Translations under genes and position numbers: made by a program
DNA from: a virus
Taxonomy: Duplodnaviria > Caudoviricetes
Length of the DNA stretch: 64,000 bases
Virus record (IMG/VR): IMGVR_UViG_2706795396_000001
Span: 10,807 to 74,806 of that record
Strand: one strand, 5' to 3'
Part shown: positions 1-64,000 of the stretch, one piece after another
Position numbering within the stretch: the first letter of the stretch is position 1
How the letters are laid out: every line of letters starts with the position of its first letter
The notes under the pieces: model-generated
Told to the model about the DNA's origin: nothing
Seen by the model: only the letters and a program-made list of their open reading frames with translations
Database searches by the model: none

Positions 1-2
1 TG

Positions 3-1235
3 TACAAGCAATTTAATGATCTATTTGAAGATGATGAAGAAAAGAGAAGTCTTAATAAAGAAAAAGAAGATAAGATCAAAGAGCTTTTTAATTCAATCAA
101 TCAAATAGACGAAGAAATTCGTTCTTTAGATAGACAATATGTATCCGAAAATAAGTTACAGAATAGAAAGAGAGAATTTATGAACAAGGAAGAAAAGTTA
201 GAAATTCGTCGTAACATTGAATCAGAAGCGTTTGCAATGAGAGTTCACGGCAAGAAGCCAAGTGACATTGCACGAGAATTGGCAAGCAAGTACGAAGTAC
301 GTGAAGAAGGTACTGGCGTTGCTGGCTCATCAGTTTCATCTCCAGGTTCAGTTTCACCGGCCGCACGGTTTGCTGCTGACATTACTTCAGAAGTTGGTAA
401 GAACGGTGGTTTGGAACCTGCTTACACTACTGAAACCATTATTCAACGTATGCGTGAAGCATCTCCTGCATGGGCTCAAGCTACTCACGTACCTTCAGTA
501 AACGGCTTCTTGCAAGTTCCACGTGAAACTGACGTTGCCAAGGCTGGTTTCGTTGGTGAAATGGAAGAAGCAAAACACGTAAATACTAAGTTTGATTACG
601 TAACTCTGGCTGACAAGCGTATTGGTGCTCAACTTCAACTTACTAGAACGATGCTTGACATGACGCCTATTGACCTGTTTGAATACGCAATTTCTCGTGT
701 AGGCGCAGCTGCTGGTTACGCTGTTGAACGTGCTATGTTTGTTGGTGATAAGTCTCACCCAGAAAAGACCTTCAAGCCTATCCTGGGTAACAACGACCGA
801 GCTCAAAGAATTACTCTTAAGGCCCCTAAGACGCCAACTGTTGAAGAACTTATCGACATTAAGAACTCAATTAACCCAAGCTACTTGGAAGGGGCTGCTT
901 GGTATGTATCTCGTGCTGTTTACAACGTTATTTCTAAGTTGAAGGACGGTGACGGTGCTTACCTGCTGTTCAAGAGTAACGTTCCTTCAAACGGTGGCGT
1001 TCAAACTTTGATGGGCTTCCCAATTTACGTAACGGACGCTTTGGCTGACGCTGATGAACAAATTGTGTTTGGTAACATGAGTAGAAGCTACGTCGTAACG
1101 GATAGTTCAGATACTAGACTTGATGTTATCACTGACGATACGACTCAAGCTGTTCATGACGGGGCACTTGTTGTTTTGAACAGCCATGGCGACGGTGCAG
1201 TCGTCGACCCTTATGGTTTCGTCACCGCTCGCTAA
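3..1235 (+). CDS. Major capsid protein, HK97 fold (5'-partial; frame open from window start)
   Basis: ORF 180-1235 has HK97-family motifs (A.FVGE, W.+S......I.KLKD.DG.YL, L.G.P+...D, FGN). Frame 3 has no stop from base 3 to 180 and encodes a coiled-coil (KIKELFNSINQIDEEIRSLD) resembling a delta/scaffold domain. Confidence 0.9.
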   Translation, partial: YKQFNDLFEDDEEKRSLNKEKEDKIKELFNSINQIDEEIRSLDRQYVSENKLQNRKREFMNKEEKLEIRRNIESEAFAMRVHGKKPSDIARELASKYEVREEGTGVAGSSVSSPGSVSPAARFAADITSEVGKNGGLEPAYTTETIIQRMREASPAWAQATHVPSVNGFLQVPRETDVAKAGFVGEMEEAKHVNTKFDYVTLADKRIGAQLQLTRTMLDMTPIDLFEYAISRVGAAAGYAVERAMFVGDKSHPEKTFKPILGNNDRAQRITLKAPKTPTVEELIDIKNSINPSYLEGAAWYVSRAVYNVISKLKDGDGAYLLFKSNVPSNGGVQTLMGFPIYVTDALADADEQIVFGNMSRSYVVTDSSDTRLDVITDDTTQAVHDGALVVLNSHGDGAVVDPYGFVTAR

Positions 1236-1248
1236 TTTGTTGATTATT

Positions 1249-1294
1249 AAAAGATGATAATATCTTTTCACTACCTATTATAGGTAGTGTACAT
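1249..1294 (+). terminator. Tandem hairpin element ending in TACAT after capsid gene
   Basis: AAAAGAT-gataat-ATCTTTT, then CACTACCTA-tta-TAGGTAGTG, then TACAT. Confidence 0.6.
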
Positions 1295-1303
1295 AAAAAA
1301 CTG

Positions 1304-1334
1304 CATGAAACGAACCTAGGACATGTGCTATAAT
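1304..1334 (+). promoter_or_regulatory. Extended -10 promoter for HNH gene
   Basis: ATGAAAC...TGC-TATAAT upstream of the HNH ORF; a similar ATGAAAC..CTAGG..TGTG.TAGAAT precedes the HNH at 46491. Confidence 0.45.
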
Positions 1335-1393
1335 GAGTGGTATTCACAAAAATAAGTAGATTATCACGAATTATAGAAAGAAGCATAGAAAAT

Positions 1394-2029
1394 ATGATAA
1401 ATACAGAAAAAACTATTTGGAAGACTTACCCAGAATTTCCATTTGTCGAGGTCAATCAGTTCGGCGAAGTTAGGACAAAAGATCATTATGTGCGGGGTAA
1501 AAACGGAAGTAAAAGATTAATCAAAGGTAGAGTTTTAAAGCAACAACTTAGCAACAGAGGCTACATATATGTCGTGTTCAGTATGAACAACAAAATAATT
1601 AACCTATACGTTCATCGCATTGTTGTCACCTGTTTTATCCCCAATCCCGATAACTTACCAGAGGTTAACCATAAAGACAACAACCCGACAAACAACGCCG
1701 TAAGCAATCTCGAATGGTGTACCCGCCAATACAACAATGACTACAAAAAGAATTTTGGAACGTCACCCGTAGAAGTATCTGGGCGGCCAGTGATTGCGAT
1801 TAACTTAGATAGCTTTAAAGTTTTATGGTTTGAGTCACAAAGTGAAGCTGCACGACAACTTGGTGTTTACATAACAAACGTTACTAAAGTCACCAAAGGT
1901 AAACTACACAAAACTGGAGGTTGCTGGTTTTGTTATGCGGACGAAAATGGTGTCGAAAAGACAAGAGTCAAGTTTGGTGATGAGATGGCTAAAAAGATTG
2001 AAAAGCTAATAAATGAGTATCGCAATTAG
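1394..2029 (+). CDS. NUMOD4-HNH-NUMOD1 homing endonuclease (copy 1)
   Basis: WK.YP.+PF+EV...G.+RT (NUMOD4), VHR+VV.CFIPNP.NLPEVNHKDNNP.NN.V.NLEWCT (HNH), FESQ.EAARQLG (NUMOD1). Start placed at ATG 1394, downstream of an A/G-rich tract. Confidence 0.92.
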   Translation: MINTEKTIWKTYPEFPFVEVNQFGEVRTKDHYVRGKNGSKRLIKGRVLKQQLSNRGYIYVVFSMNNKIINLYVHRIVVTCFIPNPDNLPEVNHKDNNPTNNAVSNLEWCTRQYNNDYKKNFGTSPVEVSGRPVIAINLDSFKVLWFESQSEAARQLGVYITNVTKVTKGKLHKTGGCWFCYADENGVEKTRVKFGDEMAKKIEKLINEYRN

Positions 2030-2077
2030 CATGCGCAACTAATACACACAATCTCAAAAGAAAGGAGAAGAGGCTTT

Positions 2078-2389
2078 TTGAGTGTCACCTTGAAAGATTT
2101 TAAAAATCAGTTAAATGCCGATAGTTTTAGTACCGATGAAGATGATTATCTTCAATCTCTGCTTGATGTCGCAAAGGTTTACGTTAAGAATTATTTGCAA
2201 ACCGAAGACCTTGGATACAACACTAGCGAAATAGAGAAAATTACAGACGAGCTGGTTTTACAACAGGCCACCCACGCTTATTTGAACCGAGACGGGGTAA
2301 GCGAAGAGACGCAACGCAGAACAGGGTCTCAACTCTACAGGGGATCATTTAATGTGATCGCTGATTATTTTAGAAGAACGGAAATCTGA
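2078..2389 (+). CDS. Head-tail connector (gp6/gp15-like)
   Basis: TTG start after AAAGGAG; size, position and motif (K..L..D....D..L..L+..A...+.NY, Y.NR) fit the family. Confidence 0.75.
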   Translation: MSVTLKDFKNQLNADSFSTDEDDYLQSLLDVAKVYVKNYLQTEDLGYNTSEIEKITDELVLQQATHAYLNRDGVSEETQRRTGSQLYRGSFNVIADYFRRTEI

Positions 2390-2391
2390 CA

Positions 2392-2772
2392 ATGACAAAT
2401 ACAGTAAAACTTTGGCGCTACCATGAGAAGGTGGTCTTAGGAAATCCCAACGGCAAAGTCCAGACCAGACCAGGGAGATATGTTAGCAAATTTGTACCTA
2501 AAATCACTCTTCATTGTGCTCCGTACAGACTTTCTGAAAGATACATAACTTCAATCCAGGGCACTGATTTTCAAAATACTATTGTTCTAGCAATTAGACA
2601 TCATCCAGACATCAATTACGAAAGCTTTCAAGCTTTTTATAAGGGGAGATATTATAGTGTGTCTTATGTTACGTCAGATGAGAGTAATCTGGTAACATAT
2701 GATCTAATTTCTCTAAGATTGGTAGAGAAGAACGGTAATATTTCAGCTTATCCAGAAGGAAAGGGTGATTAA
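2392..2772 (+). CDS. Head-tail adaptor/stopper
   Basis: Synteny between connector and gp10-like gene; +..AIRH...I....Y.G..Y.+..+..D motif. Confidence 0.7.
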   Translation: MTNTVKLWRYHEKVVLGNPNGKVQTRPGRYVSKFVPKITLHCAPYRLSERYITSIQGTDFQNTIVLAIRHHPDINYESFQAFYKGRYYSVSYVTSDESNLVTYDLISLRLVEKNGNISAYPEGKGD

Positions 2773-2773
2773 C

Positions 2774-3250
2774 ATGCCAAAAAACAAGCGTTGGAGTATT
2801 TCTTACACGTCACCTAATGGTTTAAAACTTGACAACGCTATTATGACTGACATCTTCACTGCCACTGAAGCAAAACATATGACTGAAGCTGGCGCAGAAG
2901 AGGCTAAGAAGATTCTTGAGAAGAATGCACCTCACATGACTGCACCTCACAGCATGAAACTTTATGGTGTAGACAGAGATAAGCACTTAGACGAAGCTGT
3001 TACTATTACTTCTTCACGGTCTAATGGTACAAATGGTGTGGGAGCTTATTCTTTAGTTGGTTGGACATCTGCTTACTATCCTTTGGCCGCATGGACAAAT
3101 AATGGTACTTATCGGCAACCTGCCCAGTTTTGGTGGGAAAGAAAAGCAATTCCAGAATTTCAATCTAAGCAGCCAGAAATTGCTAAGATTGTTGAAGCTG
3201 AAGCTGACGCTATATTCCTTAAAAAGTTTGGTCAAGGGACTTGGAGGTAA
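2774..3250 (+). CDS. HK97 gp10-like tail completion protein
   Basis: EAGAE....L..NAP...HL...+...N.GT..QPAQ.WWE pattern and synteny. Confidence 0.75.
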   Translation: MPKNKRWSISYTSPNGLKLDNAIMTDIFTATEAKHMTEAGAEEAKKILEKNAPHMTAPHSMKLYGVDRDKHLDEAVTITSSRSNGTNGVGAYSLVGWTSAYYPLAAWTNNGTYRQPAQFWWERKAIPEFQSKQPEIAKIVEAEADAIFLKKFGQGTWR

Positions 3251-3253
3251 TAT

Positions 3254-3709
3254 ATGGCTGTTGCGGAAGACATTCAACAAGATATTGTTGCTTGGATATT
3301 AGAACATAAGTCTAACCCCCTATTTCTTAACGAATTAGATGAAGAGCAAGTCTATTCTTATGGCGTGCCTAGAAACGTTAATGGTAACAAACTAAATAAG
3401 ATTATCATTCTTATCAGAGAAATAGCAATACAGCCTAATTTGTATGGTTCTAACCAAGCACAGGAAGAAGTGGCTACCGCTCAAGTTCAATTCTTTTACC
3501 CTAATGAGAGCGACGTGTCACCTCTAACAGATGATGACGGAAGCCCGGTCTATTATGACTACTATAGAGATATAGAAAAACCGATTTTGGACTACCTACA
3601 TGAGAAAAAAGGTTGGTCCAGAACTCTCGGTGGTGGTCATGACTTAGCCCCTGACACAGAACAAATTTATTCAACCTATCACATACACACTTCGATAAAT
3701 TATCTATAA
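3254..3709 (+). CDS. Tail terminator / tail component
   Basis: Directly upstream of the major tail gene; YGSN....E...QVQ+FY motif typical of Lactobacillus phage tail components. Confidence 0.65.
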   Translation: MAVAEDIQQDIVAWILEHKSNPLFLNELDEEQVYSYGVPRNVNGNKLNKIIILIREIAIQPNLYGSNQAQEEVATAQVQFFYPNESDVSPLTDDDGSPVYYDYYRDIEKPILDYLHEKKGWSRTLGGGHDLAPDTEQIYSTYHIHTSINYL

Positions 3710-3728
3710 GAAATGGAGAATATAATAT

Positions 3729-4376
3729 ATGGCAACTAACTCAAACATTGGTTCATTTGGTGTAAAGTATGCACGTATTGCAGTGCTGGATTCTAATGAA
3801 CAGGTAAATAAGACGGCTTTTGGCTCTTTTAGTAATGGTGTAACTAATGGTATCTTTAAGGCAGACGAAAAGACTGCTCGTGGTATTACTGTTGGTAACA
3901 TTACTGGTTTGGCACCTAACTCTTCTGACGTTTACGGTTCTAACATGAAGATTAGCACTGTTAGAAACGGTGTTGGTAACCCAAGTGCAACTTTGACGTT
4001 TAACGACTTCCCAATGGAAGTTCTTCACGTTTTGAACGGTTACACTGTAGACGAAAATGGCATTGCAACTCTGGGCGCAGATAACAAAGCTCCATACTGC
4101 GCCGTTGAACTTGTTTCAACTGACTGGGACGGGAATGACCTTCACTTTGCTCTCTTGAAGGGGCTGTTCTCACCAGTTGAACACGACCTGCAAACCAACA
4201 ACGAAAGCAAGCAACAAGCAACCGTATCATTCACGTTTAATGCTTCTCCACGTATTTCAGACCGAAAGGCTTACGCAGAAATCAACTCAGGTGATGCTAA
4301 GTTCAATCAAAACAAGTGGGACGCTTTCATCTTCCCGTCCACTGGTTCTTCAGTAGTTTCAAGTCTTGGTCATTAA
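3729..4376 (+). CDS. Major tail (tube) protein
   Basis: FG+..A.IA.LD, ....L.KG.F....L.TN motifs, synteny and strong codon bias. Confidence 0.85.
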   Translation: MATNSNIGSFGVKYARIAVLDSNEQVNKTAFGSFSNGVTNGIFKADEKTARGITVGNITGLAPNSSDVYGSNMKISTVRNGVGNPSATLTFNDFPMEVLHVLNGYTVDENGIATLGADNKAPYCAVELVSTDWDGNDLHFALLKGLFSPVEHDLQTNNESKQQATVSFTFNASPRISDRKAYAEINSGDAKFNQNKWDAFIFPSTGSSVVSSLGH

Positions 4377-4427
4377 TCAAGATAATCTTGATTATCACAA
4401 GGAAACAAATGTTTCCTTTGTGTACAT
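4374..4427 (+). terminator. Tandem hairpin element ending in TACAT after major tail gene
   Basis: TAATCAAGA-taa-TCTTGATTA, then CACAAGGAAACA-aa-TGTTTCCTTTGTG, then TACAT. Confidence 0.6.
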
Positions 4428-4464
4428 TTTGACATATTTTATATAGAAAGAGTGTTATAATATT

Positions 4465-4851
4465 ATGCAAAGAAAATTTAAAGAAGCCGACAAGTTGGGT
4501 CTGAAGACCCCATATTTCATGACTGTTACTACTAGGATGTATAAGGACGCCTTGTCAACTCAGATTCAAGAAAATAAACTTGAAGCTGAAGTCACTAAGG
4601 TTATGGAAGACGAAAACATTGACGATGCAACTAAATATATGAAGATGCTTGAAAACAATCTGAAGTCACAGGAACTTGTTTCCGACTTCTTGATTAGAAC
4701 TTTTAAGCTAGACAAGAAACATCAAGAAATTTTAGACGACATGGAACTGGACGAGCAAGTTGACCTGTTTTCAAAGGTAATCATGTTTATTCAAGGATTC
4801 GATGAAGAAGAGGTTGAAGAGGCTCTAAACTCTTCTGACGACAAAAGATAA
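4465..4851 (+). CDS. Tail assembly chaperone (gpG-like)
   Basis: Acidic 128-aa protein between the major tail and tape measure genes. Confidence 0.8.
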   Translation: MQRKFKEADKLGLKTPYFMTVTTRMYKDALSTQIQENKLEAEVTKVMEDENIDDATKYMKMLENNLKSQELVSDFLIRTFKLDKKHQEILDDMELDEQVDLFSKVIMFIQGFDEEEVEEALNSSDDKR

Positions 4852-5077
4852 AATAACTTATGAAGAACTTCTAGAATATACTAGATATTTAGAGTTAGAG
4901 TTAAGCCAAAACGGTTATGGTTCTTTAAACGAGCTTGAAGACACCGATTACTTTGAAATTCAAGAATGGTTAAAGGCACGTTCACCAGAGCAGATAGAAG
5001 AAGAGAAAGAAGCTATCTACGAAAAAGACGGTAAAAAATCTCTTGCTATGTTTCTTCACTCAGCCCTTGGTAATTAG
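4829..5077 (+). CDS. Tail assembly chaperone C-terminal extension (gpT-like), +1 frame, no clear own start
   Basis: Open frame of 82 codons overlapping the chaperone 3' end (…KDKITYEELLEY…SLNELEDTDYFEIQEWLKAR…SALGN*). The only ATG is near its end. Absent from the ORF track. Confidence 0.7.
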   Translation, partial: TLLTTKDKITYEELLEYTRYLELELSQNGYGSLNELEDTDYFEIQEWLKARSPEQIEEEKEAIYEKDGKKSLAMFLHSALGN

Positions 5078-5094
5078 AAATCAAGGGCTTTTTT
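5062..5094 (+). terminator. Intrinsic terminator-like hairpin before tape measure gene
   Basis: AGCCCTTG-N12-CAAGGGCT followed by TTTTT. Confidence 0.6.
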
Positions 5095-5129
5095 CATTTA
5101 TATAAAAAAGAAAGAGTAGGAATATATAT

Positions 5130-8100
5130 ATGGCAGACAGAGTAGGAAGCGGAGCAGAAATTAAATTCCGTGTTGGTGTTGACACTTCCACCGCTGAAAA
5201 GAACTTAAGAGAACTCAAAAAGCAATTTCGGAATGTAAATGACGAAATGAAGGCTACAGATACTCAACTAGCTGCTGCTGGTGATACCTTTGGCCTTTTA
5301 GAGAACGATTTAGCTCACCTTGAAGCGGCAATGAAGATTCAGAAGGCCGCTGTCGAAAAAGCTAAAGAAGAGTGGGAGAAGATGACCAAGGTTGTTACTG
5401 ATGCTAACGGGGCAACCCGAAGAGTCAGTGACACAACTAACCACAATGCCAACATTGTTGCGAGAGCAAGAAGTGAATATGACAAGCAGTTAGTCACTCT
5501 GAAAAAAGTTTCTGCTCAATATGATGTAATTCAAGCTAAGGTTAAAGTTTACAACTCTAACATTTCAGAATTAGTCGAAAAACACAAGGCAGAACAAAGT
5601 GTCTTAGAGCAAGAAGTTAAGTTAGCAAAAGCTCAAGGGAATGAGACAGAAGCTCAAGCCAAACAGCTTAAACTTCTTAACAAGCAGTATTCAGACGCCG
5701 TTTCTGAATCTAAGCGATACGAAAAAACTCTAAAAGAACTTAAAGATAGTGGTCTAGAGAACACTGTTCAATATAAGCAACAAGAGTCTGCCTTAAAAAA
5801 GACTCAAGTTCAGATGGCTGCTACTAAAAAGAGTATTTCTGATATTAATGCCAGTCTTGAACACTCTAAATTAGGTATTGAAGCTTTCAATACTAGTATG
5901 GAGGAGTCTGAAAAGGCTTTTGAACATGCGTTAAAAGTAAGTTCCGCCTATGATAATTCGGTCAAACAGCTAGACAAGCAGATTGAACATAGCAAAGAAG
6001 TTCAAAAAACTTTAGCAGCTGAAATTAAGCGGGTTGAAACAGCAAAACAAAACCTTGTCAAGAACGCCGCTAAAGAAAAAAGAGCTACTATTGAGAATTC
6101 TGATGCGTATCGATCTTTATCAAAGCACCTCGCAGATTTAGAGGAGCGTCAAGCCTCAAGTATCTTACAAGAGAGGGCTTTAGTTAAGGCTAGAAAAGAA
6201 GCTCTTGTTCAAAAGACTCTGGAGACTACTGGACTTAAAGATTTTAACAAATCATTTAAGGAAACAGAAGAGCTTGTTAAGAAGCAAATTGAACGACAAA
6301 GACAATTAAAGGGCGAAACGAGTGCAAATCTAAAAGCTATTGAACTCTATAAAGCTCAGCAAGAGGCGTTAAAAAAAGAAATTGGCAGACTTACAAGTGC
6401 TAGAGGTAATTTAGCTAAACAAGGTCAGAAAGAGTCTGAATCTTACAAACTTGTAAATAAGGCCATTATAGAAAATCAAGCTAGATATACAAACCTCGCT
6501 AAAGAAATTGAAAAGGCTAACACAGCAATAGAGCTGAACAATACTCATGTCAAAGAGAATGAGGCTATTGCTAAAAAGCACGATCAAATATATAGAGAGC
6601 TTGATGCACGTTTTAAAGACTTTAACGGTACTGTCAAGGCTAACGTTGAACAACAAAAGCATCTTGCAACTCAATTAAACGACAGCAAGGCTAAAATTAA
6701 GTCATATAAAGAAGCTTTAGTTGCTTTAAATAAAAATTATAAAGACAACGAAAAAGAAATTTCTGAATATGAATTAAAGCTTGAACAAGAAAAGACTAAA
6801 TACTCTTCTTTGACCAAGAAGATGGCAGAGTATAGAAGTGGCTTAGTCCTTTTAAGAACCACTCAACAGAACGTAACTGCTATTAACGAATCTGCCTATA
6901 ATGCTTTAAAAAGTCAAGGTAGACAGTATGAAGCGAACTATGTTCGTATTAAAGCGCTCAAGAAAGAGCATGAAGAGCTAACCGCTCAATTAAGGATTGA
7001 GAAATCTTTACTAGAGACCACTGCTAGAAAGTCGGGCGTAAGTTCTGTTGCTTATGCAAATCAAGCTTCAAAAGTTAACGGTATTCAAAGCAGAATAAGT
7101 TCAAATGCTAATGAAGCTAATGAGTTAATCAAGAACACAGCTTTAATTAACTCAACCAACAAGCGTGCAGATGCTATTGTAAGATTAGCTAAGAAGTACG
7201 AAAATCTAGGGGTTGTTTTACGTGGTGTTGGTGTTGCAGGGGTAGCTGGCCTTGCTGGATTAATCTATTTAGGCGTGCAAGGCTCTAAGATTGCCACTGA
7301 TTTAAACAACACTTTCACAAGAACTAAGAACTTAATTGTTACTTCAAACACAGAAACCACTGCTGAAATAACCAAAAACATGGCAAAGATGAAGCGACAA
7401 GTAAAAGACTTGGCTTCAACTTATGGTGAAAGTCAAAAAGAATTAGCTGAAGGACAACAAGAACTTATCAAGCGTGGTTATTCGTCAGGACAAGCTGTAA
7501 AAGCTTTTGGGCAGTATGTTAAGGCAGCTGCCGCAACTGGTGAAGACTTCAATGAAGTAACTCAAGTAGGTGCTGCAACGCTTGAAGCGTTCGACATGCG
7601 ACAAACCCACACTTACTCAAACTCAAAGAAAGTGTTGAACGCTATCGCCTATGCTGCCGACATGACAGCCTCAGACTTTAAGAGTTTGGGGATTGGTATG
7701 GAGTATGTTGCTTCGTATGCTCACCAAGCTGGTATTTCACTAGAAGAAACCGCTTCAGCATTAGGTATCCTGTCTAACAACGGTCTGGAAGCTCAAAAGG
7801 CTGGTACTGGTTTACGTAAGATTATTTCTTCTCTTACGTCACCAACTAAAGCCGCCGAGGAAGCTTTGAAAAGTGTCGGTTTAAAGACTTCAGACTTTGT
7901 TAATAAGTCTGGTAAGTTAAAGAGTATTTCTCAAATATTCGGGCTTTTAGCTAAACACACCGAAAAAATATCAAAAGCTAAGAAAGTTGACCTGCTACAC
8001 AAAATCTTCGGTCAGACTGGACAGAACGCCGCCGGTATATTCTTAACTAACGCTCAATCTGCTTTGAAAGGAACGGCAGAAAGCGTTGATGAGTTAACCT

Positions 8101-11100
8101 CTAAAGTTCGAAAGGCTGAAAAGAACGACTATATTGGCCGACTAGCTAAAAAGAACATGAACACGCTACAAGGTCAATTAAAGATCTTGAAGCAAACCTG
8201 GAGTGTTACTGAAACAAACTTCGGGCAAGATGTTCAACCGTTCTTAAAGAACTCTGTTCACGTGGCTCAACAAGTTCTTAAAGCATTTAACGACTTACCT
8301 AGACCAATGCGTCAAACCATTGAAGCAACAACTGCTATTGGTTTAGGGTTTATGACTTTAGCCGGAGCTGTTGGTGTATTCCAAAAGATAATGTCGCCAG
8401 CTGTTCAACTTCTCATGAGATTCACGGTTCATGACAAGGCTATCAAAGATGAAGCGACTGGAGTAGTTTCTTCTCTATCAACAGAAGGTTCGGCTGTTCA
8501 AGCTTTAACTGAAAAATACGCTAAATTAGCCGAAGAGAAAAAATTAGCGTCAGAATCCTACACTGGTTCATCAGATGTAGGTGGTGCTGAAGAAAATGTG
8601 ACCAATGCCGTTGGTGATGTAACTGAAGCTGAAAAAACAGCTAAGACCGTCACGACTGGTGAAAAGGTTGCTGAAGAGGCTTCTGAAGCCGCAGGTGTGG
8701 CTACTACAGGTAAAGTTGCCAAAAATGCTGAGGCTAAAGGCGTTGAAACAGTTGAAAAGTTCGCTAAAGGAGCTGACAAAGCTTCTAAATCAGCTTCTTT
8801 TAGAGCTGCTGGCAGATCAATCTTAGGCAAGCTTTTTAACGCTGGGATGTTTGTTCAGACTGGTATATCTCTCGTTTCAAGTATACATAAATCCATGACA
8901 GGTAAGACTGCAAACGAGAGATGGAAAGGCACTGGTGAAGCTGTAGCTGGTAGCATAGCCGCCTCCGCAACCGCTTACTTTACTGGCAATCCTATTCTAG
9001 CTTCTGTCGCTTATGACGTAGCCTCTACAGGTGGCGGTGCTTTATTAGGGAATGAAAAAGTAAGAAAAACCGTTGGCAAGTTTAATTCTAAGCTTGATTC
9101 ACATACCAGCACTTACACCCCTTATACTTACTCTCTTAGTACTGGTAACGTAAACCCCAATGACTTAAACTCTGGTAATTATGACTCTTATGGAGCAAAA
9201 CGGCTTCTAGACAAAGAACAAAAAGATTACGAAAAAGAACAGAAGAGAAAGCGAAGACTTAGAAAAGCACAAAAAGTTGTTGACAGGGTAAAAACTGCCG
9301 ATTTCAACTTCCAAGAATCATTAGCGAATGCTGAATTTGAGGCTAAGTACGACCTTAGTCCAACAAAGAAAAAGATCCGCAAAACTTACACTGTTAAGTC
9401 GGGAGATACTTTAAGCTCCATTGCAAAAAAGAATCATACAACAGTAAGCAAGTTAGCAAAACAAAACAAGATTGTAAATCCTAACTTGGTTCTTGCGGGT
9501 AAAAAGCTTAAAATCAATGCGACAATCAAAGCAAAGGTTGACGCTAAGGCTTTAGCGAAATCAATAAAATCGTCATTTGATAGTCTGATTAGTAGCACAG
9601 AAAAAAAGAATAAAAAACTTCAACAGGCTAATAAGAAGACTATTAAAAACTTGTTCAATAGTGGCTTGATTAGCAAGAAGACTATGAACAAGTTAGACAA
9701 AAACAACGCAAACATTACCAAGTCATATAAAAAGACTTATAGTAAAGTTAAGAGTCTAACAGATCAATATACCACAGCATTAGCCCAAGGTAGAACGAAA
9801 AAAGCCAAGCAACTTAAAAAGCAACTTGTTAAAGAAGAACACACCCTTCAAACTCAACTTCTTAAAGCGCAAGCACGAGGTAATACTAAACTTAACAGCT
9901 CTCTAGACACTCTTAAGCGTAAGGGTTACAAGATCTCTAAGAAAGCTGCATTAAAGCAAGTTGAAATTGCCACGGATGCCGCTAATAAAGAAATTAAAGC
10001 TGCATACAAGACTAAGAAGAAGACTGTTCAATCAGCTGAAAATAAGTACAAGGAGACAGTAAAGTCTCTTAAAAAACTTAGAGATTCACATGTAGGGTTT
10101 ACCGAAGATGAATACAAAGATGCCGTAGCCAAGGCGAAGGCTACAAAGAAAGCAACGGTAACCGGAGCTGAAGAAACTTATAAGAGCTCTTACAAGTATT
10201 ATAGTAAGAAGCAAAAAGCTGTTGTCAAACTGGCTACTAAAGAAAGAAAAGATATCAAGAAAAACCTAGACAAGTCGGAAAAATACCAACTTGTTAGCCA
10301 AAAGAACGCTAAAAAGAATTTGGATAAGTTTAAAGGTTCTTTCCAAAAAAGCTGGGATTCATTTTGGGGAGGCCTTGGTAAATCTTGGAACGATTTTTGG
10401 AGCGGTGTCGGCAAGGCTTTTGATTTCCACGCAACTCTTAAAAAGGCTATAAAAAATACCACACCTTCGAAATACCAAACACCTAAAACGAAGGCAACTC
10501 ATAGTGGTGGACACTATGTAGAAGCCCATGCTAACGGTGGTGTAGCTAAGAGCGGTGTAGCCTTAGTCGGTGAAGCTGGTCAAGAACTTGTCTACTCACC
10601 ATATAGCAACCATGCTAGATTGGTTGGTACGAAGGGTGCCCAGTTCACTAATCTTAAAGCTGGAGAGCACATCCTTAATGCTAAAGACACTGCCAGATTA
10701 ATGAGTGGTAACTATGTAGGTAAACTTCCTGCATATGCAAATGGTACTGTTCAGTCCTTTGCAGGAGGCTCATATAGTCTTCCTAGCGTGTCTACTGGTG
10801 TTAAAGGTATAAGTAGACTAATCCAGAAATTAAAGAGCTTAGACAGGCAATTACGATGGTTGTCAAAGAGAATACCTAAAGAATTCAATAAGATTTCTAG
10901 CTCACTGAGTGATCAAATGGGTTCTGATGGTATGTTTGGTGTGCTGAGAAAGAGCACTAAGCAACTTAATAGATTTAATTCTGCCACTAAGAAGTTCTCA
11001 GCTAACATTGCTAAGATTTGGAAGAATCTTAACAAGAAGATTGTAAGCAACACAGACAACACTAATGATAAACAGTTAGATAGTGTAAAAGATACTCTCA

Positions 11101-13013
11101 AGAAGATTGAGAACAAGACAAAAAACTTCTCTAAGAATTACTACAACGACTGGCGATCATTAGGCAAAAAGCTTGACAAAAATTGGGATACTGTCTTGGA
11201 TAACATGTACAGTACCACTAGAAACAGCACTAAGAAAATTGTTAACAACATCAACAAGGCTATTAATGGTATTGATTCAGTTGTTGCGCAATTTGGTGGC
11301 AGTAAGTCAGCCATCAAACCAATTAAATTTGCATCAGGTACTGGTGCTTTTGGTTCACTAAGAAGGCCTATTACCAAACCAACGTTAGCAATGCTTAACG
11401 ATGGTAACGACAGCCCTTCAACTGGTAACAAAGAAATTGTATGGAAACCTTCTAAAGGCTCTATGGAATTAATTCATGGTAGAAACGTGATGAGAGTTTT
11501 AGAGCCTGGTGACGAAGTTCTTAACGCTAGCGAAACCAGAGAGCTTTTAAGTGCTCAAGGTATTCAGCACTTTGCAAAAGGTACTGGTGTTACTAAAGCC
11601 TTATATAACGCTGCTGAAAGCTATGTAAACCACCCTATCAAGAAGCTTAACAGTATCTTTACTATTGCTACTGACGGTCTAAAAGGCTTCTTCAAGAACC
11701 TTGGTAAAGGCTTGGAAGAATCAACCAAGAAACAGTCTTCTACTTGGTGGTCAACTCTTTGGAGCATGGCAGGCGAAAAGCTAGACGGTGGCTCTAGCAG
11801 CTATAACGGACTTCTTGAAGCTATGGAGAAGTTCGGGGATGGTCATAAATATGTATGGGGCGCAACTGGACCTTCTACTTTTGATTGTTCAGGCTTGGTA
11901 ATGTATGCCCTAAAGAAAGCATTTGGTATTGATTACCCTCACTACTCTGGTTCACAATATTCAGTTTCTCAACACATTCCTAAGAGTAAGGCTAAGGCTG
12001 GTGACTTGGTATTCTGGGGTAAAGGCGGTAGCGAACACGTCGGTGTATACGCTGGCGGAAACAAGTTCTACTCTGCACAATCACCTTCACAAGGCATCGG
12101 CATGAACACCCTGGACTCTGTTGTGGGTTATGGGGGTCCTTTATTTGCTAGAGTCAGAGGTTTGGGTGCTAAGATCGCTTCCAATAAGAAAAAATCAAAG
12201 GGGTCATCAAACAACCTAAAGAAATTAATCAAGAGTGAAGTTGGTAGTGGCTTCTTTAAGATGATGGAAGCATTGGGCGACAAATACGGCGACAAATACG
12301 GTGACAACGTAGGTGGCACTTTTAGTCCAAGCATGATTCGTGACGCCGCTAAGGAAATGCACGTCAACCCTTCAAGACAGTTCATTAAGAATTTGCAAGC
12401 CGTTATCCAAAACGAATCAGGCGGACGTAACATCGTTCAGCAGATTCATGACATGAACTCTGGTGGTAACGAAGCCCGTGGTATTCTTCAGTTCACACCT
12501 CAAACCTTTAAGGCTTTCGCTGTTAAGGGACATACAAACATCATGAACCCTTACGACCAATTGTTAGCATTCTTTAATAACTCTGACTGGAGAAACTCCA
12601 TTGGTTGGACGACCATTTGGGGAACAAGAAAGATGGATTGGCTACATTCTGGTCCTCAAGGACATAGACGTTACGCTAACGGTGGTATTGCTAAGAGGCC
12701 ATCTATCTTTGGTGAAGAGGGAGCTGAAATGGCAATTCCGTTATCAGACGGTCATAAGACTAAGCGAGAATATGAATTGCTTGGTCAGACAGCAGCTATT
12801 CTGGCCTCAAATGACAAAGCCAACATTAATGCATTAGCAAACAATTCTAATTCAGCAATTGAAGAAAAGTTGGACAAATTGATCGCTTTAGCACAACAAA
12901 TGATTGTTGCTTACGAACAAGTAAAGGTAGCAGTCCCAAGCGACTCTATCGTTCAAGTTGTCAATAAAGCAAATCTTAAAAAGTCAATCCACCAACAAAT
13001 GTACGGTTATTAG
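5130..13013 (+). CDS. Tape measure protein with LysM, NlpC/P60 and lytic transglycosylase domains
   Basis: 2627 aa. Coiled-coil N-terminus; TP901-type core (GIGMEYVASYAHQAGISLEETASALGILSNNGLEAQKAGTGLR); LysM (YTVKSGDTLSSIA, ~9381-9515); NlpC/P60 (YVWGATGPSTFDCSGLV…HVGVY, ~11830-12160); SLT (IQNESGG…GILQF, ~12330-12670). Confidence 0.95.
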   Translation: MADRVGSGAEIKFRVGVDTSTAEKNLRELKKQFRNVNDEMKATDTQLAAAGDTFGLLENDLAHLEAAMKIQKAAVEKAKEEWEKMTKVVTDANGATRRVSDTTNHNANIVARARSEYDKQLVTLKKVSAQYDVIQAKVKVYNSNISELVEKHKAEQSVLEQEVKLAKAQGNETEAQAKQLKLLNKQYSDAVSESKRYEKTLKELKDSGLENTVQYKQQESALKKTQVQMAATKKSISDINASLEHSKLGIEAFNTSMEESEKAFEHALKVSSAYDNSVKQLDKQIEHSKEVQKTLAAEIKRVETAKQNLVKNAAKEKRATIENSDAYRSLSKHLADLEERQASSILQERALVKARKEALVQKTLETTGLKDFNKSFKETEELVKKQIERQRQLKGETSANLKAIELYKAQQEALKKEIGRLTSARGNLAKQGQKESESYKLVNKAIIENQARYTNLAKEIEKANTAIELNNTHVKENEAIAKKHDQIYRELDARFKDFNGTVKANVEQQKHLATQLNDSKAKIKSYKEALVALNKNYKDNEKEISEYELKLEQEKTKYSSLTKKMAEYRSGLVLLRTTQQNVTAINESAYNALKSQGRQYEANYVRIKALKKEHEELTAQLRIEKSLLETTARKSGVSSVAYANQASKVNGIQSRISSNANEANELIKNTALINSTNKRADAIVRLAKKYENLGVVLRGVGVAGVAGLAGLIYLGVQGSKIATDLNNTFTRTKNLIVTSNTETTAEITKNMAKMKRQVKDLASTYGESQKELAEGQQELIKRGYSSGQAVKAFGQYVKAAAATGEDFNEVTQVGAATLEAFDMRQTHTYSNSKKVLNAIAYAADMTASDFKSLGIGMEYVASYAHQAGISLEETASALGILSNNGLEAQKAGTGLRKIISSLTSPTKAAEEALKSVGLKTSDFVNKSGKLKSISQIFGLLAKHTEKISKAKKVDLLHKIFGQTGQNAAGIFLTNAQSALKGTAESVDELTSKVRKAEKNDYIGRLAKKNMNTLQGQLKILKQTWSVTETNFGQDVQPFLKNSVHVAQQVLKAFNDLPRPMRQTIEATTAIGLGFMTLAGAVGVFQKIMSPAVQLLMRFTVHDKAIKDEATGVVSSLSTEGSAVQALTEKYAKLAEEKKLASESYTGSSDVGGAEENVTNAVGDVTEAEKTAKTVTTGEKVAEEASEAAGVATTGKVAKNAEAKGVETVEKFAKGADKASKSASFRAAGRSILGKLFNAGMFVQTGISLVSSIHKSMTGKTANERWKGTGEAVAGSIAASATAYFTGNPILASVAYDVASTGGGALLGNEKVRKTVGKFNSKLDSHTSTYTPYTYSLSTGNVNPNDLNSGNYDSYGAKRLLDKEQKDYEKEQKRKRRLRKAQKVVDRVKTADFNFQESLANAEFEAKYDLSPTKKKIRKTYTVKSGDTLSSIAKKNHTTVSKLAKQNKIVNPNLVLAGKKLKINATIKAKVDAKALAKSIKSSFDSLISSTEKKNKKLQQANKKTIKNLFNSGLISKKTMNKLDKNNANITKSYKKTYSKVKSLTDQYTTALAQGRTKKAKQLKKQLVKEEHTLQTQLLKAQARGNTKLNSSLDTLKRKGYKISKKAALKQVEIATDAANKEIKAAYKTKKKTVQSAENKYKETVKSLKKLRDSHVGFTEDEYKDAVAKAKATKKATVTGAEETYKSSYKYYSKKQKAVVKLATKERKDIKKNLDKSEKYQLVSQKNAKKNLDKFKGSFQKSWDSFWGGLGKSWNDFWSGVGKAFDFHATLKKAIKNTTPSKYQTPKTKATHSGGHYVEAHANGGVAKSGVALVGEAGQELVYSPYSNHARLVGTKGAQFTNLKAGEHILNAKDTARLMSGNYVGKLPAYANGTVQSFAGGSYSLPSVSTGVKGISRLIQKLKSLDRQLRWLSKRIPKEFNKISSSLSDQMGSDGMFGVLRKSTKQLNRFNSATKKFSANIAKIWKNLNKKIVSNTDNTNDKQLDSVKDTLKKIENKTKNFSKNYYNDWRSLGKKLDKNWDTVLDNMYSTTRNSTKKIVNNINKAINGIDSVVAQFGGSKSAIKPIKFASGTGAFGSLRRPITKPTLAMLNDGNDSPSTGNKEIVWKPSKGSMELIHGRNVMRVLEPGDEVLNASETRELLSAQGIQHFAKGTGVTKALYNAAESYVNHPIKKLNSIFTIATDGLKGFFKNLGKGLEESTKKQSSTWWSTLWSMAGEKLDGGSSSYNGLLEAMEKFGDGHKYVWGATGPSTFDCSGLVMYALKKAFGIDYPHYSGSQYSVSQHIPKSKAKAGDLVFWGKGGSEHVGVYAGGNKFYSAQSPSQGIGMNTLDSVVGYGGPLFARVRGLGAKIASNKKKSKGSSNNLKKLIKSEVGSGFFKMMEALGDKYGDKYGDNVGGTFSPSMIRDAAKEMHVNPSRQFIKNLQAVIQNESGGRNIVQQIHDMNSGGNEARGILQFTPQTFKAFAVKGHTNIMNPYDQLLAFFNNSDWRNSIGWTTIWGTRKMDWLHSGPQGHRRYANGGIAKRPSIFGEEGAEMAIPLSDGHKTKREYELLGQTAAILASNDKANINALANNSNSAIEEKLDKLIALAQQMIVAYEQVKVAVPSDSIVQVVNKANLKKSIHQQMYGY

Positions 13014-13024
13014 ACTGGTTTTTT

Positions 13025-13055
13025 CAGAAAAGCTGAAATACGCTTTTCTGTACAT
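13025..13055 (+). terminator. Hairpin ending in TACAT after tape measure gene
   Basis: CAGAAAAGC-tgaaatac-GCTTTTCTG, then TACAT. Confidence 0.55.
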
Positions 13056-13081
13056 TGTTTCAGAAGAAAGGAAATTAACAC

Positions 13082-15637
13082 ATGACAGAATCTATTCCAG
13101 GTTTTTCTCTATATAATGAGAACTTAGGTGAGATTACATCTGATGACTTAGGGATAATCATGGGGAAGGTTACTATGCCAATAGCCCCGTCAATATCCGC
13201 TCAAATGGAAGACGTTCCGGCTTTATATGGACAAAAATTCGAGGGAACTAATTACGGGACTAAACAGATTGTTATTCCTTTTACTTGGATTGCAGAGTCA
13301 ACTGATTATGAACAAAATCGAAGAGATTTTTATGCAACAATCAGATCTTTGTCACAAACATTTGTTCGTCCTTATGACGGGACAATGGAACTGGCTCTGC
13401 AATTTGACGAAGACCCCGAAATTACTTACTGGGGGCACATTACAGAAGTCGCTGCACCAACAGAAATTATTCAAGGTGACTATTCTTTCTCAAGTTCAAT
13501 TACATTTGAAATGAGTGACCCCCGGGGCGTGATGCCTAGAGTTACTCAAAAAATAAAGCCTAACGCAATTGACACCGAAAATACAAACTTTGCTTATGAT
13601 ACATCAAATGCAAGAACTATTACAGACAAAAACCTAAACTTTCTCTATAAATTAGATGATAGCATTGCTCACAAGGGTTCTAATTTATGGATATCTTTTG
13701 ATTGGAGCAATCAAGACACTAAAACTACTAATGATACTGACACTTATACTATTTATAGAGTTGTAAAATATACCAAGGATAGTGGCAGACCAGATGATAT
13801 ACAAAAAATGGCAGTTGGTTGGTTCTTATCCTCTTCGCTTAAAAACGCTACTGGAAGTGGTGGGCATTATTCTGGTTCGGTTTCTATGAATCCTATTTCA
13901 TCTGATATTCCTAACTCACAAATAGCTGGTGTATACGCTTATATCCAAGTTACTAACCCTACCAACTTTAGCATTTCACATTTCCATCTGCACAGTGGTT
14001 CAAGTGAAACGGCTTATTCAGGTGTAACTAATCTAGTAAATAAAAATCAAATCACCACTACTATTTCAGTTGACGGTACTGCTCAAACAGAACCTGAATT
14101 ATCTATCATTCCTAACGCAGACCAGTACTATTTAGGCTATACGCTTAATGATGATGGTTACATGGGAATTGGTGCAGATGAATCGCAAACTATTGATGCC
14201 GCAGATGGTACGACAGTTGTTCCTGCTAGAGAAGTGATTACAAGTGATGGTTGCGGTTCATTTGCTAATTGGACAACTGATTCAAATGTTGTAAACAGTT
14301 TGAGAATTGGTTTGAAGAAAAATGTAGTTCAAGGTGAATTTCAATCTAACCAAGACGCAACCGCTATTATCGTGGGTAGCTATCAAGATGGTTTGACCCC
14401 TCCACACTCTAAGACACCTAGTTCTATGGACGACGATAATATAAATGTTCCTGCAGAAACATGGTATGGCCCTGTTGCTGTTTACCAAGGCATAACATCT
14501 GCTTTAGACAATTTTGAGATTAGTACTATTCTTCACCATGAAGTTTACAAAGATTCGGGTAACGTTCACAATACAAGAGCCGTTGGTATTATTTCATTGC
14601 TTTTGCTTGACGAAAATAATGTGGCTTGGGGAGAATTTAGTCTTAAAGGTTCCGCCGTTAATGGTTATGGTGGTACAGCACCTTTTGCGAGAATTAGATT
14701 TACTGAAAAAGGTGGTAACTTTGGTACTCAACCAACAGTCGGTAATAAAGACAATCATCGATATTATCAACCGTTTTCAACTTACACTAAAGGTAAAAGA
14801 ACTCCTTTATTAGCTGGTGTTAAATGGAATGCTAAAGGACAACCTTCTACTTACGAGGTTGAATACGGTACTACTACCAAGACAGAAACGAAAATAACCA
14901 AGCACAAAGCTTACAGATCAGTTAGGGTTAGGAACGGAAGATATAAAACCGGGGAGAGACGTGGACAACAAAGATATAAAACAATTAGAAAGCCTTATAC
15001 AAAGGTTACTAAGAAGAGTTATAAAAAGACCGTTCAAAAATACGTAAAAGAAAGAGACGCAAACACTTTATTGTCTTCTGATGTTGCTTTGCAGTTTTGG
15101 TTAAGAAAATACAAGAATAGATTCTGGTACAAGGTAGTCGAACTAAGCACTAATTCTTATAGACCTCTAAGTAACAGTAAGTTAAAGCAAAACAACGTAT
15201 GGACTGAAATCACTGATAAGTCATTCTTGAGTTGGGCACAGAACTATAAACTGGGAAACGTTGCTTTAGTGGAAAATAAATATCCATTAGAAGAAGACCT
15301 TGCAAGAGTTGTTCAAAAGAAAGCAGACAAGAGCATCCCTGCGAACGAAAACTACAAAGACGCATATTTGTCTTTGGTTGACTTGCAAATCTCTAAATTA
15401 AACTACTTAGAAGAAGTTGATGGTGCTTCAGACAAACCTAAAGAAGTTGTTAAAAGAGGTCAAGATGTAATTTTCGATAGTGCAGACGAAGAAATTACTG
15501 TTGAAAATTCTATGGTAGAACCAGTGTGGGTAAGCAACTACCCTAAGTTAAAGCCGGGGATAAACACAATTAGTATTTTTGGCTCAGACTTACGAAACGC
15601 AGAAATAGTACTATCTTACTATCCACGAACGTTGTAA
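13082..15637 (+). CDS. Distal tail protein (evolved Dit) with large insertions
   Basis: N-terminal Dit motifs (+.+P..YG..F.G..YG.K.I.+PF, L.FD++P+..YWG, F...DP) and C-terminal L.PG.N.I; 851 aa implies inserted domains. Confidence 0.85.
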   Translation: MTESIPGFSLYNENLGEITSDDLGIIMGKVTMPIAPSISAQMEDVPALYGQKFEGTNYGTKQIVIPFTWIAESTDYEQNRRDFYATIRSLSQTFVRPYDGTMELALQFDEDPEITYWGHITEVAAPTEIIQGDYSFSSSITFEMSDPRGVMPRVTQKIKPNAIDTENTNFAYDTSNARTITDKNLNFLYKLDDSIAHKGSNLWISFDWSNQDTKTTNDTDTYTIYRVVKYTKDSGRPDDIQKMAVGWFLSSSLKNATGSGGHYSGSVSMNPISSDIPNSQIAGVYAYIQVTNPTNFSISHFHLHSGSSETAYSGVTNLVNKNQITTTISVDGTAQTEPELSIIPNADQYYLGYTLNDDGYMGIGADESQTIDAADGTTVVPAREVITSDGCGSFANWTTDSNVVNSLRIGLKKNVVQGEFQSNQDATAIIVGSYQDGLTPPHSKTPSSMDDDNINVPAETWYGPVAVYQGITSALDNFEISTILHHEVYKDSGNVHNTRAVGIISLLLLDENNVAWGEFSLKGSAVNGYGGTAPFARIRFTEKGGNFGTQPTVGNKDNHRYYQPFSTYTKGKRTPLLAGVKWNAKGQPSTYEVEYGTTTKTETKITKHKAYRSVRVRNGRYKTGERRGQQRYKTIRKPYTKVTKKSYKKTVQKYVKERDANTLLSSDVALQFWLRKYKNRFWYKVVELSTNSYRPLSNSKLKQNNVWTEITDKSFLSWAQNYKLGNVALVENKYPLEEDLARVVQKKADKSIPANENYKDAYLSLVDLQISKLNYLEEVDGASDKPKEVVKRGQDVIFDSADEEITVENSMVEPVWVSNYPKLKPGINTISIFGSDLRNAEIVLSYYPRTL

Positions 15638-15659
15638 TTAGAAAGGAATTCTCCATTAT

Positions 15660-18152
15660 ATGGCATACAAATTAAAAGACTATACAAATGCCTCAAGATA
15701 TTTAATATTAGATGAAAATTTAAAAATAGTCGGTCAATTATCCATTGATGGTTCTATTCCATTATTATCAGATTCTATCACTCATAGTATTGCATCAGAA
15801 GACACCTCTTCATCATGGGGAGAAAGTCTAACTTCTGACACATCAGGTTCAGGCGCAGCTGAATCAACCTCAAAGTATGACCCAAACGCAGGTTCGAAAG
15901 CATATACACATGAAGGAACCATTACAGTTCTAGAAAAGGCTGGGACTAACTATAAATTGCTAGATACTAAACATAGTATAGCTTACTATGAAAAGAGTTT
16001 AAAGCGCTGGTATCTTTTACATATTAGTACAGTTGAAAGAACTTTAATTAATGCTAGTGGTCATATCTATTCAAGAACTTTGACGCTTATTGATGAAGCA
16101 CTTTGGCGACTACACTATAACATTCCTACCGCAAAGACAATTAATAACTGTTCCTTAGATCAAGCTCTTGCTTGGTGTACCCAAGGGATGGGCGGTGGCT
16201 GGGAAGTTGTCAACAACTCCAGCTCGTCTTTAAAACAAACAATTTCCTTTTCAGGATCAGATGTAGGGTCAGCAACAATCCAATCTCTACTTCAATGGTA
16301 CAACGTTGAAATGGACTGTTATGTTCTATTAAACCGAACTGAGACTAAGATTGCTAGAAAAGTTATTGATATTGAAGACAAGATCAACGACCAAAGATTC
16401 TTAAGAGAAGCTATTGTAGGTTCAAATGTTTTAAGTCTCACTCAAACCAAAATCGGTAATGCAATTACCAAGTTGTTCGTTTATTCTTCAGCGTCAGCAG
16501 ATGGCATTACGTCAAATAACGGTACTAATTTAACAAACTCTAATTCAGAAAATAGCAGTGGTTTAACCTCCATTGCTGGTGTGAACAACGGTTTGCCTTA
16601 TTTGGTAGATGATGATGCTAACATGCGTTATAACCCTTATTACGCAGAAGGGGATTATTTGGAAGGCGTCATTATTTCAGATTCATTAGTTGGTCAGTCA
16701 TTACTATCATGGGGGAAGAAACAATTAAAGCTTGTAAACCACGATAGATACGCTTATAACATGACCACCACGGTAGATTATAACCCGCCTCTTGGGTCTA
16801 CGATTCGTGCTAAAGACAATACAGCAAACCCTATGATCGACATCACCGCCAGAATCATGGGTAAGACTTTCAGCCTTACTAACCCATATGGGAACACTTG
16901 TACGTTTGGCGAATTTACTACGGTTAAAGTTGTTACACCAAGTTGGTTTAATTCAATAAAAGGTGAGTTGGCAACTGCTATCGATAGAGCGAAGAATGAC
17001 CCAAGCTCTGTCGTACCAGTTATTCTTGCACCAGATGGTACTGACTTTTCAGACGACAACCCGAAGGAATATATCATGCAAGCCTGGGAAAAGACGGGGA
17101 ATGTTAACATCTCCTCATTTGTAGATCCTAAAGGGTTTATATGGAAACACATTAATTCAAACGGTCTGGAAGACACAAACTTCAATAAAAGAGGTTTTTT
17201 ACAGTCAATATCCAGTGTCACGCTGGGAACTTTGAGAGCATATATAGACACAGACTACATAACAAATGCACCAGAGGTTAACATAGACCAAACTTCAGCT
17301 ACAAAATTAGGTTATTTCCTATATAGATACAATAACAAGCAACACACCGCTCAATACATTGTTAGATTAAGCACGGGACAATATTTAAGCTCCCATAACT
17401 TAGGAACGGGAGCCAATCAAAACGATACAGCTTATGTATTATGGGACTCACACTTTAGACAAATTTCCTCGATGATTATTCAAGACGGTGGACACGGTTC
17501 GAGCTTTGGTGTTCAAATGGTAGGCAACACACCTTATATTTGGGGAGTGACAAAAAACTTCGCAAGTGAAGGTGCAAGATATAGAATTACAAAGATCCCC
17601 TACGTGGCAAATGCTACTTTATCTCCTAATGATTCGAGACTAGAAATTATAGGTATCTTTTCAAAAGACGAATATATAAGAGTAAACTATGACAGCGCTC
17701 ATAATTATTTGGGTATAACCAGAAAAAATGGTGATTATGAAGTATATCGAGCACAAGACACTTCACCATGGACGGGGCAACCAAGATATAAAATCAACAT
17801 GTACAATTATGACTTTAAAAAACAACAGACGTTTCAATCTTCTAATTTGAAATATCCTTATGTATTTTGGCATAGTGGGGACTACGATATGCACGACACA
17901 CGCTCAATCTATTGCGTTAACGTTGTGACAGGCGGGCAATGCTTTGTAAACAATTATGACATATCTAATGGAGTTTTTGGCGATGATAACACTATTTACG
18001 AACCCGAAGCATTAAGTACTATTGATGATAATAATTTATTAATCAGTTTTAACAAACATGGCGGTACAACAGAGGGAACGTATGTTTATAAATTGCCTTT
18101 AACTTTTAGAACAGACGCAACGGAAATGAGTAAAGGAGTGATACCAGAATGA
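15660..18152 (+). CDS. Tal / baseplate hub with C-terminal beta-propeller-like domain
   Basis: Follows Dit; prophage-tail-type N-terminus; GHGSSFGVQMVGNTPYIW motif resembles TagC/P68-RBP-like propellers. Confidence 0.75.
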   Translation: MAYKLKDYTNASRYLILDENLKIVGQLSIDGSIPLLSDSITHSIASEDTSSSWGESLTSDTSGSGAAESTSKYDPNAGSKAYTHEGTITVLEKAGTNYKLLDTKHSIAYYEKSLKRWYLLHISTVERTLINASGHIYSRTLTLIDEALWRLHYNIPTAKTINNCSLDQALAWCTQGMGGGWEVVNNSSSSLKQTISFSGSDVGSATIQSLLQWYNVEMDCYVLLNRTETKIARKVIDIEDKINDQRFLREAIVGSNVLSLTQTKIGNAITKLFVYSSASADGITSNNGTNLTNSNSENSSGLTSIAGVNNGLPYLVDDDANMRYNPYYAEGDYLEGVIISDSLVGQSLLSWGKKQLKLVNHDRYAYNMTTTVDYNPPLGSTIRAKDNTANPMIDITARIMGKTFSLTNPYGNTCTFGEFTTVKVVTPSWFNSIKGELATAIDRAKNDPSSVVPVILAPDGTDFSDDNPKEYIMQAWEKTGNVNISSFVDPKGFIWKHINSNGLEDTNFNKRGFLQSISSVTLGTLRAYIDTDYITNAPEVNIDQTSATKLGYFLYRYNNKQHTAQYIVRLSTGQYLSSHNLGTGANQNDTAYVLWDSHFRQISSMIIQDGGHGSSFGVQMVGNTPYIWGVTKNFASEGARYRITKIPYVANATLSPNDSRLEIIGIFSKDEYIRVNYDSAHNYLGITRKNGDYEVYRAQDTSPWTGQPRYKINMYNYDFKKQQTFQSSNLKYPYVFWHSGDYDMHDTRSIYCVNVVTGGQCFVNNYDISNGVFGDDNTIYEPEALSTIDDNNLLISFNKHGGTTEGTYVYKLPLTFRTDATEMSKGVIPE

Positions 18153-19735
18153 GTTTATCTCAATCTTCAGAAATTAATTTAACAGACAATGGTAAACAAG
18201 CTTTAAATGCTAAAGCTTTAGCAAATAGTGCTCACAGAGTAGCAGATGACGCTCATGATCTGGCCTATAGTGCTCAGAAGACGGCCGACGGAAAGAACAG
18301 AGTTTTCAGAGGGTCTGACCCGAACACAATTCCAACCTCTGAACTTAAAGAGGGTGACATATACTTTACTGACAATTCTCTATATGTTTGGGATGGATCC
18401 ACCTGGGTGAAAATGGTCAGTGATACGACTCAAGCAGAAATCAATGCTAAAGTGGCAGACGCAATGGCTAAAGCCAAGAGCGCCGAAGAAACAGCAGATG
18501 GTAAAAACAGAGTATTTAGAGTTAAAGACCTAAACACTATCTCAACATCCAGTTTGAAAACAGGTGACATCTGTTTTACAGATGATACTATTTACGTCTG
18601 GAATGGTACCACCTGGGAGAAAACCGTAAGCGACACTACGGGAGCTGAAATCAGAGCTAAAGTTACCGAAGCGATAAAGAAAGCCAAGAGCGCCGAAGAA
18701 ACAGCAGATAGTAAAAACAGAGTATTTCGAGTTAAAGACCCAAACACTATCTCAAATACTGGACTTAAAGAAGGTGATATCTGTTTTACAGACAACGCAG
18801 TCTATACTTGGACTGGTGGTACTTGGGAAAAAACAGTCAGTGATACAACTGGAGCAGAAATCAAGGCTCGGGTTGATCAAGCAACCCAGGAAAGTCATAA
18901 GGCTGTTAATGAATTAAAGACCAACATCGAGTCTAAAGTCAAGGAATTGGATTATGACGTTGAATCTACTCGAACTAATTTGACAGAGGTTACTAATAAA
19001 ATCGCTAACGACCTGTCAGCGACTAAGGAAAACTTATCCGCAGTTAAGAGCGATTTGTCAGCGACTAAGGGCGACTTGGAGAATACTAAGACTAGCTTAA
19101 CATCTAGCTTAGACAACGCTAAAAAAGATATTGCAACGACTACTAGCGATTTGAACAGTGTTAAGACTAGCTTGGCTGACACCCGGTCCAGTCTGGCAAC
19201 TACTGCTAATGATTTAACTAGCGTTAAGGCCGACTTGGCAGATACTAAAAATAATCTGACAACGACTACTAACGACATCAAAAATGGTTTATCTGCAGTT
19301 CGCAACGATCTGTCAGCGACTAAGACCAACTTGGAGAACACTAAGAATAGCCTTTCAACGACTGTTGCAAATCTGCAAAAACAGACCGGCCAGCTAAGTG
19401 GTAGCTTGGAGACAGCCAACAGTAAGATTAAGTACAACAGCAACGCTATTGCAGAAGTCAAGCACACGGCTGAGGAGATCAGTACGACTGTCTCTGGTAT
19501 GAAGGTCGGCGGTCGAAATCTGGTACTAGGTACTCAAGAAGCTAAGACCATTTTTGACGGAACTGGTTATACCAACATGAGAGACATAACATTTGAATCA
19601 GGCTACTATTGGCCGGATCTCCAACGTGTTGTTTTGAAAGAACACTTATCAAATCTTGGCTTAACCTATGACGACACATTAACCGTAACCGGCAATTTGA
19701 CCATATCGAAAAATGGCACGTCTGGCCAAAAGTGA
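18149..19735 (+). CDS. Tail fibre / receptor-binding protein, N-terminal part
   Basis: Three 70-aa repeats, heptad coiled coil, and the start of a GGRNL.. carbohydrate-binding-type module cut by the stop codon. Confidence 0.75.
   Translation: MSLSQSSEINLTDNGKQALNAKALANSAHRVADDAHDLAYSAQKTADGKNRVFRGSDPNTIPTSELKEGDIYFTDNSLYVWDGSTWVKMVSDTTQAEINAKVADAMAKAKSAEETADGKNRVFRVKDLNTISTSSLKTGDICFTDDTIYVWNGTTWEKTVSDTTGAEIRAKVTEAIKKAKSAEETADSKNRVFRVKDPNTISNTGLKEGDICFTDNAVYTWTGGTWEKTVSDTTGAEIKARVDQATQESHKAVNELKTNIESKVKELDYDVESTRTNLTEVTNKIANDLSATKENLSAVKSDLSATKGDLENTKTSLTSSLDNAKKDIATTTSDLNSVKTSLADTRSSLATTANDLTSVKADLADTKNNLTTTTNDIKNGLSAVRNDLSATKTNLENTKNSLSTTVANLQKQTGQLSGSLETANSKIKYNSNAIAEVKHTAEEISTTVSGMKVGGRNLVLGTQEAKTIFDGTGYTNMRDITFESGYYWPDLQRVVLKEHLSNLGLTYDDTLTVTGNLTISKNGTSGQK
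18277..18870 (+). repeat. Three tandem ~210-bp (70-aa) repeats
   Basis: TADGKNRVFR…GD+.FTD..+Y.W.G.TW.K.VSDTT.AEI x3; 30 bp identical at 18470-18499 and 18680-18709. Confidence 0.9.
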
Positions 19736-22700
19736 TTTTGCTAATGATTTTGCTGTTGGACTTTTTAGAACGACTCATAACTGGAATATACATGCGAAAA
19801 TTAGCAAAAGAGACTTAGTTGATGGTCAAACTACTTATAAGATTAAGGAAACATTTGTAATCGGCGACTCGGAGCAATTAGGTTGGGAATCGCCAAGCCC
19901 TTATTGTTGGTTTAATATGGTGCCATCTGGATATAGCATAAGTGTTGATCATTACAAAGTTGAAAAAGGCAACATGGCTACAGACTGGACGCCTGCCCCA
20001 GAGGATACCGACCAAGCGATCAGCAAGGTCAGTCAAACGGCCGATGCAATACGTGCGGACTTGACCAACACAAAAGGTGATGTTGCAAGTGTTAAAGCCA
20101 CGGCAAACAGTCTGCAGGGTCAGATCACGGACAATAAAAATAATATTTCTGCGGTCAAACAAACGGCAGACAGCATCACTACCCGTGTATCCAACGCAGA
20201 AGGAAACGTGTCTGGCCTACAACAAACCGCAAGCAAGCTCCAGTCTGACTTGACCAACGCTAAAGGTGACATCAGCAGTTTACAACAGACGACAAATGGA
20301 CTGACATCACGGGTTGGCAGTGCTGAGGGGAATATCTCGCAGTTACAGCAAACTGCTGATAAACTGACCTCCAGAATGACCAATGCCGAGGGTAGCGTAA
20401 GTAGTCTCCAACAGACGGCTAAAAGCTTGCAATCTACCGTGACAGACCATTCCGACAGGATTTCACAATTACAGCAGGATGCGAGTGGATTGAGTGCTAC
20501 GGTGCTAGGCGGTGGCAACCTACTAAACAACACCAGTGATACTTTGCGAAAATTTACGGGCACCGATTGGATATGGTATGCCGAATCCAATGACGAACCA
20601 GTTGCGAAACATCAACTCGATGGGCAAAAAGTCACTCTTAGCGTATGGATTGAAAATCCGTCCAAAGAAGCTTGGGTGCAAATGTGGACAGACAAAGGAA
20701 TGGCTCAAGGCAATAAGATTCCTGCGGGGGGAAAAGGTTGGTCGCAGGTAACTTACACAATGCCTAGAGGATTTACTCACTGGAATATCGTTGTGGGGTG
20801 CGGTAATGATCCGGGACTAATCACGCTTAGCTACTCCAGCCTCCAACTGGAACTTGGTCCAAACCGCACCACCTGGAAACCATCTAATGGCGACATAGCT
20901 CAGCTTAAAGTTACGGCCGATGGGCTGACCACCCGTGTATCCAACGCAGAAGGAAACGTGTCTGGCCTACAACAAACCGCAAGCAAGCTCCAGTCTGACT
21001 TGACCAACGCTAAAGGTGACATCAGCAGTTTACAACAGACGACAAATGGACTGACATCACGGGTTGGCAGTGCTGAGGGGAATATCTCGCAGTTACAGCA
21101 AACTGCTGATAAACTGACCACGAGGATGTCAAACGCAGAAGGTAATGTTTCCAATTTGGAACAGACGGCGCAGGGACTGACCGCAGACATGAAGGACGCT
21201 AAGGGGAATATTTCCTCGCTCCAGGATACGGCCAGTGGGTTGGCCTCCCGTATGTCTAACGCAGAGGGGGACATCTCCAACGTCCAGCAGACGGCCAACA
21301 ACCTCAACGCCTATATCAAGAGGTCAAAAGGTTCAAGCACTCTGGCCGCTCTGTTGTCGATGGATCCAAACAACTCAACGATCGGTCAGGTTGTCAACGG
21401 GCACATAGTTGCTGGGATTAACATGTCCTCTGATGGTAGCCTAAAAATTGTCGGTGATAAACTCCACATTACGGCTGGCACCACGATTGACCAGGCTGTT
21501 ATTCATGCGGCTAATATTGACTCTGTTGATGCTTCAACGATTAGGGTAGGTACGCTAGATGCATCTAAAGTTAAGGTTACGAACTTGGATGCTGATAACA
21601 TCACCACAGGGACGTTAGCGGCAGAACACTTGCACGTAACCAAGGATACTGTTATTGACAATGGGATAATTGGCAATGCTCAGATCGCAGACCTCAATGC
21701 TGACAAAATTAAAGCTGGGACTCTTGATGCGTCTCATGTGCAAGTAACCAACCTTGATGCTAATAATATTGTAACAGGGACTTTAGCTGCGGAACGTTTG
21801 CATGTTACCAAGGACACAGTGATCGATAACGGAATAATCAAAGACGCTATGATAGCTAACCTCAACGCCGGAAAAATTACTGCGGGTACACTCGACGCAT
21901 CTAAAATAGACGTTCAAAACTTGACTGCTGACAAGATCACGTCTGGGACGCTTGATGCAGACAAGGTTAACATAATCAACTTGAACGCTGACAAGATCAC
22001 GTCTGGGACGCTTGATGCAGCTCACGTGAACGTAATTAATCTTGACGCAAATTCTATCACGACAGGATCACTAAGAGCAGCTCTTTACGATGTAAGTACT
22101 TTTACGGACTACGGTGTTGGGCCATCTAGCCCATGGGACTTCGATCTCACTAAGTCGTCATATGGTAATTGGTTCTTGAACGGCGAAACGACTGCCGATC
22201 ATGTTTATAACGGACCAAGATATCCCGGAGGTCAAAAACTAACTCCGTATATGTACGTAACAAGCCGAGGGTCTGCGGACGGCAGTCGGGTTACTGTAAC
22301 CGTGTGGAAGGACAACGACCCGACACAATATCAGCGTGTTTGGAATGGCAGGTCTTGGTCAGACTGGGTAATGCTTCCTAACAGCCAAAATCTTGTTTCC
22401 GCTATCAATCTTAACCCAGACAGCATAAAGATCAGTGGCAAGAATATCGAACTGAGCGGCGATACGACAGTTACTGGTCAGCTTGACTTAATGCAAAAAA
22501 ACACAAACTGGGTAAATCAAGACTCTAACTACCACAACCCTTGGAGCTGGAATAATGCTCACATTTACTTCAACAATTATCTTCAATTACTTGGTGAAAA
22601 TTGCGATGTTACGTATGAAGACAATTCCCACTTAAATGGTGGACGAAAATTCTATTCAATCGGCACCTTAACGCCAGGATACTTAAAATTCACCACCTAT

Positions 22701-23384
22701 AAAAATAAGGTAAATTCAACAGATGAAAAATTTGATGGTCAAATTGCAAGAACCTACATTGACTCTAGTAGAATTGAAACGGATGATGTCTGGGCAGGCG
22801 ATTTACGCATCGTAGGCCATCATATCAGAGCAGCCGACGACAAATTTGTGATCGTATCTAACCACGCAGGTACAAACTTTGATAATAATGGTTCTGTTGG
22901 TTTCCAGGTCTATGGTGGTATTGGTTTGGGCAAAGCTACGATCTACACGCCAGATCTTGATCTGTATATCCAGCGGGGTAATGCCGTCACAGCACTGAGC
23001 CAGTCTTACAACAACGCTGGTAAGGTCGATGTGCATTGCAATAGAGTTATCTCTCAGAGAGCTAACTCGGTATCGTCCCGGCTTTCAGTTAAGACCGACA
23101 TCACGCCTGTCTCTTACGACCGAGCACTGGCTGCGGTTATGGGCACGGAGATGTACGACTACCGCTATACTAGTGATGAAAGTGGTCAGCACTACGTGTC
23201 CGGGATTATCGATGATGTTAATCCAGACCCTCAATACCATATGGATGACATGTTAATCAACAAAGAAAGAACTGCACGTATTGATGCAAATCTTGTCGGT
23301 TATCATCATGTAGTTTTGCAAGAACTTCTTAAAAAGATAGATAAATTAGAAATTAAATTGAAGTCATTAGAAACCATATTATAA
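19713..23384 (+). CDS. Tail fibre / receptor-binding protein, C-terminal part with peptidase S74-like chaperone end
   Basis: KVEKGNMATDWTPAPED module end, QTA..L repeats, a second GGGNLL..LELG..TTWKP module, I.A..I..G.L.A repeats, a knob-like segment and SSRLSVKTDI..AL..V...+Y.Y.Y. No RBS before ATG 19713. Confidence 0.8.
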   Translation: MARLAKSDFANDFAVGLFRTTHNWNIHAKISKRDLVDGQTTYKIKETFVIGDSEQLGWESPSPYCWFNMVPSGYSISVDHYKVEKGNMATDWTPAPEDTDQAISKVSQTADAIRADLTNTKGDVASVKATANSLQGQITDNKNNISAVKQTADSITTRVSNAEGNVSGLQQTASKLQSDLTNAKGDISSLQQTTNGLTSRVGSAEGNISQLQQTADKLTSRMTNAEGSVSSLQQTAKSLQSTVTDHSDRISQLQQDASGLSATVLGGGNLLNNTSDTLRKFTGTDWIWYAESNDEPVAKHQLDGQKVTLSVWIENPSKEAWVQMWTDKGMAQGNKIPAGGKGWSQVTYTMPRGFTHWNIVVGCGNDPGLITLSYSSLQLELGPNRTTWKPSNGDIAQLKVTADGLTTRVSNAEGNVSGLQQTASKLQSDLTNAKGDISSLQQTTNGLTSRVGSAEGNISQLQQTADKLTTRMSNAEGNVSNLEQTAQGLTADMKDAKGNISSLQDTASGLASRMSNAEGDISNVQQTANNLNAYIKRSKGSSTLAALLSMDPNNSTIGQVVNGHIVAGINMSSDGSLKIVGDKLHITAGTTIDQAVIHAANIDSVDASTIRVGTLDASKVKVTNLDADNITTGTLAAEHLHVTKDTVIDNGIIGNAQIADLNADKIKAGTLDASHVQVTNLDANNIVTGTLAAERLHVTKDTVIDNGIIKDAMIANLNAGKITAGTLDASKIDVQNLTADKITSGTLDADKVNIINLNADKITSGTLDAAHVNVINLDANSITTGSLRAALYDVSTFTDYGVGPSSPWDFDLTKSSYGNWFLNGETTADHVYNGPRYPGGQKLTPYMYVTSRGSADGSRVTVTVWKDNDPTQYQRVWNGRSWSDWVMLPNSQNLVSAINLNPDSIKISGKNIELSGDTTVTGQLDLMQKNTNWVNQDSNYHNPWSWNNAHIYFNNYLQLLGENCDVTYEDNSHLNGGRKFYSIGTLTPGYLKFTTYKNKVNSTDEKFDGQIARTYIDSSRIETDDVWAGDLRIVGHHIRAADDKFVIVSNHAGTNFDNNGSVGFQVYGGIGLGKATIYTPDLDLYIQRGNAVTALSQSYNNAGKVDVHCNRVISQRANSVSSRLSVKTDITPVSYDRALAAVMGTEMYDYRYTSDESGQHYVSGIIDDVNPDPQYHMDDMLINKERTARIDANLVGYHHVVLQELLKKIDKLEIKLKSLETIL
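20181..21119 (+). repeat. 189-bp exact direct repeat pair (20181-20369, 20931-21119)
   Basis: ACCCGTGTATCCAACGCAG…GATAAACTGACC occurs twice, 750 bp apart, in frame. Confidence 0.9.
21927..22020 (+). repeat. 34-bp exact repeat pair within I-x-A repeats
   Basis: GCTGACAAGATCACGTCTGGGACGCTTGATGCAG at 21927 and 21987. Confidence 0.85.
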
Positions 23385-23401
23385 ACAAAGGAGAACTAAT
23401 C

Positions 23402-23869
23402 ATGAAAATTATTGTAAACAGCATTAACCAAACTTATAGTGAAGACGGGAATACCAATCAAATCATTGTTGCTTTTAGTGGTAGCTCAACTAACGGGGGT
23501 GGAGATTACCTCAGTGCTAGTGTTAACGTGACTACCAAGGAATTGACAAAGGATAAGACTTTCGATGATCTGCTTGACTCTGAAATTGAAGCTTTGGGTC
23601 GAAAGAAGCTTGCCGTTTATGCAGCAGGTGCTATGACCATCAGGGTCTCAAGCATCAACCGGGTGTTCAACCAAAGCGGCGAACCCATCAATGCAGTAGT
23701 ATCAGTGGTTGGCACTTCTAGCGATGGTAGTGGTGACTACATTAACTACCGTAAGACAGTTACTAAGGAAGATCTTCCAGAAGGTAAGACTTTCGCTCAA
23801 ATGTCTGCTGGTTCCCTTAAAGCTTTGGCTAAGGCACAACTAGTAAACGATACTAAGGCATCAGAATAG
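23402..23869 (+). CDS. Phage protein made of two homologous halves (tail-associated)
   Basis: I.V.SIN..+...G……G.S..G.GDY+…VT..+L...KTF..+ occurs twice; RBS AAGGAG. Confidence 0.7.
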   Translation: MKIIVNSINQTYSEDGNTNQIIVAFSGSSTNGGGDYLSASVNVTTKELTKDKTFDDLLDSEIEALGRKKLAVYAAGAMTIRVSSINRVFNQSGEPINAVVSVVGTSSDGSGDYINYRKTVTKEDLPEGKTFAQMSAGSLKALAKAQLVNDTKASE

Positions 23870-23879
23870 GAGAAGCACT

Positions 23880-24038
23880 ATGCAAATTTCACCAGAAAGT
23901 TATATAAATGTTTTAACTGAGCAAGTTAAAAATTTAACTATCGAAAATGCCCAACTTCGTGCCTTCATCTTTGACATGGCCGCCAAGACCAAGGATACTG
24001 GTAATGAAACTGCCGAAAAGGACAAGGACACTGACTAA
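23880..24038 (+). CDS. Small hypothetical protein (52 aa)
   Basis: AGGAG RBS, ATG 23880, MQISPESYINVLTEQVKNLTIENAQLRA…; below the ORF-track cutoff. Confidence 0.7.
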   Translation: MQISPESYINVLTEQVKNLTIENAQLRAFIFDMAAKTKDTGNETAEKDKDTD

Positions 24039-24123
24039 TTAGCTCTAAGCTATTATTGGTCTTTATTCGGCAATTTCAAATAAGAATTGTAAGATGTTTT
24101 TATAAAAGAAGAGGATAATCTTT

Positions 24124-24477
24124 ATGGCAAACACAATGACGGTATCAAGTGGAGAAGAGAACAGCGTGGAAGGTGACACTAACCACGTTTATCATTTAAC
24201 GTGCACGACTGGAAATGGTCAAGAACATCTATTTAACAAAGAAACCAAAAGCGTATCTTTGCTTTATTCTTCAACGACTAAATATTTAGGAACTATTCCA
24301 ACAACAATTCAACCTGACGGTACTTTGGTTGCAAGAGCAATTCCACAAGAAAATCAAACTGCAGGAACTTTCTATTTGGAATTACACGAGACTCTAAATG
24401 ACGGTTCAGTTAGAATATTTCCTTCAGAAGGGCACATAGAAGTATATCTTAATGACAGTATCGCTTCTCTTCAATAG
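24124..24477 (+). CDS. BppU-N-like baseplate-associated protein
   Basis: G.+YLE+..T..DG..RIFPS.G.+.+.+..S motif; RBS GAGGA. Confidence 0.5.
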   Translation: MANTMTVSSGEENSVEGDTNHVYHLTCTTGNGQEHLFNKETKSVSLLYSSTTKYLGTIPTTIQPDGTLVARAIPQENQTAGTFYLELHETLNDGSVRIFPSEGHIEVYLNDSIASLQ

Positions 24478-24489
24478 AGGAAAAAAATT

Positions 24490-24906
24490 ATGAAAACATT
24501 CAAAAGTGCAGATTCTCATGTTTCTAGAAAGGAACTATTTGTCTTAGGTTTTGTCTCGTTTTTGGTCGGTTTTGCATTATTAATATACAGACATTTCTTT
24601 TTCTTTCCGCCTGTTGACGTGATTCTGAGTATCTTCAACAGTGAAATACTTGATTTTTTAGGTGCTTCAGTTGGTTTTTTAGCGATGGTATGTTCCTGTG
24701 CCGCCAAACTAAACGTTAAAGTTATTAGCTGCTGTGTCGTTTTTATCAACATGTTTTTAATGTTCGTTTCATTAACTTCATTGTTTCATTTTTTGTTTGC
24801 TAATAATGATAAACCTGAAATGCTTATAACAGCGGTAGCTTTATTTGGTATGATTGCGGTAGGACTAGAAATAGCTAGAAATCTTCCTTCCAGCAAAAAT
24901 AAGTAA
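24490..24906 (+). CDS. Multi-TM membrane protein (lysis region, holin-like)
   Basis: Four hydrophobic segments; located upstream of holin and endolysin. Confidence 0.6.
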   Translation: MKTFKSADSHVSRKELFVLGFVSFLVGFALLIYRHFFFFPPVDVILSIFNSEILDFLGASVGFLAMVCSCAAKLNVKVISCCVVFINMFLMFVSLTSLFHFLFANNDKPEMLITAVALFGMIAVGLEIARNLPSSKNK

Positions 24907-24927
24907 CAAAAAAGGAAAAAAGGGTTA

Positions 24928-25239
24928 ATGGATTGGACAGAAGTAATAACGAAATTAGTTTCGTCTTTTTTCTCTGTAGTAATTGCATGGATAACATACA
25001 AACAAGTTACCGAAACATCTGATATAGAAAAGACCTCAGAAGAACTAGCTGAAACGAAAAAGAAAAACGACAACTTGGAAGATAAAATAAAGAGACTTCA
25101 AATTAAAAATAGATTGTTAAAGCTTCAAATTGAATCATTAGAAAAAATCAACGAAGAAGAAAAAGCACAGATAATCCAATATAAACAAAAAATACAAGAA
25201 TTAAAAAAGAGGTTAAATGAATATGAATCAGATCAATAA
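24928..25239 (+). CDS. N-terminal TM plus coiled-coil lysis-region protein
   Basis: MDWTEVITKLVSSFFSVVIAWITY followed by heptads. Confidence 0.6.
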   Translation: MDWTEVITKLVSSFFSVVIAWITYKQVTETSDIEKTSEELAETKKKNDNLEDKIKRLQIKNRLLKLQIESLEKINEEEKAQIIQYKQKIQELKKRLNEYESDQ

Positions 25240-25657
25240 TTTAGCAGAAGTTGTTGTAGCAGTAGTAGTAGCTGTTATTCCTTTTATTTTCAAACAATTA
25301 GAAGAATGGCTTGAAAAGAACCAGACCGCTAAGACCGTTGTTTCTATCTTACCTACCATTGCAAAGGACGCAGTTGTCATTACGGAAAAATTAGGTGTTG
25401 AAGAAGAGCTAACTGGTAATATTAAGAACTTAAAAGCTGTTCAGTCTGTTTCTGAAGCTTTAAAGAATCTGGGCTTTACAGACGTAGACAAACAAATCAT
25501 CGAGAACGCAGTTGAATCTGCATATGCAGAACTGGTAAAGAGCGGCACTTTGTCAGTTTACAAGCCTGACGATAAACAAGAAACACAACAAGCAGAAGAA
25601 AACAAGCAAGAGCAACCACAGGTTGAACAAGCTAAGCAAGCAACGAACGAACAATAA
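25217..25657 (+). CDS. Holin, LL-H family-like
   Basis: N-terminal TM; A..AV...EKLG…K...A...V...L…I..A+E.AY motif; directly upstream of the endolysin. Confidence 0.75.
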   Translation: MNMNQINNLAEVVVAVVVAVIPFIFKQLEEWLEKNQTAKTVVSILPTIAKDAVVITEKLGVEEELTGNIKNLKAVQSVSEALKNLGFTDVDKQIIENAVESAYAELVKSGTLSVYKPDDKQETQQAEENKQEQPQVEQAKQATNEQ

Positions 25658-25670
25658 AGGAGTATTAATA

Positions 25671-26927
25671 GTGAAAAAGAAAATTATCCCAATATTGTTG
25701 TCCAGTGCTACTGTTTTAGGTTTAATGTTTGCTAACAAAATAAGCGCAGCTACTAGAGAAGAAGGTGTCGATGTATCAAGTTACCAAGGCTCATCTTCTT
25801 CCTACTTCAAAACTCTGAAGAACAAGGGTGCTAAATTTGTAATTGTAAAAGTTGGCGGCTCTGGTGGTGGAGAAGGTTATCACTACCAAAACCCTAGCGC
25901 TTCAATGCAATTGGCAAACGCAAAGGTAAACGGTTTGGCAGTTGGTGCATATTTCTGGGCAGAATGTGGTTCATCAAGTTCAGAAGCATTAAGAATGGCG
26001 AAGTTAGCCGTATCTGACGCTAAGAGAGCCGGTTTAAAAACTAGTTCTGTTATTGCAATGGACTATGAAGCTGGCGCTTACGCTTCACAAAAGACAGCTA
26101 ACACCAACGCAGTAATCACGTTTATGGACCACATTAAGAAGGCTGGCTATAAGCCACTCTTCTATAGTGGCGCTTCATTTGCTAGATCTAACGTAGACAC
26201 TAAAAAGTTGGTTAATAAATATGGTAAGAGTGCGCTCTGGATTGCTTCTTACAAGACTATGAACGCACAGTATACACCTGACTATAATTACTTCCCTTCA
26301 ATGGACGGAATTGGTATTTGGCAATATGCGGACAACTGGAAGGGTTTGAATGTTGACGGTAACGTACAATTCTTCAAGGTAATTAGTAACGGTGAAGTTA
26401 CCAAGAAAACTCCAGTTAAGCAAGCAAACGCTACTACTAATAAAGAAAACGGTGTAAAGAAGTTTCCAAAGGACAACACTTACACGGTTAAGAATGGCGA
26501 CAGTTGGTCTTCTATTGCTAAGGCTTACGGTATTGACGTAAACGGTCTAGCAAAGCTCAATGGCGCTACCACTAAGACTATGTTGCATCCCGGACAAAAA
26601 CTGAAGCTGACTGGGCACGTTTCAAACGTGGCTACTAAGAAACCTAAGAAGACTACTACCAAGAAAAAGACAGTAAAGAAGCACTCATGGATTAAGAAGA
26701 GTGGCTATTTCAGACTGAATACTACCATCAAGTTACGATCTGGAGCAAGCACATCTTCTAGAGTCATTTCTACTCTGTACAGAGGTCAAGTCATCAAGTT
26801 TGATGCTTATAAGATCTCTGGTGGTTATGTTTGGTTAAGACAGAAGAGAAGTAACGGATACGGCTCTGTTGCTTCTGGTGTTGCTAAGAACGGTAAGAGA
26901 GTATCAACTTGGGGCACGATTTTTTAA
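25671..26927 (+). CDS. Endolysin: signal peptide + GH25 muramidase + LysM + SH3
   Basis: GTG start after AAAGGAG; KKKIIPILLSSATVLGLMFANKISA signal; GVDVSSYQG, MDYE and WQY motifs; YTVKNGDSWSSIA; SH3_5-like C-terminus. Confidence 0.93.
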   Translation: MKKKIIPILLSSATVLGLMFANKISAATREEGVDVSSYQGSSSSYFKTLKNKGAKFVIVKVGGSGGGEGYHYQNPSASMQLANAKVNGLAVGAYFWAECGSSSSEALRMAKLAVSDAKRAGLKTSSVIAMDYEAGAYASQKTANTNAVITFMDHIKKAGYKPLFYSGASFARSNVDTKKLVNKYGKSALWIASYKTMNAQYTPDYNYFPSMDGIGIWQYADNWKGLNVDGNVQFFKVISNGEVTKKTPVKQANATTNKENGVKKFPKDNTYTVKNGDSWSSIAKAYGIDVNGLAKLNGATTKTMLHPGQKLKLTGHVSNVATKKPKKTTTKKKTVKKHSWIKKSGYFRLNTTIKLRSGASTSSRVISTLYRGQVIKFDAYKISGGYVWLRQKRSNGYGSVASGVAKNGKRVSTWGTIF

Positions 26928-26971
26928 GAGATAAACATCTCTTTCACCACCTGTAATTGGGTGGTGTACAT
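26926..26971 (+). terminator. Tandem hairpin element ending in TACAT after endolysin
   Basis: AAGAGAT-aaac-ATCTCTT, then CACCACC-N8-GGTGGTG, then TACAT. Confidence 0.6.
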
Positions 26972-27004
26972 TTAATTAGAAAAAACAGAAAGAAAGAGGA
27001 AACT

Positions 27005-27982
27005 ATGGCAGTTAGACTTTTTAACGAGCAGGATTGGGAAAATTTATCTGAAGAAAACAGAGAATTGTATGAAGATTACATGTTAAATTTAGAGGCTGAA
27101 GGTAAAGCAAAAAAGACTCGAGACCAATATGGATATGATCTCCGTGCTTTCTTCTGTTACTTGGTGAGAGAGAAGAAAAACAAATATATTCTTGATCTGA
27201 AAAGGAAGGAATTTCGAAATTTTTTCTTAATTTTAAAGCGTTCGGAAGTAAGCAACGCAAGAATTAATCGTTTCCAATCTAGCGTTCGGAACTTGCTTAA
27301 TTACGCTTGTATTTCTGAAGATTACGATTACGACATCAATCAAATGCAATATTTAAAAGGTCTTCAGAAAGAACCAGTCCGTGAAATTGTTTTTTTGACT
27401 GACCGACAAATTAATATTTTGATTGACGAGCTTTTAAAGCGTAAAAAATATCAAAAAGCTCTTTGGGTGTCACTCGCTTACGAGTCGGGTGGTAGAAGAA
27501 ATGAGATTCATCAAATTAAGAAAGATGGTTTTTTAGAAAGAAATCAAACCGAAACCGTAATTGGTAAAAGAGGTAAAAAGTTCAAATTGATTTACTTCAA
27601 TCGTTCCAAAATTATTTATAAATTATGGATGAAACAAAGAGGCGAAGACGACATTCCGAGTTTGTGGATAACTGGCAAAGGAAAAAACAAGCGTCCAATG
27701 ACTTACACGACAATGTATAGTTTTGTAGATGAGCTCAGAGAAATTCTAAAAGAACGTACGGGCAAAGATGTTCCTTTGAACGAGCACAGCTTCCGTCATT
27801 CATGCTTAACGAATTTTTCTGACGGTACTCATCATGTCCTTGAAGAAGTCGGAAAAGACAAGCTAAATCTTCAAATGTTAAAAATTTTAGCGCACCATTC
27901 TGACATCTCAACAACTCAAGGTTACTTACGGGATGACAGCGAAGAGCAATTAGCCAACGCCCTGGGTATCGAATTAAATTAA
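27005..27982 (+). CDS. Tyrosine recombinase (XerC/D-like integrase)
   Basis: Catalytic R (GGRRNE), K, H-x-x-R (HSFRH), H (AHHS) and Y (TTQGY); ATG after GAAAGAGG. Confidence 0.9.
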   Translation: MAVRLFNEQDWENLSEENRELYEDYMLNLEAEGKAKKTRDQYGYDLRAFFCYLVREKKNKYILDLKRKEFRNFFLILKRSEVSNARINRFQSSVRNLLNYACISEDYDYDINQMQYLKGLQKEPVREIVFLTDRQINILIDELLKRKKYQKALWVSLAYESGGRRNEIHQIKKDGFLERNQTETVIGKRGKKFKLIYFNRSKIIYKLWMKQRGEDDIPSLWITGKGKNKRPMTYTTMYSFVDELREILKERTGKDVPLNEHSFRHSCLTNFSDGTHHVLEEVGKDKLNLQMLKILAHHSDISTTQGYLRDDSEEQLANALGIELN

Positions 27983-28008
27983 GCGCATAATATTTATAAC
28001 AACATACG

Positions 28009-28047
28009 AAAAAGGAGAATGAGATCTAATCTCGTCCTCCTTTTTTT
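28009..28047. terminator. Bidirectional terminator between convergent arms
   Basis: AAAAAGGAG…GAGAT-cta-ATCTC…CTCCTTTTTTT. Confidence 0.8.
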
Positions 28048-28058
28048 GTTTGTTGATT

Positions 28059-28904
28059 TTAATTTTGTTTCATCAGTTCTTCAACTTTTTTGGCAATATC
28101 ATTGCCAAAATTTTTTCTCGTCTTTTCAACTACATTTTTGTCTGCATAGCAGAACCAATGTCCACAAGTCTTGTTGCGCTTGCCATTGATGACATCAGAA
28201 ATGTTTGATTGATAAACACCAAGCTGTCGTCCGGCTTCACATTGCGACTCAAACCAGAAAACCTCAAACGTCTCTGGGTTGACGGCAATCATAGGGCATA
28301 GTTTCATATTGACCCTAATTTCTCGAATTTTTTCTTCAGTAATTTCACTTTCGTCTTCTGTAACCCAATAATTACCCGCCACGTATTGCTCACCATTGAT
28401 TACAGCATATATGCTTGATCGGCTAACTCCAAGTTGACGTGCAGCTTCGTTCTGTGACTCGAAACGTAAAACTTTACCAGTCTTTAGATTGATTGCAAAT
28501 ACGTGGTGTCTTAATACTTTAGTGGCTTCTCTAGCTGAAACTCCATATCTTTCCTTGTAAGCAATATTATACTCGTGTGTACACCACTCAAGATTACTTA
28601 CGACATTATTCGTTCTATCATTGTCTTTATGGTTAACTTCTGGATAGTCATTTGGATTAGGGATAAAGCAAATAGCAACCATACGATGTGTGAGCAGATA
28701 AACTTTCTTACCATTCACTCTGACACACACTTGCATATAACCATTTTTCTTAATTTGTTGGTTTAACACTTGCCCCCCTGCAGAATATTTTTTACCGTCT
28801 TTACGTGTTATAATCCTATCTTTCGTTCTAATTCTTCCTAAATTACTCACCTCGATAAAATCATAGTCTGGGTAAGTCTTCCAGATTTCTTCTGTATTTT
28901 CCAT
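28059..28904 (-). CDS. NUMOD4-HNH endonuclease with two NUMOD1 repeats (copy 2)
   Basis: Same motifs as copy 1; FESQ.EA.RQLG twice; ATG after AAAGGAG. Confidence 0.92.
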   Translation of the reverse strand: MENTEEIWKTYPDYDFIEVSNLGRIRTKDRIITRKDGKKYSAGGQVLNQQIKKNGYMQVCVRVNGKKVYLLTHRMVAICFIPNPNDYPEVNHKDNDRTNNVVSNLEWCTHEYNIAYKERYGVSAREATKVLRHHVFAINLKTGKVLRFESQNEAARQLGVSRSSIYAVINGEQYVAGNYWVTEDESEITEEKIREIRVNMKLCPMIAVNPETFEVFWFESQCEAGRQLGVYQSNISDVINGKRNKTCGHWFCYADKNVVEKTRKNFGNDIAKKVEELMKQN

Positions 28905-29025
28905 AAACTCTCCTTTCTTGTTATATGTGAACTTCAAAAACGAACAAGAAGCCCGTTTACAACAAACAAACTTCTTTTTTATGTTTTCTATTTTACTACG
29001 CTTTAGGGTGAATTTTCAACCTTAA

Positions 29026-32000
29026 CTATCTCTTTTGAAGGCTGACGTTATACCCTTGATTTACAACCTTCAAAACGCTGGTTGCGTCTTTTACTTTTTT
29101 CACACAAAATTCAGTACCATTTCTCGTCCCCAGCATAACCAAATTCGTGCCACGGGCTAACCAAGAGTCATCTTTCGTATCACCATTCTTAACCACTTGA
29201 TTAAGCTTAGAGAACAATCTGTCTCCTAGTTTGCAGATCGCAACACCAGAAGTCGTCAACAAAGTGATTGTTTTCTTTACATTGTTCTTATCTACAATCG
29301 TACCAGCAATTTCATATGTTTGATAAATAGGGAACTTATTTTTTCCGACAAAAGCCTTGATTTGAGGTGTTGCTGGTAGATCATCAAAACCTCTGATGTC
29401 AAACATGGTTTTCAAATTGGTCTTAATTAAGAAATGGTCAGTAGGATAATAATTTAAGGTTTCGAAGAACCAATTTTCCACAGTCCCTAAACAATTTTGC
29501 TTCCAAAATTCATTCCGTCTAACTCTAACCTCAACTTCAAGTGCTTCTTCAGTCTTGAGCCAATCTTTCAAAGGCTTAATTTCTTGGTTGAACCATTTAT
29601 TAAACATCTTCTGGTCCACAACAATTTGTCCGTCTTCCAAATCGTAATCAAGCGGCACATTATCAACAAAGAAACTACCTAGCACAGAATCAACTTTCAA
29701 GCCGTTCTTCAAAGCCTTTTTGATTTGATAAAGCTTGACGTATTTTTGATATTGTTCTGGTACATAATCACCTATTTTGTTTAAACTTGTAGTCGTTAGT
29801 TTTTCTTTGCGAGGAATGGCGTATTTTACATAGGCAATCATGTTCTGTCTGGTGTCTTCGCAGAATGATCTAAACATACCACTCTTAATTAATTGAACCA
29901 TTTTCTTTTGCGAGATAACGTCTGTGTTAGCTTCTACAAAGGATTTAAAACTGCTGTATGGTCGATTATCAATAATGGTTTGAATCTCCTTGCTAGAAAC
30001 ACTAGATAATGCGAATAGTCCAAATAAAATGCGATTTTTATCGATAGTAAATTTAAGGTCAGAGTGATTTACATCTGGTGGCAACACGGTGCCCTTGGGT
30101 AGATTGGAAATTGCCTTTGCGATCTTGCCGTAATCCACATTTTTCTGTTCTTTGCCACTTAACCCGCTGTCAACGTTTAAGCAAGCGGTTTGCCAGTAGA
30201 TCGAGCCATAAAACTCGCAAATGTTCATTTCACAGACGAGGATATAAACATAGCTCAAACCGTGAACATCGCTAAACGCATAACCCTTCTGGATTTCAAC
30301 ACAATATTTCCAGACGTAATCAAGAAATTCTTTTCGTCTACCCAAAGCCAAGCCTTTTTCCATAAAGTGTTGGTGTTGAATTTCTTGTAACTTAGGATTC
30401 TTCTTAGCAATAGCCTTTCTGATCTTGTTAGCTTCGTTCAAATTAAACCCAGCAATCTTCATAGACAACAGCATAAGTTTTTCTTGCGACAAACAAATAC
30501 CATTATAGTCATCAAGCAATTCATGCAAGATCTTGCGCTCTTCTGAAGCCAGACCGTTCTCAATCATTTCATTTTCCCACTCTTGGTGGTTATCTCTGAA
30601 TCTTACATATTTCTGCAAAGGTTGTTCAGTAGAATCTGATCTCAGTCTGATTAAGGCTGACGCAGAAACCAAGTCGTTAACGTTTCTGGCGTTGACCTGC
30701 CTTAAACCCTTTTCCCCCTGCACGGCGCTGAACTGGAAGGCCTCGATCACTTCACCTTTGAACAACTTGTCATACATATCTTGATTTGAATCATCTAGAT
30801 TGTCAACAGAGAAGTATTTATTAAATGTCGTTCTAAAGTCCTTTTGTTTTTGAATCAAACCGTCCTTCATCAGTAGGTCAAAGGCTTCGTGAATCCTATC
30901 CAAAGAAGAGATAGTTAAGAAGTCGAACTTGATTGCGCTCATCAACTCACTGTCTTCTGCGTCAAACTGAGTAACGACAATACCATCTTTGGTGGTCATT
31001 GAAGCGTTATATTCGACGTAAGGTGTGTTGAACACAGCTAAAGCGCTAGCATGTTCAGATCTACCAATTACCAAACCTTTTAATTCCAGTACCGTTTCTT
31101 TCAGATTTTTGTACTTATCAAACTCTGCGTTAAGTTTTTCGTTAGGTTTGATACCTTTCTTCTCATTGCCTAGCAGAGCTTCTTCAATATCTAATTCCTT
31201 ACCTTCATCATCTCTTGGAATTAAACTGATTAAGTAATTGCCCAGGTCTTTATCCAAACCTAATCCACGACAAGCATAAAGAACGGAATTACGTGATGCT
31301 AAAGTGGAAAATGTGCAAAAGTTTAAAACCTTATCTTTACCAAACCGTTTCTTAACATTGTCAACGATAATTTGACGTTTATTCGATTCTGTGTCAATGT
31401 CGATGTCAGGGTAGTTAGAAGCCGTGTTCTCTTGCACTCTTTCCTTTGATAAGAAACGGTAGTAAGGGAAATTAAATCTCACAGCATCTACTTGAACAAT
31501 ATTTAGTAAGTAATTAGTCACCCAACAACCAGCAGAGCCTCGACCATAACCTACGATCGAACCAGACTCCCACATAGTATCAACAAATTCTCTAGCGGCC
31601 AAGAAGTAAGAACTCATTGGTTGATTTAGAGTCTGTGAAATTGCCCATAACTCGTTAAGCTCCAGATTAACACGCTCTAAATATTTTTCGTTGTAGCATT
31701 TGTGTTCTTTCATACCGTCAAAGATCAATTTTACATAGTATTGATCTTCAATGCTATCTGAGTGAAGGTAACGAGCAATACCATCATATTTTTGTTCATC
31801 AACAATCAAACCACTTTGCAACAAAGGTGTAAATTCAGGAATATGAGACTTAGGAATAATAGGCGTGTGGTCGAAAGTGTAGTTCTCACATTGCTCTACA
31901 ATATCATTGATATTCTTTAAAGCTACATCAAAGCGCTCTTTATCAAAGTATTTTGACAACTCTTCCTTACTCATTAATCTTGCAGTATCATAACCTTCCA

Positions 32001-32763
32001 AAGGTCTGTCCGCTTGTCTTGAACGAAGCAGAGCACTGTGCGCTGGTCTTTGTTCATTATTAATGTAGTGGGCGTCTAGAGTAACAATATAACGTAGACC
32101 AAGTTTATTAGCAAAGTACCAGGCTGCTTCGTTAATAATATATTGCTCTTCAGAATGGCTAGGCATCGCTTCGATGCAAACATTCTCTTTACCGAATACT
32201 CTAACGGCCCACTCAAAGAACTTGATAATGTTATCTACATATTTCTTATCTCTGGTTTCATGATACTTCAGAGCATTTTGAGCAAAAACACCAGAGATGC
32301 AAGCAGTTGAGAAGATAACGTCCCCCTTATAGCCCTTCATAAGTTCTTCGATTTCACCGTAAAAAGACGGGACACGCTCCTGCCCTCTATAAGAATGTCT
32401 GTGAGACCATGCTAAAGTACTTTGCTTTTGTAAAAATTTATGGCCATGCTTATTCTTAACGAGAAATAAGCAGTGATTGAACTTGAATTTCTCTTTATTT
32501 TCCTCTGCTGTCTTCATTTCTTCTTCTGAGACGAGATAGCTTTCGTTACCTAAGATTATTTTGAAGTCCTTAAGCTTGTCTTTATTGGCTTGCAAATAGT
32601 TAGTAGCCTTAACGTGGCCACTTAAAGCCTCGTGATCTGTTATAGCAACAGCTGAGTACCCAAGTTCATAAGCACTATCGATCATCTCGTCAACTTTAAT
32701 GACAGAATCTAGGAAACGGAGATTAGAATATTCCGAATGACCGTGTAAGTTTGCAAATCTCAT
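29026..32763 (-). CDS. dnaE: DNA polymerase III alpha subunit (PHP + C-family polymerase)
   Basis: HGHSEYS.L…A+TDH PHP motifs, GRGSAG, PDIDID, SEHASA..V, FDFL and C-terminal OB fold. Confidence 0.95.
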   Translation of the reverse strand: MRFANLHGHSEYSNLRFLDSVIKVDEMIDSAYELGYSAVAITDHEALSGHVKATNYLQANKDKLKDFKIILGNESYLVSEEEMKTAEENKEKFKFNHCLFLVKNKHGHKFLQKQSTLAWSHRHSYRGQERVPSFYGEIEELMKGYKGDVIFSTACISGVFAQNALKYHETRDKKYVDNIIKFFEWAVRVFGKENVCIEAMPSHSEEQYIINEAAWYFANKLGLRYIVTLDAHYINNEQRPAHSALLRSRQADRPLEGYDTARLMSKEELSKYFDKERFDVALKNINDIVEQCENYTFDHTPIIPKSHIPEFTPLLQSGLIVDEQKYDGIARYLHSDSIEDQYYVKLIFDGMKEHKCYNEKYLERVNLELNELWAISQTLNQPMSSYFLAAREFVDTMWESGSIVGYGRGSAGCWVTNYLLNIVQVDAVRFNFPYYRFLSKERVQENTASNYPDIDIDTESNKRQIIVDNVKKRFGKDKVLNFCTFSTLASRNSVLYACRGLGLDKDLGNYLISLIPRDDEGKELDIEEALLGNEKKGIKPNEKLNAEFDKYKNLKETVLELKGLVIGRSEHASALAVFNTPYVEYNASMTTKDGIVVTQFDAEDSELMSAIKFDFLTISSLDRIHEAFDLLMKDGLIQKQKDFRTTFNKYFSVDNLDDSNQDMYDKLFKGEVIEAFQFSAVQGEKGLRQVNARNVNDLVSASALIRLRSDSTEQPLQKYVRFRDNHQEWENEMIENGLASEERKILHELLDDYNGICLSQEKLMLLSMKIAGFNLNEANKIRKAIAKKNPKLQEIQHQHFMEKGLALGRRKEFLDYVWKYCVEIQKGYAFSDVHGLSYVYILVCEMNICEFYGSIYWQTACLNVDSGLSGKEQKNVDYGKIAKAISNLPKGTVLPPDVNHSDLKFTIDKNRILFGLFALSSVSSKEIQTIIDNRPYSSFKSFVEANTDVISQKKMVQLIKSGMFRSFCEDTRQNMIAYVKYAIPRKEKLTTTSLNKIGDYVPEQYQKYVKLYQIKKALKNGLKVDSVLGSFFVDNVPLDYDLEDGQIVVDQKMFNKWFNQEIKPLKDWLKTEEALEVEVRVRRNEFWKQNCLGTVENWFFETLNYYPTDHFLIKTNLKTMFDIRGFDDLPATPQIKAFVGKNKFPIYQTYEIAGTIVDKNNVKKTITLLTTSGVAICKLGDRLFSKLNQVVKNGDTKDDSWLARGTNLVMLGTRNGTEFCVKKVKDATSVLKVVNQGYNVSLQKR

Positions 32764-32802
32764 TTGTACCTTGTTTTATCCTCCTTTTAATTTCATGACT
32801 AT

Positions 32803-32830
32803 ATTATAACACAAAAAACCCAAAAGACAA
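32803..32830 (-). promoter_or_regulatory. Sigma-A-like promoter for dnaE overlapping an upstream terminator hairpin
   Basis: TTGTCT-16-TATAAT with TG extension; the -35 lies inside the CCCAAAAGAC/GTCTTTTTGGG hairpin. Confidence 0.6.
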
Positions 32831-32914
32831 CATTTTTTCTGAAGTCTTTTGGGCTTTTTCTATGGTTTATTTCTAATTTCTGAATTACTTAAATTTGAAA
32901 GACGTTTGTTCATT

Positions 32915-33112
32915 TTAATTTTCTTTTGCGCTCTCCAATAATTGATCTAGAATTTCAAATGAAAGAGCTCTTTCGGACTTAATAACCTCCTTTTCTTCTT
33001 GAGAAAAATCTTCTTCTTGTTCAATTTTCTTCAAGTCATCAAGCATTAGTTGCTTGTAGGTCTGAACAAATTCTTCCAGGTTAGGCTTATTGTTAGCAAA
33101 AAACTTTAACAT
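32915..33112 (-). CDS. Hypothetical protein
   Basis: 65-aa acidic ORF with a GAAAAGGA RBS. Confidence 0.6.
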   Translation of the reverse strand: MLKFFANNKPNLEEFVQTYKQLMLDDLKKIEQEEDFSQEEKEVIKSERALSFEILDQLLESAKEN

Positions 33113-33208
33113 ATTTGTCCTTTCTTATTTTGGTACTAAACTACTCTCATTGCATAAGATTAGCTTAAATTTTTATTGTTTGTACATAAGATCTAACATC
33201 TTGTCCGC

Positions 33209-33871
33209 TTATTCTAATTTTAATTCGCCACCTATCAAATTTTCAACTTTACTAGCCACCTCATCACCAAACTTGGCTATTACTTTTTCGATTGTGTGTT
33301 TATTTACACGACAAAACCAGTAACCATGAGTTTTGTTTAGTTTACCATTGACAACATCACTAATTCTTCCTTGGTTAGCACCGAGTTGATATGCCGCATC
33401 ATTTTGTGACTCAAACCAGAAGACTTTAAAAGATTCTAAATTAATTGCTATTACAGGTTTTCTTAATACTTTAGAAAACTCTTTGGCTGGTATTCCATAT
33501 TTTTCACGATACTCTGTATTATACTCATGTGTGCACCATTCAAGATTACTTACAATGTTATTTTTAGGGTTGTTATCAATATGATTTACCTCCGGTAAAT
33601 CGTTTGGGTTGGGAATAAAACAAGTAGCTACTGCACGATGAACGTATAGGTGAAATTGCTTACCATTCACATTGACATTCACGAACAGATAACCACGCCC
33701 ACGTCTATTGTCATATTGTTTTAAAACTCTGCCTTTAATATGATATTTATACCCACCTTTACCCCTCACAATCCTGTCTTTTGTTCTAATCTCACCGAAT
33801 TGATTTACTTCTATGAAAGGATATTCTGGATATGTCTTCCAAACAACAGCTTGCTTTTCTATATTCTTCAT
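33209..33871 (-). CDS. NUMOD4-HNH-NUMOD1 endonuclease (copy 3)
   Basis: Same motif set as copy 1. Confidence 0.92.
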   Translation of the reverse strand: MKNIEKQAVVWKTYPEYPFIEVNQFGEIRTKDRIVRGKGGYKYHIKGRVLKQYDNRRGRGYLFVNVNVNGKQFHLYVHRAVATCFIPNPNDLPEVNHIDNNPKNNIVSNLEWCTHEYNTEYREKYGIPAKEFSKVLRKPVIAINLESFKVFWFESQNDAAYQLGANQGRISDVVNGKLNKTHGYWFCRVNKHTIEKVIAKFGDEVASKVENLIGGELKLE

Positions 33872-33968
33872 ACTTTTTATATTTCACCTTTCACGATAGC
33901 TGTTCTCCACGTTTTTTAGTAAGTGTGTTTTTACTAGTTAATAAATATCTTGTATACTTTTTGAAATT

Positions 33969-34634
33969 TTACTCTCCGTCATCTTCTTCACAATACGATA
34001 AAAGAGATCTAAACCTTACAAATAATTCGCAATCATTGGGCATTTCAAGGAGATTTGGTATCTTTTCAATTTCACGAAGAAGTTCTCGTTGCTTCTTACG
34101 ATCTTCTTCAGACGCATAGTCAGGCTGTCCAGGAAGACGCTCTGGCTTTCTGCGGGCACTACTCGTACCTAAACTGACTGTACCACTCTTTTTAAGTCGA
34201 GCGATTTCGTTTTTGCTATATGTCTTCTCCTTATGAAACCAATTATATTCCTTACCAAACTGCTTGATAACAATCAAGTCTGTTCCGTGACCGACAAAAA
34301 CATTAAAGCCACTATTTAAGTGAACGTACAGCTTAGCATTGTGGTCATTAAGGTATTCGTGAGAAACCTTCTTAATACTATCATACACCTTTACTTCGCT
34401 ATTATCAACAAGCACAATAGGATAAGTAACAATATTTATTCTATAATGCTTTCCTAAGTGGTTAAAGCTCCCTTTTTTTATATACTTGTATGACATTCTT
34501 TCGGTTACACCGAAGTAATGGGCGATGTCTTTCTTATTAACAAATTCTTCAACTACCTTGTCTTCGTCATCAATGATTTGATAAACTTGATACGTACACC
34601 CAATCTTATTAGTTGTCGTTTTCATGTTGGTCAT
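33969..34634 (-). CDS. Hypothetical protein with HTH/NUMOD1-like segments
   Basis: EEFVNKKDIAHYFGVT and KVYDSIKKV segments; AGGAG RBS. Confidence 0.55.
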   Translation of the reverse strand: MTNMKTTTNKIGCTYQVYQIIDDEDKVVEEFVNKKDIAHYFGVTERMSYKYIKKGSFNHLGKHYRINIVTYPIVLVDNSEVKVYDSIKKVSHEYLNDHNAKLYVHLNSGFNVFVGHGTDLIVIKQFGKEYNWFHKEKTYSKNEIARLKKSGTVSLGTSSARRKPERLPGQPDYASEEDRKKQRELLREIEKIPNLLEMPNDCELFVRFRSLLSYCEEDDGE

Positions 34635-35277
34635 TCTCCTTAATTACATTGAAGCAAGTTCTGCAGAGTGGAACATATTTAATTGCTTCATCGTTGTCGA
34701 TCATGATTTGTGACGATTCACCGTTGCTGAGCTTACCACGATAGAATCTGGCATTGAAGATAGCCGGTCTTTCCTTACACCTTCTGCATTCCGTTTCGAT
34801 ACTGAAAGAATCATCCGCTACTTCAAACAGTCGCTTAGAACCTTCGAATAAATTACCTTCAAAATCTGTTCTCAAACCATAGCACTTAACAACAACACTT
34901 TCGTACTCTGCTAAAATTGAAAGTTGGTCAACTTGTTGTGCGGTCAAGAACTGAGCTTCGTCAACGAGCAATACGGCTCTTGGCTTGTCAACATTTTGAT
35001 CGTGAATTTCTCTACCGCTCTTTGTTAGTTCAATTACCCAGCCACGCTTTGCCAGCTCAATAAAGAACTTATTGAACAAGTTGGTTGTGTTCTTGTAAAG
35101 TGAAGCCTGTATGTCTTCCAGTTTTGCGTTTCTTGAGGTTACGTACCCCTTGCGACGGTCATCCAGGTCACTATTCCAGACCAAGACGTGTTCACCCATA
35201 TCCTTGAGGAGGTTGTAATTTTCAATTAAAACTTGTGACTTACCAGCGCTCATTGCACCATATTCAAAAAGTAACAC
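34609..35277 (-). CDS. tdk: Thymidine kinase
   Basis: YGAMSAGKS, +LVDEAQFL, YGLRTDF.G.LFEGS, zinc cysteines CRRC/CRTC; GTG start after GAAAGGA. Confidence 0.95.
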   Translation of the reverse strand: MLLFEYGAMSAGKSQVLIENYNLLKDMGEHVLVWNSDLDDRRKGYVTSRNAKLEDIQASLYKNTTNLFNKFFIELAKRGWVIELTKSGREIHDQNVDKPRAVLLVDEAQFLTAQQVDQLSILAEYESVVVKCYGLRTDFEGNLFEGSKRLFEVADDSFSIETECRRCKERPAIFNARFYRGKLSNGESSQIMIDNDEAIKYVPLCRTCFNVIKENDQHENDN

Positions 35278-35328
35278 TGTTTGCTTTGTCCTTTCGTTTA
35301 ACTTTTGGTTGATTTCCTTTACAGTTAT

Positions 35329-35357
35329 TATAATAACACGTTTACGGCAGAAGTCAA
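35329..35357 (-). promoter_or_regulatory. Sigma-A-like promoter upstream of tdk
   Basis: TTGACT followed by overlapping TATTAT/TATAAT at 16-19 nt. Confidence 0.55.
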
Positions 35358-35411
35358 CACAAAAAAGCAAAAAAAGCGAAAGTTTTTTCAAACTCTCGCT
35401 TCCTTATTTTT

Positions 35412-36068
35412 TTAGTAATTAGTTTCAGACCAAGCTCCTAGACCTTGTTTCTCAAAAAGTGAAATTGCTCCTTCGATTTGTTCGTCTACAGAGCCCCCAT
35501 TTCCTTTATATCCAGGAGCCAATTGGAACAAACCGTAGTGGCCTGAAGAATTAGTTACAGTTGTATTCCAGTTAGACTCACGCTGGATAATCTTGGCCCA
35601 GGTACTTGCGCTTACTCCCGTGGCGTCAGCCATCTTTGAAGTAACGTAAGATTGTAAATCACTACCATTAGCAGAATTGGGGGTAGTCTTTGCGGGAACG
35701 GTATTATTATTTGCTTGACTCGTTGCATTTTGTCGCTGTTGTGTTTGTTGTGGTTGTTGCGCTGGCGCTTGATAAGTCGCCTTACTTAACTTAATCTTCT
35801 TGACCTTCTTAGGTAGGTGTAACTTGTCACCGACAAAGATAAGGTTTCGATCTGAAATATTATTGGCTTGAACAATAGTTTCGATTGCCGCTAAAGAGCT
35901 AGTGTGATACTTCTTCTTAGCAATACTTGAAATAGTGTCCCCGCTCTTTACGGTATAGGTTGAAGCTTGCGCCTGTTGAGTAGCCAGTAAGCTAGCTCCT
36001 ACAAATGCACCAGCAGCAACGATAAACTTCTTACCAATCTTGTTTGAGTTAATAATATTTGAATTCAA
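35412..36068 (-). CDS. Secreted LysM + lytic transglycosylase-like protein (aggregation-promoting-factor-like)
   Basis: Signal peptide ending AQA; LysM YTVKSGDT; Q-rich linker; W..II.RES.W…GLFQL…Q…GL.AW. Confidence 0.8.
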   Translation of the reverse strand: MNSNIINSNKIGKKFIVAAGAFVGASLLATQQAQASTYTVKSGDTISSIAKKKYHTSSLAAIETIVQANNISDRNLIFVGDKLHLPKKVKKIKLSKATYQAPAQQPQQTQQRQNATSQANNNTVPAKTTPNSANGSDLQSYVTSKMADATGVSASTWAKIIQRESNWNTTVTNSSGHYGLFQLAPGYKGNGGSVDEQIEGAISLFEKQGLGAWSETNY

Positions 36069-36152
36069 AAATCTTTCTCCTTTTTGCTTATATTAATCTA
36101 TTTTGTCTCTATGGATTACACACTGTCTAAAAGCAGTATTTTCTGGGAACAA

Positions 36153-36335
36153 TCAAAATCTATCATCCTCTCCAACATGTCTTTCAAGTACGTGAACTTG
36201 ATCCATGATATATTCCTGAGCACATTCCATACTACAAAAGTCGTGGTCGTCCCATACATAGTATGGTTCACCAAGCGTGGCTACATAGCCACATTGATAA
36301 CACTTTACTGTTAACACGGGATACCCCCTATACAC
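36153..36335 (-). CDS. Small Zn-finger protein
   Basis: CYQC…FCSMEC; no strong RBS seen. Confidence 0.5.
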   Translation of the reverse strand: MYRGYPVLTVKCYQCGYVATLGEPYYVWDDHDFCSMECAQEYIMDQVHVLERHVGEDDRF

Positions 36336-36462
36336 ATTTTTTGACTTTTATTTTTTAACATACTGTATATTATAACATAAGTCAGTTACGACCAGGTAAC
36401 AGTTCTTTTACAGTTCTGTTACAATTTTGATGAATGTTGCTTGTTATTCTTACAATCTTTAT

Positions 36463-37092
36463 TTAATTATAGTTATTGTTAATCAATTCTTCAACTTTGT
36501 CAGCAACATCATCTCCGAACTTAACTCTTGTCTTTTCTACAGTTTTCTCTTCCGCATCGCAAAACCAATAGCCGCCAGTCTTGTTATAACGTCCTTTGAT
36601 AACGTTGCTAATGTTTTTCACATAAACATCTAGTTGACGAGCAGCTTCACTATGCGACTCGAACCACAGAACTTCTCCAGTTTTAGGATTGACTGCAATC
36701 ACAGGACGGTTACATGCCTTTCCGTGTTTTTCTCTGTAGGAAATATTATATTCTCTAGTACACCACTCGAGATTACTTACGAAATTATTAGCCGGGTCGT
36801 TATCTTTATGATTAATTTCTGGCAAGTTATCTGGGTTGGGGAGGAACGAAGTAGCAACTGCACGGTGAACTAATAGGGTGACTTGCTTACCATTAACTTG
36901 AAGATGTACTCGCATGTACCCATTTCGGTCACAGCGTTGCTTCAAAATACGCCCCTTGATATGATATTTCTTCCCATTTCTATCCGTTGCAATCCTATCT
37001 ACAGTTCTAACTCTCCCTAAATTGCTTACCTCAATGAAGGGATAATCTGGGTAAGTTTTCCAAATTTCCTGCTCTTTTTCTATATCAATCAT
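36463..37092 (-). CDS. NUMOD4-HNH-NUMOD1 endonuclease (copy 4)
   Basis: Same motif set; AAAGGAG RBS upstream. Confidence 0.92.
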   Translation of the reverse strand: MIDIEKEQEIWKTYPDYPFIEVSNLGRVRTVDRIATDRNGKKYHIKGRILKQRCDRNGYMRVHLQVNGKQVTLLVHRAVATSFLPNPDNLPEINHKDNDPANNFVSNLEWCTREYNISYREKHGKACNRPVIAVNPKTGEVLWFESHSEAARQLDVYVKNISNVIKGRYNKTGGYWFCDAEEKTVEKTRVKFGDDVADKVEELINNNYN

Positions 37093-37222
37093 ACCACTAT
37101 GTTTTTCTCCTTTCTAAAAACTTATAGCGTGTTTACTTCAGTTTATTATATTACACATTATACTGAAAGACTGTTCCATCAATTTTACATGAATGTTAAA
37201 GTCATGTTACATTTCAACATAT

Positions 37223-37549
37223 CTATTTAAAACAAAAGAAATAGTCAAACATGGCAATTAGAATCTCGTTCACTTCTTCTGGATTCAACCTATCAAGATA
37301 CCTCCCCAACGTAGAAATTGGCACTGTCTGCGGTTGATCTAAAAGAACTTGGTTACGTTTACCCTTCACTACAATATTGTCTCTGTTTGCGATTATCTTG
37401 ATCTTGCTGGTAACGGGCAACACGGTGACATAACCCCTGCTGTTCCGAGAAGATATTACCAAATAAGGCCTGCTACCCTTTTGAATATGACATTTAACAA
37501 AAGGTTGATTTGACCAGTAAATTTCTCCTTGTTGAATTTCTCTTTGCAT
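37223..37549 (-). CDS. mazF: MazF/PemK-family endoribonuclease
   Basis: GEIYW…Q.G.RPYLVIS…V.V+PVTS…LLDQP.TV…L.R….L; 108 aa. Confidence 0.75.
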   Translation of the reverse strand: MQREIQQGEIYWSNQPFVKCHIQKGSRPYLVISSRNSRGYVTVLPVTSKIKIIANRDNIVVKGKRNQVLLDQPQTVPISTLGRYLDRLNPEEVNEILIAMFDYFFCFK

Positions 37550-39405
37550 TAGAACCAGTCTCCTTCAAAATTAAATGTTTGTGTATCATCGTCTTCGTAG
37601 ATAGGTTGGGAAAATCTAATTTCATCAACCACTAGCTGATTGCTTGTCCTACCATAGAACTTATTCGTACTAGGTTTACCGACAATATCAACATAACAGT
37701 TAAATCTGTTGAAGTTGTTATCAATATCTAAATCAGAATTAAATTGAACTATTTCAATATCATCAACAATAATTTTTAAAGTTCCATTCTTGGTGTTGAC
37801 CTGGGCCTTACTAATATCCAACCCTAACACACCAACCACTGGCTCGTCGTTTACACCGCTCCAGACTTGCTTGAAGTCTGAAACTATTTGACACTCATCA
37901 ACCGTTGGTAAATCGTTAATGTACACCTTGTCAACTGGATAAACATACTCATCATCATTAGCTAAATCACTAGATCTAAATTCTGAGATAAAGTCGTCAA
38001 TATCATTAATGCCAACACCAAACGCTTGTTCGTGTCCAAGCGCATACTTAACAGAACCAAAGTCTGAAAGAACGTCTTTCAAATTACCGTAGTTTCTAGG
38101 TGATCTGGCAGAGCCACGTAAATCAGAGCTAATAACTAGAGCCGGCAAGTGATACTTACCTTGAATCTTGTTAGCAATTAAGCCTGCAATACCCGTATCA
38201 TACTTGTCTGGTAAAGTCTTAACAATGACTGAATCAATCTTTTCATCATCATCAGACATTTCATTAACTGCCTTTCTAACTATTGAGTCTTGAGTTCTCT
38301 TCACTCTCTGCAACATATCTACAGCATATTCATAGATATTCTGTCGTTCGCTTCTCAACTCAAAGTGTCCAGTGCTTCTATTCTTTCGCTTCTTAGTTAC
38401 TAAAAACTCCTGGTCTTGATTAGTTAATGCTTGAATAAGAACTTCTCTATCTTCTTTCTTACCAACTCTAGAAACGGAGTTAATCATAGGAACGAAAGAG
38501 AACTGAACATCTTTAATGCAACTTAAAGTTTTCTCTTTAGCAAATTGTTTAAGTAAATTGTTATACAAGTTGTTAAGCCCAGTCATAACAATAATATGCA
38601 AGTCTTCTTCTCTAGTATCTGAAACGTCTGAAATCTGACCAATAGCAACCAAGTCAAGATATAAGTTAGCGTTTATGTGATTATTTTCTACTAGCTCTTG
38701 GTAGTTTCTTGTAAGTAGTTCATCAAGTCTCTTACAAAACAACCAACTCATACCTACACCAGTAAATTCACGAGTGATTTTTTGGTTAATACTTAACTGG
38801 TCAGAAACAACTTTGAAGAACTTTTGATATTTCTTATTAAATACAAAGCTCTCAATATCGTTTTCTAGGATGTGATGGTCAATTACATAAGACACAATAC
38901 CATAATTTTCATGCAGGGTTGTAATTGTGTCTAAATCGTTAACACTACTATCTGGCAGAATCAAAGCATCAAACTTGCCCCATGAATTAGAAAACATATG
39001 GTTCTTGTAGAATATATCAATACCATGTTCCTTTGATAAAGGTAAAAGAGTTTTGAGATGCTTAACACCTAGCTTGTCATGCAGGTAATTGTACATTAAA
39101 GCACCAGATGTAAAACCATCCCCGTCTGGGTCAACCAAAATAGCAATATTGATATTATCTTTACCGACCGTCTTAATCTGTTCAAGCAAGTCTCTGGCCC
39201 AGTCGTGCTTCTCATTCAGACCAAAGACATTACTGATGTCAAAATCTCTACAAAAATCTAAATCACCGTTTTGCAGCTCAGGTAGTTTATCTAAGTTAAT
39301 TTTTCTGTTCTTTAGAGCATTACCAACAAGATCATTACCGTCTACCCCAATTCTCATTTTTAGGTGATTACCTTGTGTCAATTCGTCAAGTTTTAGTTGT
39401 TTCAT
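37549..39405 (-). CDS. recJ: RecJ-like single-stranded DNA exonuclease (DHH family)
   Basis: D.D.DG.TSG, DHH, DL+AIG.I+D, GS.RS and GH..AFG motifs. Confidence 0.88.
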   Translation of the reverse strand: MKQLKLDELTQGNHLKMRIGVDGNDLVGNALKNRKINLDKLPELQNGDLDFCRDFDISNVFGLNEKHDWARDLLEQIKTVGKDNINIAILVDPDGDGFTSGALMYNYLHDKLGVKHLKTLLPLSKEHGIDIFYKNHMFSNSWGKFDALILPDSSVNDLDTITTLHENYGIVSYVIDHHILENDIESFVFNKKYQKFFKVVSDQLSINQKITREFTGVGMSWLFCKRLDELLTRNYQELVENNHINANLYLDLVAIGQISDVSDTREEDLHIIVMTGLNNLYNNLLKQFAKEKTLSCIKDVQFSFVPMINSVSRVGKKEDREVLIQALTNQDQEFLVTKKRKNRSTGHFELRSERQNIYEYAVDMLQRVKRTQDSIVRKAVNEMSDDDEKIDSVIVKTLPDKYDTGIAGLIANKIQGKYHLPALVISSDLRGSARSPRNYGNLKDVLSDFGSVKYALGHEQAFGVGINDIDDFISEFRSSDLANDDEYVYPVDKVYINDLPTVDECQIVSDFKQVWSGVNDEPVVGVLGLDISKAQVNTKNGTLKIIVDDIEIVQFNSDLDIDNNFNRFNCYVDIVGKPSTNKFYGRTSNQLVVDEIRFSQPIYEDDDTQTFNFEGDWF

Positions 39406-40430
39406 AGAATCTTTCTCTTTCTAAATAGTTTTTCAAACGTTTCTTTACCATGGTCTGAAGGACTATCTTTATAATTCAGCAAAGAGCTATTAAAGTCTTC
39501 CAAAACAAAAGTGATAGTAAAGAACGGTTGAAAATTTTTAAACTTCTTAATCAAAACTTTTAAGTAAGTTTTGTAGCCGTGCTCATCTTGATATTCCTTG
39601 TCAAGCGCCACGATTAGCTCTTCAACGCCTAATTTTCTAAGCATGTTAGCTTGATAGGTGCTTATGTTAGAACCATATAAAGCAACAGCTGGAGCCTTAC
39701 CGTTATAAAAAGTATCAAGTTGCAAAACAGATTTTTCTGCTTCGAACACAATAGCTTTTTTGCTTTTTATGATATTCTCCCTGTTTTCAAATAAACCATA
39801 CAAAATGGTGGAGGAATCTGAATTAAACCAGCGACCGTTAGCAAATATCGGTTTATACTTCCCATCACGCTCAATATCAAACTCATTTAAGGCTCTTCGT
39901 CTAACACCAACAAGCTGTCCGTCATCGTTTAATTGAGGGATAATTACAGCATTATGTACGACATCATATCTGATATTGAATTTTTCTTGTGTTTTAGCAG
40001 AGATACCTTCTTTTACCCAGCCACCATAAGGAATCCTGTAAAAGCTGTTCAAGACAGAACCGTCAACTACCTTGTTAATTTTAAACGTTTTCTTTTCTTT
40101 TCTGATGAAAGGATTTTCCAGAGTGTCTTCTTTATAAAGGCGGTCGAAGCCGTTGAGCGATCTGTCTAAGATTTCATCGATTAAACGTTTAGCTTCATAG
40201 TAATTTAAGTGTTTATATCTCTCGACGAACTTCTCTAAACTCATTGAACCACAAGATGTGTAACAATGAAAGACAACTGCGTCTTCATTGAAATAGATAT
40301 AAAGCTTCTTACTGCCATTACCATCATGATTGTGGCACACAGTTTTCATAACATAGGCGTTACCAACGTCTTCATATTCTAAACCAAAGTAAGAAAGAAT
40401 CTTATCAATATCTTCTTTAGTGTATATCAC
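39402..40430 (-). CDS. DNA primase-like protein (Zn finger + TOPRIM)
   Basis: CHNH…CYTSC zinc motif, IIP..+..G.LVG.R.R, VFEAEKS, ALDKE. Confidence 0.8.
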   Translation of the reverse strand: MIYTKEDIDKILSYFGLEYEDVGNAYVMKTVCHNHDGNGSKKLYIYFNEDAVVFHCYTSCGSMSLEKFVERYKHLNYYEAKRLIDEILDRSLNGFDRLYKEDTLENPFIRKEKKTFKINKVVDGSVLNSFYRIPYGGWVKEGISAKTQEKFNIRYDVVHNAVIIPQLNDDGQLVGVRRRALNEFDIERDGKYKPIFANGRWFNSDSSTILYGLFENRENIIKSKKAIVFEAEKSVLQLDTFYNGKAPAVALYGSNISTYQANMLRKLGVEELIVALDKEYQDEHGYKTYLKVLIKKFKNFQPFFTITFVLEDFNSSLLNYKDSPSDHGKETFEKLFRKRKIL

Positions 40431-40442
40431 AAAATTACCTTC

Positions 40443-41060
40443 TTATACCATGATTCTTTCAACCTTGCTGGCCAACTCATCGCCGAATTTCTCTTTTACT
40501 TTTTTAATAGCATTCTCGTTAGCACAACAGAACCAAAAATCATGTGTTTGTCTACGTTTACCTTTGGTAACGTCATTAATATTTTGATTAAAAATTCTGA
40601 GTTGACGTGCAGCTTCACGTTGTGATTTGAAAAATAATACCTTAAGAGTTTTCAAGTTTATAGCAACCACTGGGTGACCCAAAGCTTTTCCATATTTTTC
40701 ACGATATTGAATATTATAAGAAGTGCTACACCACTCAAGGTTTTCTACGCTGTTATTTGTCTTATCACAGTCTTTATGATTGACTTGCTCTAGACCTTTT
40801 GGATTTGGTAAGAAACAAGTGGCGACAATGCGATGAACGAGTAGGTGAACTACCTTACCGTTAATACCGAAACCCACCCGTAAATACCCATTTCTCTCGA
40901 GTTGTTGTTTTAAAACTTTACCTTTATAAAAACGTTTTGCTCCATTCTTATATGTTACGACTCTGTCAACTGTTCTAATCTCGCCAAGCTGATTGGCTTC
41001 GATAAATGGGTATTTTGGATAAGGCTTCCAAACTTCTTGTTCTTCTGCTTCATTGGTCAT
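40443..41060 (-). CDS. NUMOD4-HNH-NUMOD1 endonuclease (copy 5), between helicase and primase
   Basis: Same motif set. Confidence 0.92.
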   Translation of the reverse strand: MTNEAEEQEVWKPYPKYPFIEANQLGEIRTVDRVVTYKNGAKRFYKGKVLKQQLERNGYLRVGFGINGKVVHLLVHRIVATCFLPNPKGLEQVNHKDCDKTNNSVENLEWCSTSYNIQYREKYGKALGHPVVAINLKTLKVLFFKSQREAARQLRIFNQNINDVTKGKRRQTHDFWFCCANENAIKKVKEKFGDELASKVERIMV

Positions 41061-41082
41061 GCTTTTATGTACTCCTTTTCAT

Positions 41083-42675
41083 TTAAAAGACTATTTTTTT
41101 GTCTTCTTCGACGGCAAACTTATTATCGCTATCAAAGACAATTCTCGTTTTTGGGATATCCAAAAGATTATAATTGTAATCCGTGGTAAACAAAGGCATA
41201 GTCGTTAATGTAGCAAGGTCTGTTTTGCTAAAAATGATAACACCTTTGTTACCAAGACGGTTTTTGTAAATAAAGGTTGCCATGTTCGGTGTCAAATGTT
41301 TTGGGTTAACCTCCAAATTCTCAATCAACTCAGACAAATTCTTGAGGTCCTTTGAAGTTACGTTTTCAATTATGAGCCCGACGTCTATTTTATCTGCGAT
41401 ACTCTTAGCGCCTCGTAGAGCCCCTTCTGTTTTAGAAACAAAGTAGTCATCTGACGAATGTGAGCCATTAAGTTGTGTCGCACTTTCGATAAAAACATTC
41501 CGCTTGTTAGCCACGTTTTTAAGCCTTGTAGCAAGCTCCAAAAGGATTTGGTCATCTCTCAGGTTGACGTCTTTAAACGCTTCTCTGGACGTTCGGGCAA
41601 GTTTTTGGTTCATCTGGAGGTAATCAAAGTTAATATATTGGCACCCATAGTTCAAAATATAGTTGTCAATGATATTCTCAACATCATTAATCGAGAATTC
41701 TGGAAGTTCAACAAAATAAAGATCGGTCTTTTCCAGAGCTTTAATACCACGTTCCATTCTCTCCCATTCTTCTGTAGAATAGTTACCAGATCTAATCCTG
41801 TCAGGTTGGAGTTTCGTAACAGCTGCCAGAAGAATTAACTTAATTTCATCTTCTTCCAATTCTGTAGAGATAAATAAGCTTGGCTGAGGACTAGGGTTTC
41901 GATACCATTTACCAGTCCCTACGTCATACATTTCGTAGGCACTTACTTTAAGCATATCCATCAAGCCTAATCTCGTTTTGCCACGGCCAGTAGCCATTGA
42001 TCTCAATAAGAACTTCCCCAACATCATGCCACCTGTCAAGGTGTTTAAGTAAACGTCATTAAAACCAAGACCGTATAATGGATTATCTTTAACTGACTTA
42101 ACAAAGTCTTCCAGACCATCACCAGCTTTAAAGCTGTTTGACCCATTTTCCCAGTCTCTAACCTTATCTTTAATGTTCACAGATAAGTTATCAAAGTAAG
42201 AAGTAATGTCCTCGAAGCTCATCTTAGCCAACTGCTCTTGCTGTTTGGCAAACTTATTTAAATCGGTTGTGGTATAGTCGTAAATCCCCTCTAAGCTGAA
42301 CCCTTTTGATTTATACATTCTCAATAGGCTCATTTTCTTGATTGTTCGATAGTTCAAGTTAAATGTCGCAGGGTTTGCGTTATCAATACACGATTGAAGA
42401 TAGTCTAAACCCTTAGAATCTTTCCAAACTTGGTAATAACTCTCAAAATTTTTAAGATAAGTGTCAACATCAAAGACTGAGATTGGATTTTCAGTTCCGA
42501 CCTCGGAAATAATGTTGTTTAAGGCAACAAACACGATTTGATGAAACTTGAGAACAAAATCCTCTTTATCTAGCCTTACATTATTATCAATAAGCAACTC
42601 TGGCTTTTGGCAAATACTACCGAGAATGTTAGCAATGTCATTTTGTGGGTTAATCAGCTTATCTGTCACGTTCAT
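41083..42675 (-). CDS. dnaB: Replicative DnaB-like helicase
   Basis: Walker A MATGRGKT, FISTEL, FDYLQ, ATQLN, G+KSIADK+D, KNR.G. Confidence 0.9.
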   Translation of the reverse strand: MNVTDKLINPQNDIANILGSICQKPELLIDNNVRLDKEDFVLKFHQIVFVALNNIISEVGTENPISVFDVDTYLKNFESYYQVWKDSKGLDYLQSCIDNANPATFNLNYRTIKKMSLLRMYKSKGFSLEGIYDYTTTDLNKFAKQQEQLAKMSFEDITSYFDNLSVNIKDKVRDWENGSNSFKAGDGLEDFVKSVKDNPLYGLGFNDVYLNTLTGGMMLGKFLLRSMATGRGKTRLGLMDMLKVSAYEMYDVGTGKWYRNPSPQPSLFISTELEEDEIKLILLAAVTKLQPDRIRSGNYSTEEWERMERGIKALEKTDLYFVELPEFSINDVENIIDNYILNYGCQYINFDYLQMNQKLARTSREAFKDVNLRDDQILLELATRLKNVANKRNVFIESATQLNGSHSSDDYFVSKTEGALRGAKSIADKIDVGLIIENVTSKDLKNLSELIENLEVNPKHLTPNMATFIYKNRLGNKGVIIFSKTDLATLTTMPLFTTDYNYNLLDIPKTRIVFDSDNKFAVEEDKKIVF

Positions 42676-43028
42676 TAATCTAAATCTCCCAAATCAATTT
42701 TTTTCAAGATTGGCTTATGTTTTTGTCTCTTAATTACAATTTTTCTTCCAGACGTTTTAATTTGAGGTTTGTTGACAGTTTGTTTTTTAACATAGTTGTG
42801 CCCTTCCCTATAGAACACTTTAACAAAACCAATTCCATATTTTGCATCGAACGTCAGGCCTTTGACCTCTAGCACATACAGAAAAGTCTTGTACATTCCT
42901 TCATAAGACATCCCCAGCTTGTCGTGGTAGTTCTTTAACTGACCCCAAATCAGACCTGGTACATGATAATGATAATATTTAAGCAGCATCTGCGTTAAAT
43001 CAGATTTGTAAACTTGTTCATTGTTCAT
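42675..43028 (-). CDS. Hypothetical protein coupled to helicase
   Basis: TAATG overlap with the helicase start; AAAGGA RBS. Confidence 0.6.
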   Translation of the reverse strand: MNNEQVYKSDLTQMLLKYYHYHVPGLIWGQLKNYHDKLGMSYEGMYKTFLYVLEVKGLTFDAKYGIGFVKVFYREGHNYVKKQTVNKPQIKTSGRKIVIKRQKHKPILKKIDLGDLD

Positions 43029-43124
43029 TGATTTTTCCTTTCCAACTTTATATATCTATTGTAACTCACCATAAACAAAAAAGCAAGTCAAACTAAAAGT
43101 TCAACTTGCTTTTTTTATTATTTT

Positions 43125-43502
43125 TTACTTGTCTATGTTGTGCACGTCAAGATTGTTAAATATCTCAATGCAATAGTGTTCAAACATTGATGTAACAAGT
43201 AAAAACTTGTTCTTATCTGTATCCATAACAAGGAATTTGTCATTCTCTTCATCTAAGACGTAGTCCCAATCACAGAGAACGCAAAACTCCTGTGGGCTCA
43301 TACAAGTCTTTTCAAAGAAGTAATTGAACCATTCTATACACTCGTCTCGGTACTCGTCATACAGCTGAGCGGCATCGTCAAAGTCAAGTCCTGAACAATC
43401 TTCTTCTATCTCTTCTTCCAAGAAATCTTCAAGCGGTTGATCTTCGCAAGCCTTGGCAATAATTTTGTTAAATTCTTTTGCAATCTTAAATCTGCTTTGC
43501 AC
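43125..43502 (-). CDS. Hypothetical acidic protein
   Basis: 125-aa ORF in the operon orientation. Confidence 0.55.
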   Translation of the reverse strand: MQSRFKIAKEFNKIIAKACEDQPLEDFLEEEIEEDCSGLDFDDAAQLYDEYRDECIEWFNYFFEKTCMSPQEFCVLCDWDYVLDEENDKFLVMDTDKNKFLLVTSMFEHYCIEIFNNLDVHNIDK

Positions 43503-43525
43503 TTTAATTGTCTCTTTCTTGTTTA

Positions 43526-44245
43526 TTAAAGATCAGTCTTGAAGAAGTCTACAGTATAGAAAACTCTCTTAGCCTTGATCTTATCAAACCATTCCTGTGA
43601 CTTCAAACCCAGGTCAACCAGCTTTTGTTCGATAGTGTCCAAGACAAAGTTTTGATCATTAACATTATTGACAAAATCTAGTGACGTACAATCAATTTTG
43701 AGGACTGGAGATTGACTATACCCATTATACCAATCTTTGAAGCCTTGATTAATTGAATAATAATATTCAATCAAATTTTCATCAAGTTCCATTTCTCGTC
43801 CTCGCTTAATAATATTTTCCACTTCTTTTTCCCTATCAATATCTAAATAGACAAATAGAGCAGGATAGTAACCGTTGCTATCATCAATAGTACTCATAAG
43901 CATATTTTGAAGCAAGTCTAGGTATAGCTTATATTCAGCGTCAGATGCTTCACCTCGGTCATGGATTACCTTATAGCAAACAGAGTCTGCAATCAAATCA
44001 CTATCTAAGACCGCCAGTTCCTGCTTGTTAGCTGACTTCAGCATCTTGAAACGCTTGTTCAGAAACTCTACCTGCAAAGCAAAGGATAATTGCTTCCGGC
44101 TTTCTTCACCATTAGCGTAGTATTTTGGCAAGATAATGCTGTCGTTGACCGTTTCGAAGTATGGCTTGGCGTTAATATCTTGTGATAACAAGCTAACAAG
44201 AGAGCTCTTACCTGTACCAAAAGGCGCAACTACATTGATAATCAT
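43526..44245 (-). CDS. Deoxynucleoside kinase
   Basis: APFGTGKS, F.LQ+.FL..R, +YL……..I..RGR..E motifs. Confidence 0.9.
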   Translation of the reverse strand: MIINVVAPFGTGKSSLVSLLSQDINAKPYFETVNDSIILPKYYANGEESRKQLSFALQVEFLNKRFKMLKSANKQELAVLDSDLIADSVCYKVIHDRGEASDAEYKLYLDLLQNMLMSTIDDSNGYYPALFVYLDIDREKEVENIIKRGREMELDENLIEYYYSINQGFKDWYNGYSQSPVLKIDCTSLDFVNNVNDQNFVLDTIEQKLVDLGLKSQEWFDKIKAKRVFYTVDFFKTDL

Positions 44246-44256
44246 AGGTTTCCTTT

Positions 44257-45009
44257 CTACTTGGTCAAATTTAACAATCTCTTCATGGTTGATTCTACCA
44301 CGTCTTGATTGGTTGTATCAACAAAGAAATCGAAATCTTTAAATCCATCTAATTCTGTTTCTGATGAATGGCTAAAGGTTTCTTTTGAGATTTCTTCCTG
44401 GTCATTCGGGTCATTCTTAATTCGATCTTTAATTACCTCGTCAGGTGCTTCCAAACGAACTGTCAAGACTTTATATCTTGAAGAATCTAAATCATCGCTT
44501 AATTTAATTTCGTTTTTAAACCGCCCGTCTGGTACTATTACATCAGTGTTCTTTCCAATATTATCGTCAGAAATTAGATGAATCTTGTCTAAAACTTTAT
44601 TTATCCAATATTTACTGTCCAAATTACGTCTAATTTCAGTGCCGTAAGTTTGCATTATTAACCTATAATGCTTTAGCAGTTTTAATTTAGGCTGCAAATC
44701 TTTATTTTCTAACGAATAAAATTCAGATTTTAAATCTGAATTTTCTGATAAGTCTTGATTTATATGGTTGAAAATTAGTGTCATCTGGTATCCATACGGA
44801 ATCCCGATGTTCATAGCATTCATGATCCCCTCGACACTTCTGCCGTGCAAAATCAGCTTGATAATTTGAACTACGTCACTCTTGGTGGAATCTGCGTACG
44901 CAACTTTGTAAACAGTATCACCACGATTTTCTAGTTCTAACTTTAATTTGTCAGCAAAAGTATCCTTACCAGAGTGCATCTTACCAGACAAGATAATTAC
45001 ATTAACCAT
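44257..45009 (-). CDS. dNMP kinase
   Basis: SGKMHSGKDT, A..+K, R..+Q..GTE+.R..+...WI, +PD.RF.NE, H.SE..L. Confidence 0.85.
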   Translation of the reverse strand: MVNVIILSGKMHSGKDTFADKLKLELENRGDTVYKVAYADSTKSDVVQIIKLILHGRSVEGIMNAMNIGIPYGYQMTLIFNHINQDLSENSDLKSEFYSLENKDLQPKLKLLKHYRLIMQTYGTEIRRNLDSKYWINKVLDKIHLISDDNIGKNTDVIVPDGRFKNEIKLSDDLDSSRYKVLTVRLEAPDEVIKDRIKNDPNDQEEISKETFSHSSETELDGFKDFDFFVDTTNQDVVESTMKRLLNLTK

Positions 45010-45509
45010 CAGAAGTCCTCGTGTGCTATCTTAGCTTCCAGGGATGCAACCAAAGCACTAAAGATATCATCAAGGAACGTGTTAACACGTCCATTAGAAT
45101 TGTCTAGTTCCTTGGCTACACCAGTCTTGTTTACGTCAAGTGCACCAAAGTTAGTACCAGCAATCGAACCGAACAGAGAAGTGATGACAAAAGCAAAGCT
45201 TTCATCTAATCCAAAAGAAGGTGCATCTGATTCAATAATGTCTTGCAAAGGACCGTCAAGCAACCCCTTCTCTGCTTGCTCATCCAAATAAATACCCACC
45301 ATAATTACGTTCATAATTTCACGCTTGTGTAGCAGGTTGATTAGGTATCGTCTAGCGTCTGCTAAACTTGTTTCAACACCATGCTTCTTTTGTTCTTCGA
45401 TAGCTTTTTTGCAAATGTCTTCCAGATCAATTCCTCGCTGCTTTAACTTCTTAACAGTAAAGATGTAAGCTTCTCCGTCTTCATAGTGAAAAGTCTGCTT
45501 GTTGCTCAT
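45009..45509 (-). CDS. pgpA: Phosphatidylglycerophosphatase A (PgpA/YutG-like)
   Basis: L.KRE+…GI.LD..AE.G…D...FG+DE…GSI..TNFG.LD..K.G…FLDD+. Confidence 0.8.
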   Translation of the reverse strand: MSNKQTFHYEDGEAYIFTVKKLKQRGIDLEDICKKAIEEQKKHGVETSLADARRYLINLLHKREIMNVIMVGIYLDEQAEKGLLDGPLQDIIESDAPSFGLDESFAFVITSLFGSIAGTNFGALDVNKTGVAKELDNSNGRVNTFLDDIFSALVASLEAKIAHEDF

Positions 45510-45522
45510 AATTCCTCCTCTA

Positions 45523-45744
45523 TTACTTAGTGGCAGTTGACTTAGAAATTGTCTTCTTAGGTGCTACCTTCTTAGTGGCTGGAGCTTCTTCCTTGGCTTC
45601 TTCAAATTCTACAATCAAGTGCGTCTTAGCCAAGTTATCGGCAAAGGCTGTAAAGCTCTTCACTACGACACCCTTTTCTTCGATAAATTGGTTAGCCTTA
45701 CGTACGGCCTTAGCTTCGTGTTCGTCTAAAAATTCCTTAAACAT
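45523..45744 (-). CDS. Hypothetical protein
   Basis: 73-aa ORF with GAAAGGG RBS and a Lys/Ala-rich tail. Confidence 0.6.
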   Translation of the reverse strand: MFKEFLDEHEAKAVRKANQFIEEKGVVVKSFTAFADNLAKTHLIVEFEEAKEEAPATKKVAPKKTISKSTATK

Positions 45745-45793
45745 AATATAAAATGCCCTTTCAATAATTAATCTAATATTTTATAACAAGTAT

Positions 45794-45822
45794 ATTGTAT
45801 CACATGAGATGGGTAGTTGCAA
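45794..45822 (-). promoter_or_regulatory. TTGCAA-17-TACAAT promoter
   Basis: Exact 17-nt spacer with TG extension. Confidence 0.75.
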
Positions 45823-45849
45823 CCTTAATTTCTATTTTTCCTAAAAATC

Positions 45850-46491
45850 TCAAGCCTCATTCATCAATTTCTCAACCTTTTCAGCTACCTCATCACCAAA
45901 CTGAGATCTAACTTTCTCAACTGCGTTTTCATCTGCATAACAGAACCAATAGCCACCAGCTGTTTTATGATAGCGCTTGCCTTTGACAACCTGGGTAATA
46001 TTTGTTTGATAAACACCAAGTTGTCTTCCGGCTTCGTGTTGTGATTCAAACCATAGAACCTTAGAAGTATTTGGATTAATTGCGATCACAGGACGACTAG
46101 GGCTGTTATTTACATAATGCCCTAATTTATCACGATATGCAACATTTTCTTGGTGCGTACACCACTCAAGATTGCTGGCAACATTATTGGCCGGATTACA
46201 ATCGATATGATTCACTTCTGAATAATTGTCTGGGTTAGGTAAGAAGGAAGTGGCTATGACACGATGAACTGATAGGTGAACTGTCTTATCGTTCATACTG
46301 AACGTTACATACATATAACCATTAGAGCTAAAATACTGCTTCAAAACACGTCCATTGATATGATATTTCTTCCGATCTTTACCCGTTACAACTCTATCTT
46401 TCGTTCTAATCCTCCCTAAATTACTTGCTTCGATGAAAGGATATTTTGGGTCTGGATAGACTTCCCAAATTTCTTGATCTTCTTTAGACAT
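45850..46491 (-). CDS. NUMOD4-HNH-NUMOD1 endonuclease (copy 6)
   Basis: Same motif set. Confidence 0.92.
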   Translation of the reverse strand: MSKEDQEIWEVYPDPKYPFIEASNLGRIRTKDRVVTGKDRKKYHINGRVLKQYFSSNGYMYVTFSMNDKTVHLSVHRVIATSFLPNPDNYSEVNHIDCNPANNVASNLEWCTHQENVAYRDKLGHYVNNSPSRPVIAINPNTSKVLWFESQHEAGRQLGVYQTNITQVVKGKRYHKTAGGYWFCYADENAVEKVRSQFGDEVAEKVEKLMNEA

Positions 46492-46593
46492 AAGATTATT
46501 ATCTCCTTTCTTATATAGTAGTAGTTTTCTAGCACTTATTGTTTATTATTCTACCACACCTAGACTGCAGTTTCATCTTTAAATTTTTGCAAC

Positions 46594-46620
46594 AAAAAAG
46601 GACACTGAAAAGCGTCCTTT
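46594..46620 (-). terminator. Intrinsic terminator after BMP gene
   Basis: AAAGGAC-N10-GTCCTTT plus a T-run on the - strand. Confidence 0.65.
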
Positions 46621-46629
46621 AAAATTAGA

Positions 46630-47718
46630 TTACTTGATTTCTGACATTGAAGCTGCTACCTTGATCTTGCCGTCAAGAATCTGCTTCTTAGCTACGTTTA
46701 CTTCCTTCCAAACAGAACTGCTAATCTGATCTCTAGTAAGACTTACGGCATTATCTTTAAGACCGTACTTGAGGTATTGCCCACCCGGGAACTTACCTTG
46801 AGCAGCCTTCTTAGCTAACATGTAAGCGACAGTATCTACTCTCGTCATAATTGAGGTCAAGCAAGAGTTGTCCTTCTTACCATCCTTAGTCTTAAAGTTA
46901 CCCAGTGCGTGTTGGTCAGAATCGACACCCATAGCCCATACCTTCGACTTTTTAAGTTGAGTGCTAGTCTTCTGAGCATTGATGTTATTAGCTTCAGAGA
47001 ACAAACCTTTTGAAGCACCACCAGAAACCTGAGAGATTACGTCAATGCCTCTGCCATACATTGCATGAGCTACAGACTTTTCCTTAGCCGTATCAGTAAA
47101 TGAGCCAATGTACGTTCTTTCAATTAAGATGTTCTTGTCTAACTTCTTTGCTTCCCACTTAGCACCTTGAACAAAACCAGCTTCAAACTCTGATAAGATA
47201 GCACTATTTGAAGCACCAATCCAACCGATCTTACCAGTCTTAGAAGTCTTAACGGCGGCCACACCGGCCAAGAATGAAGCTTCTTGTGACTTGAACATCA
47301 CGCTGGCAACATTCTTACCCTTAGATTGACTGTCGATAATAACGAACTTCTTCTTTGGATACTTCTTAGCCGTCTTTTCAATAGCTTCAGCATATTGAAA
47401 ACCAGCTGCCATAATCGTATTATAGTTTGCATTAGCAGCTTGTTCCATTGCAGGTTCGTAATCACTAGCATTTGCAGCTTCAAAGTAATTGTAACCGCCA
47501 ATTCCCTTTGATAGCTTGTATTCCTTACCGTACTTCTTCAAGCCATCCCAAGCCATTTCATTAAATGAATCATCGTCAACACCAGACCCGTTAGTAATCA
47601 ATGCAACAGACAACTTGTTATTCTTCGGGTTATTTGTATTGCTCCCCTTGTGGGCACAAGCCCCAAGCATCAAAGCACTAACACCAGCAGTAGCAACAAC
47701 AGCAATCTTCTTCATCAT
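46630..47718 (-). CDS. BMP-family (PnrA/TmpC-like) nucleoside-binding lipoprotein
   Basis: Lipobox LGAC; G+DD.SFN..AW.GL, F+IID, +GV.AA..SKTGKIG+IG, F.AGF..G, GVD.DQ. Confidence 0.9.
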   Translation of the reverse strand: MMKKIAVVATAGVSALMLGACAHKGSNTNNPKNNKLSVALITNGSGVDDDSFNEMAWDGLKKYGKEYKLSKGIGGYNYFEAANASDYEPAMEQAANANYNTIMAAGFQYAEAIEKTAKKYPKKKFVIIDSQSKGKNVASVMFKSQEASFLAGVAAVKTSKTGKIGWIGASNSAILSEFEAGFVQGAKWEAKKLDKNILIERTYIGSFTDTAKEKSVAHAMYGRGIDVISQVSGGASKGLFSEANNINAQKTSTQLKKSKVWAMGVDSDQHALGNFKTKDGKKDNSCLTSIMTRVDTVAYMLAKKAAQGKFPGGQYLKYGLKDNAVSLTRDQISSSVWKEVNVAKKQILDGKIKVAASMSEIK

Positions 47719-47820
47719 ATTTGTTTTCCTTGTTCTTTCTTCTAATAGAAATATAATTATTGTTAACCAAAATTCGCAAAAATACCAAACAGTACTAGAT
47801 AATCAAAGATACTATGATTC

Positions 47821-47994
47821 TTAGAGACCCATTTCGCACTCGTCAATTAAGACTGATACAAAGTGTCTACTACCAAGCTTTACCAAACTCTCTCTGATTT
47901 GCTTCCGCTTTTCCTCAGCTCTCTCCTTAGTCTGAAAAACACCTTTGATTTCTACGTTAGATTCTACTACGGTGTACAAAACATAAACTGTCAT
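47821..47994 (-). CDS. Small hypothetical protein (57 aa)
   Basis: GAGG RBS; MTVYVLY…IKGVF.TKERAE; TAATG-coupled to the upstream ORF; below the ORF-track cutoff. Confidence 0.65.
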   Translation of the reverse strand: MTVYVLYTVVESNVEIKGVFQTKERAEEKRKQIRESLVKLGSRHFVSVLIDECEMGL

Positions 47995-48164
47995 TAGTTT
48001 TCCTCTTCTTTTCCTAATATGTCAAGTTTTGCATCCAAATGTTCATAAGCGTACTTCTCAAAGCAGTAATATGAACAAAATACTTTACCATTGTTAATAT
48101 GGATGTAACTATAACCTCGTTCAATAGGTTCGTAACACCATGAACATTCTTCAGTATTATCCAT
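47994..48164 (-). CDS. Small Zn-finger protein (56 aa)
   Basis: MDNTEECSWC…FCSYYC; below the ORF-track cutoff. Confidence 0.6.
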   Translation of the reverse strand: MDNTEECSWCYEPIERGYSYIHINNGKVFCSYYCFEKYAYEHLDAKLDILGKEEEN

Positions 48165-48167
48165 TTG

Positions 48168-48428
48168 TCATTTACTTTCTAGTCTTTTATTTAATGATTT
48201 CATGTACTTTGCCATTAACTTTAAAGTCTTTGACGTTACTAATACTCTGTCTTCTCCAGGGACAAACGCCCAATGGCCGTAGTAAGTACTATATGCAAAC
48301 AGATCTTTTTCTTCGTTTATGATTCGATAGATATAGACCAGATCGTCTGTCTGAATTTCTGCGACTAACTTTGAACAAGTTCTCTCTTGAAGCTTGTTGA
48401 ACCTGCGAACAAATTCACGTGATGTCAT
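48168..48428 (-). CDS. Hypothetical protein
   Basis: TAATG-coupled to ndt. Confidence 0.6.
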   Translation of the reverse strand: MTSREFVRRFNKLQERTCSKLVAEIQTDDLVYIYRIINEEKDLFAYSTYYGHWAFVPGEDRVLVTSKTLKLMAKYMKSLNKRLESK

Positions 48429-48895
48429 TAATAAACCGCTCCCGCATAAAACCCGAATTCCAAATCGTTAAAGTCAAAGTCCTTTAATTCAGACATCTTA
48501 ATCACGTTATCTGCAATATACCAACTCATCAAGTTGATAGGTTCACCAAACTGTTCGTCTGGGACAACCAGCAAATTATACTTACCTAAGCTGTGAGCTA
48601 CACCTAATTCAACCCCCATTCCAACATCTTCTTGATGAGGCAAGTAAACGGCCAAACAAACATCGGTAGTCTGGATGCCTACAATATCGCCCTTAGCAGT
48701 AGCTTGCGCCCATTCCTTATCTCTCAAGTATTCGGGATGTTCGTCGATTCTAATTCCTAAATACTGATGTTCCAGAGGAACGTACGAGTGTTCCATATCG
48801 ATCGTCTTATTTTGCTTCAATGCTTCCATAGCTTCCTTATAAGCCTTATTCTGTTCATCGTTGAACCATCCAGCACAAAAATAACAAGTCTTCAT
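48428..48895 (-). CDS. ndt: Nucleoside 2-deoxyribosyltransferase
   Basis: YF.AGWF...Q, SY.PL.HQY, W..AT..GD+.G+, D.G.G.ELG and NLM motifs of Lactobacillus NDTs. Confidence 0.92.
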   Translation of the reverse strand: MKTCYFCAGWFNDEQNKAYKEAMEALKQNKTIDMEHSYVPLEHQYLGIRIDEHPEYLRDKEWAQATAKGDIVGIQTTDVCLAVYLPHQEDVGMGVELGVAHSLGKYNLLVVPDEQFGEPINLMSWYIADNVIKMSELKDFDFNDLEFGFYAGAVY

Positions 48896-48951
48896 AATAT
48901 AAATCTCTCTTTCTTAATAATTAAACTTCAGTATAATAAATAATTACTTAA

Positions 48952-49275
48952 TCAGATCTCGTTCCTTGGAAAAGTCCACTCGCCAGAATCCGTATCATAC
49001 AGGCATTGTCTAATCGTAATATCATTTTTTCTAGGTGCACCATCATCATCTAAGAGAGTTCCATTACCTCTTGACAATTTTTTAAGATCGTCTTCATAAT
49101 AAAAACTAATCTTAACGTAATTTTTATAACCTCTATAACGATCGTCATCGGTGTACCATTGCAAGTCCACAGAATTAATTAAAATCTTTCTACCATCAAT
49201 AGTTGCAATTGGCACAACACCCTTCTGCGAATCGAACATCAAAGTGAAATTCTTGTTAAATCTTTCTTCTAACAT
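48952..49275 (-). CDS. Hypothetical protein
   Basis: 107-aa ORF, RBS AAGGGG. Confidence 0.55.
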   Translation of the reverse strand: MLEERFNKNFTLMFDSQKGVVPIATIDGRKILINSVDLQWYTDDDRYRGYKNYVKISFYYEDDLKKLSRGNGTLLDDDGAPRKNDITIRQCLYDTDSGEWTFPRNEI

Positions 49276-49284
49276 GTCGTCCCC

Positions 49285-49536
49285 TTAATCAGACAAATCA
49301 ACTACTTGTTCAAGTTCTTTAAGTTGTTCTGCATCTTCGTAATCCAGAGCTTCATAGACTTTATTTAAGAAGTATCTGGTAAACCCGACTTCTTCGAATT
49401 GTCTATCTGTAATCAAATGAAATTCAAAAGAACATTCAGGTTCACTGTCTTTGTTCTCAACAATATCTAAATAGCCGACTGGATCAATACCTTGGTTAGA
49501 GTATACTGGAAACCAATATTTCTTTGCTTTACTCAT
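49285..49536 (-). CDS. Hypothetical protein
   Basis: 83-aa ORF in the operon orientation. Confidence 0.55.
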   Translation of the reverse strand: MSKAKKYWFPVYSNQGIDPVGYLDIVENKDSEPECSFEFHLITDRQFEEVGFTRYFLNKVYEALDYEDAEQLKELEQVVDLSD

Positions 49537-49587
49537 GAATATGTACTTTACTTTACTATACAGGGATACAATATTGTTTAAATATAA

Positions 49588-49863
49588 TTAAATCGCACCT
49601 TCTGCTTGTCTAATGATACGCTTTTCATTATCAAACAATTTCCTGGTATAGAGAATGTTATTCTTGTTAATGACCATATCAACCCAACTATTACCGAAAT
49701 TATTTGAAGTGAAAATTCCAGTACACATTAGACAAGGCGAATTATTTACAACATCAACAGAGTTGAAATTTTTAACAATAATTTCTTTACCACTTGTTAA
49801 TGCAACGACTTGATACTTACTAAAATCTATCTCATGTTCCAAAATATCATCCTCAAACATCAA
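49588..49863 (-). CDS. Hypothetical protein
   Basis: 91-aa ORF downstream of a TTGCAA promoter. Confidence 0.5.
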   Translation of the reverse strand: MMFEDDILEHEIDFSKYQVVALTSGKEIIVKNFNSVDVVNNSPCLMCTGIFTSNNFGNSWVDMVINKNNILYTRKLFDNEKRIIRQAEGAI

Positions 49864-49889
49864 TTTGTATCACTATTGACTACTTCTAT

Positions 49890-49918
49890 AGTTTAACATA
49901 CTTACTTTGATTTTGCAA
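49890..49918 (-). promoter_or_regulatory. TTGCAA-17-TAAACT promoter
   Basis: 17-nt spacer with TG extension. Confidence 0.6.
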
Positions 49919-49998
49919 CATGTTTTTTTCTGAACTAAAGCCTAATCTTTCCCAAATAGGTTTTAATTTCTTTACTTTAACTAAATATGTTTCTTCCA

Positions 49999-50205
49999 TT
50001 ATTTTTCATCCTGTGCTTGTCTCAAAAATGACTTAAAAATCAATTCCAACAATCTAATAAGACTCAAAGGGTTCTTACACCCCTTCAAAAAATCTTTATT
50101 AACCACAAGCTTAATTGCTGTATCTCCATCTTCATTAGACTTCAAGGCGATATAATCACCTTGAGATTCCGTTAAATAGAATCCATACTTATCTTGATCT
50201 TTCAC
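49999..50205 (-). CDS. Hypothetical protein
   Basis: 68-aa ORF, GTG start after GGAGG. Confidence 0.6.
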   Translation of the reverse strand: MKDQDKYGFYLTESQGDYIALKSNEDGDTAIKLVVNKDFLKGCKNPLSLIRLLELIFKSFLRQAQDEK

Positions 50206-50305
50206 TATTAAATACCTCCATTTTGTGTTTGTAATTTACGATTTGTAAGTTTACATACATAGTATAGCACGACAAATCTAAAATACAACCCCTTTTAGAA
50301 ATTTT

Positions 50306-51598
50306 TTAACAATTGTCGCCAAGCCGAATCATCAGAGGCGTGATCTTCTTATTTCTAATTAACAAACATGCTTGGCTTCTGTCTGCTTTTAGATTTAAAC
50401 TTTCTGAGTAAGTGTCTTTACCTTTCAACGAACCAGACATTACAAATAAACCATTATTTTCAATCACTTGATAGTGATGTAAATGACCAACAAGCAGAGC
50501 ATCGTAAATCTTTCCGTCACGTTGCGAAACAGTTGCTAAGATGTTCCTATTGTTCAGATTAAGCTTGTCGCCATGTTCAAAAGCAATGTTTACACCGTTG
50601 AAGTTAATACTTCCCTTAACTGGTGAGTCCTGTTCAATCACTTCAAAATTCTTTAGAGGTAAGTTCTTTAAGAACAGATTTAAAATAGTCTGGAAACTAT
50701 CCCCGTAAATCACTTCTTTCTTATTGCTGTTCATTCTGTCATGATTCCCTGATACAGCACTGTAAGCAAACTGAATTTGAGGGTAATCTAAACATAACTG
50801 CTTAATAAATCTAGATACCAGTTCAATAGCCTTTGCCTGTTGAGTAGAAAAATCAAATTCTGCTTCAAAGCTTTGCGAAAAATTACGCATGTAGACATGT
50901 TCGATGGTATCTCCTAAGTTTAAAAGTAATACATTCTTAATACCGAGGCCATCAATTAACTCTTCAATCTTGTTTAAATACTCGGTTACCAAACTTGTGA
51001 CGATGTCAAAGTTAAATTCATTATAGTTTGTTTTAAACTTGCAACCAATGTGCCAATCAGACAAACTAACAACCAAAGCGTCATTGTTATCGTCAGAATT
51101 TTGCTTGTTTTTAACGACTTTGAGACCCTCTGAGTCGTTAAAACCGTTTTGTTGGTGGATATACCAGTTAGCTTCAAAGTTGTTTATAGCCTCTCTCATG
51201 CCCTTTTCAAGCTCTTTGCGAAACAAGCTCTCGTCTAATAATTCTCTTTTAAGCTTGTTAAATTCTCTTCTTTCATTCTGTAGCTCTCTTTTAGCTTGTG
51301 ACAACTCGCCAAGTCTTAAGGTTAAAGAACTCTGTTCAAAATCTTCTCTACGGGGCAACTTCCCCGTCTTCCTTTGATAGTTCTTTACAGCTTGTCGGAA
51401 GCCTTCGCTTTGCACTACGTCTTTAAAGCCATCTGCCTTAAGCATTTTTACAATCTTTTTCCAATTCGCTTTACCCTGATCCTTTTGAATTTCAATCTTA
51501 TAAAGAACAGCACGAGCCAAACATTCTTCGCTAACTTCGTGTGACTTACCTTCGTTGTCTTGGTATCTTGTCATTCCAGTAACCTTTTTAATCTTCAA
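50306..51598 (-). CDS. Calcineurin-like metallophosphoesterase / nuclease
   Basis: SDWHIG, LGD, GNHD, HGD and GHLH motifs after a coiled-coil N-terminus. Confidence 0.85.
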   Translation of the reverse strand: MKIKKVTGMTRYQDNEGKSHEVSEECLARAVLYKIEIQKDQGKANWKKIVKMLKADGFKDVVQSEGFRQAVKNYQRKTGKLPRREDFEQSSLTLRLGELSQAKRELQNERREFNKLKRELLDESLFRKELEKGMREAINNFEANWYIHQQNGFNDSEGLKVVKNKQNSDDNNDALVVSLSDWHIGCKFKTNYNEFNFDIVTSLVTEYLNKIEELIDGLGIKNVLLLNLGDTIEHVYMRNFSQSFEAEFDFSTQQAKAIELVSRFIKQLCLDYPQIQFAYSAVSGNHDRMNSNKKEVIYGDSFQTILNLFLKNLPLKNFEVIEQDSPVKGSINFNGVNIAFEHGDKLNLNNRNILATVSQRDGKIYDALLVGHLHHYQVIENNGLFVMSGSLKGKDTYSESLNLKADRSQACLLIRNKKITPLMIRLGDNC

Positions 51599-52333
51599 TG
51601 CTTAAAATTGTAGGGTGAATGTCTTCTTCTTTCAGCAAGTCATAGATGAACTTTCTGCCTTTTTGCGTCCACTTCAGATTATTGTGAGCCTTCTGTTTTG
51701 TACCGTCAATTGTATGTTCTTCATAAGCGAACGGTTCATAATTAGCCAATCCTTGACCTGCGTATTCTTGATAAAAAACCAGTGTTTACCTTGTCTGAAT
51801 TGAATGTGCTTTCTTTCAAGGAATTTGTTTAGCTTGGCAGCAGACAAACCAAAATCTTTTGCAATTTCAGTTACTGTCATGAGACCAGGATTCCGCATTT
51901 GCTGACCATAGTAATCGACCTTTGGTTGATTCTTTTCAATCAGCTTCTGTTGGTCAGCTGCTAATTGAAGTGCTTCTCCGAAAGTCTGAGGCAATGCAAA
52001 TTGCTGTTCCTTTTTAATATAGTTCTCCATCTTATTGAAGGCCTCAATATACTTCAGCTTGAACTCAAGAGCCTTCTTACCGGTGAAACCCATAGCCAGT
52101 AGCGTGAACCCATCACGATTCATGTAGTACATTGGTTGCTTGTGTTTTTGCTTGTTCAAGTAAGTTGACTTTGCGAACATTTTCCCGACTGCGCAAAATT
52201 GCGCAGTCGAATTTTCGGAGATGAGATTGTCGATGCTACGCATTCCATCTCTGTGATTCTTTCCAAACACCTCTGCCACTCTTAAACTCGTAGTTACAGC
52301 TTGATTGTCTTGCATGATGACAAGTTCGTCCAT
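51588..52333 (-). pseudogene. Rha-family regulator fused to antirepressor C-terminal domain, interrupted by a -1 shift at a T6 run
   Basis: TTSL.VAE.FGK.H…Y.MNRDGFTLLAMGFTG.KAL.FKL.YI.AFN.ME; after TGG TTT TTT the -1 frame continues YQEYAGQG…WTQKGRKFIYDLL and stops at 51588. Confidence 0.75.
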
Positions 52334-52410
52334 AATAACGATTTCCTTTCGTAATCTCAAAAATAAATTTATAGCTAAAGGAGAACCCAACTTTGGATTC
52401 TCCTCTAAAA

Positions 52411-53499
52411 CTACTTAATGTAACCCTTCTTCTTAGCTTCAGCCAAAATCAAATCTCTAGCAATTAAAAGATCTTCCTTACGATTTTCTTCCAATGATAA
52501 AATCTTTGAGCCGTCTGGCAGTACTTGCTTCGAAATAGCACCAAGAGTTTCAAGGTCATTATTCTTAGCAAAAGTCTTACCAAGTGATTCAACTTCACTC
52601 TTCAGTTCCTTAAAGCCAATTTCTTTTTGATCTGAATCAGAGTGCAAAGTCTTCTTCTTATTAATCTTTGAGTAGTTGCTTTCAACAGCATTGGCAATTG
52701 CTTCTCTGTAAGCTTCTGCCGTGAAATCGATCGTGTCCGGCATACCCTTCAGAGTTGTACCAGCTGCATATTGTCGACTACCACGCAAGCGAATCACACG
52801 TTTTTCAGTTCCATCTTCGTTTAATTCTTTATCAACGAAAAGAATATTATCCATCATCTTCAAGACTGGCGGAAGAGCATGCTTAGCGTCAATATCCGGT
52901 TGGTAGTAAGTGTAAGCCATGACCTGTTGACCGTTCTTTTTAACAACGTTACCGCCAATTTCAGTAAGTTCATCAAGAAGTTCTCTGCTTTGATTTACAA
53001 CAGACATCTTAACTTCCTTAGTTACTTCTGTTTCATGTGAAACAAAGACGGTTGTATAAGGCAAAGATTCAATTTCCTTTAACAAATTAATCCAGACTGC
53101 ATCACGCTGACGCCAGTCCCGACCGAACAGGTTGTCTGCCCCGCCTGTCCCTACAGTGATTTCGTCATATTGGCTTGCAACATATTTATCAACATACAAA
53201 TATAAATTGTCGATAGTATCAAAAGAAATTACATCATAGGCTTCTTGAAGTTCCTTATCCTTTAGCACTCTAAGTACGCTTTTGACGTCTGCGTAATTGG
53301 CGACGTAAACACCTTTAGCGCCTTCCACGCCCCCGAGACGCTTTTCCGTCATAATGTTAAGTACACGTTCACCAAACAAGTCATTGATAAAAGTGGTCTT
53401 ACCAATTTTGCTTTCTCCGAAGAGTAGGAAGTTAAAACTTTCCGGATCACTTGACACTTTAGTTGGCTTCAAGTTTAATAATTGTTCTTTTGAAAACAC
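52411..53499 (-). CDS. AAA-family NTP-binding protein (Sak4/AAA_24-like)
   Basis: LFGESKIGKTT, Y+.+.FDT+D, +F+SHE motifs. Confidence 0.8.
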   Translation of the reverse strand: MFSKEQLLNLKPTKVSSDPESFNFLLFGESKIGKTTFINDLFGERVLNIMTEKRLGGVEGAKGVYVANYADVKSVLRVLKDKELQEAYDVISFDTIDNLYLYVDKYVASQYDEITVGTGGADNLFGRDWRQRDAVWINLLKEIESLPYTTVFVSHETEVTKEVKMSVVNQSRELLDELTEIGGNVVKKNGQQVMAYTYYQPDIDAKHALPPVLKMMDNILFVDKELNEDGTEKRVIRLRGSRQYAAGTTLKGMPDTIDFTAEAYREAIANAVESNYSKINKKKTLHSDSDQKEIGFKELKSEVESLGKTFAKNNDLETLGAISKQVLPDGSKILSLEENRKEDLLIARDLILAEAKKKGYIK

Positions 53500-53545
53500 A
53501 GGTTTTCCTCCGTTAAAAATCTTTTGTCACTTTGTTACGATTAAC

Positions 53546-53574
53546 ATTGTATCACATAATTTTTGCATTTGCAA
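53546..53574 (-). promoter_or_regulatory. TTGCAA-17-TACAAT promoter
   Basis: AAGGTTGCAA…ATGTGATACAAT, nearly identical in style to 45794-45822. Confidence 0.75.
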
Positions 53575-53599
53575 CCTTAAAGTTGCATTTTCTAGTTTT

Positions 53600-54379
53600 C
53601 TAAAACCGCACTCCTGCAGTCTTCATCTTGAGAAACTTATTGATGAAGTATTGTTGACCTTTACCAGTAACCATAGTTGTCTTGACGATAGTTACATCTC
53701 CGTTTCTAGCAATGGTTGATTCCTTCACCTTGAATACACCTAAATTCATCGCCATTTGTGTTGGCGTGTTTCGATCGCTTCCACAACTGATTAGACAACC
53801 ATTATCTCTTAACCACTGAAACAAACGATTACCACCGACATTGATTCCATTCCCTTTTAGAATTTTAGCAAGCTCACGAATTAAGATTGTAGAATCGCTA
53901 GCAGAAACAGAATCAGCAAACAAAGCTTTTGGCTTCATTCGTTCGTTGTCCGCTAAAAGTGCTTTACTCTTAGCCCGTTCTTCTTTCAGTTCAGTAGCTA
54001 ACTTAATAATTGTATCTGGGTCGCTAAGGATTTCATCGATCTTTTGATCGGTAAGGTATGCACCGTGTTTACGAAGTGAAGGAAGCACCTCTGAAGTTAC
54101 CCAACGTTTGAACTTCTTAGCCGTTGGGAGTTTAGATGAAATGATTAGTGAATACAGACCAGATTCGTTGATGATAGTTACTTCACGTTTTTGACCTGCG
54201 TACTCGATTTGGGTACGCAGCTTATCTTCACTGTCTACATGTTTGGTAACTGCATTTCTATAGTTGGAATATCCAAGAATGATCGCTACGTCGTTCCCAA
54301 CGAACCAAGGTTCATCATCGATCTCAATAGTTCTAACTTGTTTACTTTCAAAATTGAAAATTTGTACATCTTGTGACAT
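53600..54379 (-). CDS. BRO-N + KilAC antirepressor
   Basis: F.FE...VR…EPWFVG.DVA.ILGY, INESGLY.LI.SS.LP.AK.FK.WVT.EVLPS+R, KPK..FAD.V, VTGKGQ.YF+NKF. Confidence 0.9.
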   Translation of the reverse strand: MSQDVQIFNFESKQVRTIEIDDEPWFVGNDVAIILGYSNYRNAVTKHVDSEDKLRTQIEYAGQKREVTIINESGLYSLIISSKLPTAKKFKRWVTSEVLPSLRKHGAYLTDQKIDEILSDPDTIIKLATELKEERAKSKALLADNERMKPKALFADSVSASDSTILIRELAKILKGNGINVGGNRLFQWLRDNGCLISCGSDRNTPTQMAMNLGVFKVKESTIARNGDVTIVKTTMVTGKGQQYFINKFLKMKTAGVRF

Positions 54380-54560
54380 AGTATATTTTATCCTGTTCTT
54401 AATCCTAAAACTTTATTCCGACTCCCCAAAATTGAGGAGTCGAATTTTAACATTTTTCACTGCACAATTTTGCGCAATGAGATTTTGACATCTACGCAAA
54501 ACTGCGCATATCTTTAATTAGATTACTTTTCTTTACCTCCTTCTTTGATTATCTGATTAA

Positions 54561-54589
54561 ATTATAACCACAGCATCAGAAGTTGTCAA
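54561..54589 (-). promoter_or_regulatory. Consensus sigma-A promoter TTGACA-17-TATAAT
   Basis: Perfect consensus. Confidence 0.85.
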
Positions 54590-54612
54590 CTGTTTTAAAA
54601 ACCTTTTCAAAC

Positions 54613-54646
54613 AAAAAAAGACGCAGGCCTCATGACCAGCGTCTTT
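54613..54646 (-). terminator. Intrinsic terminator after ssb
   Basis: AAAGACGC/GCGTCTTT stem plus a T-run on the - strand. Confidence 0.7.
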
Positions 54647-54653
54647 CATATTC

Positions 54654-55580
54654 TTAGAATGGTAAATCGTCATTATCCACAGTTACGTTGCCAGAACTTT
54701 GATTACCAGCGTTATCAAACGGGCTCTTCACAGCCCCACCAAATCCTGAAACAGCCGGAGCAACTTCTACAGTGTTTTCGGTTCTTGAGATTTCTTGTCG
54801 AATTTCGTTGATAGCTTCTTGAGCCTGTTCCTCATCGACTTGAATCTTGTTTGATTGAGCACCAGTAATCTGCATGTTGTTTACATAAGAGTTAGGCTTA
54901 ATTTCTTCAACAAAACCAAAACCGTCAGCCGCTTCATCTTGCTTGTCTTCAATTACAGCGTAGTTATTGATCTTGTAACCGATAGTCCATGTTCCCCGCA
55001 AATCCTTTTCATACATGATTGCAGGAGCAACGAAGTCAACCAGCTTGTTGGCCTTACCGTTGTAACCAATGTAGAACCCCTGGACGTCATAAGTATTAGT
55101 AGGTTCACCGTGTTCCATGTGTTCCTTATAGTCACTCACGTAAACATCTAAAGCGCCTACTGCCTTAGGCTTAACAACGTTAGGATCAACTCTAGAGAAG
55201 CTTCTAGCTGACAAACGGTTACTTTCAATAGTTTGACCATTATTATCAGTATATACGTTCCAAGAGATGTCGCCATTTACTCTTGCGTAAGTAGCGTTCT
55301 CAGCGTCTTCGTCCTTAGCAACGTATTCTCTGATGACAGTTTCGAATCCTTCGTAGAACGGGTTTGGCTTACCTGACTTAAATAATTGGCTTTGGTATAC
55401 GTTAACTCTGATATTGTTCAGTTGAACAGAACCGTCTTGTTGAGCAATTGGCACTTCCATAGTAATATAACCACGAATTACTTGCCCACCATCTCTTGCA
55501 GTTGCGTAGTTGATATTCTTGCTCTTTACGTAACCTACAATCTGAAATGAATTAGTGTTAAACTGCTTAATGTTTGTCAT
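54654..55580 (-). CDS. ssb: Single-stranded DNA-binding protein-like
   Basis: OB-like N-terminus (+.G.+..K…G.+..N.Y), acidic tail ending DDDLPF; located in the recombination cluster. Confidence 0.7.
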   Translation of the reverse strand: MTNIKQFNTNSFQIVGYVKSKNINYATARDGGQVIRGYITMEVPIAQQDGSVQLNNIRVNVYQSQLFKSGKPNPFYEGFETVIREYVAKDEDAENATYARVNGDISWNVYTDNNGQTIESNRLSARSFSRVDPNVVKPKAVGALDVYVSDYKEHMEHGEPTNTYDVQGFYIGYNGKANKLVDFVAPAIMYEKDLRGTWTIGYKINNYAVIEDKQDEAADGFGFVEEIKPNSYVNNMQITGAQSNKIQVDEEQAQEAINEIRQEISRTENTVEVAPAVSGFGGAVKSPFDNAGNQSSGNVTVDNDDLPF

Positions 55581-55647
55581 AGTGTTTTACCTCACTAAAT
55601 TATACTATTACATATTACTAATTTATTCTAGGCTTTTGTCAGCCTAT

Positions 55648-55693
55648 AGCGTGCAGAGGAATCGAACCCCTCGATTAAGAACCATCTCACGCT
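55648..55693 (-). ncRNA. tRNA-like minihelix E1 (acceptor + T arm, no anticodon arm)
   Basis: AGCGTG-AGATGGTTCTTAATCG-AGGGG-TTCGATT-CCTCT-G-CACGCT. Confidence 0.7.
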
Positions 55694-55786
55694 GCCTAAA
55701 GTTAAGAAAAGAAATGAGGTAAAACCCAATGCAAATGAGAACATTAGGTTTTAGATAGCTAAAAAATGAGTAAAAAAGCTATCTAT

Positions 55787-55830
55787 CCTATGTCTAGAGA
55801 ATCGAACTCTAGATGAGCACCAGTCATAGG
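55787..55830 (-). ncRNA. tRNA-like minihelix E2
   Basis: CCTATG-ACTGGTGCTCA-TCTAGAG-TTCGATT-CTCTAGA-CATAGG. Confidence 0.72.
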
Positions 55831-55872
55831 CATTGGTCCGTAGACAAATGTAGTAAATCTATAACCACTATT

Positions 55873-55901
55873 ATTATACGATACTATTTTTGATTTGTCA
55901 A
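55873..55901 (-). promoter_or_regulatory. Consensus sigma-A promoter TTGACA-17-TATAAT driving E2-E1
   Basis: Perfect consensus; no ORF immediately downstream. Confidence 0.85.
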
Positions 55902-55957
55902 CGGTCCAATTTAAATCTAGGAGGACTTTTTTGTTCACTATCGTTAACGTGAACTAA

Positions 55958-56001
55958 GACGTGTGGCTGAATCGAACAACCATTTGATGACCACCCACGC
56001 C
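55958..56001 (-). ncRNA. tRNA-like minihelix E3
   Basis: GGCGTG-GGTGGTCATCAAA-TGGTTG-TTCGATT-CAGCCA-CACGTC (two G-U pairs). Confidence 0.7.
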
Positions 56002-56086
56002 CACTAAAGGAGGTTTTCTACGCTATGACAAACATCGGCTTGAAAATAGAAAAGGAGGTACTTAAGCTAGAATTTTAATCTAGCTA

Positions 56087-56158
56087 TCGAGCAAAAGAGA
56101 AATCGAACTCTTATCTTACACTTATAAGGTGTCTGCTCTACCTTTGAGCTATTGCTCG
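56087..56158 (-). tRNA. tRNA-Ile(UAU), with an 8-nt T loop and no encoded CCA
   Basis: CGAGCAA/TTGCTCG acceptor, GCTC/GAGC D stem, ACAC-CTTATAA-GTGT anticodon arm (anticodon TAT), AAGAG-TTCGATTT-CTCTT T arm. Confidence 0.8.
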
Positions 56159-56204
56159 GTTATAGTAAGAGACTACTACGACCATTTGCCCCTTACTGAT
56201 TGTT

Positions 56205-56233
56205 ATTGTACCATCCTTTGATTGCGTTTGCAA
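56205..56233 (-). promoter_or_regulatory. TTGCAA-17-TACAAT promoter driving the tRNA array
   Basis: 17-nt spacer; AAGG upstream as in the other copies. Confidence 0.75.
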
Positions 56234-56272
56234 CCTTGATTCTGATATTTTTTACAATTTTTTGACATCTTG

Positions 56273-56509
56273 TTAGAAGGAAAATCCTAGCATCATCAAA
56301 AGCAAGATTATAGCACAAGCCAACAAAGCGGTCAACGTTTCTAGCAAGTTTGTACTATATATCTCTAAGTGAGCTCTTTTGTATTGTTCTATTAAAACCT
56401 CTAACGTACCAAACACCCAAAAGGTAAATATTAGACTGATGACCATCATTAATTGACTAAGATTATCATGATAAAATCGCAAATCTAACCTCACAGGCAA
56501 CCAAAACAA
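56273..56509 (-). CDS. Small membrane protein (start uncertain)
   Basis: Two hydrophobic segments; weak start context. Confidence 0.35.
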   Translation of the reverse strand: MFWLPVRLDLRFYHDNLSQLMMVISLIFTFWVFGTLEVLIEQYKRAHLEIYSTNLLETLTALLACAIILLLMMLGFSF

Positions 56510-56550
56510 AGAAAGCTAGACAACCATTAAAAGGATGCTTAGCAACGTTA

Positions 56551-56730
56551 TTAAAACTTTGTAAAATAAACGATGTGGTCACGCTGGATGGACACCTGAC
56601 TACCATTTTCCTGCGTGAAAGTGATAAAGTACCCGCAATCTGAATCTTCTATCATCTTTTTGACTTCTTCATACGATTCTTTAACATTAATGTGGAACCC
56701 CGTGACTGGGTAAATTCTAGTTCTAATCAT
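56551..56730 (-). CDS. Small hypothetical protein (59 aa)
   Basis: MIRTRIYPVTGFHINVKESYEEV…; GGAAAAAC upstream; below the ORF-track cutoff. Confidence 0.55.
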   Translation of the reverse strand: MIRTRIYPVTGFHINVKESYEEVKKMIEDSDCGYFITFTQENGSQVSIQRDHIVYFTKF

Positions 56731-56789
56731 CTGTTTTTCCTATATATACTACTATTGTAAAATTACCATTTTATTTACTATTGTTTTTG

Positions 56790-56996
56790 TTAAATGTGCA
56801 AAAATTTAACGATAAAAATGAAGTTAAATAGAGCATAGACAAAGTACACTATATCAAACCAAGAGAAAGGATCTTCTTCCTTGTTATTATCATCAAAATC
56901 AATCAACCCATGTTTCATATTGAGTACTGAGTCTACCAAAAACAAAAGATACACAGCTAACACTAAAAACTTCAAAATTGCGAAAATTACATCCAT
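56790..56996 (-). CDS. Small two-TM membrane protein
   Basis: Hydrophobic N- and C-terminal segments. Confidence 0.6.
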   Translation of the reverse strand: MDVIFAILKFLVLAVYLLFLVDSVLNMKHGLIDFDDNNKEEDPFSWFDIVYFVYALFNFIFIVKFLHI

Positions 56997-56998
56997 AT

Positions 56999-57208
56999 TT
57001 AATTAACCACCATTAAAATCATCATTATTAAAGCACCAATGAAAGATGCTAAAAACACAGAAATGTAAAGAAATAGCTCTTCTTGTCTCTCCAAATTTGA
57101 AATTTTATACCAAAATCTTGCGAGTCGTGCAAACCCTAGAAGGGAATAAAGCGCCAGCATAATGCTTACCGATCCTAAAATCAACTTTATGATATTTATA
57201 ATTGTCAT
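56999..57208 (-). CDS. Small two-TM membrane protein
   Basis: ATGA overlap with the HNH stop; two TM segments. Confidence 0.6.
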   Translation of the reverse strand: MTIINIIKLILGSVSIMLALYSLLGFARLARFWYKISNLERQEELFLYISVFLASFIGALIMMILMVVN

Positions 57209-58068
57209 ACTATCACTCTTTCTGTTTTCTTTTTCGTCAGTTTTTTGACTTTATTAGCCATTTCGTCACCAAATTTTTCTCTTACATTTTCTATAACATT
57301 CTCGTCTGCATAGGTAAGCCAGCAACCTTTGGTTTTATTTTGTCTTCCTTTAAGAACGCTATTAACGTTACCCACACTAGCACCGATCTGACGTGCGGCT
57401 TCATGCTGGGACTCGAACCAGAAGACTTCAGAAGTTTTTGGGTTAACTACGCTTACTCCACGAATGAATACCATTTTATCCCTAATTTCTCTTATTTTCT
57501 CTTCAGTGATTTCACTTTCATCTTCAGTAAACCAGTAGCCACCAGTTTGGATCAGCTTTCCTCTGACAACGCCACTGATGTTTTGCAAATTAATACCAAG
57601 CTGACGTGCCGCTCCGCTTAGTGTTTCAAATCTTAGAACTTTACTAGTCTTTAGATTAACTGCAAACACCTGTCGTCCCGACACTTCCGCAGCTGACGTC
57701 CCAAAGTTCTTTTTATAGTCTTGGTTATATTGGCGGGAACACCACTCTAAATTACTTACTGAGTTGTTTGTTCTATCATTATCGATGTGATTAACTTCCG
57801 GTAAGTTGTCGGGGTTTGGAATGAAACAAGTTGCCACAATACGATGAACACTTAGGCTAGCTGTCTTTTCGTTTACGCTGAAAGTAACATACATATAACC
57901 ACAGGGGTTGAGATGCTGTTTTAAAACTTTCCCTTTAATATGAAGTTTCACACCATCGCTGCGTGTTACAATTCTGTCTTTTGTTCTAACTCTGCCTAAG
58001 TTACTTACCTCAATCCAGGGGTATTTTTGATATATTTTCCAAACTTCTTGTTCTTTTGTGTCAGTCAT
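57205..58068 (-). CDS. NUMOD4-HNH endonuclease with two NUMOD1 repeats (copy 7)
   Basis: Same motifs; architecture matches copy 2, including the WxTEDESEITEEKIREIR linker. Confidence 0.92.
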   Translation of the reverse strand: MTDTKEQEVWKIYQKYPWIEVSNLGRVRTKDRIVTRSDGVKLHIKGKVLKQHLNPCGYMYVTFSVNEKTASLSVHRIVATCFIPNPDNLPEVNHIDNDRTNNSVSNLEWCSRQYNQDYKKNFGTSAAEVSGRQVFAVNLKTSKVLRFETLSGAARQLGINLQNISGVVRGKLIQTGGYWFTEDESEITEEKIREIRDKMVFIRGVSVVNPKTSEVFWFESQHEAARQIGASVGNVNSVLKGRQNKTKGCWLTYADENVIENVREKFGDEMANKVKKLTKKKTERVIV

Positions 58069-58433
58069 TTTTTATGCTCCTCTTTCCTAAAATCAGTAAC
58101 AGTCTGCCCATCTTCATCGTAATACTTGGTCAGATATGTACCGAGTGTGTCCAAGAACCTGCAAAACGTAATTTCATCGGATAATTTATCTGTCGTGCTA
58201 ATGTTAGCATTGAAGACGTTGGTCTGATAGTTGACAATAAAGGCCTCATGCTGCTTGATAAAGCTTCTGATGTAGCTTTCCCTGTATCTGCTATCTTGTC
58301 TATCCAAATCAAAGTTTTCGTAGAACTCGTGTATAAGCCGGTGCAGCTCTTCAGGGAACGACTTGCCTTCAAAGAACTCGTTCTTCTTAATCTTTTCCAG
58401 AGTATCTAAATTCATCATAGTGCTTCTTTCCAA
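58065..58433 (-). CDS. Hypothetical protein
   Basis: 122-aa ORF overlapping both neighbours. Confidence 0.6.
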   Translation of the reverse strand: MERSTMMNLDTLEKIKKNEFFEGKSFPEELHRLIHEFYENFDLDRQDSRYRESYIRSFIKQHEAFIVNYQTNVFNANISTTDKLSDEITFCRFLDTLGTYLTKYYDEDGQTVTDFRKEEHKK

Positions 58434-58864
58434 TCATATTTAAAATTTGTAAATTCATGTATTTCCGTCTTCTTTGTAGTACCAAATACTTTCACCTTAA
58501 AGCTATTCTTCTTAACAACTACACATTCCACAGGAATTCCATAGCGCTTCGTAAAGAGCTTAAACCTTAACTTAGCCGCAGCGTCAACACCGTACGCTGT
58601 GAAGCTGTTTTTGACGTCATAGACGTGTAATAGATTGCCTTGATAGTCTGTAATAACAATGTCAGGAGTGAATTTGGCAGACCTAAAAATCAAGCCAGGA
58701 GCAATCTCAAACTTGTCGATGATGTCATAGCTTGGGTGTACTTTAACTACAAATTTACTTTCTGGATTATCATATTCTTCACAGAATCGTTGGTAAAACG
58801 TCAATTCCTTGAGGGAATCGAATTTGCAATTATTATATTCTGTCTTCTTGCCGTAGTTCCACAA
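58415..58864 (-). CDS. DUF1064-like PD-(D/E)xK nuclease
   Basis: Y.N.KFDS.KE..FY, F.PD+V+…+YDVK…F.L+.K.F. Confidence 0.7.
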   Translation of the reverse strand: MWNYGKKTEYNNCKFDSLKELTFYQRFCEEYDNPESKFVVKVHPSYDIIDKFEIAPGLIFRSAKFTPDIVITDYQGNLLHVYDVKNSFTAYGVDAAAKLRFKLFTKRYGIPVECVVVKKNSFKVKVFGTTKKTEIHEFTNFKYDWKEAL

Positions 58865-58955
58865 TTTAAAAATCTCGCTTTCTAATAATTGATGTAAATT
58901 CCAGCCATCATCGAAGTCCTGCTCAACTCCTTCAAGCCAATCAGGTTTAGCTCCT

Positions 58956-59708
58956 CTAATCGATATCTTCCCGTTCGATGAGTGGCAGGATACCGTTTTC
59001 CTTCAAAGCATCGTAGATAAGCTTTCTACCTTTTTGTGTCCAATAAGTGCTTAATCTGCTATGTTCATTCCCCTTTTTGTCTTTAAAGGTGAAAGACTTA
59101 CTCTGGATGTATCCCTTACCCATGAAGGCTTTGTAAAGCACCCATTGACCATTTACCTTATGCTGAATGCCAACAGTCTGTAGGAGCTTGTTAAAGGCCA
59201 CGGCCGACATACCGTAATCAGCAGCAATTTGAGTTATTGCCAGCGAATCTGGAGCACCTAAAATAATGTCAAGGTAACTAGCCTTCTTGTTTGATTCCGC
59301 AAGTCGCAGAGTTAAGTTTTTATTTTGCATTTGTAACTTTTGAACTCTAGCATTGGCAATCTCTAAAGCCCGTTGCATAATCATGTCTGGGCTATTCCAA
59401 TTCTTTTCTACTTGAATGAAGTATTTACGAACTTCTTTGCCCTTAGATGTCTTAGACATCATGCAGAGTTCCTTGGCCATATCGATTGTAACAGCGTAGT
59501 CTTGAAGCTCTTGAAGCTTGTCCGGATAAGCTGGGTTATAGGGGGTACGTGTAAGTACCCCCTCATAATCAGTGCCTTCTTCAAAGTCTTTGAAGTTATC
59601 TTTTACCCAAAGACTAAACTTTCTCTTTAATTCCAATTCCTTGTACAGATCTCTTGCTGAGACAAGTTGTTGATCGTCCTTTGTTTCAATTTTAATTAAT
59701 TCTTTCAT
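58956..59708 (-). CDS. AntA/AntB-family antirepressor with ORF6C-type C-terminus
   Basis: VSARDLY..L…F..W, DY…T+DMAKELCM…GK.VRKYFI.VEK.WNSP, WTQKGR.LIY..L. Confidence 0.88.
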   Translation of the reverse strand: MKELIKIETKDDQQLVSARDLYKELELKRKFSLWVKDNFKDFEEGTDYEGVLTRTPYNPAYPDKLQELQDYAVTIDMAKELCMMSKTSKGKEVRKYFIQVEKNWNSPDMIMQRALEIANARVQKLQMQNKNLTLRLAESNKKASYLDIILGAPDSLAITQIAADYGMSAVAFNKLLQTVGIQHKVNGQWVLYKAFMGKGYIQSKSFTFKDKKGNEHSRLSTYWTQKGRKLIYDALKENGILPLIEREDID

Positions 59709-59709
59709 T

Positions 59710-60507
59710 TTAGTTCTCTCTTTCAATTAGTGGTAACAATCCATTTTTCTTTAGCAACTCGTACAGCCCCAAACGTCCCTTTTGAGTCCATTTAGTCTGC
59801 AACACTGCCTTTTGTGTACCATCCTTACGCAAAACCATTACAGTTTCACTTTGAGTCCAACCAGTTTTCTGATATTCAGAATATAAAAGCCAAGTAGAAC
59901 CTTGCTTATACTGCACCTTGAGGTCGTGCAGCTTAGAATTCATCTCCCGGCCACTCATCCCGTAGTCCTTGGCAATCTGAGTGATCGTTACTAAAGACTT
60001 ATTTTTAAGAACGAGATCATAGTAACTGGCCTTCGGTGTCAATTCGTTGACTTGTTGCTCAGCGATTAAACGTTTTTCACGTTCTTGCTTTAATTGAGTT
60101 GCAAGCTTAATGATTGTGTCTGGATCACTAAGAATTTCATCGATCTTTTGATCGGTTAAATAAGCACCGTGTTTTCTGATGCTTGGGAGTACTTCTGTTG
60201 CTACCCAATCTTGAAACTTTTCTGCCACTTCATTGCTTGCTTTGAATGCAAGCTTGTAGAATTGCTGTTCAGTAATCCAATCACCTTTCCCAACATGTTG
60301 GGAATTTTCTTCTTTCCTCACATATGCGGAAATATTATTTAAGTAGTTATTAACCCTTTTCCATTGCACATAAACCTTCCCGTTCTTGATTTGGCTAATT
60401 CACAGTCCAATTGCAGACGCCTCAGCTTTAAAGTAAACTTGGCCGTCTACTTCTTTTACTGGTAGATCAATCTTTCCATTATGAAAAACTTGAATATCTT
60501 TTGACAT
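59710..60507 (-). pseudogene. BRO-like antirepressor with an in-frame TGA at codon 36
   Basis: ATG 60507 with AAAGGA RBS; …SAIGL*ISQIKNGKVYVQWKRVNNYL… continues in frame to 59710. Confidence 0.75.
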
Positions 60508-60523
60508 GATTTTGTCCTTTTTG

Positions 60524-61306
60524 CTAAATTCTCTTTAAAAACTTATTAACAAAGTACTGTTGGCCCTTACCAGTTACTTTAGGTGTCTTGCTAATTGTAG
60601 TCACCCCATTATTGTGGTTGACCGTGGTTTCTTTAATCTTAAAGAGACCAAGATCCATAGCCCGCTGGGTAGGCATGTTCCAGTCTGATCCCTTACGATT
60701 TACCAAGTACCCATTTTCACGCATCCACTGAACCAGTCTGTTAGCACCAATATCTGCGCCATTTCCTCTCAAGATTTTGGCAAGCTCACCAACTAAGATA
60801 GTTGACTTACTTGCTGTTACAGAATCTGCAAACAGAGCCTTAGGCTTCATCTCTTCAATTTGAATATCTTTAGCCTTGAGTTGGTCTGCAGCTTGTTGAA
60901 GCAATTCGGCAAGGGCAGTCTTGTCAGTTACAATAGCTTTAGCTTTAGCATCAGTTAAGTAAGCGCCATGCTTTCTGATTGTAGGGAGTACTTCAGAAGT
61001 AACCCAATGCTTGAATGCTTTAGCTGTTGGCAACTTACTGGACAAGATTAAGCTATAGAGCCCAGACTCATTTATAATTAGCAAGCCACGATTTGGGATA
61101 TTTTCTAAATTCCCATTTTGGGAACTTAGAACTTGCTTGTCCTCATTATCAACATGGTTGATAACTGCTTTGCTCGGGTTAGAGTAACCAAGAACAGTTG
61201 CAACATCCTTGCCTACAAACCAAGGATCACCATTAATCTCAATTACTCTTACTTTGTTGCTTACTTCGTTATTTACAAAATTAAAAATCTGCAAGTTGCT
61301 TTGCAT
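60524..61306 (-). CDS. BRO-N + KilAC antirepressor
   Basis: Paralog of 53600-54379; ATG after GGAAGGA. Confidence 0.9.
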   Translation of the reverse strand: MQSNLQIFNFVNNEVSNKVRVIEINGDPWFVGKDVATVLGYSNPSKAVINHVDNEDKQVLSSQNGNLENIPNRGLLIINESGLYSLILSSKLPTAKAFKHWVTSEVLPTIRKHGAYLTDAKAKAIVTDKTALAELLQQAADQLKAKDIQIEEMKPKALFADSVTASKSTILVGELAKILRGNGADIGANRLVQWMRENGYLVNRKGSDWNMPTQRAMDLGLFKIKETTVNHNNGVTTISKTPKVTGKGQQYFVNKFLKRI

Positions 61307-61351
61307 AACACGATTTCCTTCCATTGATTATTTTCTCTATTGTTGTTACCT

Positions 61352-61380
61352 ATTATACTACATGTTAAATGCATTTGCAA
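61352..61380 (-). promoter_or_regulatory. TTGCAA-17-TATAAT promoter for the antirepressor operon
   Basis: 17-nt spacer. Confidence 0.8.
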
Positions 61381-61539
61381 CTTTAATTTTTATAACAAAG
61401 TAAACTATTGTTCCCCCACAGAGCAGTGATATTTTTCGTTACTTGGTTTAGACTTTTAAAAAAAGAGCCCCAAAATAGAGCTCTAATTAATATCTTCAAA
61501 TACTGTTTGATTATGTTGTGTTTCTCTTAATCATCTGCG

Positions 61540-61810
61540 TAAGCAGAAAAACGTGGCGTAGCCACCAAATTGATCTCTGTAAGTACTACCTCTTCTCTCT
61601 GTAACATACTCTCTGTAGCTACGTTAGATGCAGTACTTAGATAGATGATCCATGTTACTTCTTACGTGTAGGTGGCTTCGCCACGATAGGTTCGCTACGC
61701 TCACGTTTCTTGCTTTCGCAAGAGTTAAGATAAATAAGATATAAACAAATAATAAATTAATCGAAATTAATTAAATCAAAAAATAAAAGAGATAAGAAAT
61801 CAAATAAAGC
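61540..61810. other. Putative replication origin: GNA mini-hairpins, 8-bp repeats and an AT-rich tract
   Basis: GTGGC-GTA-GCCAC (+); GTGGC-GAA-GCCAC, GC-GTA-GC and CTTGC-GAAA-GCAAG (-); three TCTCTGTA; A-rich tract 61725-61810. Confidence 0.4.
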
Positions 61811-61899
61811 AAATCATCTCCCCCTACTGGAGAGCAGACTTTCCCTATCGCAATAAAAAAAGGAAAGTCTGTACTCCAGCAGGAAAATAAAAAACATCT

Positions 61900-62405
61900 C
61901 CCGCTTAGTTAGTACACTCACTTGACTGCCAGCAGCTCATAAAGAGCTTGTTCTTTTTTCCGAACTAAGCAAAAGGAAGAAGAACTTTAACTGGTCATCT
62001 ATCTTAAACTCTGCTATAGTCAGCCTCAGAGCAAAGGGTTTCCCCTAAAAAAGATAGTATCCCATTCTGACCGTGCAAGCTGTTTGCCTTCTGGATAAGA
62101 CTTACTACGCCATGACGCTTATCCTCAACTACTAGGACGCTCTCCTAGCCAGCCGCATGTTTACCACCCAAAGCTTTTCAACCATGCACAAAATGTGTTT
62201 AGGTATTTCCCAAGTCTTACGTGTCTCCACAGCTTAGGTGCGAGCTTGCTTTGTTTACTCGCTGACGCAACCCAACTAGCTTGAAGTGAGACAAACTAGC
62301 TAGGCACTTACTCCGTTGGTTCTCTTGGGTTCGCACCAAGTTCTGGCGGTGAGTTTTCCGCACACGATCACATTAATGAGCTGATCTGCACTATTCAGTT
62401 GTATA
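61900..62405 (-). ncRNA. Candidate large structured ncRNA (~500 nt)
   Basis: No long ORF; CTGCAA-17-TATACT promoter at 62411-62439; about ten hand-found helices of 5-8 bp including 5'/3' pairing and one crossing helix. Confidence 0.6.
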
Positions 62406-62410
62406 AGTCT

Positions 62411-62439
62411 AGTATAGTACAAAAAATAATCTTTTGCAG
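62411..62439 (-). promoter_or_regulatory. Promoter for the candidate large ncRNA
   Basis: CTGCAA-17-TATACT, one mismatch from this phage's TTGCAA -35. Confidence 0.55.
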
Positions 62440-63324
62440 ATTAGGTTAAAATTGAACCGATTTTTTATTTTTTCACCGTGCTATTCTAGCTACTATCTAG
62501 TGTACACTACTTTGAGTGCAGTTTCAACTTTAAAGTTGTCTTTTTTAGAAAACTTCTTTAAAAATTTTTGTCTTGTTTCTCTATCCCCCGTATCTTCTAG
62601 AAAAAACGTAATTAGTTCTAGATTTTTCAAAAAAAGTTTTACAAATGTGATCGTATAGACTATCTGGCATCCATCGTGTCGTTATCATACTAGCTTTCAA
62701 CGCCACGCTTGCCGTAGGCAACACAATGCAAGCAAGGAATAGCTCTACCTTCACACTCAGATGCGCCTAGACGTTAATATCTGCTTTCTAAGCCTCTTGT
62801 TTATCTCTAATGACTACTTATACCCATTATGTTAAAAGATCGGATATAAATCTTCTGCTAGCTTTCAAGAAGTTAAATTAAATCTAATGGCGCTGTTAAA
62901 GTTTCATTTGCTTAAAAAACAATTATATGGTGGGTTGTCAAGTAGTTTTACATCAGATTAGAACAGGTTTTATTACGAATCATTTAACTTTTGGTATGTT
63001 ACTCTGATTAATATTAAATCTCCAAACGTATCAGGAATATACCGTTTTTAGATTTTAGACATGATTTGCGCTACGTTCTTGTGGAAGTTACTTTGAACGC
63101 AAAAAACGGCTGATAGGCCCTTTAATAATCGTTCTGAGGGGAAGTCGTGAAAAAGCTATTTGCTTTTTAATTCTTTTGATGTTAAGGATGTAAAGTCGAT
63201 GCTAAAGACAGGTTAAAAATGTTATCAAAAAGTTACTAGAAATAATACTCTGGTTTAAGTTCTTTAAAAATTTTTGCACCTGAAAGCAATGAAAAGTTAT
63301 ATATTATGCTACGTACTTCTTCCC

Positions 63325-63440
63325 CAGAATTTTCATGTACACACCCCCGAAAATTTTGCGTGTGCGTACGTGTGTATCCACCAAAAATTTGCATGTGTAT
63401 ACGTGTGTATATACTATCGAAAATTCATGTGTGTATAAGG
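63325..63440. repeat. Imperfect ~35-bp tandem repeats with alternating purine-pyrimidine tracts
   Basis: (C/G)AAAATTT-GC(G/A)TGTG..TACGTGTGTAT units, 3-4 copies. Confidence 0.65.
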
Positions 63441-63876
63441 TCTTTTTAAAAGTTTTTTGTTTGTGCTTTTTTGTTCGGTTTTTATAATATCACCAAAATT
63501 TATTATGTTATTATATTTCAGTGATATGCATTTTTTGAAAGTGTTTTCATTTAAAAGCGCTTTCAAGTTTCATGCTTTTTGGTGGTATTTTTTTAGCAGC
63601 TAAAAAAATACTTAAAAGCCCTAGAAACGGCTTTAGATCAGTCTTTTCCGGGGTTTTGAGATCGATTTTTGCGAGTTTCTTCCTTTAGATAACCAAAAAA
63701 CAGGTAAAAGGCAAAAAAGAAACGCAAAATTAGACCCTATTATATAGTAGAAAATAGCAGAAATAGATATATCGATGTACCGCTTACACGCTTAAGTATC
63801 AAGGATTTATAAGTTTTTTTTACCGTAAGAGAAAACAAGCAGCAAAAACAAAAAAGCGAAAAAATTAAAAAGGGGC

Positions 63877-63905
63877 TTGCATTTGAAACTGATCGGCGTT
63901 ACAAT
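63877..63905 (+). promoter_or_regulatory. Rightward promoter TTGCAT-17-TACAAT
   Basis: 17-nt spacer followed by AAGGAGG and ATG. Confidence 0.75.
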
Positions 63906-63934
63906 TAAGACAGATCAAGCAAGGAGGTTAAAAA

Positions 63935-64000
63935 ATGGATAGTTTTAGCATGGTCGTGATTGTCGGCTGTTCCGTTTTCATTGGGTACTTGATCGGCCGG
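63935..64000 (+). CDS. Small membrane protein (3'-partial)
   Basis: AAGGAGG RBS; MDSFSMVVIVGCSVFIGYLIGR… runs off the window. Confidence 0.7.
   Translation, partial: MDSFSMVVIVGCSVFIGYLIGR

Follow-up and report, generated by a model that had tools for sequence, protein, structure and literature searches.

A phage leader with tRNA-like units carries two segments complementary to the start region of an SSB-type gene

Introduction

The 64-kb stretch of phage DNA analysed here (the window) raises the question of why two parts of the translation start region of an SSB-type gene have exact complements within the long leader of the same gene, among elements shaped like parts of tRNAs. A first-pass annotation made from the DNA letters had proposed that the leader transcript could pair over both the ribosome-binding site and the start codon of "ssb", and that this repression is either relieved in cis by tRNA-like processing or exerted in trans by released small RNAs. 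The gene, the complementary segments, the leader and its relatives were analysed computationally and the possible readings were weighed against one another.

Results

The gene downstream of the leader

The gene called "ssb" in the first-pass annotation belongs to the YorF family (Table 1) and its product is probably an SSB-type protein, as judged from its C-terminal DDLPF tail, its AF2 model and the structural matches of this model to two-OB SSBs. A first AF2 model with 22 close homologues gave a pLDDT of 30; the prediction was redone with 93 diverse sequences and reached a pLDDT of 89. The top Foldseek matches were the two-OB SSBs of Thermus and Deinococcus (E 3e-8 to 3e-6); numerous single-OB SSBs ranked below them. 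At the sequence level, no SSB match was obtained with Pfam and the best E value of the PDB profile search was 1.2. Across the 93 diverse homologues the C-terminal consensus ends with DDLPF, its terminal F being near-invariant, and in the AF2 model this tail has a low pLDDT. The gene adjoins that of a Sak4-like AAA_24 annealing protein, and some depositors have named its homologues SSB. On the basis of the SSB-like fold, the YorF-family protein is a putative ssDNA-binding protein.

Two segments of the leader are complementary to the start region

Re-reading of the sequence confirmed the complementarity. The distal segment is, on the + strand, the exact reverse complement over 13 bp of a region that spans 2 nt before the ATG and the first 11 coding nucleotides of the minus-strand gene, and the proximal segment (55715-55725 for the exact 11 bp) is that of the GAGG Shine-Dalgarno (SD) and A-rich spacer. 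The 3-nt gap between the proximal segment and a + strand ATG (55729-55731) was also found as described, and in the transcript the proximal match can be extended to 15 of 17 positions, from the SD to the AUG.

The start region (-20..+13) was then compared with 630 nt of the leader in 5000 dinucleotide shuffles. A match of at least 13 nt arose in 4 shuffles (P ~0.0008), one of at least 11 nt in 29 (P ~0.006) and the two jointly in none; the proximal anti-SD segment gave P = 0.001 in a shuffling test of its own. Both matches exceed the dinucleotide-shuffle expectation, and with its scores of 13 and 11 the SSB-type gene ranks first among the 56 SD-bearing gene starts of the window, the next best score being 9. 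The 13-mer and the 11-mer motif each have no further copy in the 64 kb and hence do not represent a consensus shared by start sites. In terms of duplex energy, the best partner of the distal block among the 56 start regions is the SSB start (-27.3 vs -21.6 kcal/mol for the next); for the proximal block the SSB start ranks only 4th. The motif CCTCC occurs 14 times on this strand of the window, three of them within the 620-nt leader.

Table 1. Elements of the SSB-type gene and its leader, ordered from the gene to the distal promoter.
Feature	Position	Strand	Basis
YorF-family gene ("ssb" of the first-pass annotation), 308 aa, two-OB-fold SSB-like, C-terminal DDLPF tip	54654..55580	-	PF27337, phrog_2367, AF2, Foldseek
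Translation initiation region (GAGG SD, A-rich spacer of 9 nt, start codon, first codons); all of it predicted to be paired in the primary transcript	55569..55598	-	
Target arm of 13-bp repeat (start codon, -2 to +11)	55570..55582	-	sequence, shuffles
Target arm of 11-bp repeat (SD and spacer)	55584..55594	-	sequence, shuffles
Hairpin 4, begins 1-2 nt past unit-3 discriminator; would-be 5'-terminal stem-loop of processed mRNA	55629..55646	-	
Mini tRNA-like unit 3: acceptor stem (7 bp) and T arm joined by a 15-nt linker with GG; lacks anticodon arm and CCA	55647..55693	-	model R1, 60.4 bits
Proximal anti-SD segment, 11 exact, 15/17 extended to AUG; shares positions with the 3' arm of hairpin 3 and its pyrimidine tail	55715..55731	-	
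Hairpin 3, terminator-like scan match	55720..55753	-	
Mini tRNA-like unit 2	55786..55830	-	model R1, 49.4 bits
Promoter P2, 12/12 consensus, between distal anti-start segment and gene	55873..55901	-	promoter scan
Mini tRNA-like unit 1	55957..56001	-	model R1, 46.6 bits
Distal spacer block with two CCUCC motifs and the anti-start segment	56002..56064	-	
Distal anti-start segment, exact RNA complement of start-codon region	56023..56035	-	sequence, shuffles, folding
Hairpin 3' of tRNA-Ile(UAU)	56065-56085	-	
tRNA-Ile(UAU), first leader element	56087..56158	-	ARAGORN, Rfam RF00005
Promoter P1, extended -10, kept in relatives	56205..56233	-	promoter scan

Organization of the leader

The SSB-type gene is preceded by an untranslated leader of about 620-650 nt which contains tRNA-Ile(UAU) and three mini-tRNA units. 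Both complementary segments share one transcript with the gene, as pairing in cis supposes, and the promoters P1 and P2 are both on the minus strand. No sigma-70-like promoter was detected by the promoter scan between unit 3 and the gene. A promoter of the gene's own in this interval was considered and rejected, since the scan gave no match and a TATAAT-like hexamer at -24 lacks a -35 and would place the transcript start within the SD.

The tRNA and each of the units have a hairpin within 1-4 nt on their 3' side and a pyrimidine block on their 5' side. The 5' arm of hairpin 3 and the start region are alternative partners for the last 4 nt of the anti-SD segment. This hairpin and its tail form the one terminator-like site found by the terminator scan, in which 3 of the 13 pairs are G-C and the pyrimidine tail is interrupted; in leaders of the L002 type, 9 nt separate the stem from the U run.

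The mini tRNA-like units

The three tandem units (44-48 nt) consist of an acceptor stem and a T arm only. As in a canonical tRNA, an acceptor stem of 7 bp is stacked on a T stem of 5 bp whose loop has 7 nt, and 11-16 nt replace tRNA positions 8-48. A cloverleaf with D and anticodon arms is absent in the units, and ARAGORN and Rfam RF00005 find only the tRNA-Ile in the region. Compensatory changes were found at 9 of the 10 modelled unit pairs, the T loop being invariant, and judged from these sequence changes the units are real structured RNAs. CCA is not encoded in any of the three; together with the tRNA-like shape this makes them putative substrates for cleavage by RNase P and RNase Z.

Within the phage, the units are confined to the leader of the SSB-type gene. 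Rfam at E values up to 10 gave no match for units or spacers, and a strict unit pattern had no matches in viral_contigs. The matches of a loose pattern in metagenome and genome contigs were mostly unspecific, and only those in L042, L096 and L101 score like true units. The units of the unrelated contig L101 are also flanked by CCUC and CCUCC motifs, so that the anti-SD signal may in part be a property of the unit module and not of the SSB-type gene; no CCUCC was seen beside the unit of L042.

Predicted folding of the leader transcript

The pairing over the ribosome-binding site and start codon put forward in the first-pass annotation is also predicted when the full P1 transcript is folded. The 13-bp helix has a probability of ~1.0 and the 8-bp core of the anti-SD helix one of ~0.95, the probabilities of the last four anti-SD pairs falling to 0.3-0.01, and the start region is predicted to be paired with the two segments from about -17 to +11. 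With the RNA cut at the 3' border of unit 3, the SD is predicted to be unpaired with a probability of 0.71 (0.02 before the cut) and the AUG with one of 0.64 (0.0 before). Folded with 618 nt of upstream sequence, this start has the lowest predicted accessibility among the 56 gene starts (0.13 vs a median of 0.42), a modest outlier given the 0.17 of the next gene. Transcripts from P2 retain the anti-SD segment and are also predicted to be closed.

When -185..+25 was folded for the related leaders, the minimum-energy structure had the SD paired to the pyrimidine block immediately 5' of the last unit in 10 of 12 cases, and the predicted probability of an unpaired AUG is at most 0.05 in seven full-length leaders.

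Conservation in related leaders

The comparison set comprised 12 related metagenomic leaders, the relatives having been gathered by exact-protein look-ups only. In the phage collection, blastn with the region as query gave no match, and scans of viral_contigs and metagenome_contigs with patterns from the protein or its alignment gave no relatives. The named relatives (the Tybeckvirinae Satyr, SA-C12 and P1) have short upstream gaps without units and are therefore unusable as a cultured model. Fifteen viral_contigs loci matched a pattern of the anti-start block with CCUCC; they have no units and were rejected as relatives, being ordinary gene starts on the other strand.

The tRNA-Ile(UAU) is kept in 10 of the 11 relatives with a leader. 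The anti-start block has a fixed position between the tRNA hairpin and the first unit in 8 of 12 loci, and ten of its bases are invariant in relatives whose four-fold sites are only ~60% identical (neutral divergence ~40%). This points to constraint on the block, as the earlier interpretation would expect. Complementarity to the start region of the same locus is significant in five leaders (the window, L002, L004, L007 and L008), weak in three (11 of 16 only, in L003, L010 and L013) and absent in four of the 12 (L011, L012, L014 and L016), though units are present in these. The expectation that homologous arrays keep the complement of their own ssb holds for part of the set.

Matches of 8-11 nt to the SD occur at the homologous place in about six loci, and of the 12 leaders only about half have an anti-SD complement that is significant or near-significant. 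The length of the anti-SD U run tracks that of the A run in the spacer of the same leader (4 and 4 in the window, 6 and 6 in L002 and L004), and L013 has an uncompensated U-to-C change in its anti-SD. When own and swapped partners were compared between relatives by duplex energy, no preference for the own partner was seen (permutation p = 0.56), nor was any seen in a swap matrix of AUG-anchored start regions; the covariation therefore amounts to matching run lengths and a single U-A / A-U difference between two clades. Regarding the compensatory changes which the first-pass annotation had suggested looking for between start region and tails, position is kept and some run lengths match, and the swap tests are null.

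Discussion

Proposed control of the start site

Our best reading, held tentatively and at somewhat under even confidence, is that the start site of the SSB-type gene is sequestered in cis and that this is relieved by tRNA-type processing of the leader. The cis interpretation of the first-pass annotation is in agreement with the SSB-type gene, the shared transcript, the predicted helices, the units and the constraint; against it stand the 4 of 12 leaders without an anti-start complement and the null swap tests. The gene would be transcribed from P1 (and P2) through tRNA-Ile(UAU) and the three anticodon-less units. In the unprocessed RNA the distal segment would pair with the start codon and first codons and the proximal one with the Shine-Dalgarno and spacer, and the initiation region, double-stranded from about -17 to +11, would be closed to 30S subunits. 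The units carry a 12-bp acceptor/T-arm stack, a T loop and a GG linker, by which host RNase P and RNase Z recognise their substrates, and cleavage there would detach both anti-segments from the mRNA. The trimmed mRNA would begin at a 5' hairpin ~66 nt before the AUG with its initiation site open, and SSB synthesis would be linked to leader processing, which would delay it. Three steps of this scheme, namely helix formation in vivo, cutting of the units and activation of translation by cutting, are what we infer. As a 13-bp duplex would survive a mere cut of the backbone, relief would need co-transcriptional cutting or decay of the released piece. The two helices, if stacked, could conceivably also make up an RNase III site.

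It is possible, albeit rather doubtful, that the leader is a processing-gated switch in which the units are release tags cleavable by RNase P and RNase Z, host tRNA maturation licenses production of the phage SSB, and the freed anti-SD pieces may act on other messages. The similar units next to CCUC pyrimidine blocks in unrelated phage contigs would then point to a wider class of phage RNA modules.

Alternative readings

The distal block may be kept for another reason, as the start of a mini-ORF on the opposite strand or as a remnant left when the 5' end of the gene was duplicated in inverted orientation, its complementarity to the SSB start being incidental. On the + strand the block has a strong SD, a spacing of 8-11 nt and ATG-ACA, is a near-ideal start site with 8-nt spacing in L002, L007, L010 and L013, and opens ORFs of 5-17 codons that begin M-T-D/N; the same SD-spacer-ATGACA pattern is that of ordinary gene starts in the 15 unrelated viral contigs. 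It also matches the first 16 nt of the gene at 13-14 positions, like an inverted copy, its CCUCC suits a consensus SD better than the GAGG of the gene, and the 5' end of the gene is rearrangement-prone, as in L015 where a duplicated start lies beside a TnpB insertion. However, no + strand promoter lies upstream of the mini-ORFs (the only + strand matches are 9/12, at 55574-55603), the peptides are unconserved in length or sequence past three residues, and L003 and L008 retain the anti-start although their + strand SD is degenerate. Invariance at 40% neutral divergence is not what a neutral relic would show. This account leaves the second, separate SD complement unexplained, the + strand ATG of which is not conserved: it is lost in L003, L013 and L010, and in L010 the change in hairpin 3 destroys this ATG while a U-G pair is kept in the sense RNA. 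We consider such a by-product unlikely.

Trans repression, the second proposal of the first-pass annotation, has the released inter-unit pieces, each with a 5' hairpin and a CCUCC or anti-start tail, act as antisense sRNAs on the SSB mRNA or on Shine-Dalgarno sequences generally. The regular placing of a hairpin after, and a pyrimidine block before, every unit and the tRNA would suit such pieces, as would the concentration of CCTCC in the leader, the preference of the distal block for the SSB start among the 56 and the CCUC/CCUCC motifs flanking the units of the unrelated L101. The unit of L042 has no neighbouring CCUCC, however, and pieces made 1:1 with their target on one molecule would gain nothing from a trans step beyond pairing in cis. 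We regard this mode as quite unlikely.

Control could also depend on the promoter used and have no role for processing, P1 transcripts being untranslatable and P2 transcripts, which lack the anti-start arm, being translated. The precedent is that of T4 e, soc, 49 and I-TevI, in which the SD or AUG is sequestered only in longer transcripts (PMC3014915), and a 12/12 P2 separates the distal segment from the gene in the window and in L003, with P2-like sequences in L012, L014 and L016. This arrangement is improbable: L002, L004, L007, L010 and L013 keep the anti-start block without P2, L012, L014 and L016 carry P2 without the block, and the P2 transcripts still hold the anti-SD segment and are predicted to be closed.

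That the matches are functionless accidents of AT-rich non-coding DNA is very improbable: single 8-nt complements, as in several relatives, do arise in about a quarter of shuffles and the swap tests gave no partner specificity, but the two matches never arose together in 5000 shuffles, this start ranks first of 56, and the block is invariant at a homologous position in the relatives.

Relation to known systems

The nearest analogues of the proposed control are the leader of T4 gene 32 and T4 genes e, soc and 49. In phage T4, its SSB gene included, sequestration of the ribosome-binding site in a longer transcript and mRNA activation by endonucleolytic trimming of the leader are established, and the SSB leader described here is a plausible variant of known phage translational control. 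T4 gene 32 (SSB) has a long structured leader with an A+U-rich, repeat-bearing stretch before the ribosome-binding site; a host endonuclease cleaves every one of its transcripts 71 nt upstream of the AUG, after which the 5' portion is degraded and the processed mRNA is stable, and this RNase E cut is combined with autogenous binding of gp32 to a pseudoknot (PMC3014915). The present locus likewise joins a phage SSB gene to a long structured leader with a repeat-bearing A+U-rich stretch before the RBS, and its predicted cut lies ~66 nt before the AUG, compared with 71 nt in T4; the predicted processed mRNA would carry a 5' hairpin and then AAUAGUU-type repeats. In contrast, T4 gene 32 lacks both the tRNA-like units and the anti-SD and anti-AUG segments seen here.

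In the longer RNA of T4 e, soc, 49 and I-TevI, and only there, an upstream segment pairs with the SD and/or AUG, the shorter form being translatable; the pairing is that of a local hairpin, within which lies the promoter of the short form (PMC3014915). The leader described here resembles them in having an upstream pairing segment in the longer RNA form only. Its arms, however, are 145 and 455 nt away, and its short form is proposed to come from tRNA-type processing, an internal promoter being present in some relatives only.

tRNA or tRNA-like folds serve as RNase P/RNase Z signals that set the ends of neighbouring RNAs in the E. coli tRNA-tufB operon, in mitochondrial punctuation and in MALAT1-mascRNA. 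We know of none among these where the cut removes complements of a downstream ribosome-binding site, and the present units differ from such systems in having no D and anticodon arms. Pyrimidine tracts of the 5' UTR pair with the SD and block initiation in RNA thermometers and riboswitch expression platforms, which are short local hairpins opened by heat or ligand; the fourU element of SPbeta blyA is reportedly an example of a cis anti-SD element. Here, by contrast, two long-range helices are predicted, the start codon is covered too and no sensor domain was identified. The tRNA-like domain of tmRNA and the bacterial Y RNA YrlA consist of an acceptor stem, a T arm and a short D-loop-like GG linker, and have no anticodon arm. 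The present units share these features, but have no tag reading frame and no Ro-binding module and occur as tandem 44-48 nt elements inside an mRNA leader. No description of such a leader, nor of tRNA-shaped elements as cutting signals that remove inhibitory arms, was found in the literature searched.

If the proposed control operates, expression of a recombination/replication protein would be tied to the activity of RNase P and RNase Z, and the anticodon-less tRNA-like elements of phage tRNA regions would acquire a function.

Two leader segments are complementary to the start of the YorF gene

The YorF gene comprises 308 codons, with a GAGG Shine-Dalgarno (SD) sequence and a 9-nt A-rich spacer before its ATG. 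It lies on the minus strand, as do the neighbouring genes; the window spans 64 kb of an IMG/VR virus record 74.8 kb long. The first-pass annotation had described two inverted repeats between this start region and the non-coding leader 5' of the gene, and both were recovered: 56023-56035 (distal anti-start segment) is the exact reverse complement, over 13 bp, of 55570-55582 (gene positions -2 to +11), and 55715-55725 (proximal anti-SD segment) that, over 11 bp, of 55584-55594 (SD and spacer). Because the plus-strand ATG that it had also noted sits three bases beyond the 11-mer, the proximal match reaches through the AUG in the transcript, with 15/17 positions matching.

The 630-nt leader was submitted to 5000 dinucleotide shuffles and searched for complements to the start region (-20 to +13). 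A complement of at least 11 nt appeared in 29/5000 shuffles, one of at least 13 nt in 4/5000 and both together in 0/5000. When every SD-bearing start in the window (56 genes) was put through the same comparison, the YorF start scored 13 and 11 and the runner-up 9. Neither motif has a further copy in the rest of the 64 kb, so they do not represent a shared start-site consensus. By the shuffles, this ranking and this absence, both repeats are real and exceed chance expectation.

Organization of the leader

The promoter scan gave no promoter-like site between mini unit 3, the last of three anticodon-less tRNA-like elements, and the gene, so YorF must be expressed through the leader, a non-coding stretch of ~650 bases.

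Elements of the YorF leader in transcript order, followed by the gene (window coordinates)
Order	Element	Coordinates	Strand
1	Promoter P1	56233-56205	minus
2	5' hairpin, between P1 and tRNA-Ile(UAU)		minus
3	tRNA-Ile(UAU), then hairpin	56158-56087 (tRNA)	minus
4	Spacer after the tRNA hairpin: two CCUCC motifs and distal anti-start segment		minus
5	Mini unit 1, then hairpin and another CCUCC		minus
6	Promoter P2, perfect consensus	55901-55873	minus
7	Mini unit 2, then hairpin 2	55755-55790 (hairpin 2)	minus
8	Hairpin 3: proximal anti-SD segment in 3' arm and pyrimidine tail		minus
9	Mini unit 3		minus
10	Hairpin 4		minus
11	A+U-rich stretch of ~35 bases, then SD	55595-55628 (stretch)	minus
	YorF gene	54654-55580	minus

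Of the 14 CCTCC pentamers that the minus strand carries over the full 64 kb, three fall in a 140-nt part of the leader (55920-56058); two of these three read ACCUCCUUU, which resembles the 3' end of 16S rRNA. Hairpin 2 is conserved, with 9 bp and a 16-nt loop in which U runs surround ACUCAU (relatives have GUUCAU); this loop is complementary to AUGAGU, the YorF start in the related loci L011 and L015 and not in the window phage. A third minus-strand promoter-like site (56307-56335; 11/12, including TG) falls within the 3' portion of a 78-codon ORF (56273-56509). Given its TTG start and the lack of a family match, this ORF may be no gene. The A+U-rich stretch carries two to four AAUAGUU-like direct repeats, likewise in loci L002-L010. 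T4 gp32 represses its own mRNA through UUAA(A) repeats, which the AAUAGUU-like repeats resemble, and by this analogy SSB autoregulation through them is possible.

Predicted folding of the transcript

In the folded P1 transcript (658 nt), the 13-bp anti-start helix was predicted at a probability of ~1.0 and the anti-SD helix, over an 8-bp core, at ~0.95, its last four A-U pairs competing with hairpin 3. The suggestion that the array transcript could pair over both the ribosome-binding site and the start codon is borne out as a prediction, pairing being near-unbroken from -17 to +11, with the SD unpaired at a probability of 0.02 and the AUG at 0.0; for an RNA starting after unit 3, these values were 0.71 and 0.64. 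When the 56 genes were each folded with their own 618 nt upstream, the YorF start was the least accessible by a small margin (0.13, next 0.17, median 0.42). In duplex energy, the distal spacer paired best with the YorF start among the 56 (-27.3 vs -21.6 kcal/mol), which ranked only 4th of 56 for the proximal block.

The mini units belong to a broader family

Each mini unit (44-48 nt) consists of a 7-bp acceptor stem, a linker of 11-16 nt in which UGG is invariant, a 5-bp T stem and a canonical T loop; UAG and a hairpin follow the discriminator and CCA is absent. Double compensatory changes were found at 9/10 modelled pairs (20 units, 11 loci). A covariance model built on these units detected three copies and no more in the complete phage genome, each of them within the YorF leader, and gave no match in distantly related cultured Lactobacillus phages, which have short gaps upstream of their YorF genes. 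Unit-like elements scoring 46-48 bits with unit model R1 were present in three unrelated metagenomic contigs: L042 (1633-1678) and L096 (2589-2634) hold one each, before tRNA-Arg(UCU) and tRNA-Trp and behind consensus promoters, and L101, a G+C-rich phage-like contig, holds two (6243-6288 and 6684-6727) between small genes, with CCUC or CCUCC motifs nearby. By these occurrences the units belong to a broader family, and part of the anti-SD signal may be attributable to the unit module instead of the YorF gene in particular.

Conservation in related loci

Twelve distinct leaders were compared, all from metagenomic contigs encoding YorF proteins 76-91% identical to that of the window. They share one architecture (P1, tRNA-Ile, hairpins, one to three units, hairpin 4, A+U-rich stretch), and the anti-start block occupies the same position, from the tRNA hairpin to the first unit, in 8 leaders. 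The AUG-anchored pairing has an unbroken run of 14 pairs for the window and of 8-10 for the other leaders, with 3 + 3 extra pairs past single mismatches in L002, L004 and L007. The block is under constraint, because ten of its bases do not vary among lineages that average only 60% identity at four-fold degenerate sites. In shuffling, complementarity to the 16-nt start window of the same locus was significant in the window, L002, L004, L007 and L008 and weak in L003, L010 and L013; L011, L012, L014 and L016 had no anti-start complement to their own start window, and the first codons of their genes differ. In L002-type leaders, the block and an adjacent CCUCC are predicted to pair with both SD and AUG.

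A proximal anti-SD segment of 8-11 exact bases is present at the homologous position in the window, L002, L003, L004, L007 and L010; L012 and L014 have the SD AGAGAGG, with which a CCUUUCU block pairs through one G-U. The SD pairs with the proximal block in the minimum-energy fold of -185 to +25 in 10/12 loci. In length, the anti-SD U run equals the A run in the spacer of the same locus (4 and 4 in the window, 6 and 6 in L002 and L004). Two results speak against co-evolution by the compensatory changes that the first-pass annotation had proposed to look for: swapping start regions among loci did not favour the own partner (p = 0.56; likewise for the AUG-anchored swap), and the L013 anti-SD has one uncompensated change. 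By these comparisons, the loss of complementarity in homologous arrays, which the first-pass annotation had named as refuting its reading, affects fewer than half of the relatives.

In a thirteenth locus, L015 (region 1200-1520), an IS605-family TnpB/OrfB gene takes the place of the entire leader, and a truncated second copy of the first 10 YorF codons, with a stop, lies immediately upstream of the YorF gene. On this evidence the 5' end of the gene is a hot spot of rearrangement.

A putative cis-acting closure and its alternatives

We tentatively propose, on computational grounds throughout, that the two long-range helices would close the primary transcript to translation in vivo, and that RNase P and RNase Z would cut at tRNA-Ile and the units and so free the mRNA of both inhibitory arms. 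The cut mRNA would begin at hairpin 4, ~66 nt before the AUG, with its start site open and translation thereby permitted; this reading is quite possible.

That the conserved block serves another function, the complementarity being a by-product, is unlikely. Read on the plus strand, the distal block shows a strong SD, then a spacer of 8-11 nt and ATG-ACA, and opens ORFs of 5-17 codons that have only M-T-D/N in common; in 15 unrelated viral contigs this pattern is the normal start of a gene. Complementarity alone cannot separate such an antisense start site from pairing in the sense RNA. Four points favour the latter: no plus-strand promoter was found upstream of the mini-ORFs, whereas sense transcription is certain; L003 and L008 retain the anti-start although the plus-strand SD has decayed; a separate second complement covers the SD, its plus-strand ATG being gone in L003, L013 and L010; and the L010 change leaves a U-G pair intact in the hairpin of the sense strand. 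An action of released leader pieces in trans, which the first-pass annotation had offered beside cis fold-back, is rather improbable, and purely promoter-dependent control more so. Chance complementarity is scarcely credible.

The closest analogue of the cis-acting closure is the leader of T4 gene 32, which also serves a phage SSB gene: RNase E cuts all its transcripts 71 nt 5' of the AUG, which leaves a stable product while the upstream portion undergoes degradation, and its ribosome-binding site is overlapped by an A+U-rich repeat region (PMC3014915). In T4 genes e, soc, 49 and I-TevI, the SD or AUG is sequestered only in longer transcripts (PMC3014915). The YorF leader differs by its long-range arms and tRNA-shaped proposed release signals, a combination of which no description was found in the literature searched.

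The YorF product resembles a two-OB-fold SSB

The product was assigned to Pfam YorF (PF27337)/phrog_2367, for which the family libraries searched state no function (unknown in PHROGs), and it had no significant sequence match among solved structures. The 'ssb' label of the first-pass annotation holds at the level of fold: the YorF alignment ends in DDLPF, the tip characteristic of SSBs, the AlphaFold model (93-sequence alignment) reached a pLDDT of 89, and its top solved Foldseek matches were the Thermus and Deinococcus two-OB-fold SSBs (E 3e-8), followed by many single-OB SSBs. Such a confident model of the Deinococcus-Thermus type would assign a function to this family, which is widespread in phages. 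Downstream lie an antirepressor gene and a gene for a Sak4-like AAA_24 annealing protein. In the representative library, 24 separate stretches of one protein of 2465 residues (P0069) match residues 14-33 of the YorF profile; it is either a repeat protein assembled from the N-terminal strand motif of YorF or an artefact of low complexity.

Follow-up and report, generated by a model that had tools for sequence, protein, structure and literature searches.

An array of tRNA-like minihelices in the putative noncoding leader of the phage gene yorF

Upstream of the gene yorF in a Lactobacillus-type phage, a tRNA gene is accompanied by three anticodon-less minihelices (A, B, and C), which fold like the top half of a tRNA, are conserved with covarying stems in related phages, and share the 3' context of true tRNAs. 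The spacers of this array carry complements of the yorF Shine-Dalgarno (SD) sequence and start codon. In our best reading, the array constitutes the transcribed noncoding leader of the yorF operon, part of the replication module, and RNase P and RNase Z would cut this leader at the tRNA mimics, thereby freeing or detaching RNA directed against the start region, presumably to repress yorF. For this reading as a whole, we put the odds at about even (roughly 0.5). Positions refer to the window, i.e., the whole analyzed stretch of 64 kb; the complete phage genome comprises 74.8 kb.

Organization of the array and fold of the minihelices

The region 55629-56233 on the minus strand comprises two sigma-70-type promoters, a tRNA-Ile(UAU), and the three tRNA-like minihelices (Table 1). 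Both promoters had been described as strong in a preceding sequence-only reading of this DNA; the promoter scan recovers both, and both are conserved in relatives. The pattern GGTTGCAA-N14-TGnTAnnAT of P1 is kept in all relatives that retain the stretch, and P2 is also present in the loci L008, L016, L017, and L169, where a B-type minihelix invariably follows it. Sequence inspection and the promoter scan yielded no credible promoter between minihelix C and yorF. The 5' leader hairpin of the P1 transcript is found at the same place in relatives, and the tRNA-Ile, whose T loop comprises 8 nt in this genome, occurs in 10 of 12 relatives. Because the neighboring genes all lie on the minus strand, as do both strong promoters, we infer that the leader and yorF are co-transcribed.

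Table 1. Features of the array and of the adjacent gene yorF.
Feature	Position	Strand	Basis or remark
Promoter P1, TTGCAA-17 nt-TG-n-TACAAT	56205..56233	-	promoter scan
5' leader hairpin of the P1 transcript	56164..56197	-	folding: -11.3 kcal/mol, z -3.7
tRNA-Ile, anticodon UAU	56087..56158	-	ARAGORN; Rfam RF00005, 50.5 bits
Trailer hairpin, UAG start, directly after the tRNA discriminator	56065..56086	-	folding, 3' context comparison
Antisense module against the yorF start: anti-SD ACCUCCUUU (56051-56059, 56006-56014), anti-start AUGUUUGUCAUAG (56023-56035)	56006..56059	-	
Minihelix A: acceptor-like stem, GGUGGUC connector, T arm, discriminator U	55957..56001	-	
Trailer hairpin after minihelix A	55933..55956	-	folding, 3' context comparison
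Conserved GUCCUCCUAG motif, one-bulge complement of UUUAGUGAGG in the yorF SD region	55917..55926	-	
Promoter P2, TTGACA-17 nt-TATAAT, 12/12 consensus match	55873..55901	-	promoter scan
Minihelix B: 13-bp continuous acceptor/T stack, ACUGGUG connector, discriminator A	55786..55830	-	
Hairpin with 16-nt U-rich loop containing CAU	55752..55785	-	folding
Terminator-like hairpin and U-rich tail	55720..55753	-	folding, promoter/terminator scan
Anti-SD GUUUUACCUCA, exact complement of the yorF SD region	55715..55725	-	
Minihelix C: GAUGGUUC connector, discriminator A	55647..55693	-	covariance model, covariation
Trailer hairpin after minihelix C	55629..55646	-	folding; compensatory changes in relatives
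yorF translation start region, SD UGAGGUAAAAC, start ATG 55578-55580	55570..55594	-	
yorF, YorF-family gene (PF27337, phrog_2367)	54654..55580	-	SSB/replication protein annotation in some phages

The three minihelices sit where the sequence-only reading had placed them, with lengths of 45-47 nt. As it had described, all three have UUCGAUU as T loop and UGGU in the connector. A G-C pair closes the loop, and the connector measures 11-15 nt; with this short gap between acceptor and T stem, the anticodon arm is absent. Its stack of 12-13 bp holds for B, but in A and C the acceptor stem has 6 bp and the T stem 5 bp, separated by a mismatch at 7:66, i.e., 11 bp plus one mismatch. Compared with a canonical tRNA, A, B, and C lack the D arm and the anticodon arm, and their T arm is canonical (5-bp stem, 7-nt loop with U54-U55-C56-R57-A58, and G53-C61), the G-C pair being present in 25 of 25 sequences. 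Where a canonical tRNA stacks a 7-bp acceptor on the T stem (12 bp), position 7:66 is unpaired in 12 of 17 sequences, and the stack of B is continuous. ARAGORN and Rfam, the checks suggested earlier, call nothing but the tRNA-Ile, and a search of 55300-56600 with E up to 10 gave no Rfam match to A, B, or C.

Other ways to fold the elements were considered as well. A 3-bp D stem (GAU/AUC) in the C-type connector is absent from L013, L014, L015, and L018 and was dropped. RNAalifold prefers to pair AAUC of the connector with GAUU of the T loop, an ambiguous case with one compensatory change, one wobble, and two breaks; because of the covariation of the T stem, we favor the tRNA-like fold. An alanine-identity reading of A (G3:U70 and a bulged base) was rejected, as it exists only in an alternative register which breaks the constant pattern of discriminator, then UAG.

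Conservation and covariation among related phages

The string GTTCGATT occurs in six copies in the 64 kb, four of which lie within 450 bp at the array; the copies at 49230 (read in the sequence) and 45162 are both located inside ORFs according to the ORF lists. A covariance model, R1, was built from relatives only, without any sequence of the window. Searched against the window, it recovers C with 62.6 bits (E 5e-15) and A with 26.2 bits (E 1e-4), and it finds nothing comparable outside the yorF leader in these 64 kb.

Homologues of YorF with 76-91% identity, drawn from a protein database and its contigs, gave access to 12 metagenomic phage loci, 11 of which reveal the same gene-free leader upstream of the YorF-family gene. 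Minihelix C is the one element found in every relative, even in those without the tRNA gene (L015 and L018). Its distance to the yorF ATG amounts to 67 nt in the window and to 70-100 nt, by T-loop position, in the relatives. When the 1.1-kb region was compared with phage records at the nucleotide level, nothing matched, and YorF-based locus searches of viral, genome, and metagenome collections returned no relatives. In the nearest named phages, the Lactobacillus Tybeckvirinae (about 30% YorF identity), coding sequence replaces the leader and the model finds no match.

Covariation in homologues, which the sequence-only reading had named as a test, was found in both stems. In the model-fitted alignment, 93.2% of the cells are paired, both partners have changed in eight of the 12 pairs, and covariation scores 0.573, compared with at most 0.139 when the partners are slid. 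All cells of the T stem (100%) are paired, with G53-C61, U54, C56, and A58 invariant. An entire T stem has been swapped for compensating pairs in the L008 orthologue of A, and minihelix B likewise reveals pairs changed on both sides in relatives. That the minihelices are real structured RNAs under selection is supported by this sequence comparison.

These data also bear on the explanation that the elements are functionless, either decaying tRNA pseudogenes or tRNA fragments of an attachment site, which appears extremely unlikely. They do adjoin a real tRNA gene, and the phage encodes a tyrosine recombinase (26957-27982). However, both acceptor strands are present and covary, the T stems are fully paired across lineages, one architecture recurs in three types, and C persists where the tRNA is missing. 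An attP site would hold the 3' part of a tRNA only, next to an integrase; here the 5' acceptor strand is present, the sole recombinase gene is located 28 kb away, and a search of 185,579 representative genomes revealed no prophage relatives.

The conserved connector (GAUGGUUC..AAUC) exceeds the needs of a bare processing signal and hints at a specific binding partner. Along this line, the minihelices might themselves be the functional products, i.e., stable RNAs of tRNA shape, CCA-tailed once processed, which bind or soak up proteins recognizing the elbow and the acceptor end, the antisense tails being secondary. Candidate partners are acceptor-end-modifying defense toxins, SmpB, EF-Tu, and the CCA-adding enzyme. 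Connector conservation within types, here and in ACUGGUG, goes beyond a signal of structure only, three distinct types stand side by side, and similar elements precede different genes in unrelated phages. Moreover, the Rfam tmRNA model yields sub-threshold matches in L008 and L141 on a fold resembling the tRNA-like domain, and defense toxins that inspect the acceptor stem and the 3' CCA exist, as stated in a preprint (bioRxiv 10.1101/2024.07.05.602228). In contrast, acceptor and discriminator are variable in orthologues without a constant identity set (1:72 is A-U, G-U, or G-C; 3:70 is C-G or U-A; the discriminator also varies), G3:U70 is absent in the preferred register, and the phage encodes neither a CCA-adding enzyme nor a Ro/TROVE partner. 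Such a role would also leave the fixed position of C before yorF and the complementarity to its start region unexplained, and we rate it as rather unlikely.

A loose pattern scan (GATGGTTC..TYCRATTC) was run in addition; among the at least 80 loci listed, four scored with the covariance model. Related elements were observed in Clostridioides difficile phages and in several uncultured phages. Our literature search yielded no account of phage minihelices lacking an anticodon.

Complementarity to the yorF start region

The anti-SD strings reported by the sequence-only reading were confirmed by reading the sequence, namely ACCTCCTTT (56006-56014 and 56051-56059), GTCCTCCTAG (55917-55926), and GTTTTACCTCA (55715-55725, minus strand). 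Their complementarity to a ribosome-binding site and start codon is real, but instead of host or defense genes, as proposed, it concerns the adjacent yorF gene of the phage itself. The U-rich hairpin loop does carry the reported complement of a start region (55761-55778); however, none of the phage gene starts in the 74.8-kb genome matches it within three mismatches.

In the complete 74.8-kb genome, the 13-mer of the distal module (56006..56059) exists in exactly two copies, one at the yorF start and one inverted in the array. The same is true for the 11-mer, with one copy at the yorF SD and one inverted at 55715..55725. The duplex of the distal module with the yorF start is predicted at -26.8 kcal/mol (z -5.8). 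Among relatives, two-block antisense duplexes of -19 to -27 kcal/mol (z -2.6 to -5.8) are predicted in seven of nine loci, and the distal antisense of L016 and L017 does not exceed shuffled sequences. An AUGGCA variant in L014 is absorbed by G-U wobble. The two-block geometry mirrors the spacing from SD to AUG and is retained across relatives while the surrounding spacer diverges, and the GUCCUCCUAG motif is present in every relative that retains the stretch.

The arrangement can act in cis. In all 10 loci folded (10 of 10), the SD is predicted to pair with the spacer immediately 5' of C, at a level of about 0.5 already for matched-composition shuffles. As the mean of this control ranges from 0.2 to 0.7 and the observed value is reached by 3-10% of the shuffles in most loci, the predicted sequestration of the SD is only modestly above composition-matched shuffles.

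The SD-like strings could alternatively serve small ORFs on the plus strand, the peptides being the selected products. Here, AAAGGAGG is followed 11 nt later by an ATG and a 17-codon ORF at 56025, and an SD and an ATG are also found in relatives. By eye, however, the ORFs in relatives measure 5, 8, 11, 13, and 17 codons, and they share only the first three to four codons, MT(D/N), which mirror the MTN start of yorF. In L008 the SD is degraded, yet the complementarity to the yorF start is kept. Together with the minus-strand orientation of the neighboring genes and strong promoters, this renders plus-strand peptides a very unlikely explanation.

Putative processing of the leader and comparison with known systems

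In the comparison of tRNAs and minihelices (n = 30), a U, mostly as UAG, and then a hairpin follow in 30 of 30 cases, and the hairpin always starts 1-3 nt past the discriminator. The mimics thus share the 3' context of the true tRNA. The repeating unit of element, hairpin, and usually a tail, as seen in the sequence-only reading, is hereby amended: the hairpins are present, and one stands directly after every element. The common context of discriminator, U, and hairpin fits with passage through the tRNA-processing pathway. In lactic acid bacteria, RNase Z cleaves CCA-less precursors directly after the discriminator (PMC8549757), and a known minimal substrate of RNase P is the stack of acceptor and T arm (PMC3858429).

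We propose the following course of events. Host RNA polymerase would initiate at P1 and P2, giving a transcript that carries tRNA-Ile and three top-half mimics (acceptor stem, T arm, and a D-loop-like GG). Their shape would be read by RNase P at the 5' side and by RNase Z after the discriminator of the CCA-less precursor, where RNase Z is assumed to cut substrates without D arm or anticodon arm. The leader would yield the tRNA, free minihelices, antisense pieces, and the yorF mRNA. About 85-125 nt long, each antisense piece would combine a protective 5' hairpin with a pyrimidine-rich complement of the yorF SD and start codon, and the processed yorF mRNA would begin with the trailer hairpin after C (55629..55646). 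The antisense segments may repress yorF translation as part of the uncut leader (in cis), after excision (in trans), or both. Processing need not relieve repression, because duplexes this strong could persist after cutting.

Alternatively, the minihelices might mainly shape RNA ends and stability, with RNase J-resistant, hairpin-capped 5' ends and structured 3' ends, the antisense being non-regulatory. This would agree with the hairpin lying at most 3 nt from every predicted RNase Z site, with the same layout around the true tRNA, with the occurrence of minihelices in gene leaders of other phages, and with plant t-elements, which act in this way (PMC1920247). We rate this, too, as rather unlikely: the genome contains no further copies of the exact 13-mer and 11-mer that repeat the yorF start region in inverted form, and the two-block antisense geometry is kept while the spacer diverges.

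The claim that no named system has this layout holds for Firmicutes phages, but close functional precedents exist in the C4 RNA of P1/P7 and in plant t-elements. C4 RNA shares a transcript with its target, upstream of which it lies, and occludes the ribosome-binding region of that gene. Antisense to the ribosome-binding site of a downstream gene, here of a presumably common transcript, is likewise present in the yorF leader, and the proposed excision by RNase P from the very transcript that is regulated is a further likeness. The yorF leader differs from C4 in several respects. C4 carries its antisense in loops of the tRNA-like RNA itself, whereas here it occupies the spacers that separate the individual tRNA-like elements; these are several and stand in an array together with a true tRNA. 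The phage infects a Gram-positive host, the targeted gene belongs to the replication module and is not an antirepressor, and neither a sequence nor an Rfam match was found (55300-56600, E up to 10). For the C4 RNA of the immI operon, PMC3858429, citing Hartmann et al. 1995, gives a tRNA-like fold and release from a precursor by RNase P.

Plant mitochondrial t-elements are tRNA-like and carry the T-arm motif GGTTCRANYCC, some of them lack the D and anticodon domains, and they mark 5' and 3' ends of mRNAs via RNase Z and RNase P (PMC1920247, PMC3858429). The yorF leader has a t-element-like layout, i.e., a T-arm motif and an acceptor-like stem beside a gene, in a probably longer transcript. However, t-elements are organellar, unrelated in sequence, and not coupled to antisense; their transcript ends were mapped experimentally, whereas those of the yorF leader are predicted.

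With the tRNA-like domain of tmRNA, the minihelices share an acceptor stem, a T arm, a stemless D-loop analogue, and the lack of an anticodon arm, but they have no mRNA-like domain, pseudoknots, tag reading frame (none by ARAGORN), or G3:U70 in the preferred register. The Rfam tmRNA model (RF00023) reaches only 17.5 and 14.1 bits on relatives, against a threshold of 47 bits. Bacterial Y RNAs (YrlA) contain a tRNA-like module as well; RNase P cleavage and CCA tailing are described for some of them, and some come from phage genomes (PMC4201824). YrlA has a Ro-binding stem and a neighboring Ro60 (TROVE) gene, neither of which belongs to the yorF leader; the 74.8-kb genome contains no TROVE domain, and no YrlA match was obtained with Rfam. 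In the TMERs of murine gammaherpesvirus 68 (MHV68) and in MALAT1 mascRNA, a tRNA-like element is followed by hairpins, and tRNase Z or RNase P frees the neighboring small RNA. These systems differ in being eukaryotic, with full cloverleaf-like mimics and with microRNA precursors or a 3'-end-matured long RNA as products.

Beyond yorF, we tentatively suggest that phages of Firmicutes may use programmable top-half mimics to recruit RNase P and RNase Z, carving anti-start RNAs and a hairpin-capped mRNA from one leader. The resulting processing-dependent translational circuit would then exemplify a large class of phage tRNA mimics that is so far unannotated. Such elements are at present invisible to annotation or at risk of being called pseudo-tRNAs, and part of the phage tRNA islands may be processing signal rather than decoder. 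A 45-nt module defining RNA ends in Gram-positive bacteria could also serve engineering. If our reading is true, small phage RNAs missed by tRNA finders and Rfam would have a concrete, testable job, and the phage would turn the essential tRNA-maturation enzymes of its host to two uses, cleavage of the phage's own transcripts and adjustment of how strongly a replication gene is expressed.

Genomic setting and modular architecture of the array

The window derives from a 74.8-kb IMG/VR phage record, rated complete by CheckV, in which structural genes occupy the plus strand and the replication/early arm the minus strand. The host is probably a Lactobacillus, as judged from the helicase (45-50% identity to helicases of Tybeckvirinae, Lactobacillus phages) and the endolysin, whose nearest matches are lysins of Lactobacillus delbrueckii, johnsonii, and gasseri phages. 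Flanking the array are an ORF of 78 codons and yorF, a 308-codon gene of the YorF family (PF27337, phrog_2367), annotated as SSB or replication protein in some phages. A search of representative bacterial genomes yielded no prophage related to this phage, even though it carries a tyrosine recombinase gene. This gene lies 28 kb from the array, and we disfavour a reading of the elements as pseudogenes or att-site fragments.

The sequence-only reading had described two minus-strand promoters and three tRNA-like minihelices lacking an anticodon, punctuating small anti-RBS RNAs. Promoter scanning bore out both promoters, and ARAGORN and Rfam called a single tRNA in the array, with nothing else credible in Rfam down to E = 10. 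Six copies of GTTCGATT occur in the window, four inside 450 bp at the array and two inside ORFs; the expected fold is predicted around three of the four array copies. From 5' to 3' it comprises an acceptor-like stem, an 11-15-nt connector with UGGU, a 5-bp T stem with a G-C closing pair and a UUCGAUU loop, and a 3' acceptor strand abutting the T stem directly. Elements A and C have six acceptor pairs and a junction mismatch, B is an unbroken 13-bp stack, and none of the three encodes CCA. The tRNA itself has C1-G72 as first acceptor pair and an 8-nt T loop (UUCGAUUU), where most relatives have the usual 7 nt.

Features of the array, its relatives and similar elements
Feature	Location	Strand	Description
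Promoter P1	window 56233-56205	minus	extended -10
tRNA-Ile(UAU)	window 56087-56158	minus	sole gene called by ARAGORN and Rfam
Anti-start 13-mer	window 56023-56035		inverted copy of CTATGACAAACAT
Minihelix A	window 55957-56001	minus	
Promoter P2	window 55901-55873	minus	perfect TTGACA-17-TATAAT
Minihelix B	window 55786-55830	minus	
Hairpin	window 55752-55785		conserved
Anti-SD 11-mer	window 55715-55725		inverted copy of TGAGGTAAAAC
Minihelix C	window 55647-55693	minus	
A/U-rich stretch	window 55581-55628		between post-C hairpin and SD
yorF	window 54654-55580	minus	308 codons
Tyrosine recombinase	window 26957-27982		Phage_integrase; after endolysin gene
Array Ile-A-P2-B-C	window, L008		
Array Ile-M-C	L007, L009, L012, L014		M, minihelix between tRNA and C
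Array Ile-P2-B-C	L016, L017, L169		
Array Ile-C	L013		
Array C	L015, L018		without tRNA
Minihelix	L020:3207-3253		GAUGGUUC connector; gene leader
Minihelix	L067:2105-2146		GAUGGUUC connector; gene leader
Minihelix	L057:2534-2576		GAUGGUUC connector; gene leader
Two minihelices	L072:12580-12628, about 12430-12480		GAUGGUUC connector; gene leader
Small-terminase leader	L146:2049-2473; phiCD24-1 LN681534.1 152-432; phiCDKH01 MN718463.1 19514-19794		non-coding
C. difficile fold 1	L146 about 2186-2240		short D-like arm
C. difficile fold 2	L146 2334-2378		near B type; ACUGGUG connector, UUCGAUU loop

Nucleotide searches of phage records and YorF-based locus searches of viral, genome and metagenome data found no relatives. 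Protein database matches to YorF comprise 48 relatives (76-91% identity), via which twelve contigs were retrieved. Nearly all carry a gene-free stretch of 240-1100 bp 5' of yorF, and a promoter (GGTTGCAA-N14-TGnTAnnAT) and leader hairpin are preserved wherever the region upstream of the array is retained. The tRNA is present in ten of the twelve, together with one to three minihelices in each contig. The architecture is modular; C is the universal element, 70-100 nt upstream of the yorF ATG. In L018 (1-1700), an IS605-type OrfB/TnpB gene intervenes between leader and yorF; the separated leader retains promoter, hairpin, antisense, minihelix C, hairpin, SD and ATGAC, and the SD region occurs a second time ahead of the intact yorF. 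Two independent metagenome contigs (L170:1-100, L171:1-100) terminate within minihelix C, 100 nt 5' of yorF; repeated T-arm sequences may break assemblies.

Covariation, shared 3' context and occurrence in other phages

A covariance model built from the elements of seven relatives, with the window sequence excluded, retrieved C (62.6 bits) and A (26.2 bits) and no comparable match elsewhere in the 64-kb window. Both stems covary. In the model-fitted alignment, which is biased toward the structure it was fitted to, 93.2% of cells are paired, both sides change in 8 of 12 pairs, and the covariation score is 0.573 versus at most 0.139 with slid partners. Alignment freedom is small, since the invariant loop fixes the T stem and a conserved GAUGG anchor the acceptor strand. 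All aligned sequences have a paired T stem, with compensating changes in four of its five pairs, and pair 7:66 is mostly unpaired; B-type elements likewise covary. Pairs 1:72 and 3:70 and the discriminator vary among orthologues, which counts against a fixed aminoacylation identity. Conserved connectors, the co-existence of three minihelix types and weak matches to the tmRNA model would suit excised minihelices acting as decoys or binding a partner, a role we consider less likely than a processed, self-regulating leader.

A U follows the discriminator in all 30 tRNAs and minihelices of the loci (UAG in 27), and a hairpin begins 1-3 nt downstream in every case; the mimics thus occupy the exact context of the true tRNA. 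Cuts at their borders would leave each downstream fragment, yorF mRNA included, with a hairpin at its 5' end, an arrangement that resists 5' exonuclease in Firmicute RNA decay. A role of the elements purely in shaping RNA ends is likewise less likely, in our view, than a processed, self-regulating leader. A stack of acceptor stem and T arm is known to suffice as a minimal substrate for RNase P (PMC3858429). In lactic acid bacteria, RNase Z cleaves precursors lacking CCA immediately 3' of the discriminator, and in a mapped example the trailer begins with U (PMC8549757).

The covariance model also scores single elements in at least four unrelated uncultured phage contigs; in one of these, other than L020, a second T-arm element lies near the scored one. 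In L020 the element combines G3:U70 with an encoded ACCA terminus, features of alanine tRNA or tmRNA. Searching with a B-type pattern picked out a single conserved element, shared by 21 prophage contigs matching Clostridioides difficile phages phiCD24-1 and phiCDKH01, whose small-terminase leader holds two anticodon-less tRNA-like folds and received no call from ARAGORN or Rfam. Literature searches turned up no published account of such elements in phages.

Antisense to the yorF start and a proposed processed leader

The antisense tails proposed earlier for phage or host genes are indeed complementary to a ribosome-binding site and start codon; the target identified is the phage's own yorF. 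A 13-mer (CTATGACAAACAT) and an 11-mer (TGAGGTAAAAC) each have exactly two copies in the 74.8-kb genome, one inverted in the array and the other at the yorF start codon and SD, respectively. The spacer from tRNA-Ile to the next minihelix is predicted to form a two-block duplex (anti-start and anti-SD) with the yorF start region, its internal loop mirroring the SD-to-AUG spacing. Predicted energies are -26.8 kcal/mol in the window (z -5.8) and -19 to -24 kcal/mol in six relatives (z -2.6 to -4.3); L016 and L017 show no improvement over shuffles. The blocks are constant among relatives while the remaining spacer has diverged; in L014 a G-U pair absorbs the AUGGCA start, and in L013, L015 and L018 the antisense lies immediately 5' of C. 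In predicted folds that start 50 nt upstream of C and end at ATG+15, the SD core pairs with the pre-C spacer at 10 of 10 loci (P 0.6-1.0), which is only suggestive because composition-matched shuffled spacers already reach 0.2-0.7.

Since the antisense mirrors the yorF start region, the plus strand carries mini-ORFs as the mirror image of the yorF SD and first codons. We disfavour their peptides as the selected products: the mini-ORFs vary from 5 to 17 codons, and the one in L008 has lost its SD.

The conserved hairpin following B has a 14-17-nt loop of U runs flanking CAU, the 3-4 bases 5' of CAU varying among relatives (ACU, GUU, CAAA, GAA). No complementary gene start was found in the phage genome, so a host target is possible. 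The A/U-rich stretch before the SD contains UAAU-type repeats in the window, and in L012 and L013 (about 2430-2480) a short tandem motif, AAUAGUU(C), three times. By analogy with T4 gene 32 autoregulation, we speculate that the SSB-like YorF protein might use it as an operator.

We favour, with a probability of about one half, a processed, self-regulating leader of yorF. The C4 RNA of P1/P7, which acts at the ribosome-binding site to repress the gene downstream of it in the same transcript, is the closest precedent. It is a tRNA-like RNase P substrate (PMC3858429); for the punctuation role the closest are plant mitochondrial t-elements (PMC1920247). The locus itself falls outside the C4 RNA, t-element, tmRNA and YrlA families. 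In the favoured reading, tRNA and mimics would serve as RNase P/RNase Z entry sites, the pieces between them would be hairpin-capped antisense RNAs against the yorF start region, and the last cut would generate the mature yorF mRNA. Cutting would either lift a cis block or make a trans repressor, the sequence alone being compatible with both.

What the first reader, a model, noticed from the sequence alone, without database searches (positions are those of the whole stretch)
61900..62439. Candidate ~500-nt ornate non-coding RNA with a pseudoknot
Seen: an ORF-free island, visibly richer in G+C than its flanks, downstream of a leftward promoter. Complementary pairs (forward coordinates): 62387-62393/61910-61916 (5'-3' closure, one G-U), 62349-62354/61916-61921, 62343-62347/61928-61932, 62338-62344/61981-61987, 62331-62337/62237-62243, 62325-62331/62269-62275, 62212-62219/62096-62103, 62051-62057/61999-62005, a GAAA tetraloop hairpin at 62035-62046, and an 8-bp helix 62376-62383/61933-61940 that crosses the outer helices. 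A U-rich stretch and a long hairpin follow. Established: large ornate RNAs (ROOL, GOLLD) occur in lactobacilli and their phages. I cannot tell by eye whether this is one of them or a new class.
Basis: partly seen in the sequence, partly recalled or inferred. Interest (0 to 1): 0.8.

Follow-up and report, generated by a model that had tools for sequence, protein, structure and literature searches.

The report
New large structured RNA of Lactobacillus phages
The flagged stretch is a real gene for a roughly 630-nucleotide, intricately folded non-coding RNA. It belongs to a family matching no catalogued RNA family, shared by lytic phages of lactobacilli, and adds a new class to the few very large "ornate" bacterial and phage RNAs known.

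Summary

**Conservation.** Window 62404 to about 61777 (minus strand) is the only conserved island in a 2.6-kb gene-free gap of a 74.8-kb Lactobacillus-type phage. It is about 72% identical in seven related metagenomic phage contigs.

**Structure.**
- An 8-sequence alignment gives 159 base pairs, 81 of them with compensatory changes. Register-shifted controls give 9-19.
- 94.9% of cells are paired, against 37-50% in the controls.
- G-U cells outnumber A-C cells 182 to 23, which fixes the strand and shows the pairing is at RNA level.
- No ORF is conserved.
- A sigma-70 promoter and a 3' hairpin block are conserved.

**Wider family.** A covariance model built only from these sequences finds a diverged version in Lactiplantibacillus phages. 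These are all sampled Tybeckvirinae (P1, Satyr, Lenus, SA-C12, Gut-P1, 8014-B2 and others) and the unrelated myovirus LP65, where it is almost always unannotated. That version has 43 covarying pairs and an 8-bp long-range pseudoknot with five compensatory positions.

**Known families.** No Rfam family matches. LP65 carries a true ROOL as well, so this is not ROOL.

**Limits.** Function is unknown and expression was not tested. First readers of this scan flagged the diverged version in another genome.

The parts
62411..62439 (-). Sigma-70-type promoter of the RNA gene: -35 CTGCAA (62439-62434), 17-nt spacer, -10 TATACT (62416-62411). The inferred start is near 62404.
   Evidence: Read from the sequence. 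The same two hexamers at the same distance from the RNA body occur in all 8 homologues: TTGCAA, TTGACA or TTGTAA, then 17 nt, then TATACT, TAAACT, TACACT or TATAAT, mostly with TG before the -10. The start site is inferred, not measured.
61777..62404 (-). The non-coding RNA gene, about 628 nt if it ends at the U-run. The conserved core is 62404-61814.
   Evidence: It is the only conserved island in the 2.6-kb gap: blastn gives 71-74% identity to L088, L089 and L090, and nhmmer gives E 1e-33 to 1e-120. Covariation: 159 pairs, 81 with compensatory changes. G-U cells 182 against A-C cells 23.
62324..62386 (-). 5' domain of three short hairpins: P2 62386-62382/62370-62366, P3 62361-62358/62349-62346 (8-nt loop), P4 62340-62336/62328-62324.
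   Evidence: helices 2-4, hold 4, 1 and 3 compensatory pairs. P3 with its loop recurs in the Lactiplantibacillus-phage subfamily (GCAG-AAAACCUA-CUGC). This domain is swapped for a different, still pairing, variant in the otherwise 96% identical contig L084.
62271..62303 (-). P5, a long hairpin (62303-62293/62282-62271). Its 10-nt loop holds the invariant CUCACUU at 62290-62284.
   Evidence: helix 5: 9 of 12 pairs are compensatory. The stem sequence differs in every lineage while the loop heptamer is identical in 8 of 8 sequences.
61917..61923 (-). Invariant AAGUGAG, the perfect complement of the P5 loop heptamer. It is the candidate 3' strand of a long-range pseudoknot.
   Evidence: It is invariant in 8 of 8 sequences, so covariation cannot test it here. 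In the diverged subfamily the P5 loop pairs with a distal strand over 8 bp, with 64 of 64 cells paired and 5 compensatory positions.
62181..62262 (-). Central hairpins: P6 62262-62257/62245-62240; P7 62238-62233/62214-62209, carrying an inner GAGA-tetraloop stem; P8 62204-62202/62183-62181 with 62197-62195/62189-62187 (the CCUAAAC-hairpin-GCAUGG module).
   Evidence: helices 6-9, hold 5, 3, 2 and 3 compensatory pairs. In relatives, P8 plus the sequence downstream of it gives the sub-threshold LOOT matches. Covariance model R1 covers P5-P8.
62074..62157 (-). P9, a long-range helix (62157-62150/62082-62074). It encloses hairpin P9a (62149-62143/62137-62131) and P10 (62124-62118/62099-62093).
   Evidence: helices 10, 11 and 15, hold 5, 5 and 4 compensatory pairs. 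In six relatives P9a is expanded by 50-65 nt into a three-way junction with a GNRA-loop hairpin (GUAA, GCGA or GUGA), helices 12-13.
61999..62057 (-). Three-way junction: closing helix 62057-62051/62005-61999, GAAA-tetraloop hairpin 62046-62043/62038-62035, and hairpin 62032-62027/62013-62008.
   Evidence: helices 18-20, hold 7, 4 and 3 compensatory pairs. These are the two reader helices that survive. The same junction layout occurs in the diverged subfamily.
61898..61985 (-). 3' domain: hairpin stem 61985-61975/61960-61950. Its loop supplies the 5' strand of a second helix, 61975-61964/61909-61898, so the two are pseudoknotted or mutually exclusive.
   Evidence: First helix: helix 21, 4 compensatory pairs. 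Second helix: helix 20, 12 pairs of which 2 are compensatory (L088 CUUUGG/CCAAAG). The diverged subfamily has a matching CCUUUG...CAAAGG helix (helix 20). The topology is inferred.
61823..61887 (-). Conserved long 3' hairpin, about 26 bp: 61887-61874/61832-61818 and 61871-61860/61846-61835.
   Evidence: helices 25-26 (14 and 12 pairs, 93-98% paired, 4 and 2 compensatory). Folding of 61762-61900 gives z = -5.8.
61777..61822 (-). Terminator-like hairpin 61822-61787 followed by a U-run at 61786-61777. This is the probable 3' end in this phage.
   Evidence: Minimum-energy fold. This part is not conserved in sequence outside the window/L084 lineage. A canonical terminator at 61484-61464 and a fresh promoter at 61380-61352 lie further downstream, before the first gene.

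Best explanation
Window 62404 to about 61777 (minus strand) is a stand-alone gene for a structured non-coding RNA of about 630 nt. It is the window's member of a phage RNA family that matches no Rfam family.

**Shown**
- The sequence is conserved where its surroundings are not.
- More than 20 helices are maintained by compensatory changes.
- The pairing works at RNA level on this strand only.
- There is no conserved reading frame.
- A sigma-70-type promoter is conserved directly upstream.
- Diverged copies sit in the same kind of place (the gap between diverging early gene arms) in all sampled Tybeckvirinae phages of Lactiplantibacillus or Levilactobacillus, and in the unrelated myovirus LP65.

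**Inferred**
- The RNA is made early from its own promoter and ends at the hairpin and U-run before the next promoter.
- It folds into a compact body held together by GNRA tetraloops, multi-stem junctions and a long-range pseudoknot between the P5 loop and the 3' part.
- It acts in trans as a folded RNA during infection. This resembles the phage-borne ornate RNAs ROOL and GOLLD, for example as a self-assembling particle or a scaffold or decoy for a host or phage factor. It does not act as a messenger leader or a DNA site.

**Odds**
- That it is a real structured RNA gene of a family not in Rfam: about 0.95.
- That it acts in trans as described: about 0.5.
- The stated confidence is for the whole statement.
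For: 1. **Conservation.** Within the 2.6-kb gap only 61814-62416 aligns to relatives whose neighbouring proteins are about 70% identical.
2. **Covariation.**
   - Six sequences: 136 pairs, 46 compensatory.
   - Eight sequences: 159 pairs, 81 compensatory, 94.9% of cells paired. Slid controls give 37-50% paired and 9-19 compensatory, and 0 of 500 shuffles reach the observed values.
3. **Strand and molecule.** There are 182 G-U cells against 23 A-C cells. The same helices read on the other strand drop to 81.9% paired.
4. **No coding.** The longest frames are 44-68 codons, on varying strands and frames.
5. **Transcription unit.** The promoter is conserved. A hairpin with a U-run lies at 61822-61777. 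A terminator at 61484-61464 and a new promoter at 61380-61352 precede the next gene. In phage P1 tandem TTGACA promoters precede the element and the next promoter lies about 850 nt downstream.
6. **Hallmarks of a tertiary fold.**
   - GNRA loops: GAGA and GAAA, plus GUAA, GCGA or GUGA in relatives.
   - Invariant unpaired blocks.
   - A peripheral domain that varies in size.
   - Invariant complementary heptamers CUCACUU and AAGUGAG.
7. **Family breadth.**
   - Model R1, built from the window's subfamily alone, hits only the diverged elements in 944 kb of other loci: 25.5-36.3 bits, E 4e-5 to 9e-3, no false positives.
   - R1 also hits P1, Satyr and Lenus when their whole genomes are searched.
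   - blastn finds the diverged form in 18 records of 10 phages.
   - Its own alignment gives 43 compensatory pairs against 2-9 in controls, and a pseudoknot with 5 compensatory positions.
8. **Mobility.** It is present in LP65, a myovirus of another family, at the same identity level as among siphovirus genera. This argues for a self-contained module.
Against: - The start, the end and the very existence of a discrete transcript are therefore inferred.
- The single-sequence folding energy is not better than shuffles (z = -0.78).
- The structures were derived from the same alignments on which the pairs were counted, which inflates the counts somewhat. The slid and shuffled controls limit this but do not remove it.
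- Only 7 independent lineages per subfamily were available.
- The link between the two subfamilies rests mainly on the 5' third plus a similar junction layout. The reciprocal model R2 finds the right place in the window, but only at 9 bits, E 0.31.
- The 3' end is not conserved in sequence between lineages, and no canonical terminator was called in P1. Read-through into the early genes is therefore possible.
- Nothing tested here bears on trans action or on assembly.
Confidence: 0.65

Rival explanations
1. It is a cis-acting 5' leader of the leftward early transcription unit. On this reading the structured RNA stays attached to, or acts on, the polymerase that made it (processive antitermination, as with HK022 put RNA). 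Alternatively it gates read-through into the roughly 33 kb of leftward genes.
For: - It lies at the very start of the leftward gene arm and on the same strand as those genes in all 8 loci of the window's subfamily and in P1.
- The 3' end is not a textbook terminator in most lineages.
- Terminator-like hairpins lie between it and the first gene. Such hairpins would give an antiterminator something to act on.
Against: - In the window a canonical terminator (61484-61464) and a separate strong promoter (61380-61352) stand between the RNA and the first gene. P1 likewise has its own promoter after the element.
- The genes downstream differ between lineages: antirepressor, small unknown proteins, HNH endonucleases.
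- In LP65 and Gut-P1 the context is different again.
- Known RNA antiterminators are about 70-120 nt, not 600 nt with 20 or more helices. This last point is from memory and was not tested.
Confidence: 0.13
2. It is a replication-origin transcript. On this reading it is a structured pre-primer or origin-activating RNA, like ColE1 RNA II or the essential early non-coding transcript in the origin of lactococcal phage c2, whose 3' end feeds DNA synthesis in the adjacent A+T-rich, hairpin-rich region.
For: - It sits between diverging gene arms, where phage origins often lie.
- Directly downstream come an A+T-rich tract of about 85 nt and small conserved G+C hairpins (61527-61567 and 61674-61724, 83-93% identical in L089). 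Another first-reader note on this genome calls that region origin-like.
- Cumulative GC skew turns near 62800.
- The size (about 600 nt) and the dependence on structure fit RNA II (from memory).
Against: - The downstream region is not conserved as a unit between the window's lineage and the others.
- The element moves independently of replication modules. It occurs in LP65, a myovirus with a different replication apparatus, and next to homing endonucleases.
- Iteron-like repeats, a better origin candidate, lie about 900 nt upstream at about 63300-63430.
- The GC-skew turn coincides with the switch in gene direction, so it is not independent evidence.
- Invariant loops, GNRA loops and a covarying pseudoknot exceed what a primer needs.
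Confidence: 0.1
3. It is a highly diverged member of ROOL or GOLLD that the Rfam models fail to recognise.
For: - It has the same size class as ROOL (about 581 nt on average; PMC5737381).
- It has the same kind of carrier, phages of Lactobacillales, and in LP65 it lies near a tRNA array.
- It has many junctions and a pseudoknot.
Against: - No ROOL or GOLLD match appears at E up to 10 on the window's gap, up to 1 on four relatives and on four loci of the diverged subfamily, or up to 10 with lax filters on 801 nt of L089.
- In one search the same run scored a true, truncated ROOL at 108.1 bits in LP65, about 3 kb from the new element. The two therefore coexist as separate genes in one phage.
Confidence: 0.03
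4. It is not an RNA at all, but a DNA-level site (packaging, recombination or protein-binding array) or a decayed gene whose apparent helices are chance.
For: - The single-sequence folding energy is unremarkable.
- The region lies in a regulatory gap rich in repeats and hairpins.
Against: - 81 compensatory pairs against 9-19 in controls.
- Strong G-U over A-C asymmetry (182 to 23), which DNA duplex or cruciform elements would not show.
- No conserved frame.
- Indels fall in hairpin tips and whole peripheral domains.
Confidence: 0.02

Closest known systems
ROOL RNA (Rfam RF03087; Weinberg et al. 2017, PMC5737381; structure in Kretsch et al. 2025, PMC12286853)
   Same: - A large (about 580-630 nt), ornate, multi-junction, pseudoknotted RNA with no coding capacity.
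- Carried by phages of Lactobacillales, function unknown.
- In LP65 both lie within about 3.5 kb of a tRNA array.
   Different: - There is no detectable sequence or structure similarity to the ROOL covariance model.
- It coexists with a true ROOL in LP65 as a separate gene.
- It sits characteristically in the gap between diverging early gene arms rather than beside tRNAs. In the window the only tRNA is about 5.7 kb away.
- Whether it forms a multimeric cage as ROOL does is untested.
GOLLD RNA (Weinberg et al. 2009; structure in PMC12286853)
   Same: - A very large structured RNA of phages and prophages, first seen in Lactobacillales.
- It has a conserved part and a more variable part.
- According to PMC12286853, its expression rises during phage lysis.
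   Different: - GOLLD is larger (often over 800 nt) and has a different conserved 3' core.
- No Rfam match was obtained here at permissive thresholds.
LOOT RNA (Rfam RF03000)
   Same: In two relatives (L089 6314-6401 and L091 3689-3780) the module CCUAAAC-hairpin-GCAUGG-AAAA, plus the following hairpins with a GNRA loop, aligns to the whole 121-position LOOT model on the right strand.
   Different: - The scores are 29.4 and 29.2 bits against a gathering score of 46.4.
- The window itself gives no hit, because it lacks the inserted domain.
- LOOT is a leader-like motif of about 120-150 nt. Unchecked notes of this scan place it on mobile elements of Patescibacteria.
- None was found in 151 Bacilli genomes.
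- At most this is a shared local motif, not membership.
Origin transcripts: ColE1 RNA II and the early non-coding transcript of lactococcal phage c2 ori (Schiemann et al. 2004; from memory, not checked here)
   Same: - A non-coding, structured transcript of a few hundred nucleotides.
- It is made from an early promoter in the gene-free region between diverging transcription units.
- A+T-rich DNA follows.
   Different: - No evidence of priming exists here.
- The element is transferable between phages with unrelated replication genes.
- It has much more elaborate, covarying tertiary-type features.
phi29 pRNA (from memory, not checked here)
   Same: A phage-encoded structured RNA made early, which works in trans as a multimer through loop-loop pairing.
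   Different: - pRNA is about 120-174 nt and belongs to phages with protein-primed genomes.
- These phages have ordinary small and large terminase genes.

Membership tests
ROOL (RF03087) | Match to the Rfam covariance model at or above the gathering score (99.1 bits). | tested here: not met
   - No ROOL match at E <= 10 on window 61200-64000.
- None at E <= 1 on L088, L089, L091 and L092.
- None at E <= 10 on L089 5900-6700.
- None over the element in the LP65, P1, Satyr and Lenus loci.
- Positive control in the same run: a true ROOL in LP65 scored 108.1 bits.
ROOL (RF03087) | A non-coding RNA of about 580 nt in Lactobacillales phages or prophages, often near tRNA genes. | tested here: met
   - About 630 nt, non-coding, phage-borne.
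- Near a tRNA array only in LP65.
- This feature is shared context and does not discriminate.
GOLLD | Match to the Rfam GOLLD covariance model (conserved 3' core). | tested here: not met
   No GOLLD match in any of the all-family Rfam searches, including the permissive ones.
LOOT (RF03000) | Match at or above the gathering score (46.4 bits). | tested here: not met
   - 29.4 bits (L089) and 29.2 bits (L091).
- No hit in the window.
Other large RNAs in Rfam (RNase P, tmRNA, group I and II introns, OLE, HEARO, 6S, rRNA) | Any match to the family's covariance model. | tested here: not met
   - All 4227 families were scanned.
- At gathering thresholds only tRNA 56088-56158 was found in the window.
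- Only chance-level microRNA-type hits fall on the 3' hairpin.
The new phage RNA family (window's subfamily) | Conserved promoter; hairpins P2-P8 with the invariant P5 loop CUCACUU; long-range P9; three-way junction with a GAAA hairpin; 3' domain with AAGUGAG; long 3' hairpin. | tested here: met
   All are present in the window and in 7 further sequences. R1 scores run from 102 to 149 bits.
The new phage RNA family (link to the Lactiplantibacillus-phage subfamily) | Detectable homology and a shared architecture between the two subfamilies. | tested here: met
   - R1, built from one subfamily, finds 7 of 8 members of the other at the expected place and strand: 25.5-36.3 bits, no other hit in 944 kb.
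- Blocks shared in the same order: the P3 loop, AACAAA..GGUAAGUGCC, P5, GGUUGnGU, P6, the P8 module, the junction, and the CCUUUG...CAAAGG helix.
- The reciprocal model is weak: 9 bits, E 0.31, although at the right place.
Primer or origin RNA (ColE1 RNA II type) | The RNA 3' end is processed into a primer at an origin, and replication depends on the transcript. | not testable with these tools
   Only positional hints are available.

The most novel reading that the evidence does not exclude
This is the founding member of a third class of giant ornate phage RNAs, beside GOLLD and ROOL. Like them, it would work as an RNA-only machine, for example a self-assembling multimeric particle or a ribozyme-like or decoy RNA deployed at the onset of infection. 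It would spread between unrelated lytic phages of lactobacilli, possibly with the homing endonuclease genes that flank it.
Probability: 0.3. Interest if true: 0.9.

Novelty: new variant of a known kind. Interest (0 to 1): 0.8.

Why it matters
Bacterial and phage non-coding RNAs longer than 500 nt with elaborate conserved folds are very few: rRNA, group II introns, GOLLD, ROOL, OLE and HEARO. Each has turned out to be biochemically unusual. ROOL and GOLLD were recently shown to form RNA-only cages whose purpose is still unknown (PMC12286853).

This family matters for four reasons:
- It is the same size class and has the same kind of carrier, but a different fold.
- It is present in cultured, sequenced, genetically approachable phage-host pairs: L. 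plantarum phages P1, Satyr, Maenad, Lenus, Nyseid, 8014-B2 and LP65, and L. brevis phage SA-C12.
- In LP65 it sits beside a true ROOL, so the two can be compared in one system.
- It gives a testable entry into what large phage RNAs do.

It also corrects annotations. The locus is blank in most records and carries two probably spurious 'hypothetical protein' genes in SA-C12. These phages matter for dairy, silage and vegetable fermentations.

Tried and rejected
- **Rfam searches.** Gathering and permissive thresholds on the window, relatives and the diverged subfamily gave nothing but tRNA, chance microRNA-type hits on the 3' hairpin, sub-threshold LOOT, and a true ROOL elsewhere in LP65.
- **Single-sequence folding.** z = -0.78, uninformative for this RNA.
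- **blastn against 50,697 phage records.** The window's element and two relatives gave no match. The window's own record appears to be withheld.
- **Exact and gapped DNA patterns from conserved blocks.**
  - IMG/VR: none.
  - JGI metagenomes: 7 hits. GTDB genomes: 8 hits. All are chance by nhmmer.
- **Neighbour proteins as anchors in IMG/VR.**
  - The antirepressor led only to unrelated temperate phages without the element.
  - DnaE and the 228-aa protein gave no relatives.
- **Contigs of the more distant homologues of the 148-aa protein (P0043, P0039).** They come from unrelated phages without the element.
- **Short contigs L102-L105.** They stop short of the element.
- **LOOT as a lead.** No LOOT was found in 151 Bacilli genomes, and scan notes place LOOT in Patescibacteria. 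It was rejected as the family.
- **Reciprocal covariance model R2.** Built from the diverged subfamily's junction, it gave no hit with default filters. Without filters it gave only 9 bits at the right place.
- **Model R1 on Leuconostoc phage phiLM33_01.** No hit.
No convincing covariation.
- **Identity of the phage.** I suspect L. delbrueckii phage Ldl1, from memory of its genome size. I could not check this, and the paper search did not return the original description.
Full report
**Context**

The window is bases 10807-74806 of a 74,806-bp virus record. The gene layout is that of a siphovirus. A rightward late arm includes a 2627-aa tape-measure-size ORF. A roughly 33-kb leftward arm holds replication genes and several antirepressor-type genes.

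Its large terminase is 58% identical, and its DnaE-type polymerase 48% identical, at protein level to those of Tybeckvirinae. These are lytic phages of Lactiplantibacillus plantarum and Levilactobacillus brevis: P1, Satyr, Maenad, Lenus, Nyseid, SA-C12, 8014-B2 and Gut-P1. Closer records seem to be withheld from the collections.

The finding lies in a 2.6-kb stretch without genes. On one side is the first leftward gene, an antirepressor at 60524-61324. On the other is a small rightward ORF starting at 63937 that runs over the record's end.

**Observation check**

- The ORF-free, G+C-richer island is real: 0.45-0.48 against about 0.30.
- They are not in themselves remarkable. The 511-nt fold is no more stable than dinucleotide shuffles (z = -0.78).
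- No Rfam family matches, either at gathering thresholds over the whole window or at E up to 10 over 61200-64000.

The case rests on comparison.

**Finding relatives**

- DNA searches of GenBank phages and IMG/VR found nothing.
- The 148-aa protein encoded just across the gap has 43 relatives in public assemblies. A 228-aa protein that neighbours it in the relatives has 79.
- Fetching the longest contigs gave seven further loci with the same layout and the same gene-free gap of about 3 kb: L084 (with L085 and L086), L088, L089 (with L090), L091, L092, L121 and L122.
- Within the gap, blastn and nhmmer align essentially only window 61814-62416, at about 72% identity (E 1e-33 to 1e-120). The rest of the gap has only short conserved patches.

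**Structure**

| Measure | 6 sequences | 8 sequences |
|---|---|---|
| Predicted pairs (RNAalifold) | 136 | 159 in 26 helices |
| Pairs with a compensatory double change | 46 | 81 |
| Cells forming standard pairs | 95.3% | 94.9% |
| Cells paired, 3' partners slid 1-3 columns | 36-50% | 37-50% |
| Compensatory pairs, slid controls | 4-13 | 9-19 |
| Compensatory pairs, column shuffles | 21 ± 3 | 41 ± 4 |
| Shuffles reaching the observed value | 0 of 500 | 0 of 500 |

- The structure was derived from the same alignment, which favours it. The margin is nonetheless large, and many stems have a different sequence in every lineage (P5, P6, P7, P9, the junction helices).
- G-U cells outnumber A-C cells 182 to 23. 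The same helices read on the opposite strand fall to 81.9% paired. The pairing is therefore at RNA level and on the window's minus strand.
- No reading frame is conserved.

**Anatomy in the window (minus strand)**

- **Promoter.** -35 at 62439-62434 and -10 at 62416-62411, conserved in place in all eight sequences.
- **5' hairpins.** Three short hairpins, P2-P4.
- **P5.** A long hairpin whose loop carries the invariant CUCACUU (62290-62284).
- **P6 to P8.** P6; P7 with an inner GAGA tetraloop; and the P8 module CCUAAAC-hairpin-GCAUGG.
- **P9.** A long-range helix (62157-62150/62082-62074) enclosing P9a and P10.
- **Three-way junction.** Its arms include the GAAA-tetraloop hairpin, at 62057-61999.
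- **3' domain.** A hairpin stem (61985-61975/61960-61950) has a loop that supplies one strand of a second, covarying helix (61975-61964/61909-61898). The two are either a pseudoknot or alternative folds.
- **Invariant AAGUGAG.** At 61923-61917, the exact complement of the P5 loop.
- **Long 3' hairpin.** About 26 bp, conserved.
- **Probable end.** A hairpin plus U-run at 61822-61777, specific to this lineage (z = -5.8 for the 3' 139 nt).
- **Further downstream.** A canonical terminator (61484-61464) and a fresh promoter (61380-61352) precede the first gene. The RNA therefore looks like its own transcription unit of about 630 nt.
- **Variable periphery.** In six relatives P9a is replaced by a 50-65-nt longer three-way junction. 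One of its hairpins has GUAA, GCGA or GUGA loops, the loop varying within the GNRA pattern. Two relatives carry a further hairpin insertion.
- **Mosaic 5' domain.** The window and L084 are 96% identical overall and identical from P5 onward. Their first 120 nt or so are different variants that still form P2-P4.

Mapped onto the alignment:
- The GAAA hairpin is fully supported.
- The pair 62051-62057/61999-62005 is supported once a one-column misalignment is allowed for: CUAUCUU/AAGAUAG, CUGUUCU/AGAACAG, UCAGUUC/GAACUGA, CUAUUC/GAAUAG. It appears in the 8-sequence consensus with 7 of 7 pairs compensatory.
- The other seven, including the 5'-3' closure and the 8-bp crossing helix, lie largely in conserved segments. 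They break where sequences differ (L084, L092), and several overlap covarying helices.

**A wider family**

- Covariance model R1 was built from the P5-P8 region of the window's subfamily only.
  - It scores its own members at 102-149 bits.
  - In whole-genome searches it hits P1, Satyr and Lenus at 26-30 bits (E 1e-4 to 5e-4 per genome). Each hit lies in the unannotated gap between diverging gene arms, on the matching strand.
  - Over 944 kb of 100 other loci it hits only LP65, 8014-B2, Gut-P1 and SA-C12 (25.5-36.3 bits), with no false positive.
- blastn with the P1 element finds it in 18 records of 10 phages, at 69-90% identity over 80-100% of about 620 nt. These are all sampled Tybeckvirinae plus the Herelleviridae myovirus LP65. 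The records are nearly always annotated as 'none' there.
- This second subfamily has its own conserved fold.
  - RNAalifold gives 103 pairs, 38 of them compensatory.
  - With a pseudoknot added there are 109 pairs, 96.3% of cells paired against 35-45% in slid controls, and 43 compensatory pairs against 2-9.
  - The pseudoknot joins the loop of the long hairpin P5 to a strand about 310 nt downstream. It has 8 bp, 64 of 64 cells paired, and five positions with compensatory changes: GGAGAUUU/AAAUCUCC, GACAAAUU/AAUUUGUC, GGGAAAUU/AAUUUCYC, GACAGAUU/AAUCUGUC, GGUGAAUU/AAUUCACC.
  - This makes the invariant CUCACUU/AAGUGAG pair of the window's subfamily a credible counterpart.
- The two subfamilies share several blocks in the same order:
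  - the P3 hairpin with its loop;
  - the linker AACAAA..GGUAAGUGCC;
  - P5;
  - GGUUGnGU;
  - P6;
  - the P8 module;
  - a junction with a GAAA hairpin;
  - a CCUUUG...CAAAGG-type helix.
- Their 3' halves cannot be aligned reliably. A reciprocal model of the junction finds the right place in the window only weakly (9 bits, E 0.31).
- I rate common ancestry at about 0.8.

**Comparison with known families**

- ROOL and GOLLD are the obvious comparators. They are large, ornate, phage-borne in Lactobacillales and often near tRNAs; their function is unknown, and they form RNA-only cages.
- Neither model matches any member at permissive thresholds.
- In LP65 a true ROOL (108.1 bits, gathering score 99.1) lies about 3 kb from the new element, beside the tRNA array. 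The new RNA is therefore a separate class, not a diverged ROOL.
- The only recurrent sub-threshold signal is LOOT (29 bits against 46.4) on P8 plus the inserted domain of two relatives. It shares the CCUAAAC-hairpin-GCAUGG-AAAA motif.
- LOOT is a short leader-type motif that unchecked notes of this scan place in Patescibacteria. It was absent from 151 Bacilli genomes. I treat the resemblance as at most a shared local motif.
- Paper searches found no description of an RNA at this locus.
- First readers of this scan flagged the diverged form in another genome, without follow-up.

**Function**

Shown:
- It is a conserved, structured RNA gene with its own promoter.
- It is modular and mobile between unrelated phages.
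- Free-standing HNH or I-HmuI-type endonuclease genes often flank it.

Inferred:
- It is transcribed early.
- It has a compact tertiary fold.
- It acts in trans.

Two rivals keep about 0.1 each:
- A cis-acting leader or antiterminator of the leftward arm. Against it stand the intervening terminator and promoter and the changing downstream genes.
- An origin transcript of the ColE1 RNA II or phage c2 type. It is favoured by the A+T-rich, hairpin-rich DNA just downstream. Against it stand the element's mobility and the better origin candidate at about 63300-63430.

**Verdict**

It is a large ornate RNA family not in Rfam 15, present in cultured phages, with strong covariation and a proven pseudoknot. 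Its function is unknown.

Noticed in passing
L133 (Lactobacillus phage LP65, NC_006565) 1-459 and 3501-4018: LP65 carries a genuine ROOL RNA (108.1 bits, cut by the locus end) next to its tRNA array, and about 3 kb away a copy of the new RNA. One phage therefore has two different giant RNAs.
   Followed up: partly
window 63300-63430: Three iteron-like repeats (GAAAATTTTGCGTGTGCGTACGTGTGTAT and two variants) lie in A+T-rich DNA. The patch 63322-63372 is among the few other pieces of the gap conserved in relatives (77-78% identity). This is a candidate replication origin or operator array.
   Followed up: no
window 61527-61567 and 61674-61724: Small G+C hairpins (GTGGC-loop-GCCAC, CTTGC-GAAA-GCAAG) lie downstream of the RNA and are 83-93% identical in L089 and L090. 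An A+T-rich tract of about 85 nt lies between them and the RNA. Another first-reader note calls this region origin-like.
   Followed up: partly
window 63937-64000 and record start (L083 1-100), compared with L084 9105-10001: Close relatives have a 226-229-aa gene between the small ORF at the window's end and the 148-aa gene at the record's start. The window's record has only about 100 nt there, so about 800 nt are missing. This is a deletion or an artefact of where the linear record was cut.
   Followed up: partly
window 62290-62404 versus L084 7405-7518: The window and L084 are 96% identical over the whole gap and identical from P5 onward. Their first 120 nt or so of the RNA are different variants with compensating stems. 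This is a recombination mosaic inside an RNA gene.
   Followed up: partly
L136 (Gut-P1), L134 (SA-C12), L135 (Nyseid), L082 (P1), L122, L091: Free-standing HNH, NUMOD or I-HmuI-type homing endonuclease genes lie directly beside the RNA gene in many phages (on both sides in Gut-P1). This could explain its spread between phages.
   Followed up: no
L134 460-666 and 686-871 (SA-C12, NC_047760 58762-58968 and 58988-59173): Two short 'hypothetical protein' genes are annotated on opposite strands over the RNA element. They are probably spurious calls.
   Followed up: no
window 53600-61324: Four antirepressor-family genes (ANT C-terminal domain with a Bro-N or AntA N-terminal domain) lie in the leftward arm of a phage that otherwise looks lytic. 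The nearest is 70% identical to antirepressors of temperate L. delbrueckii and L. johnsonii phages.
   Followed up: no
relatives only: L089 about 5900-5945, L092, L091, L121 (directly 3' of the RNA): A second conserved block follows the RNA in the relatives but not in the window or L084. It reads ..CAGAAC..GTTAGTATTTCTAATACTTAC, and its AGTATT/AATACT arms can form a hairpin. Its role is unknown.
   Followed up: no
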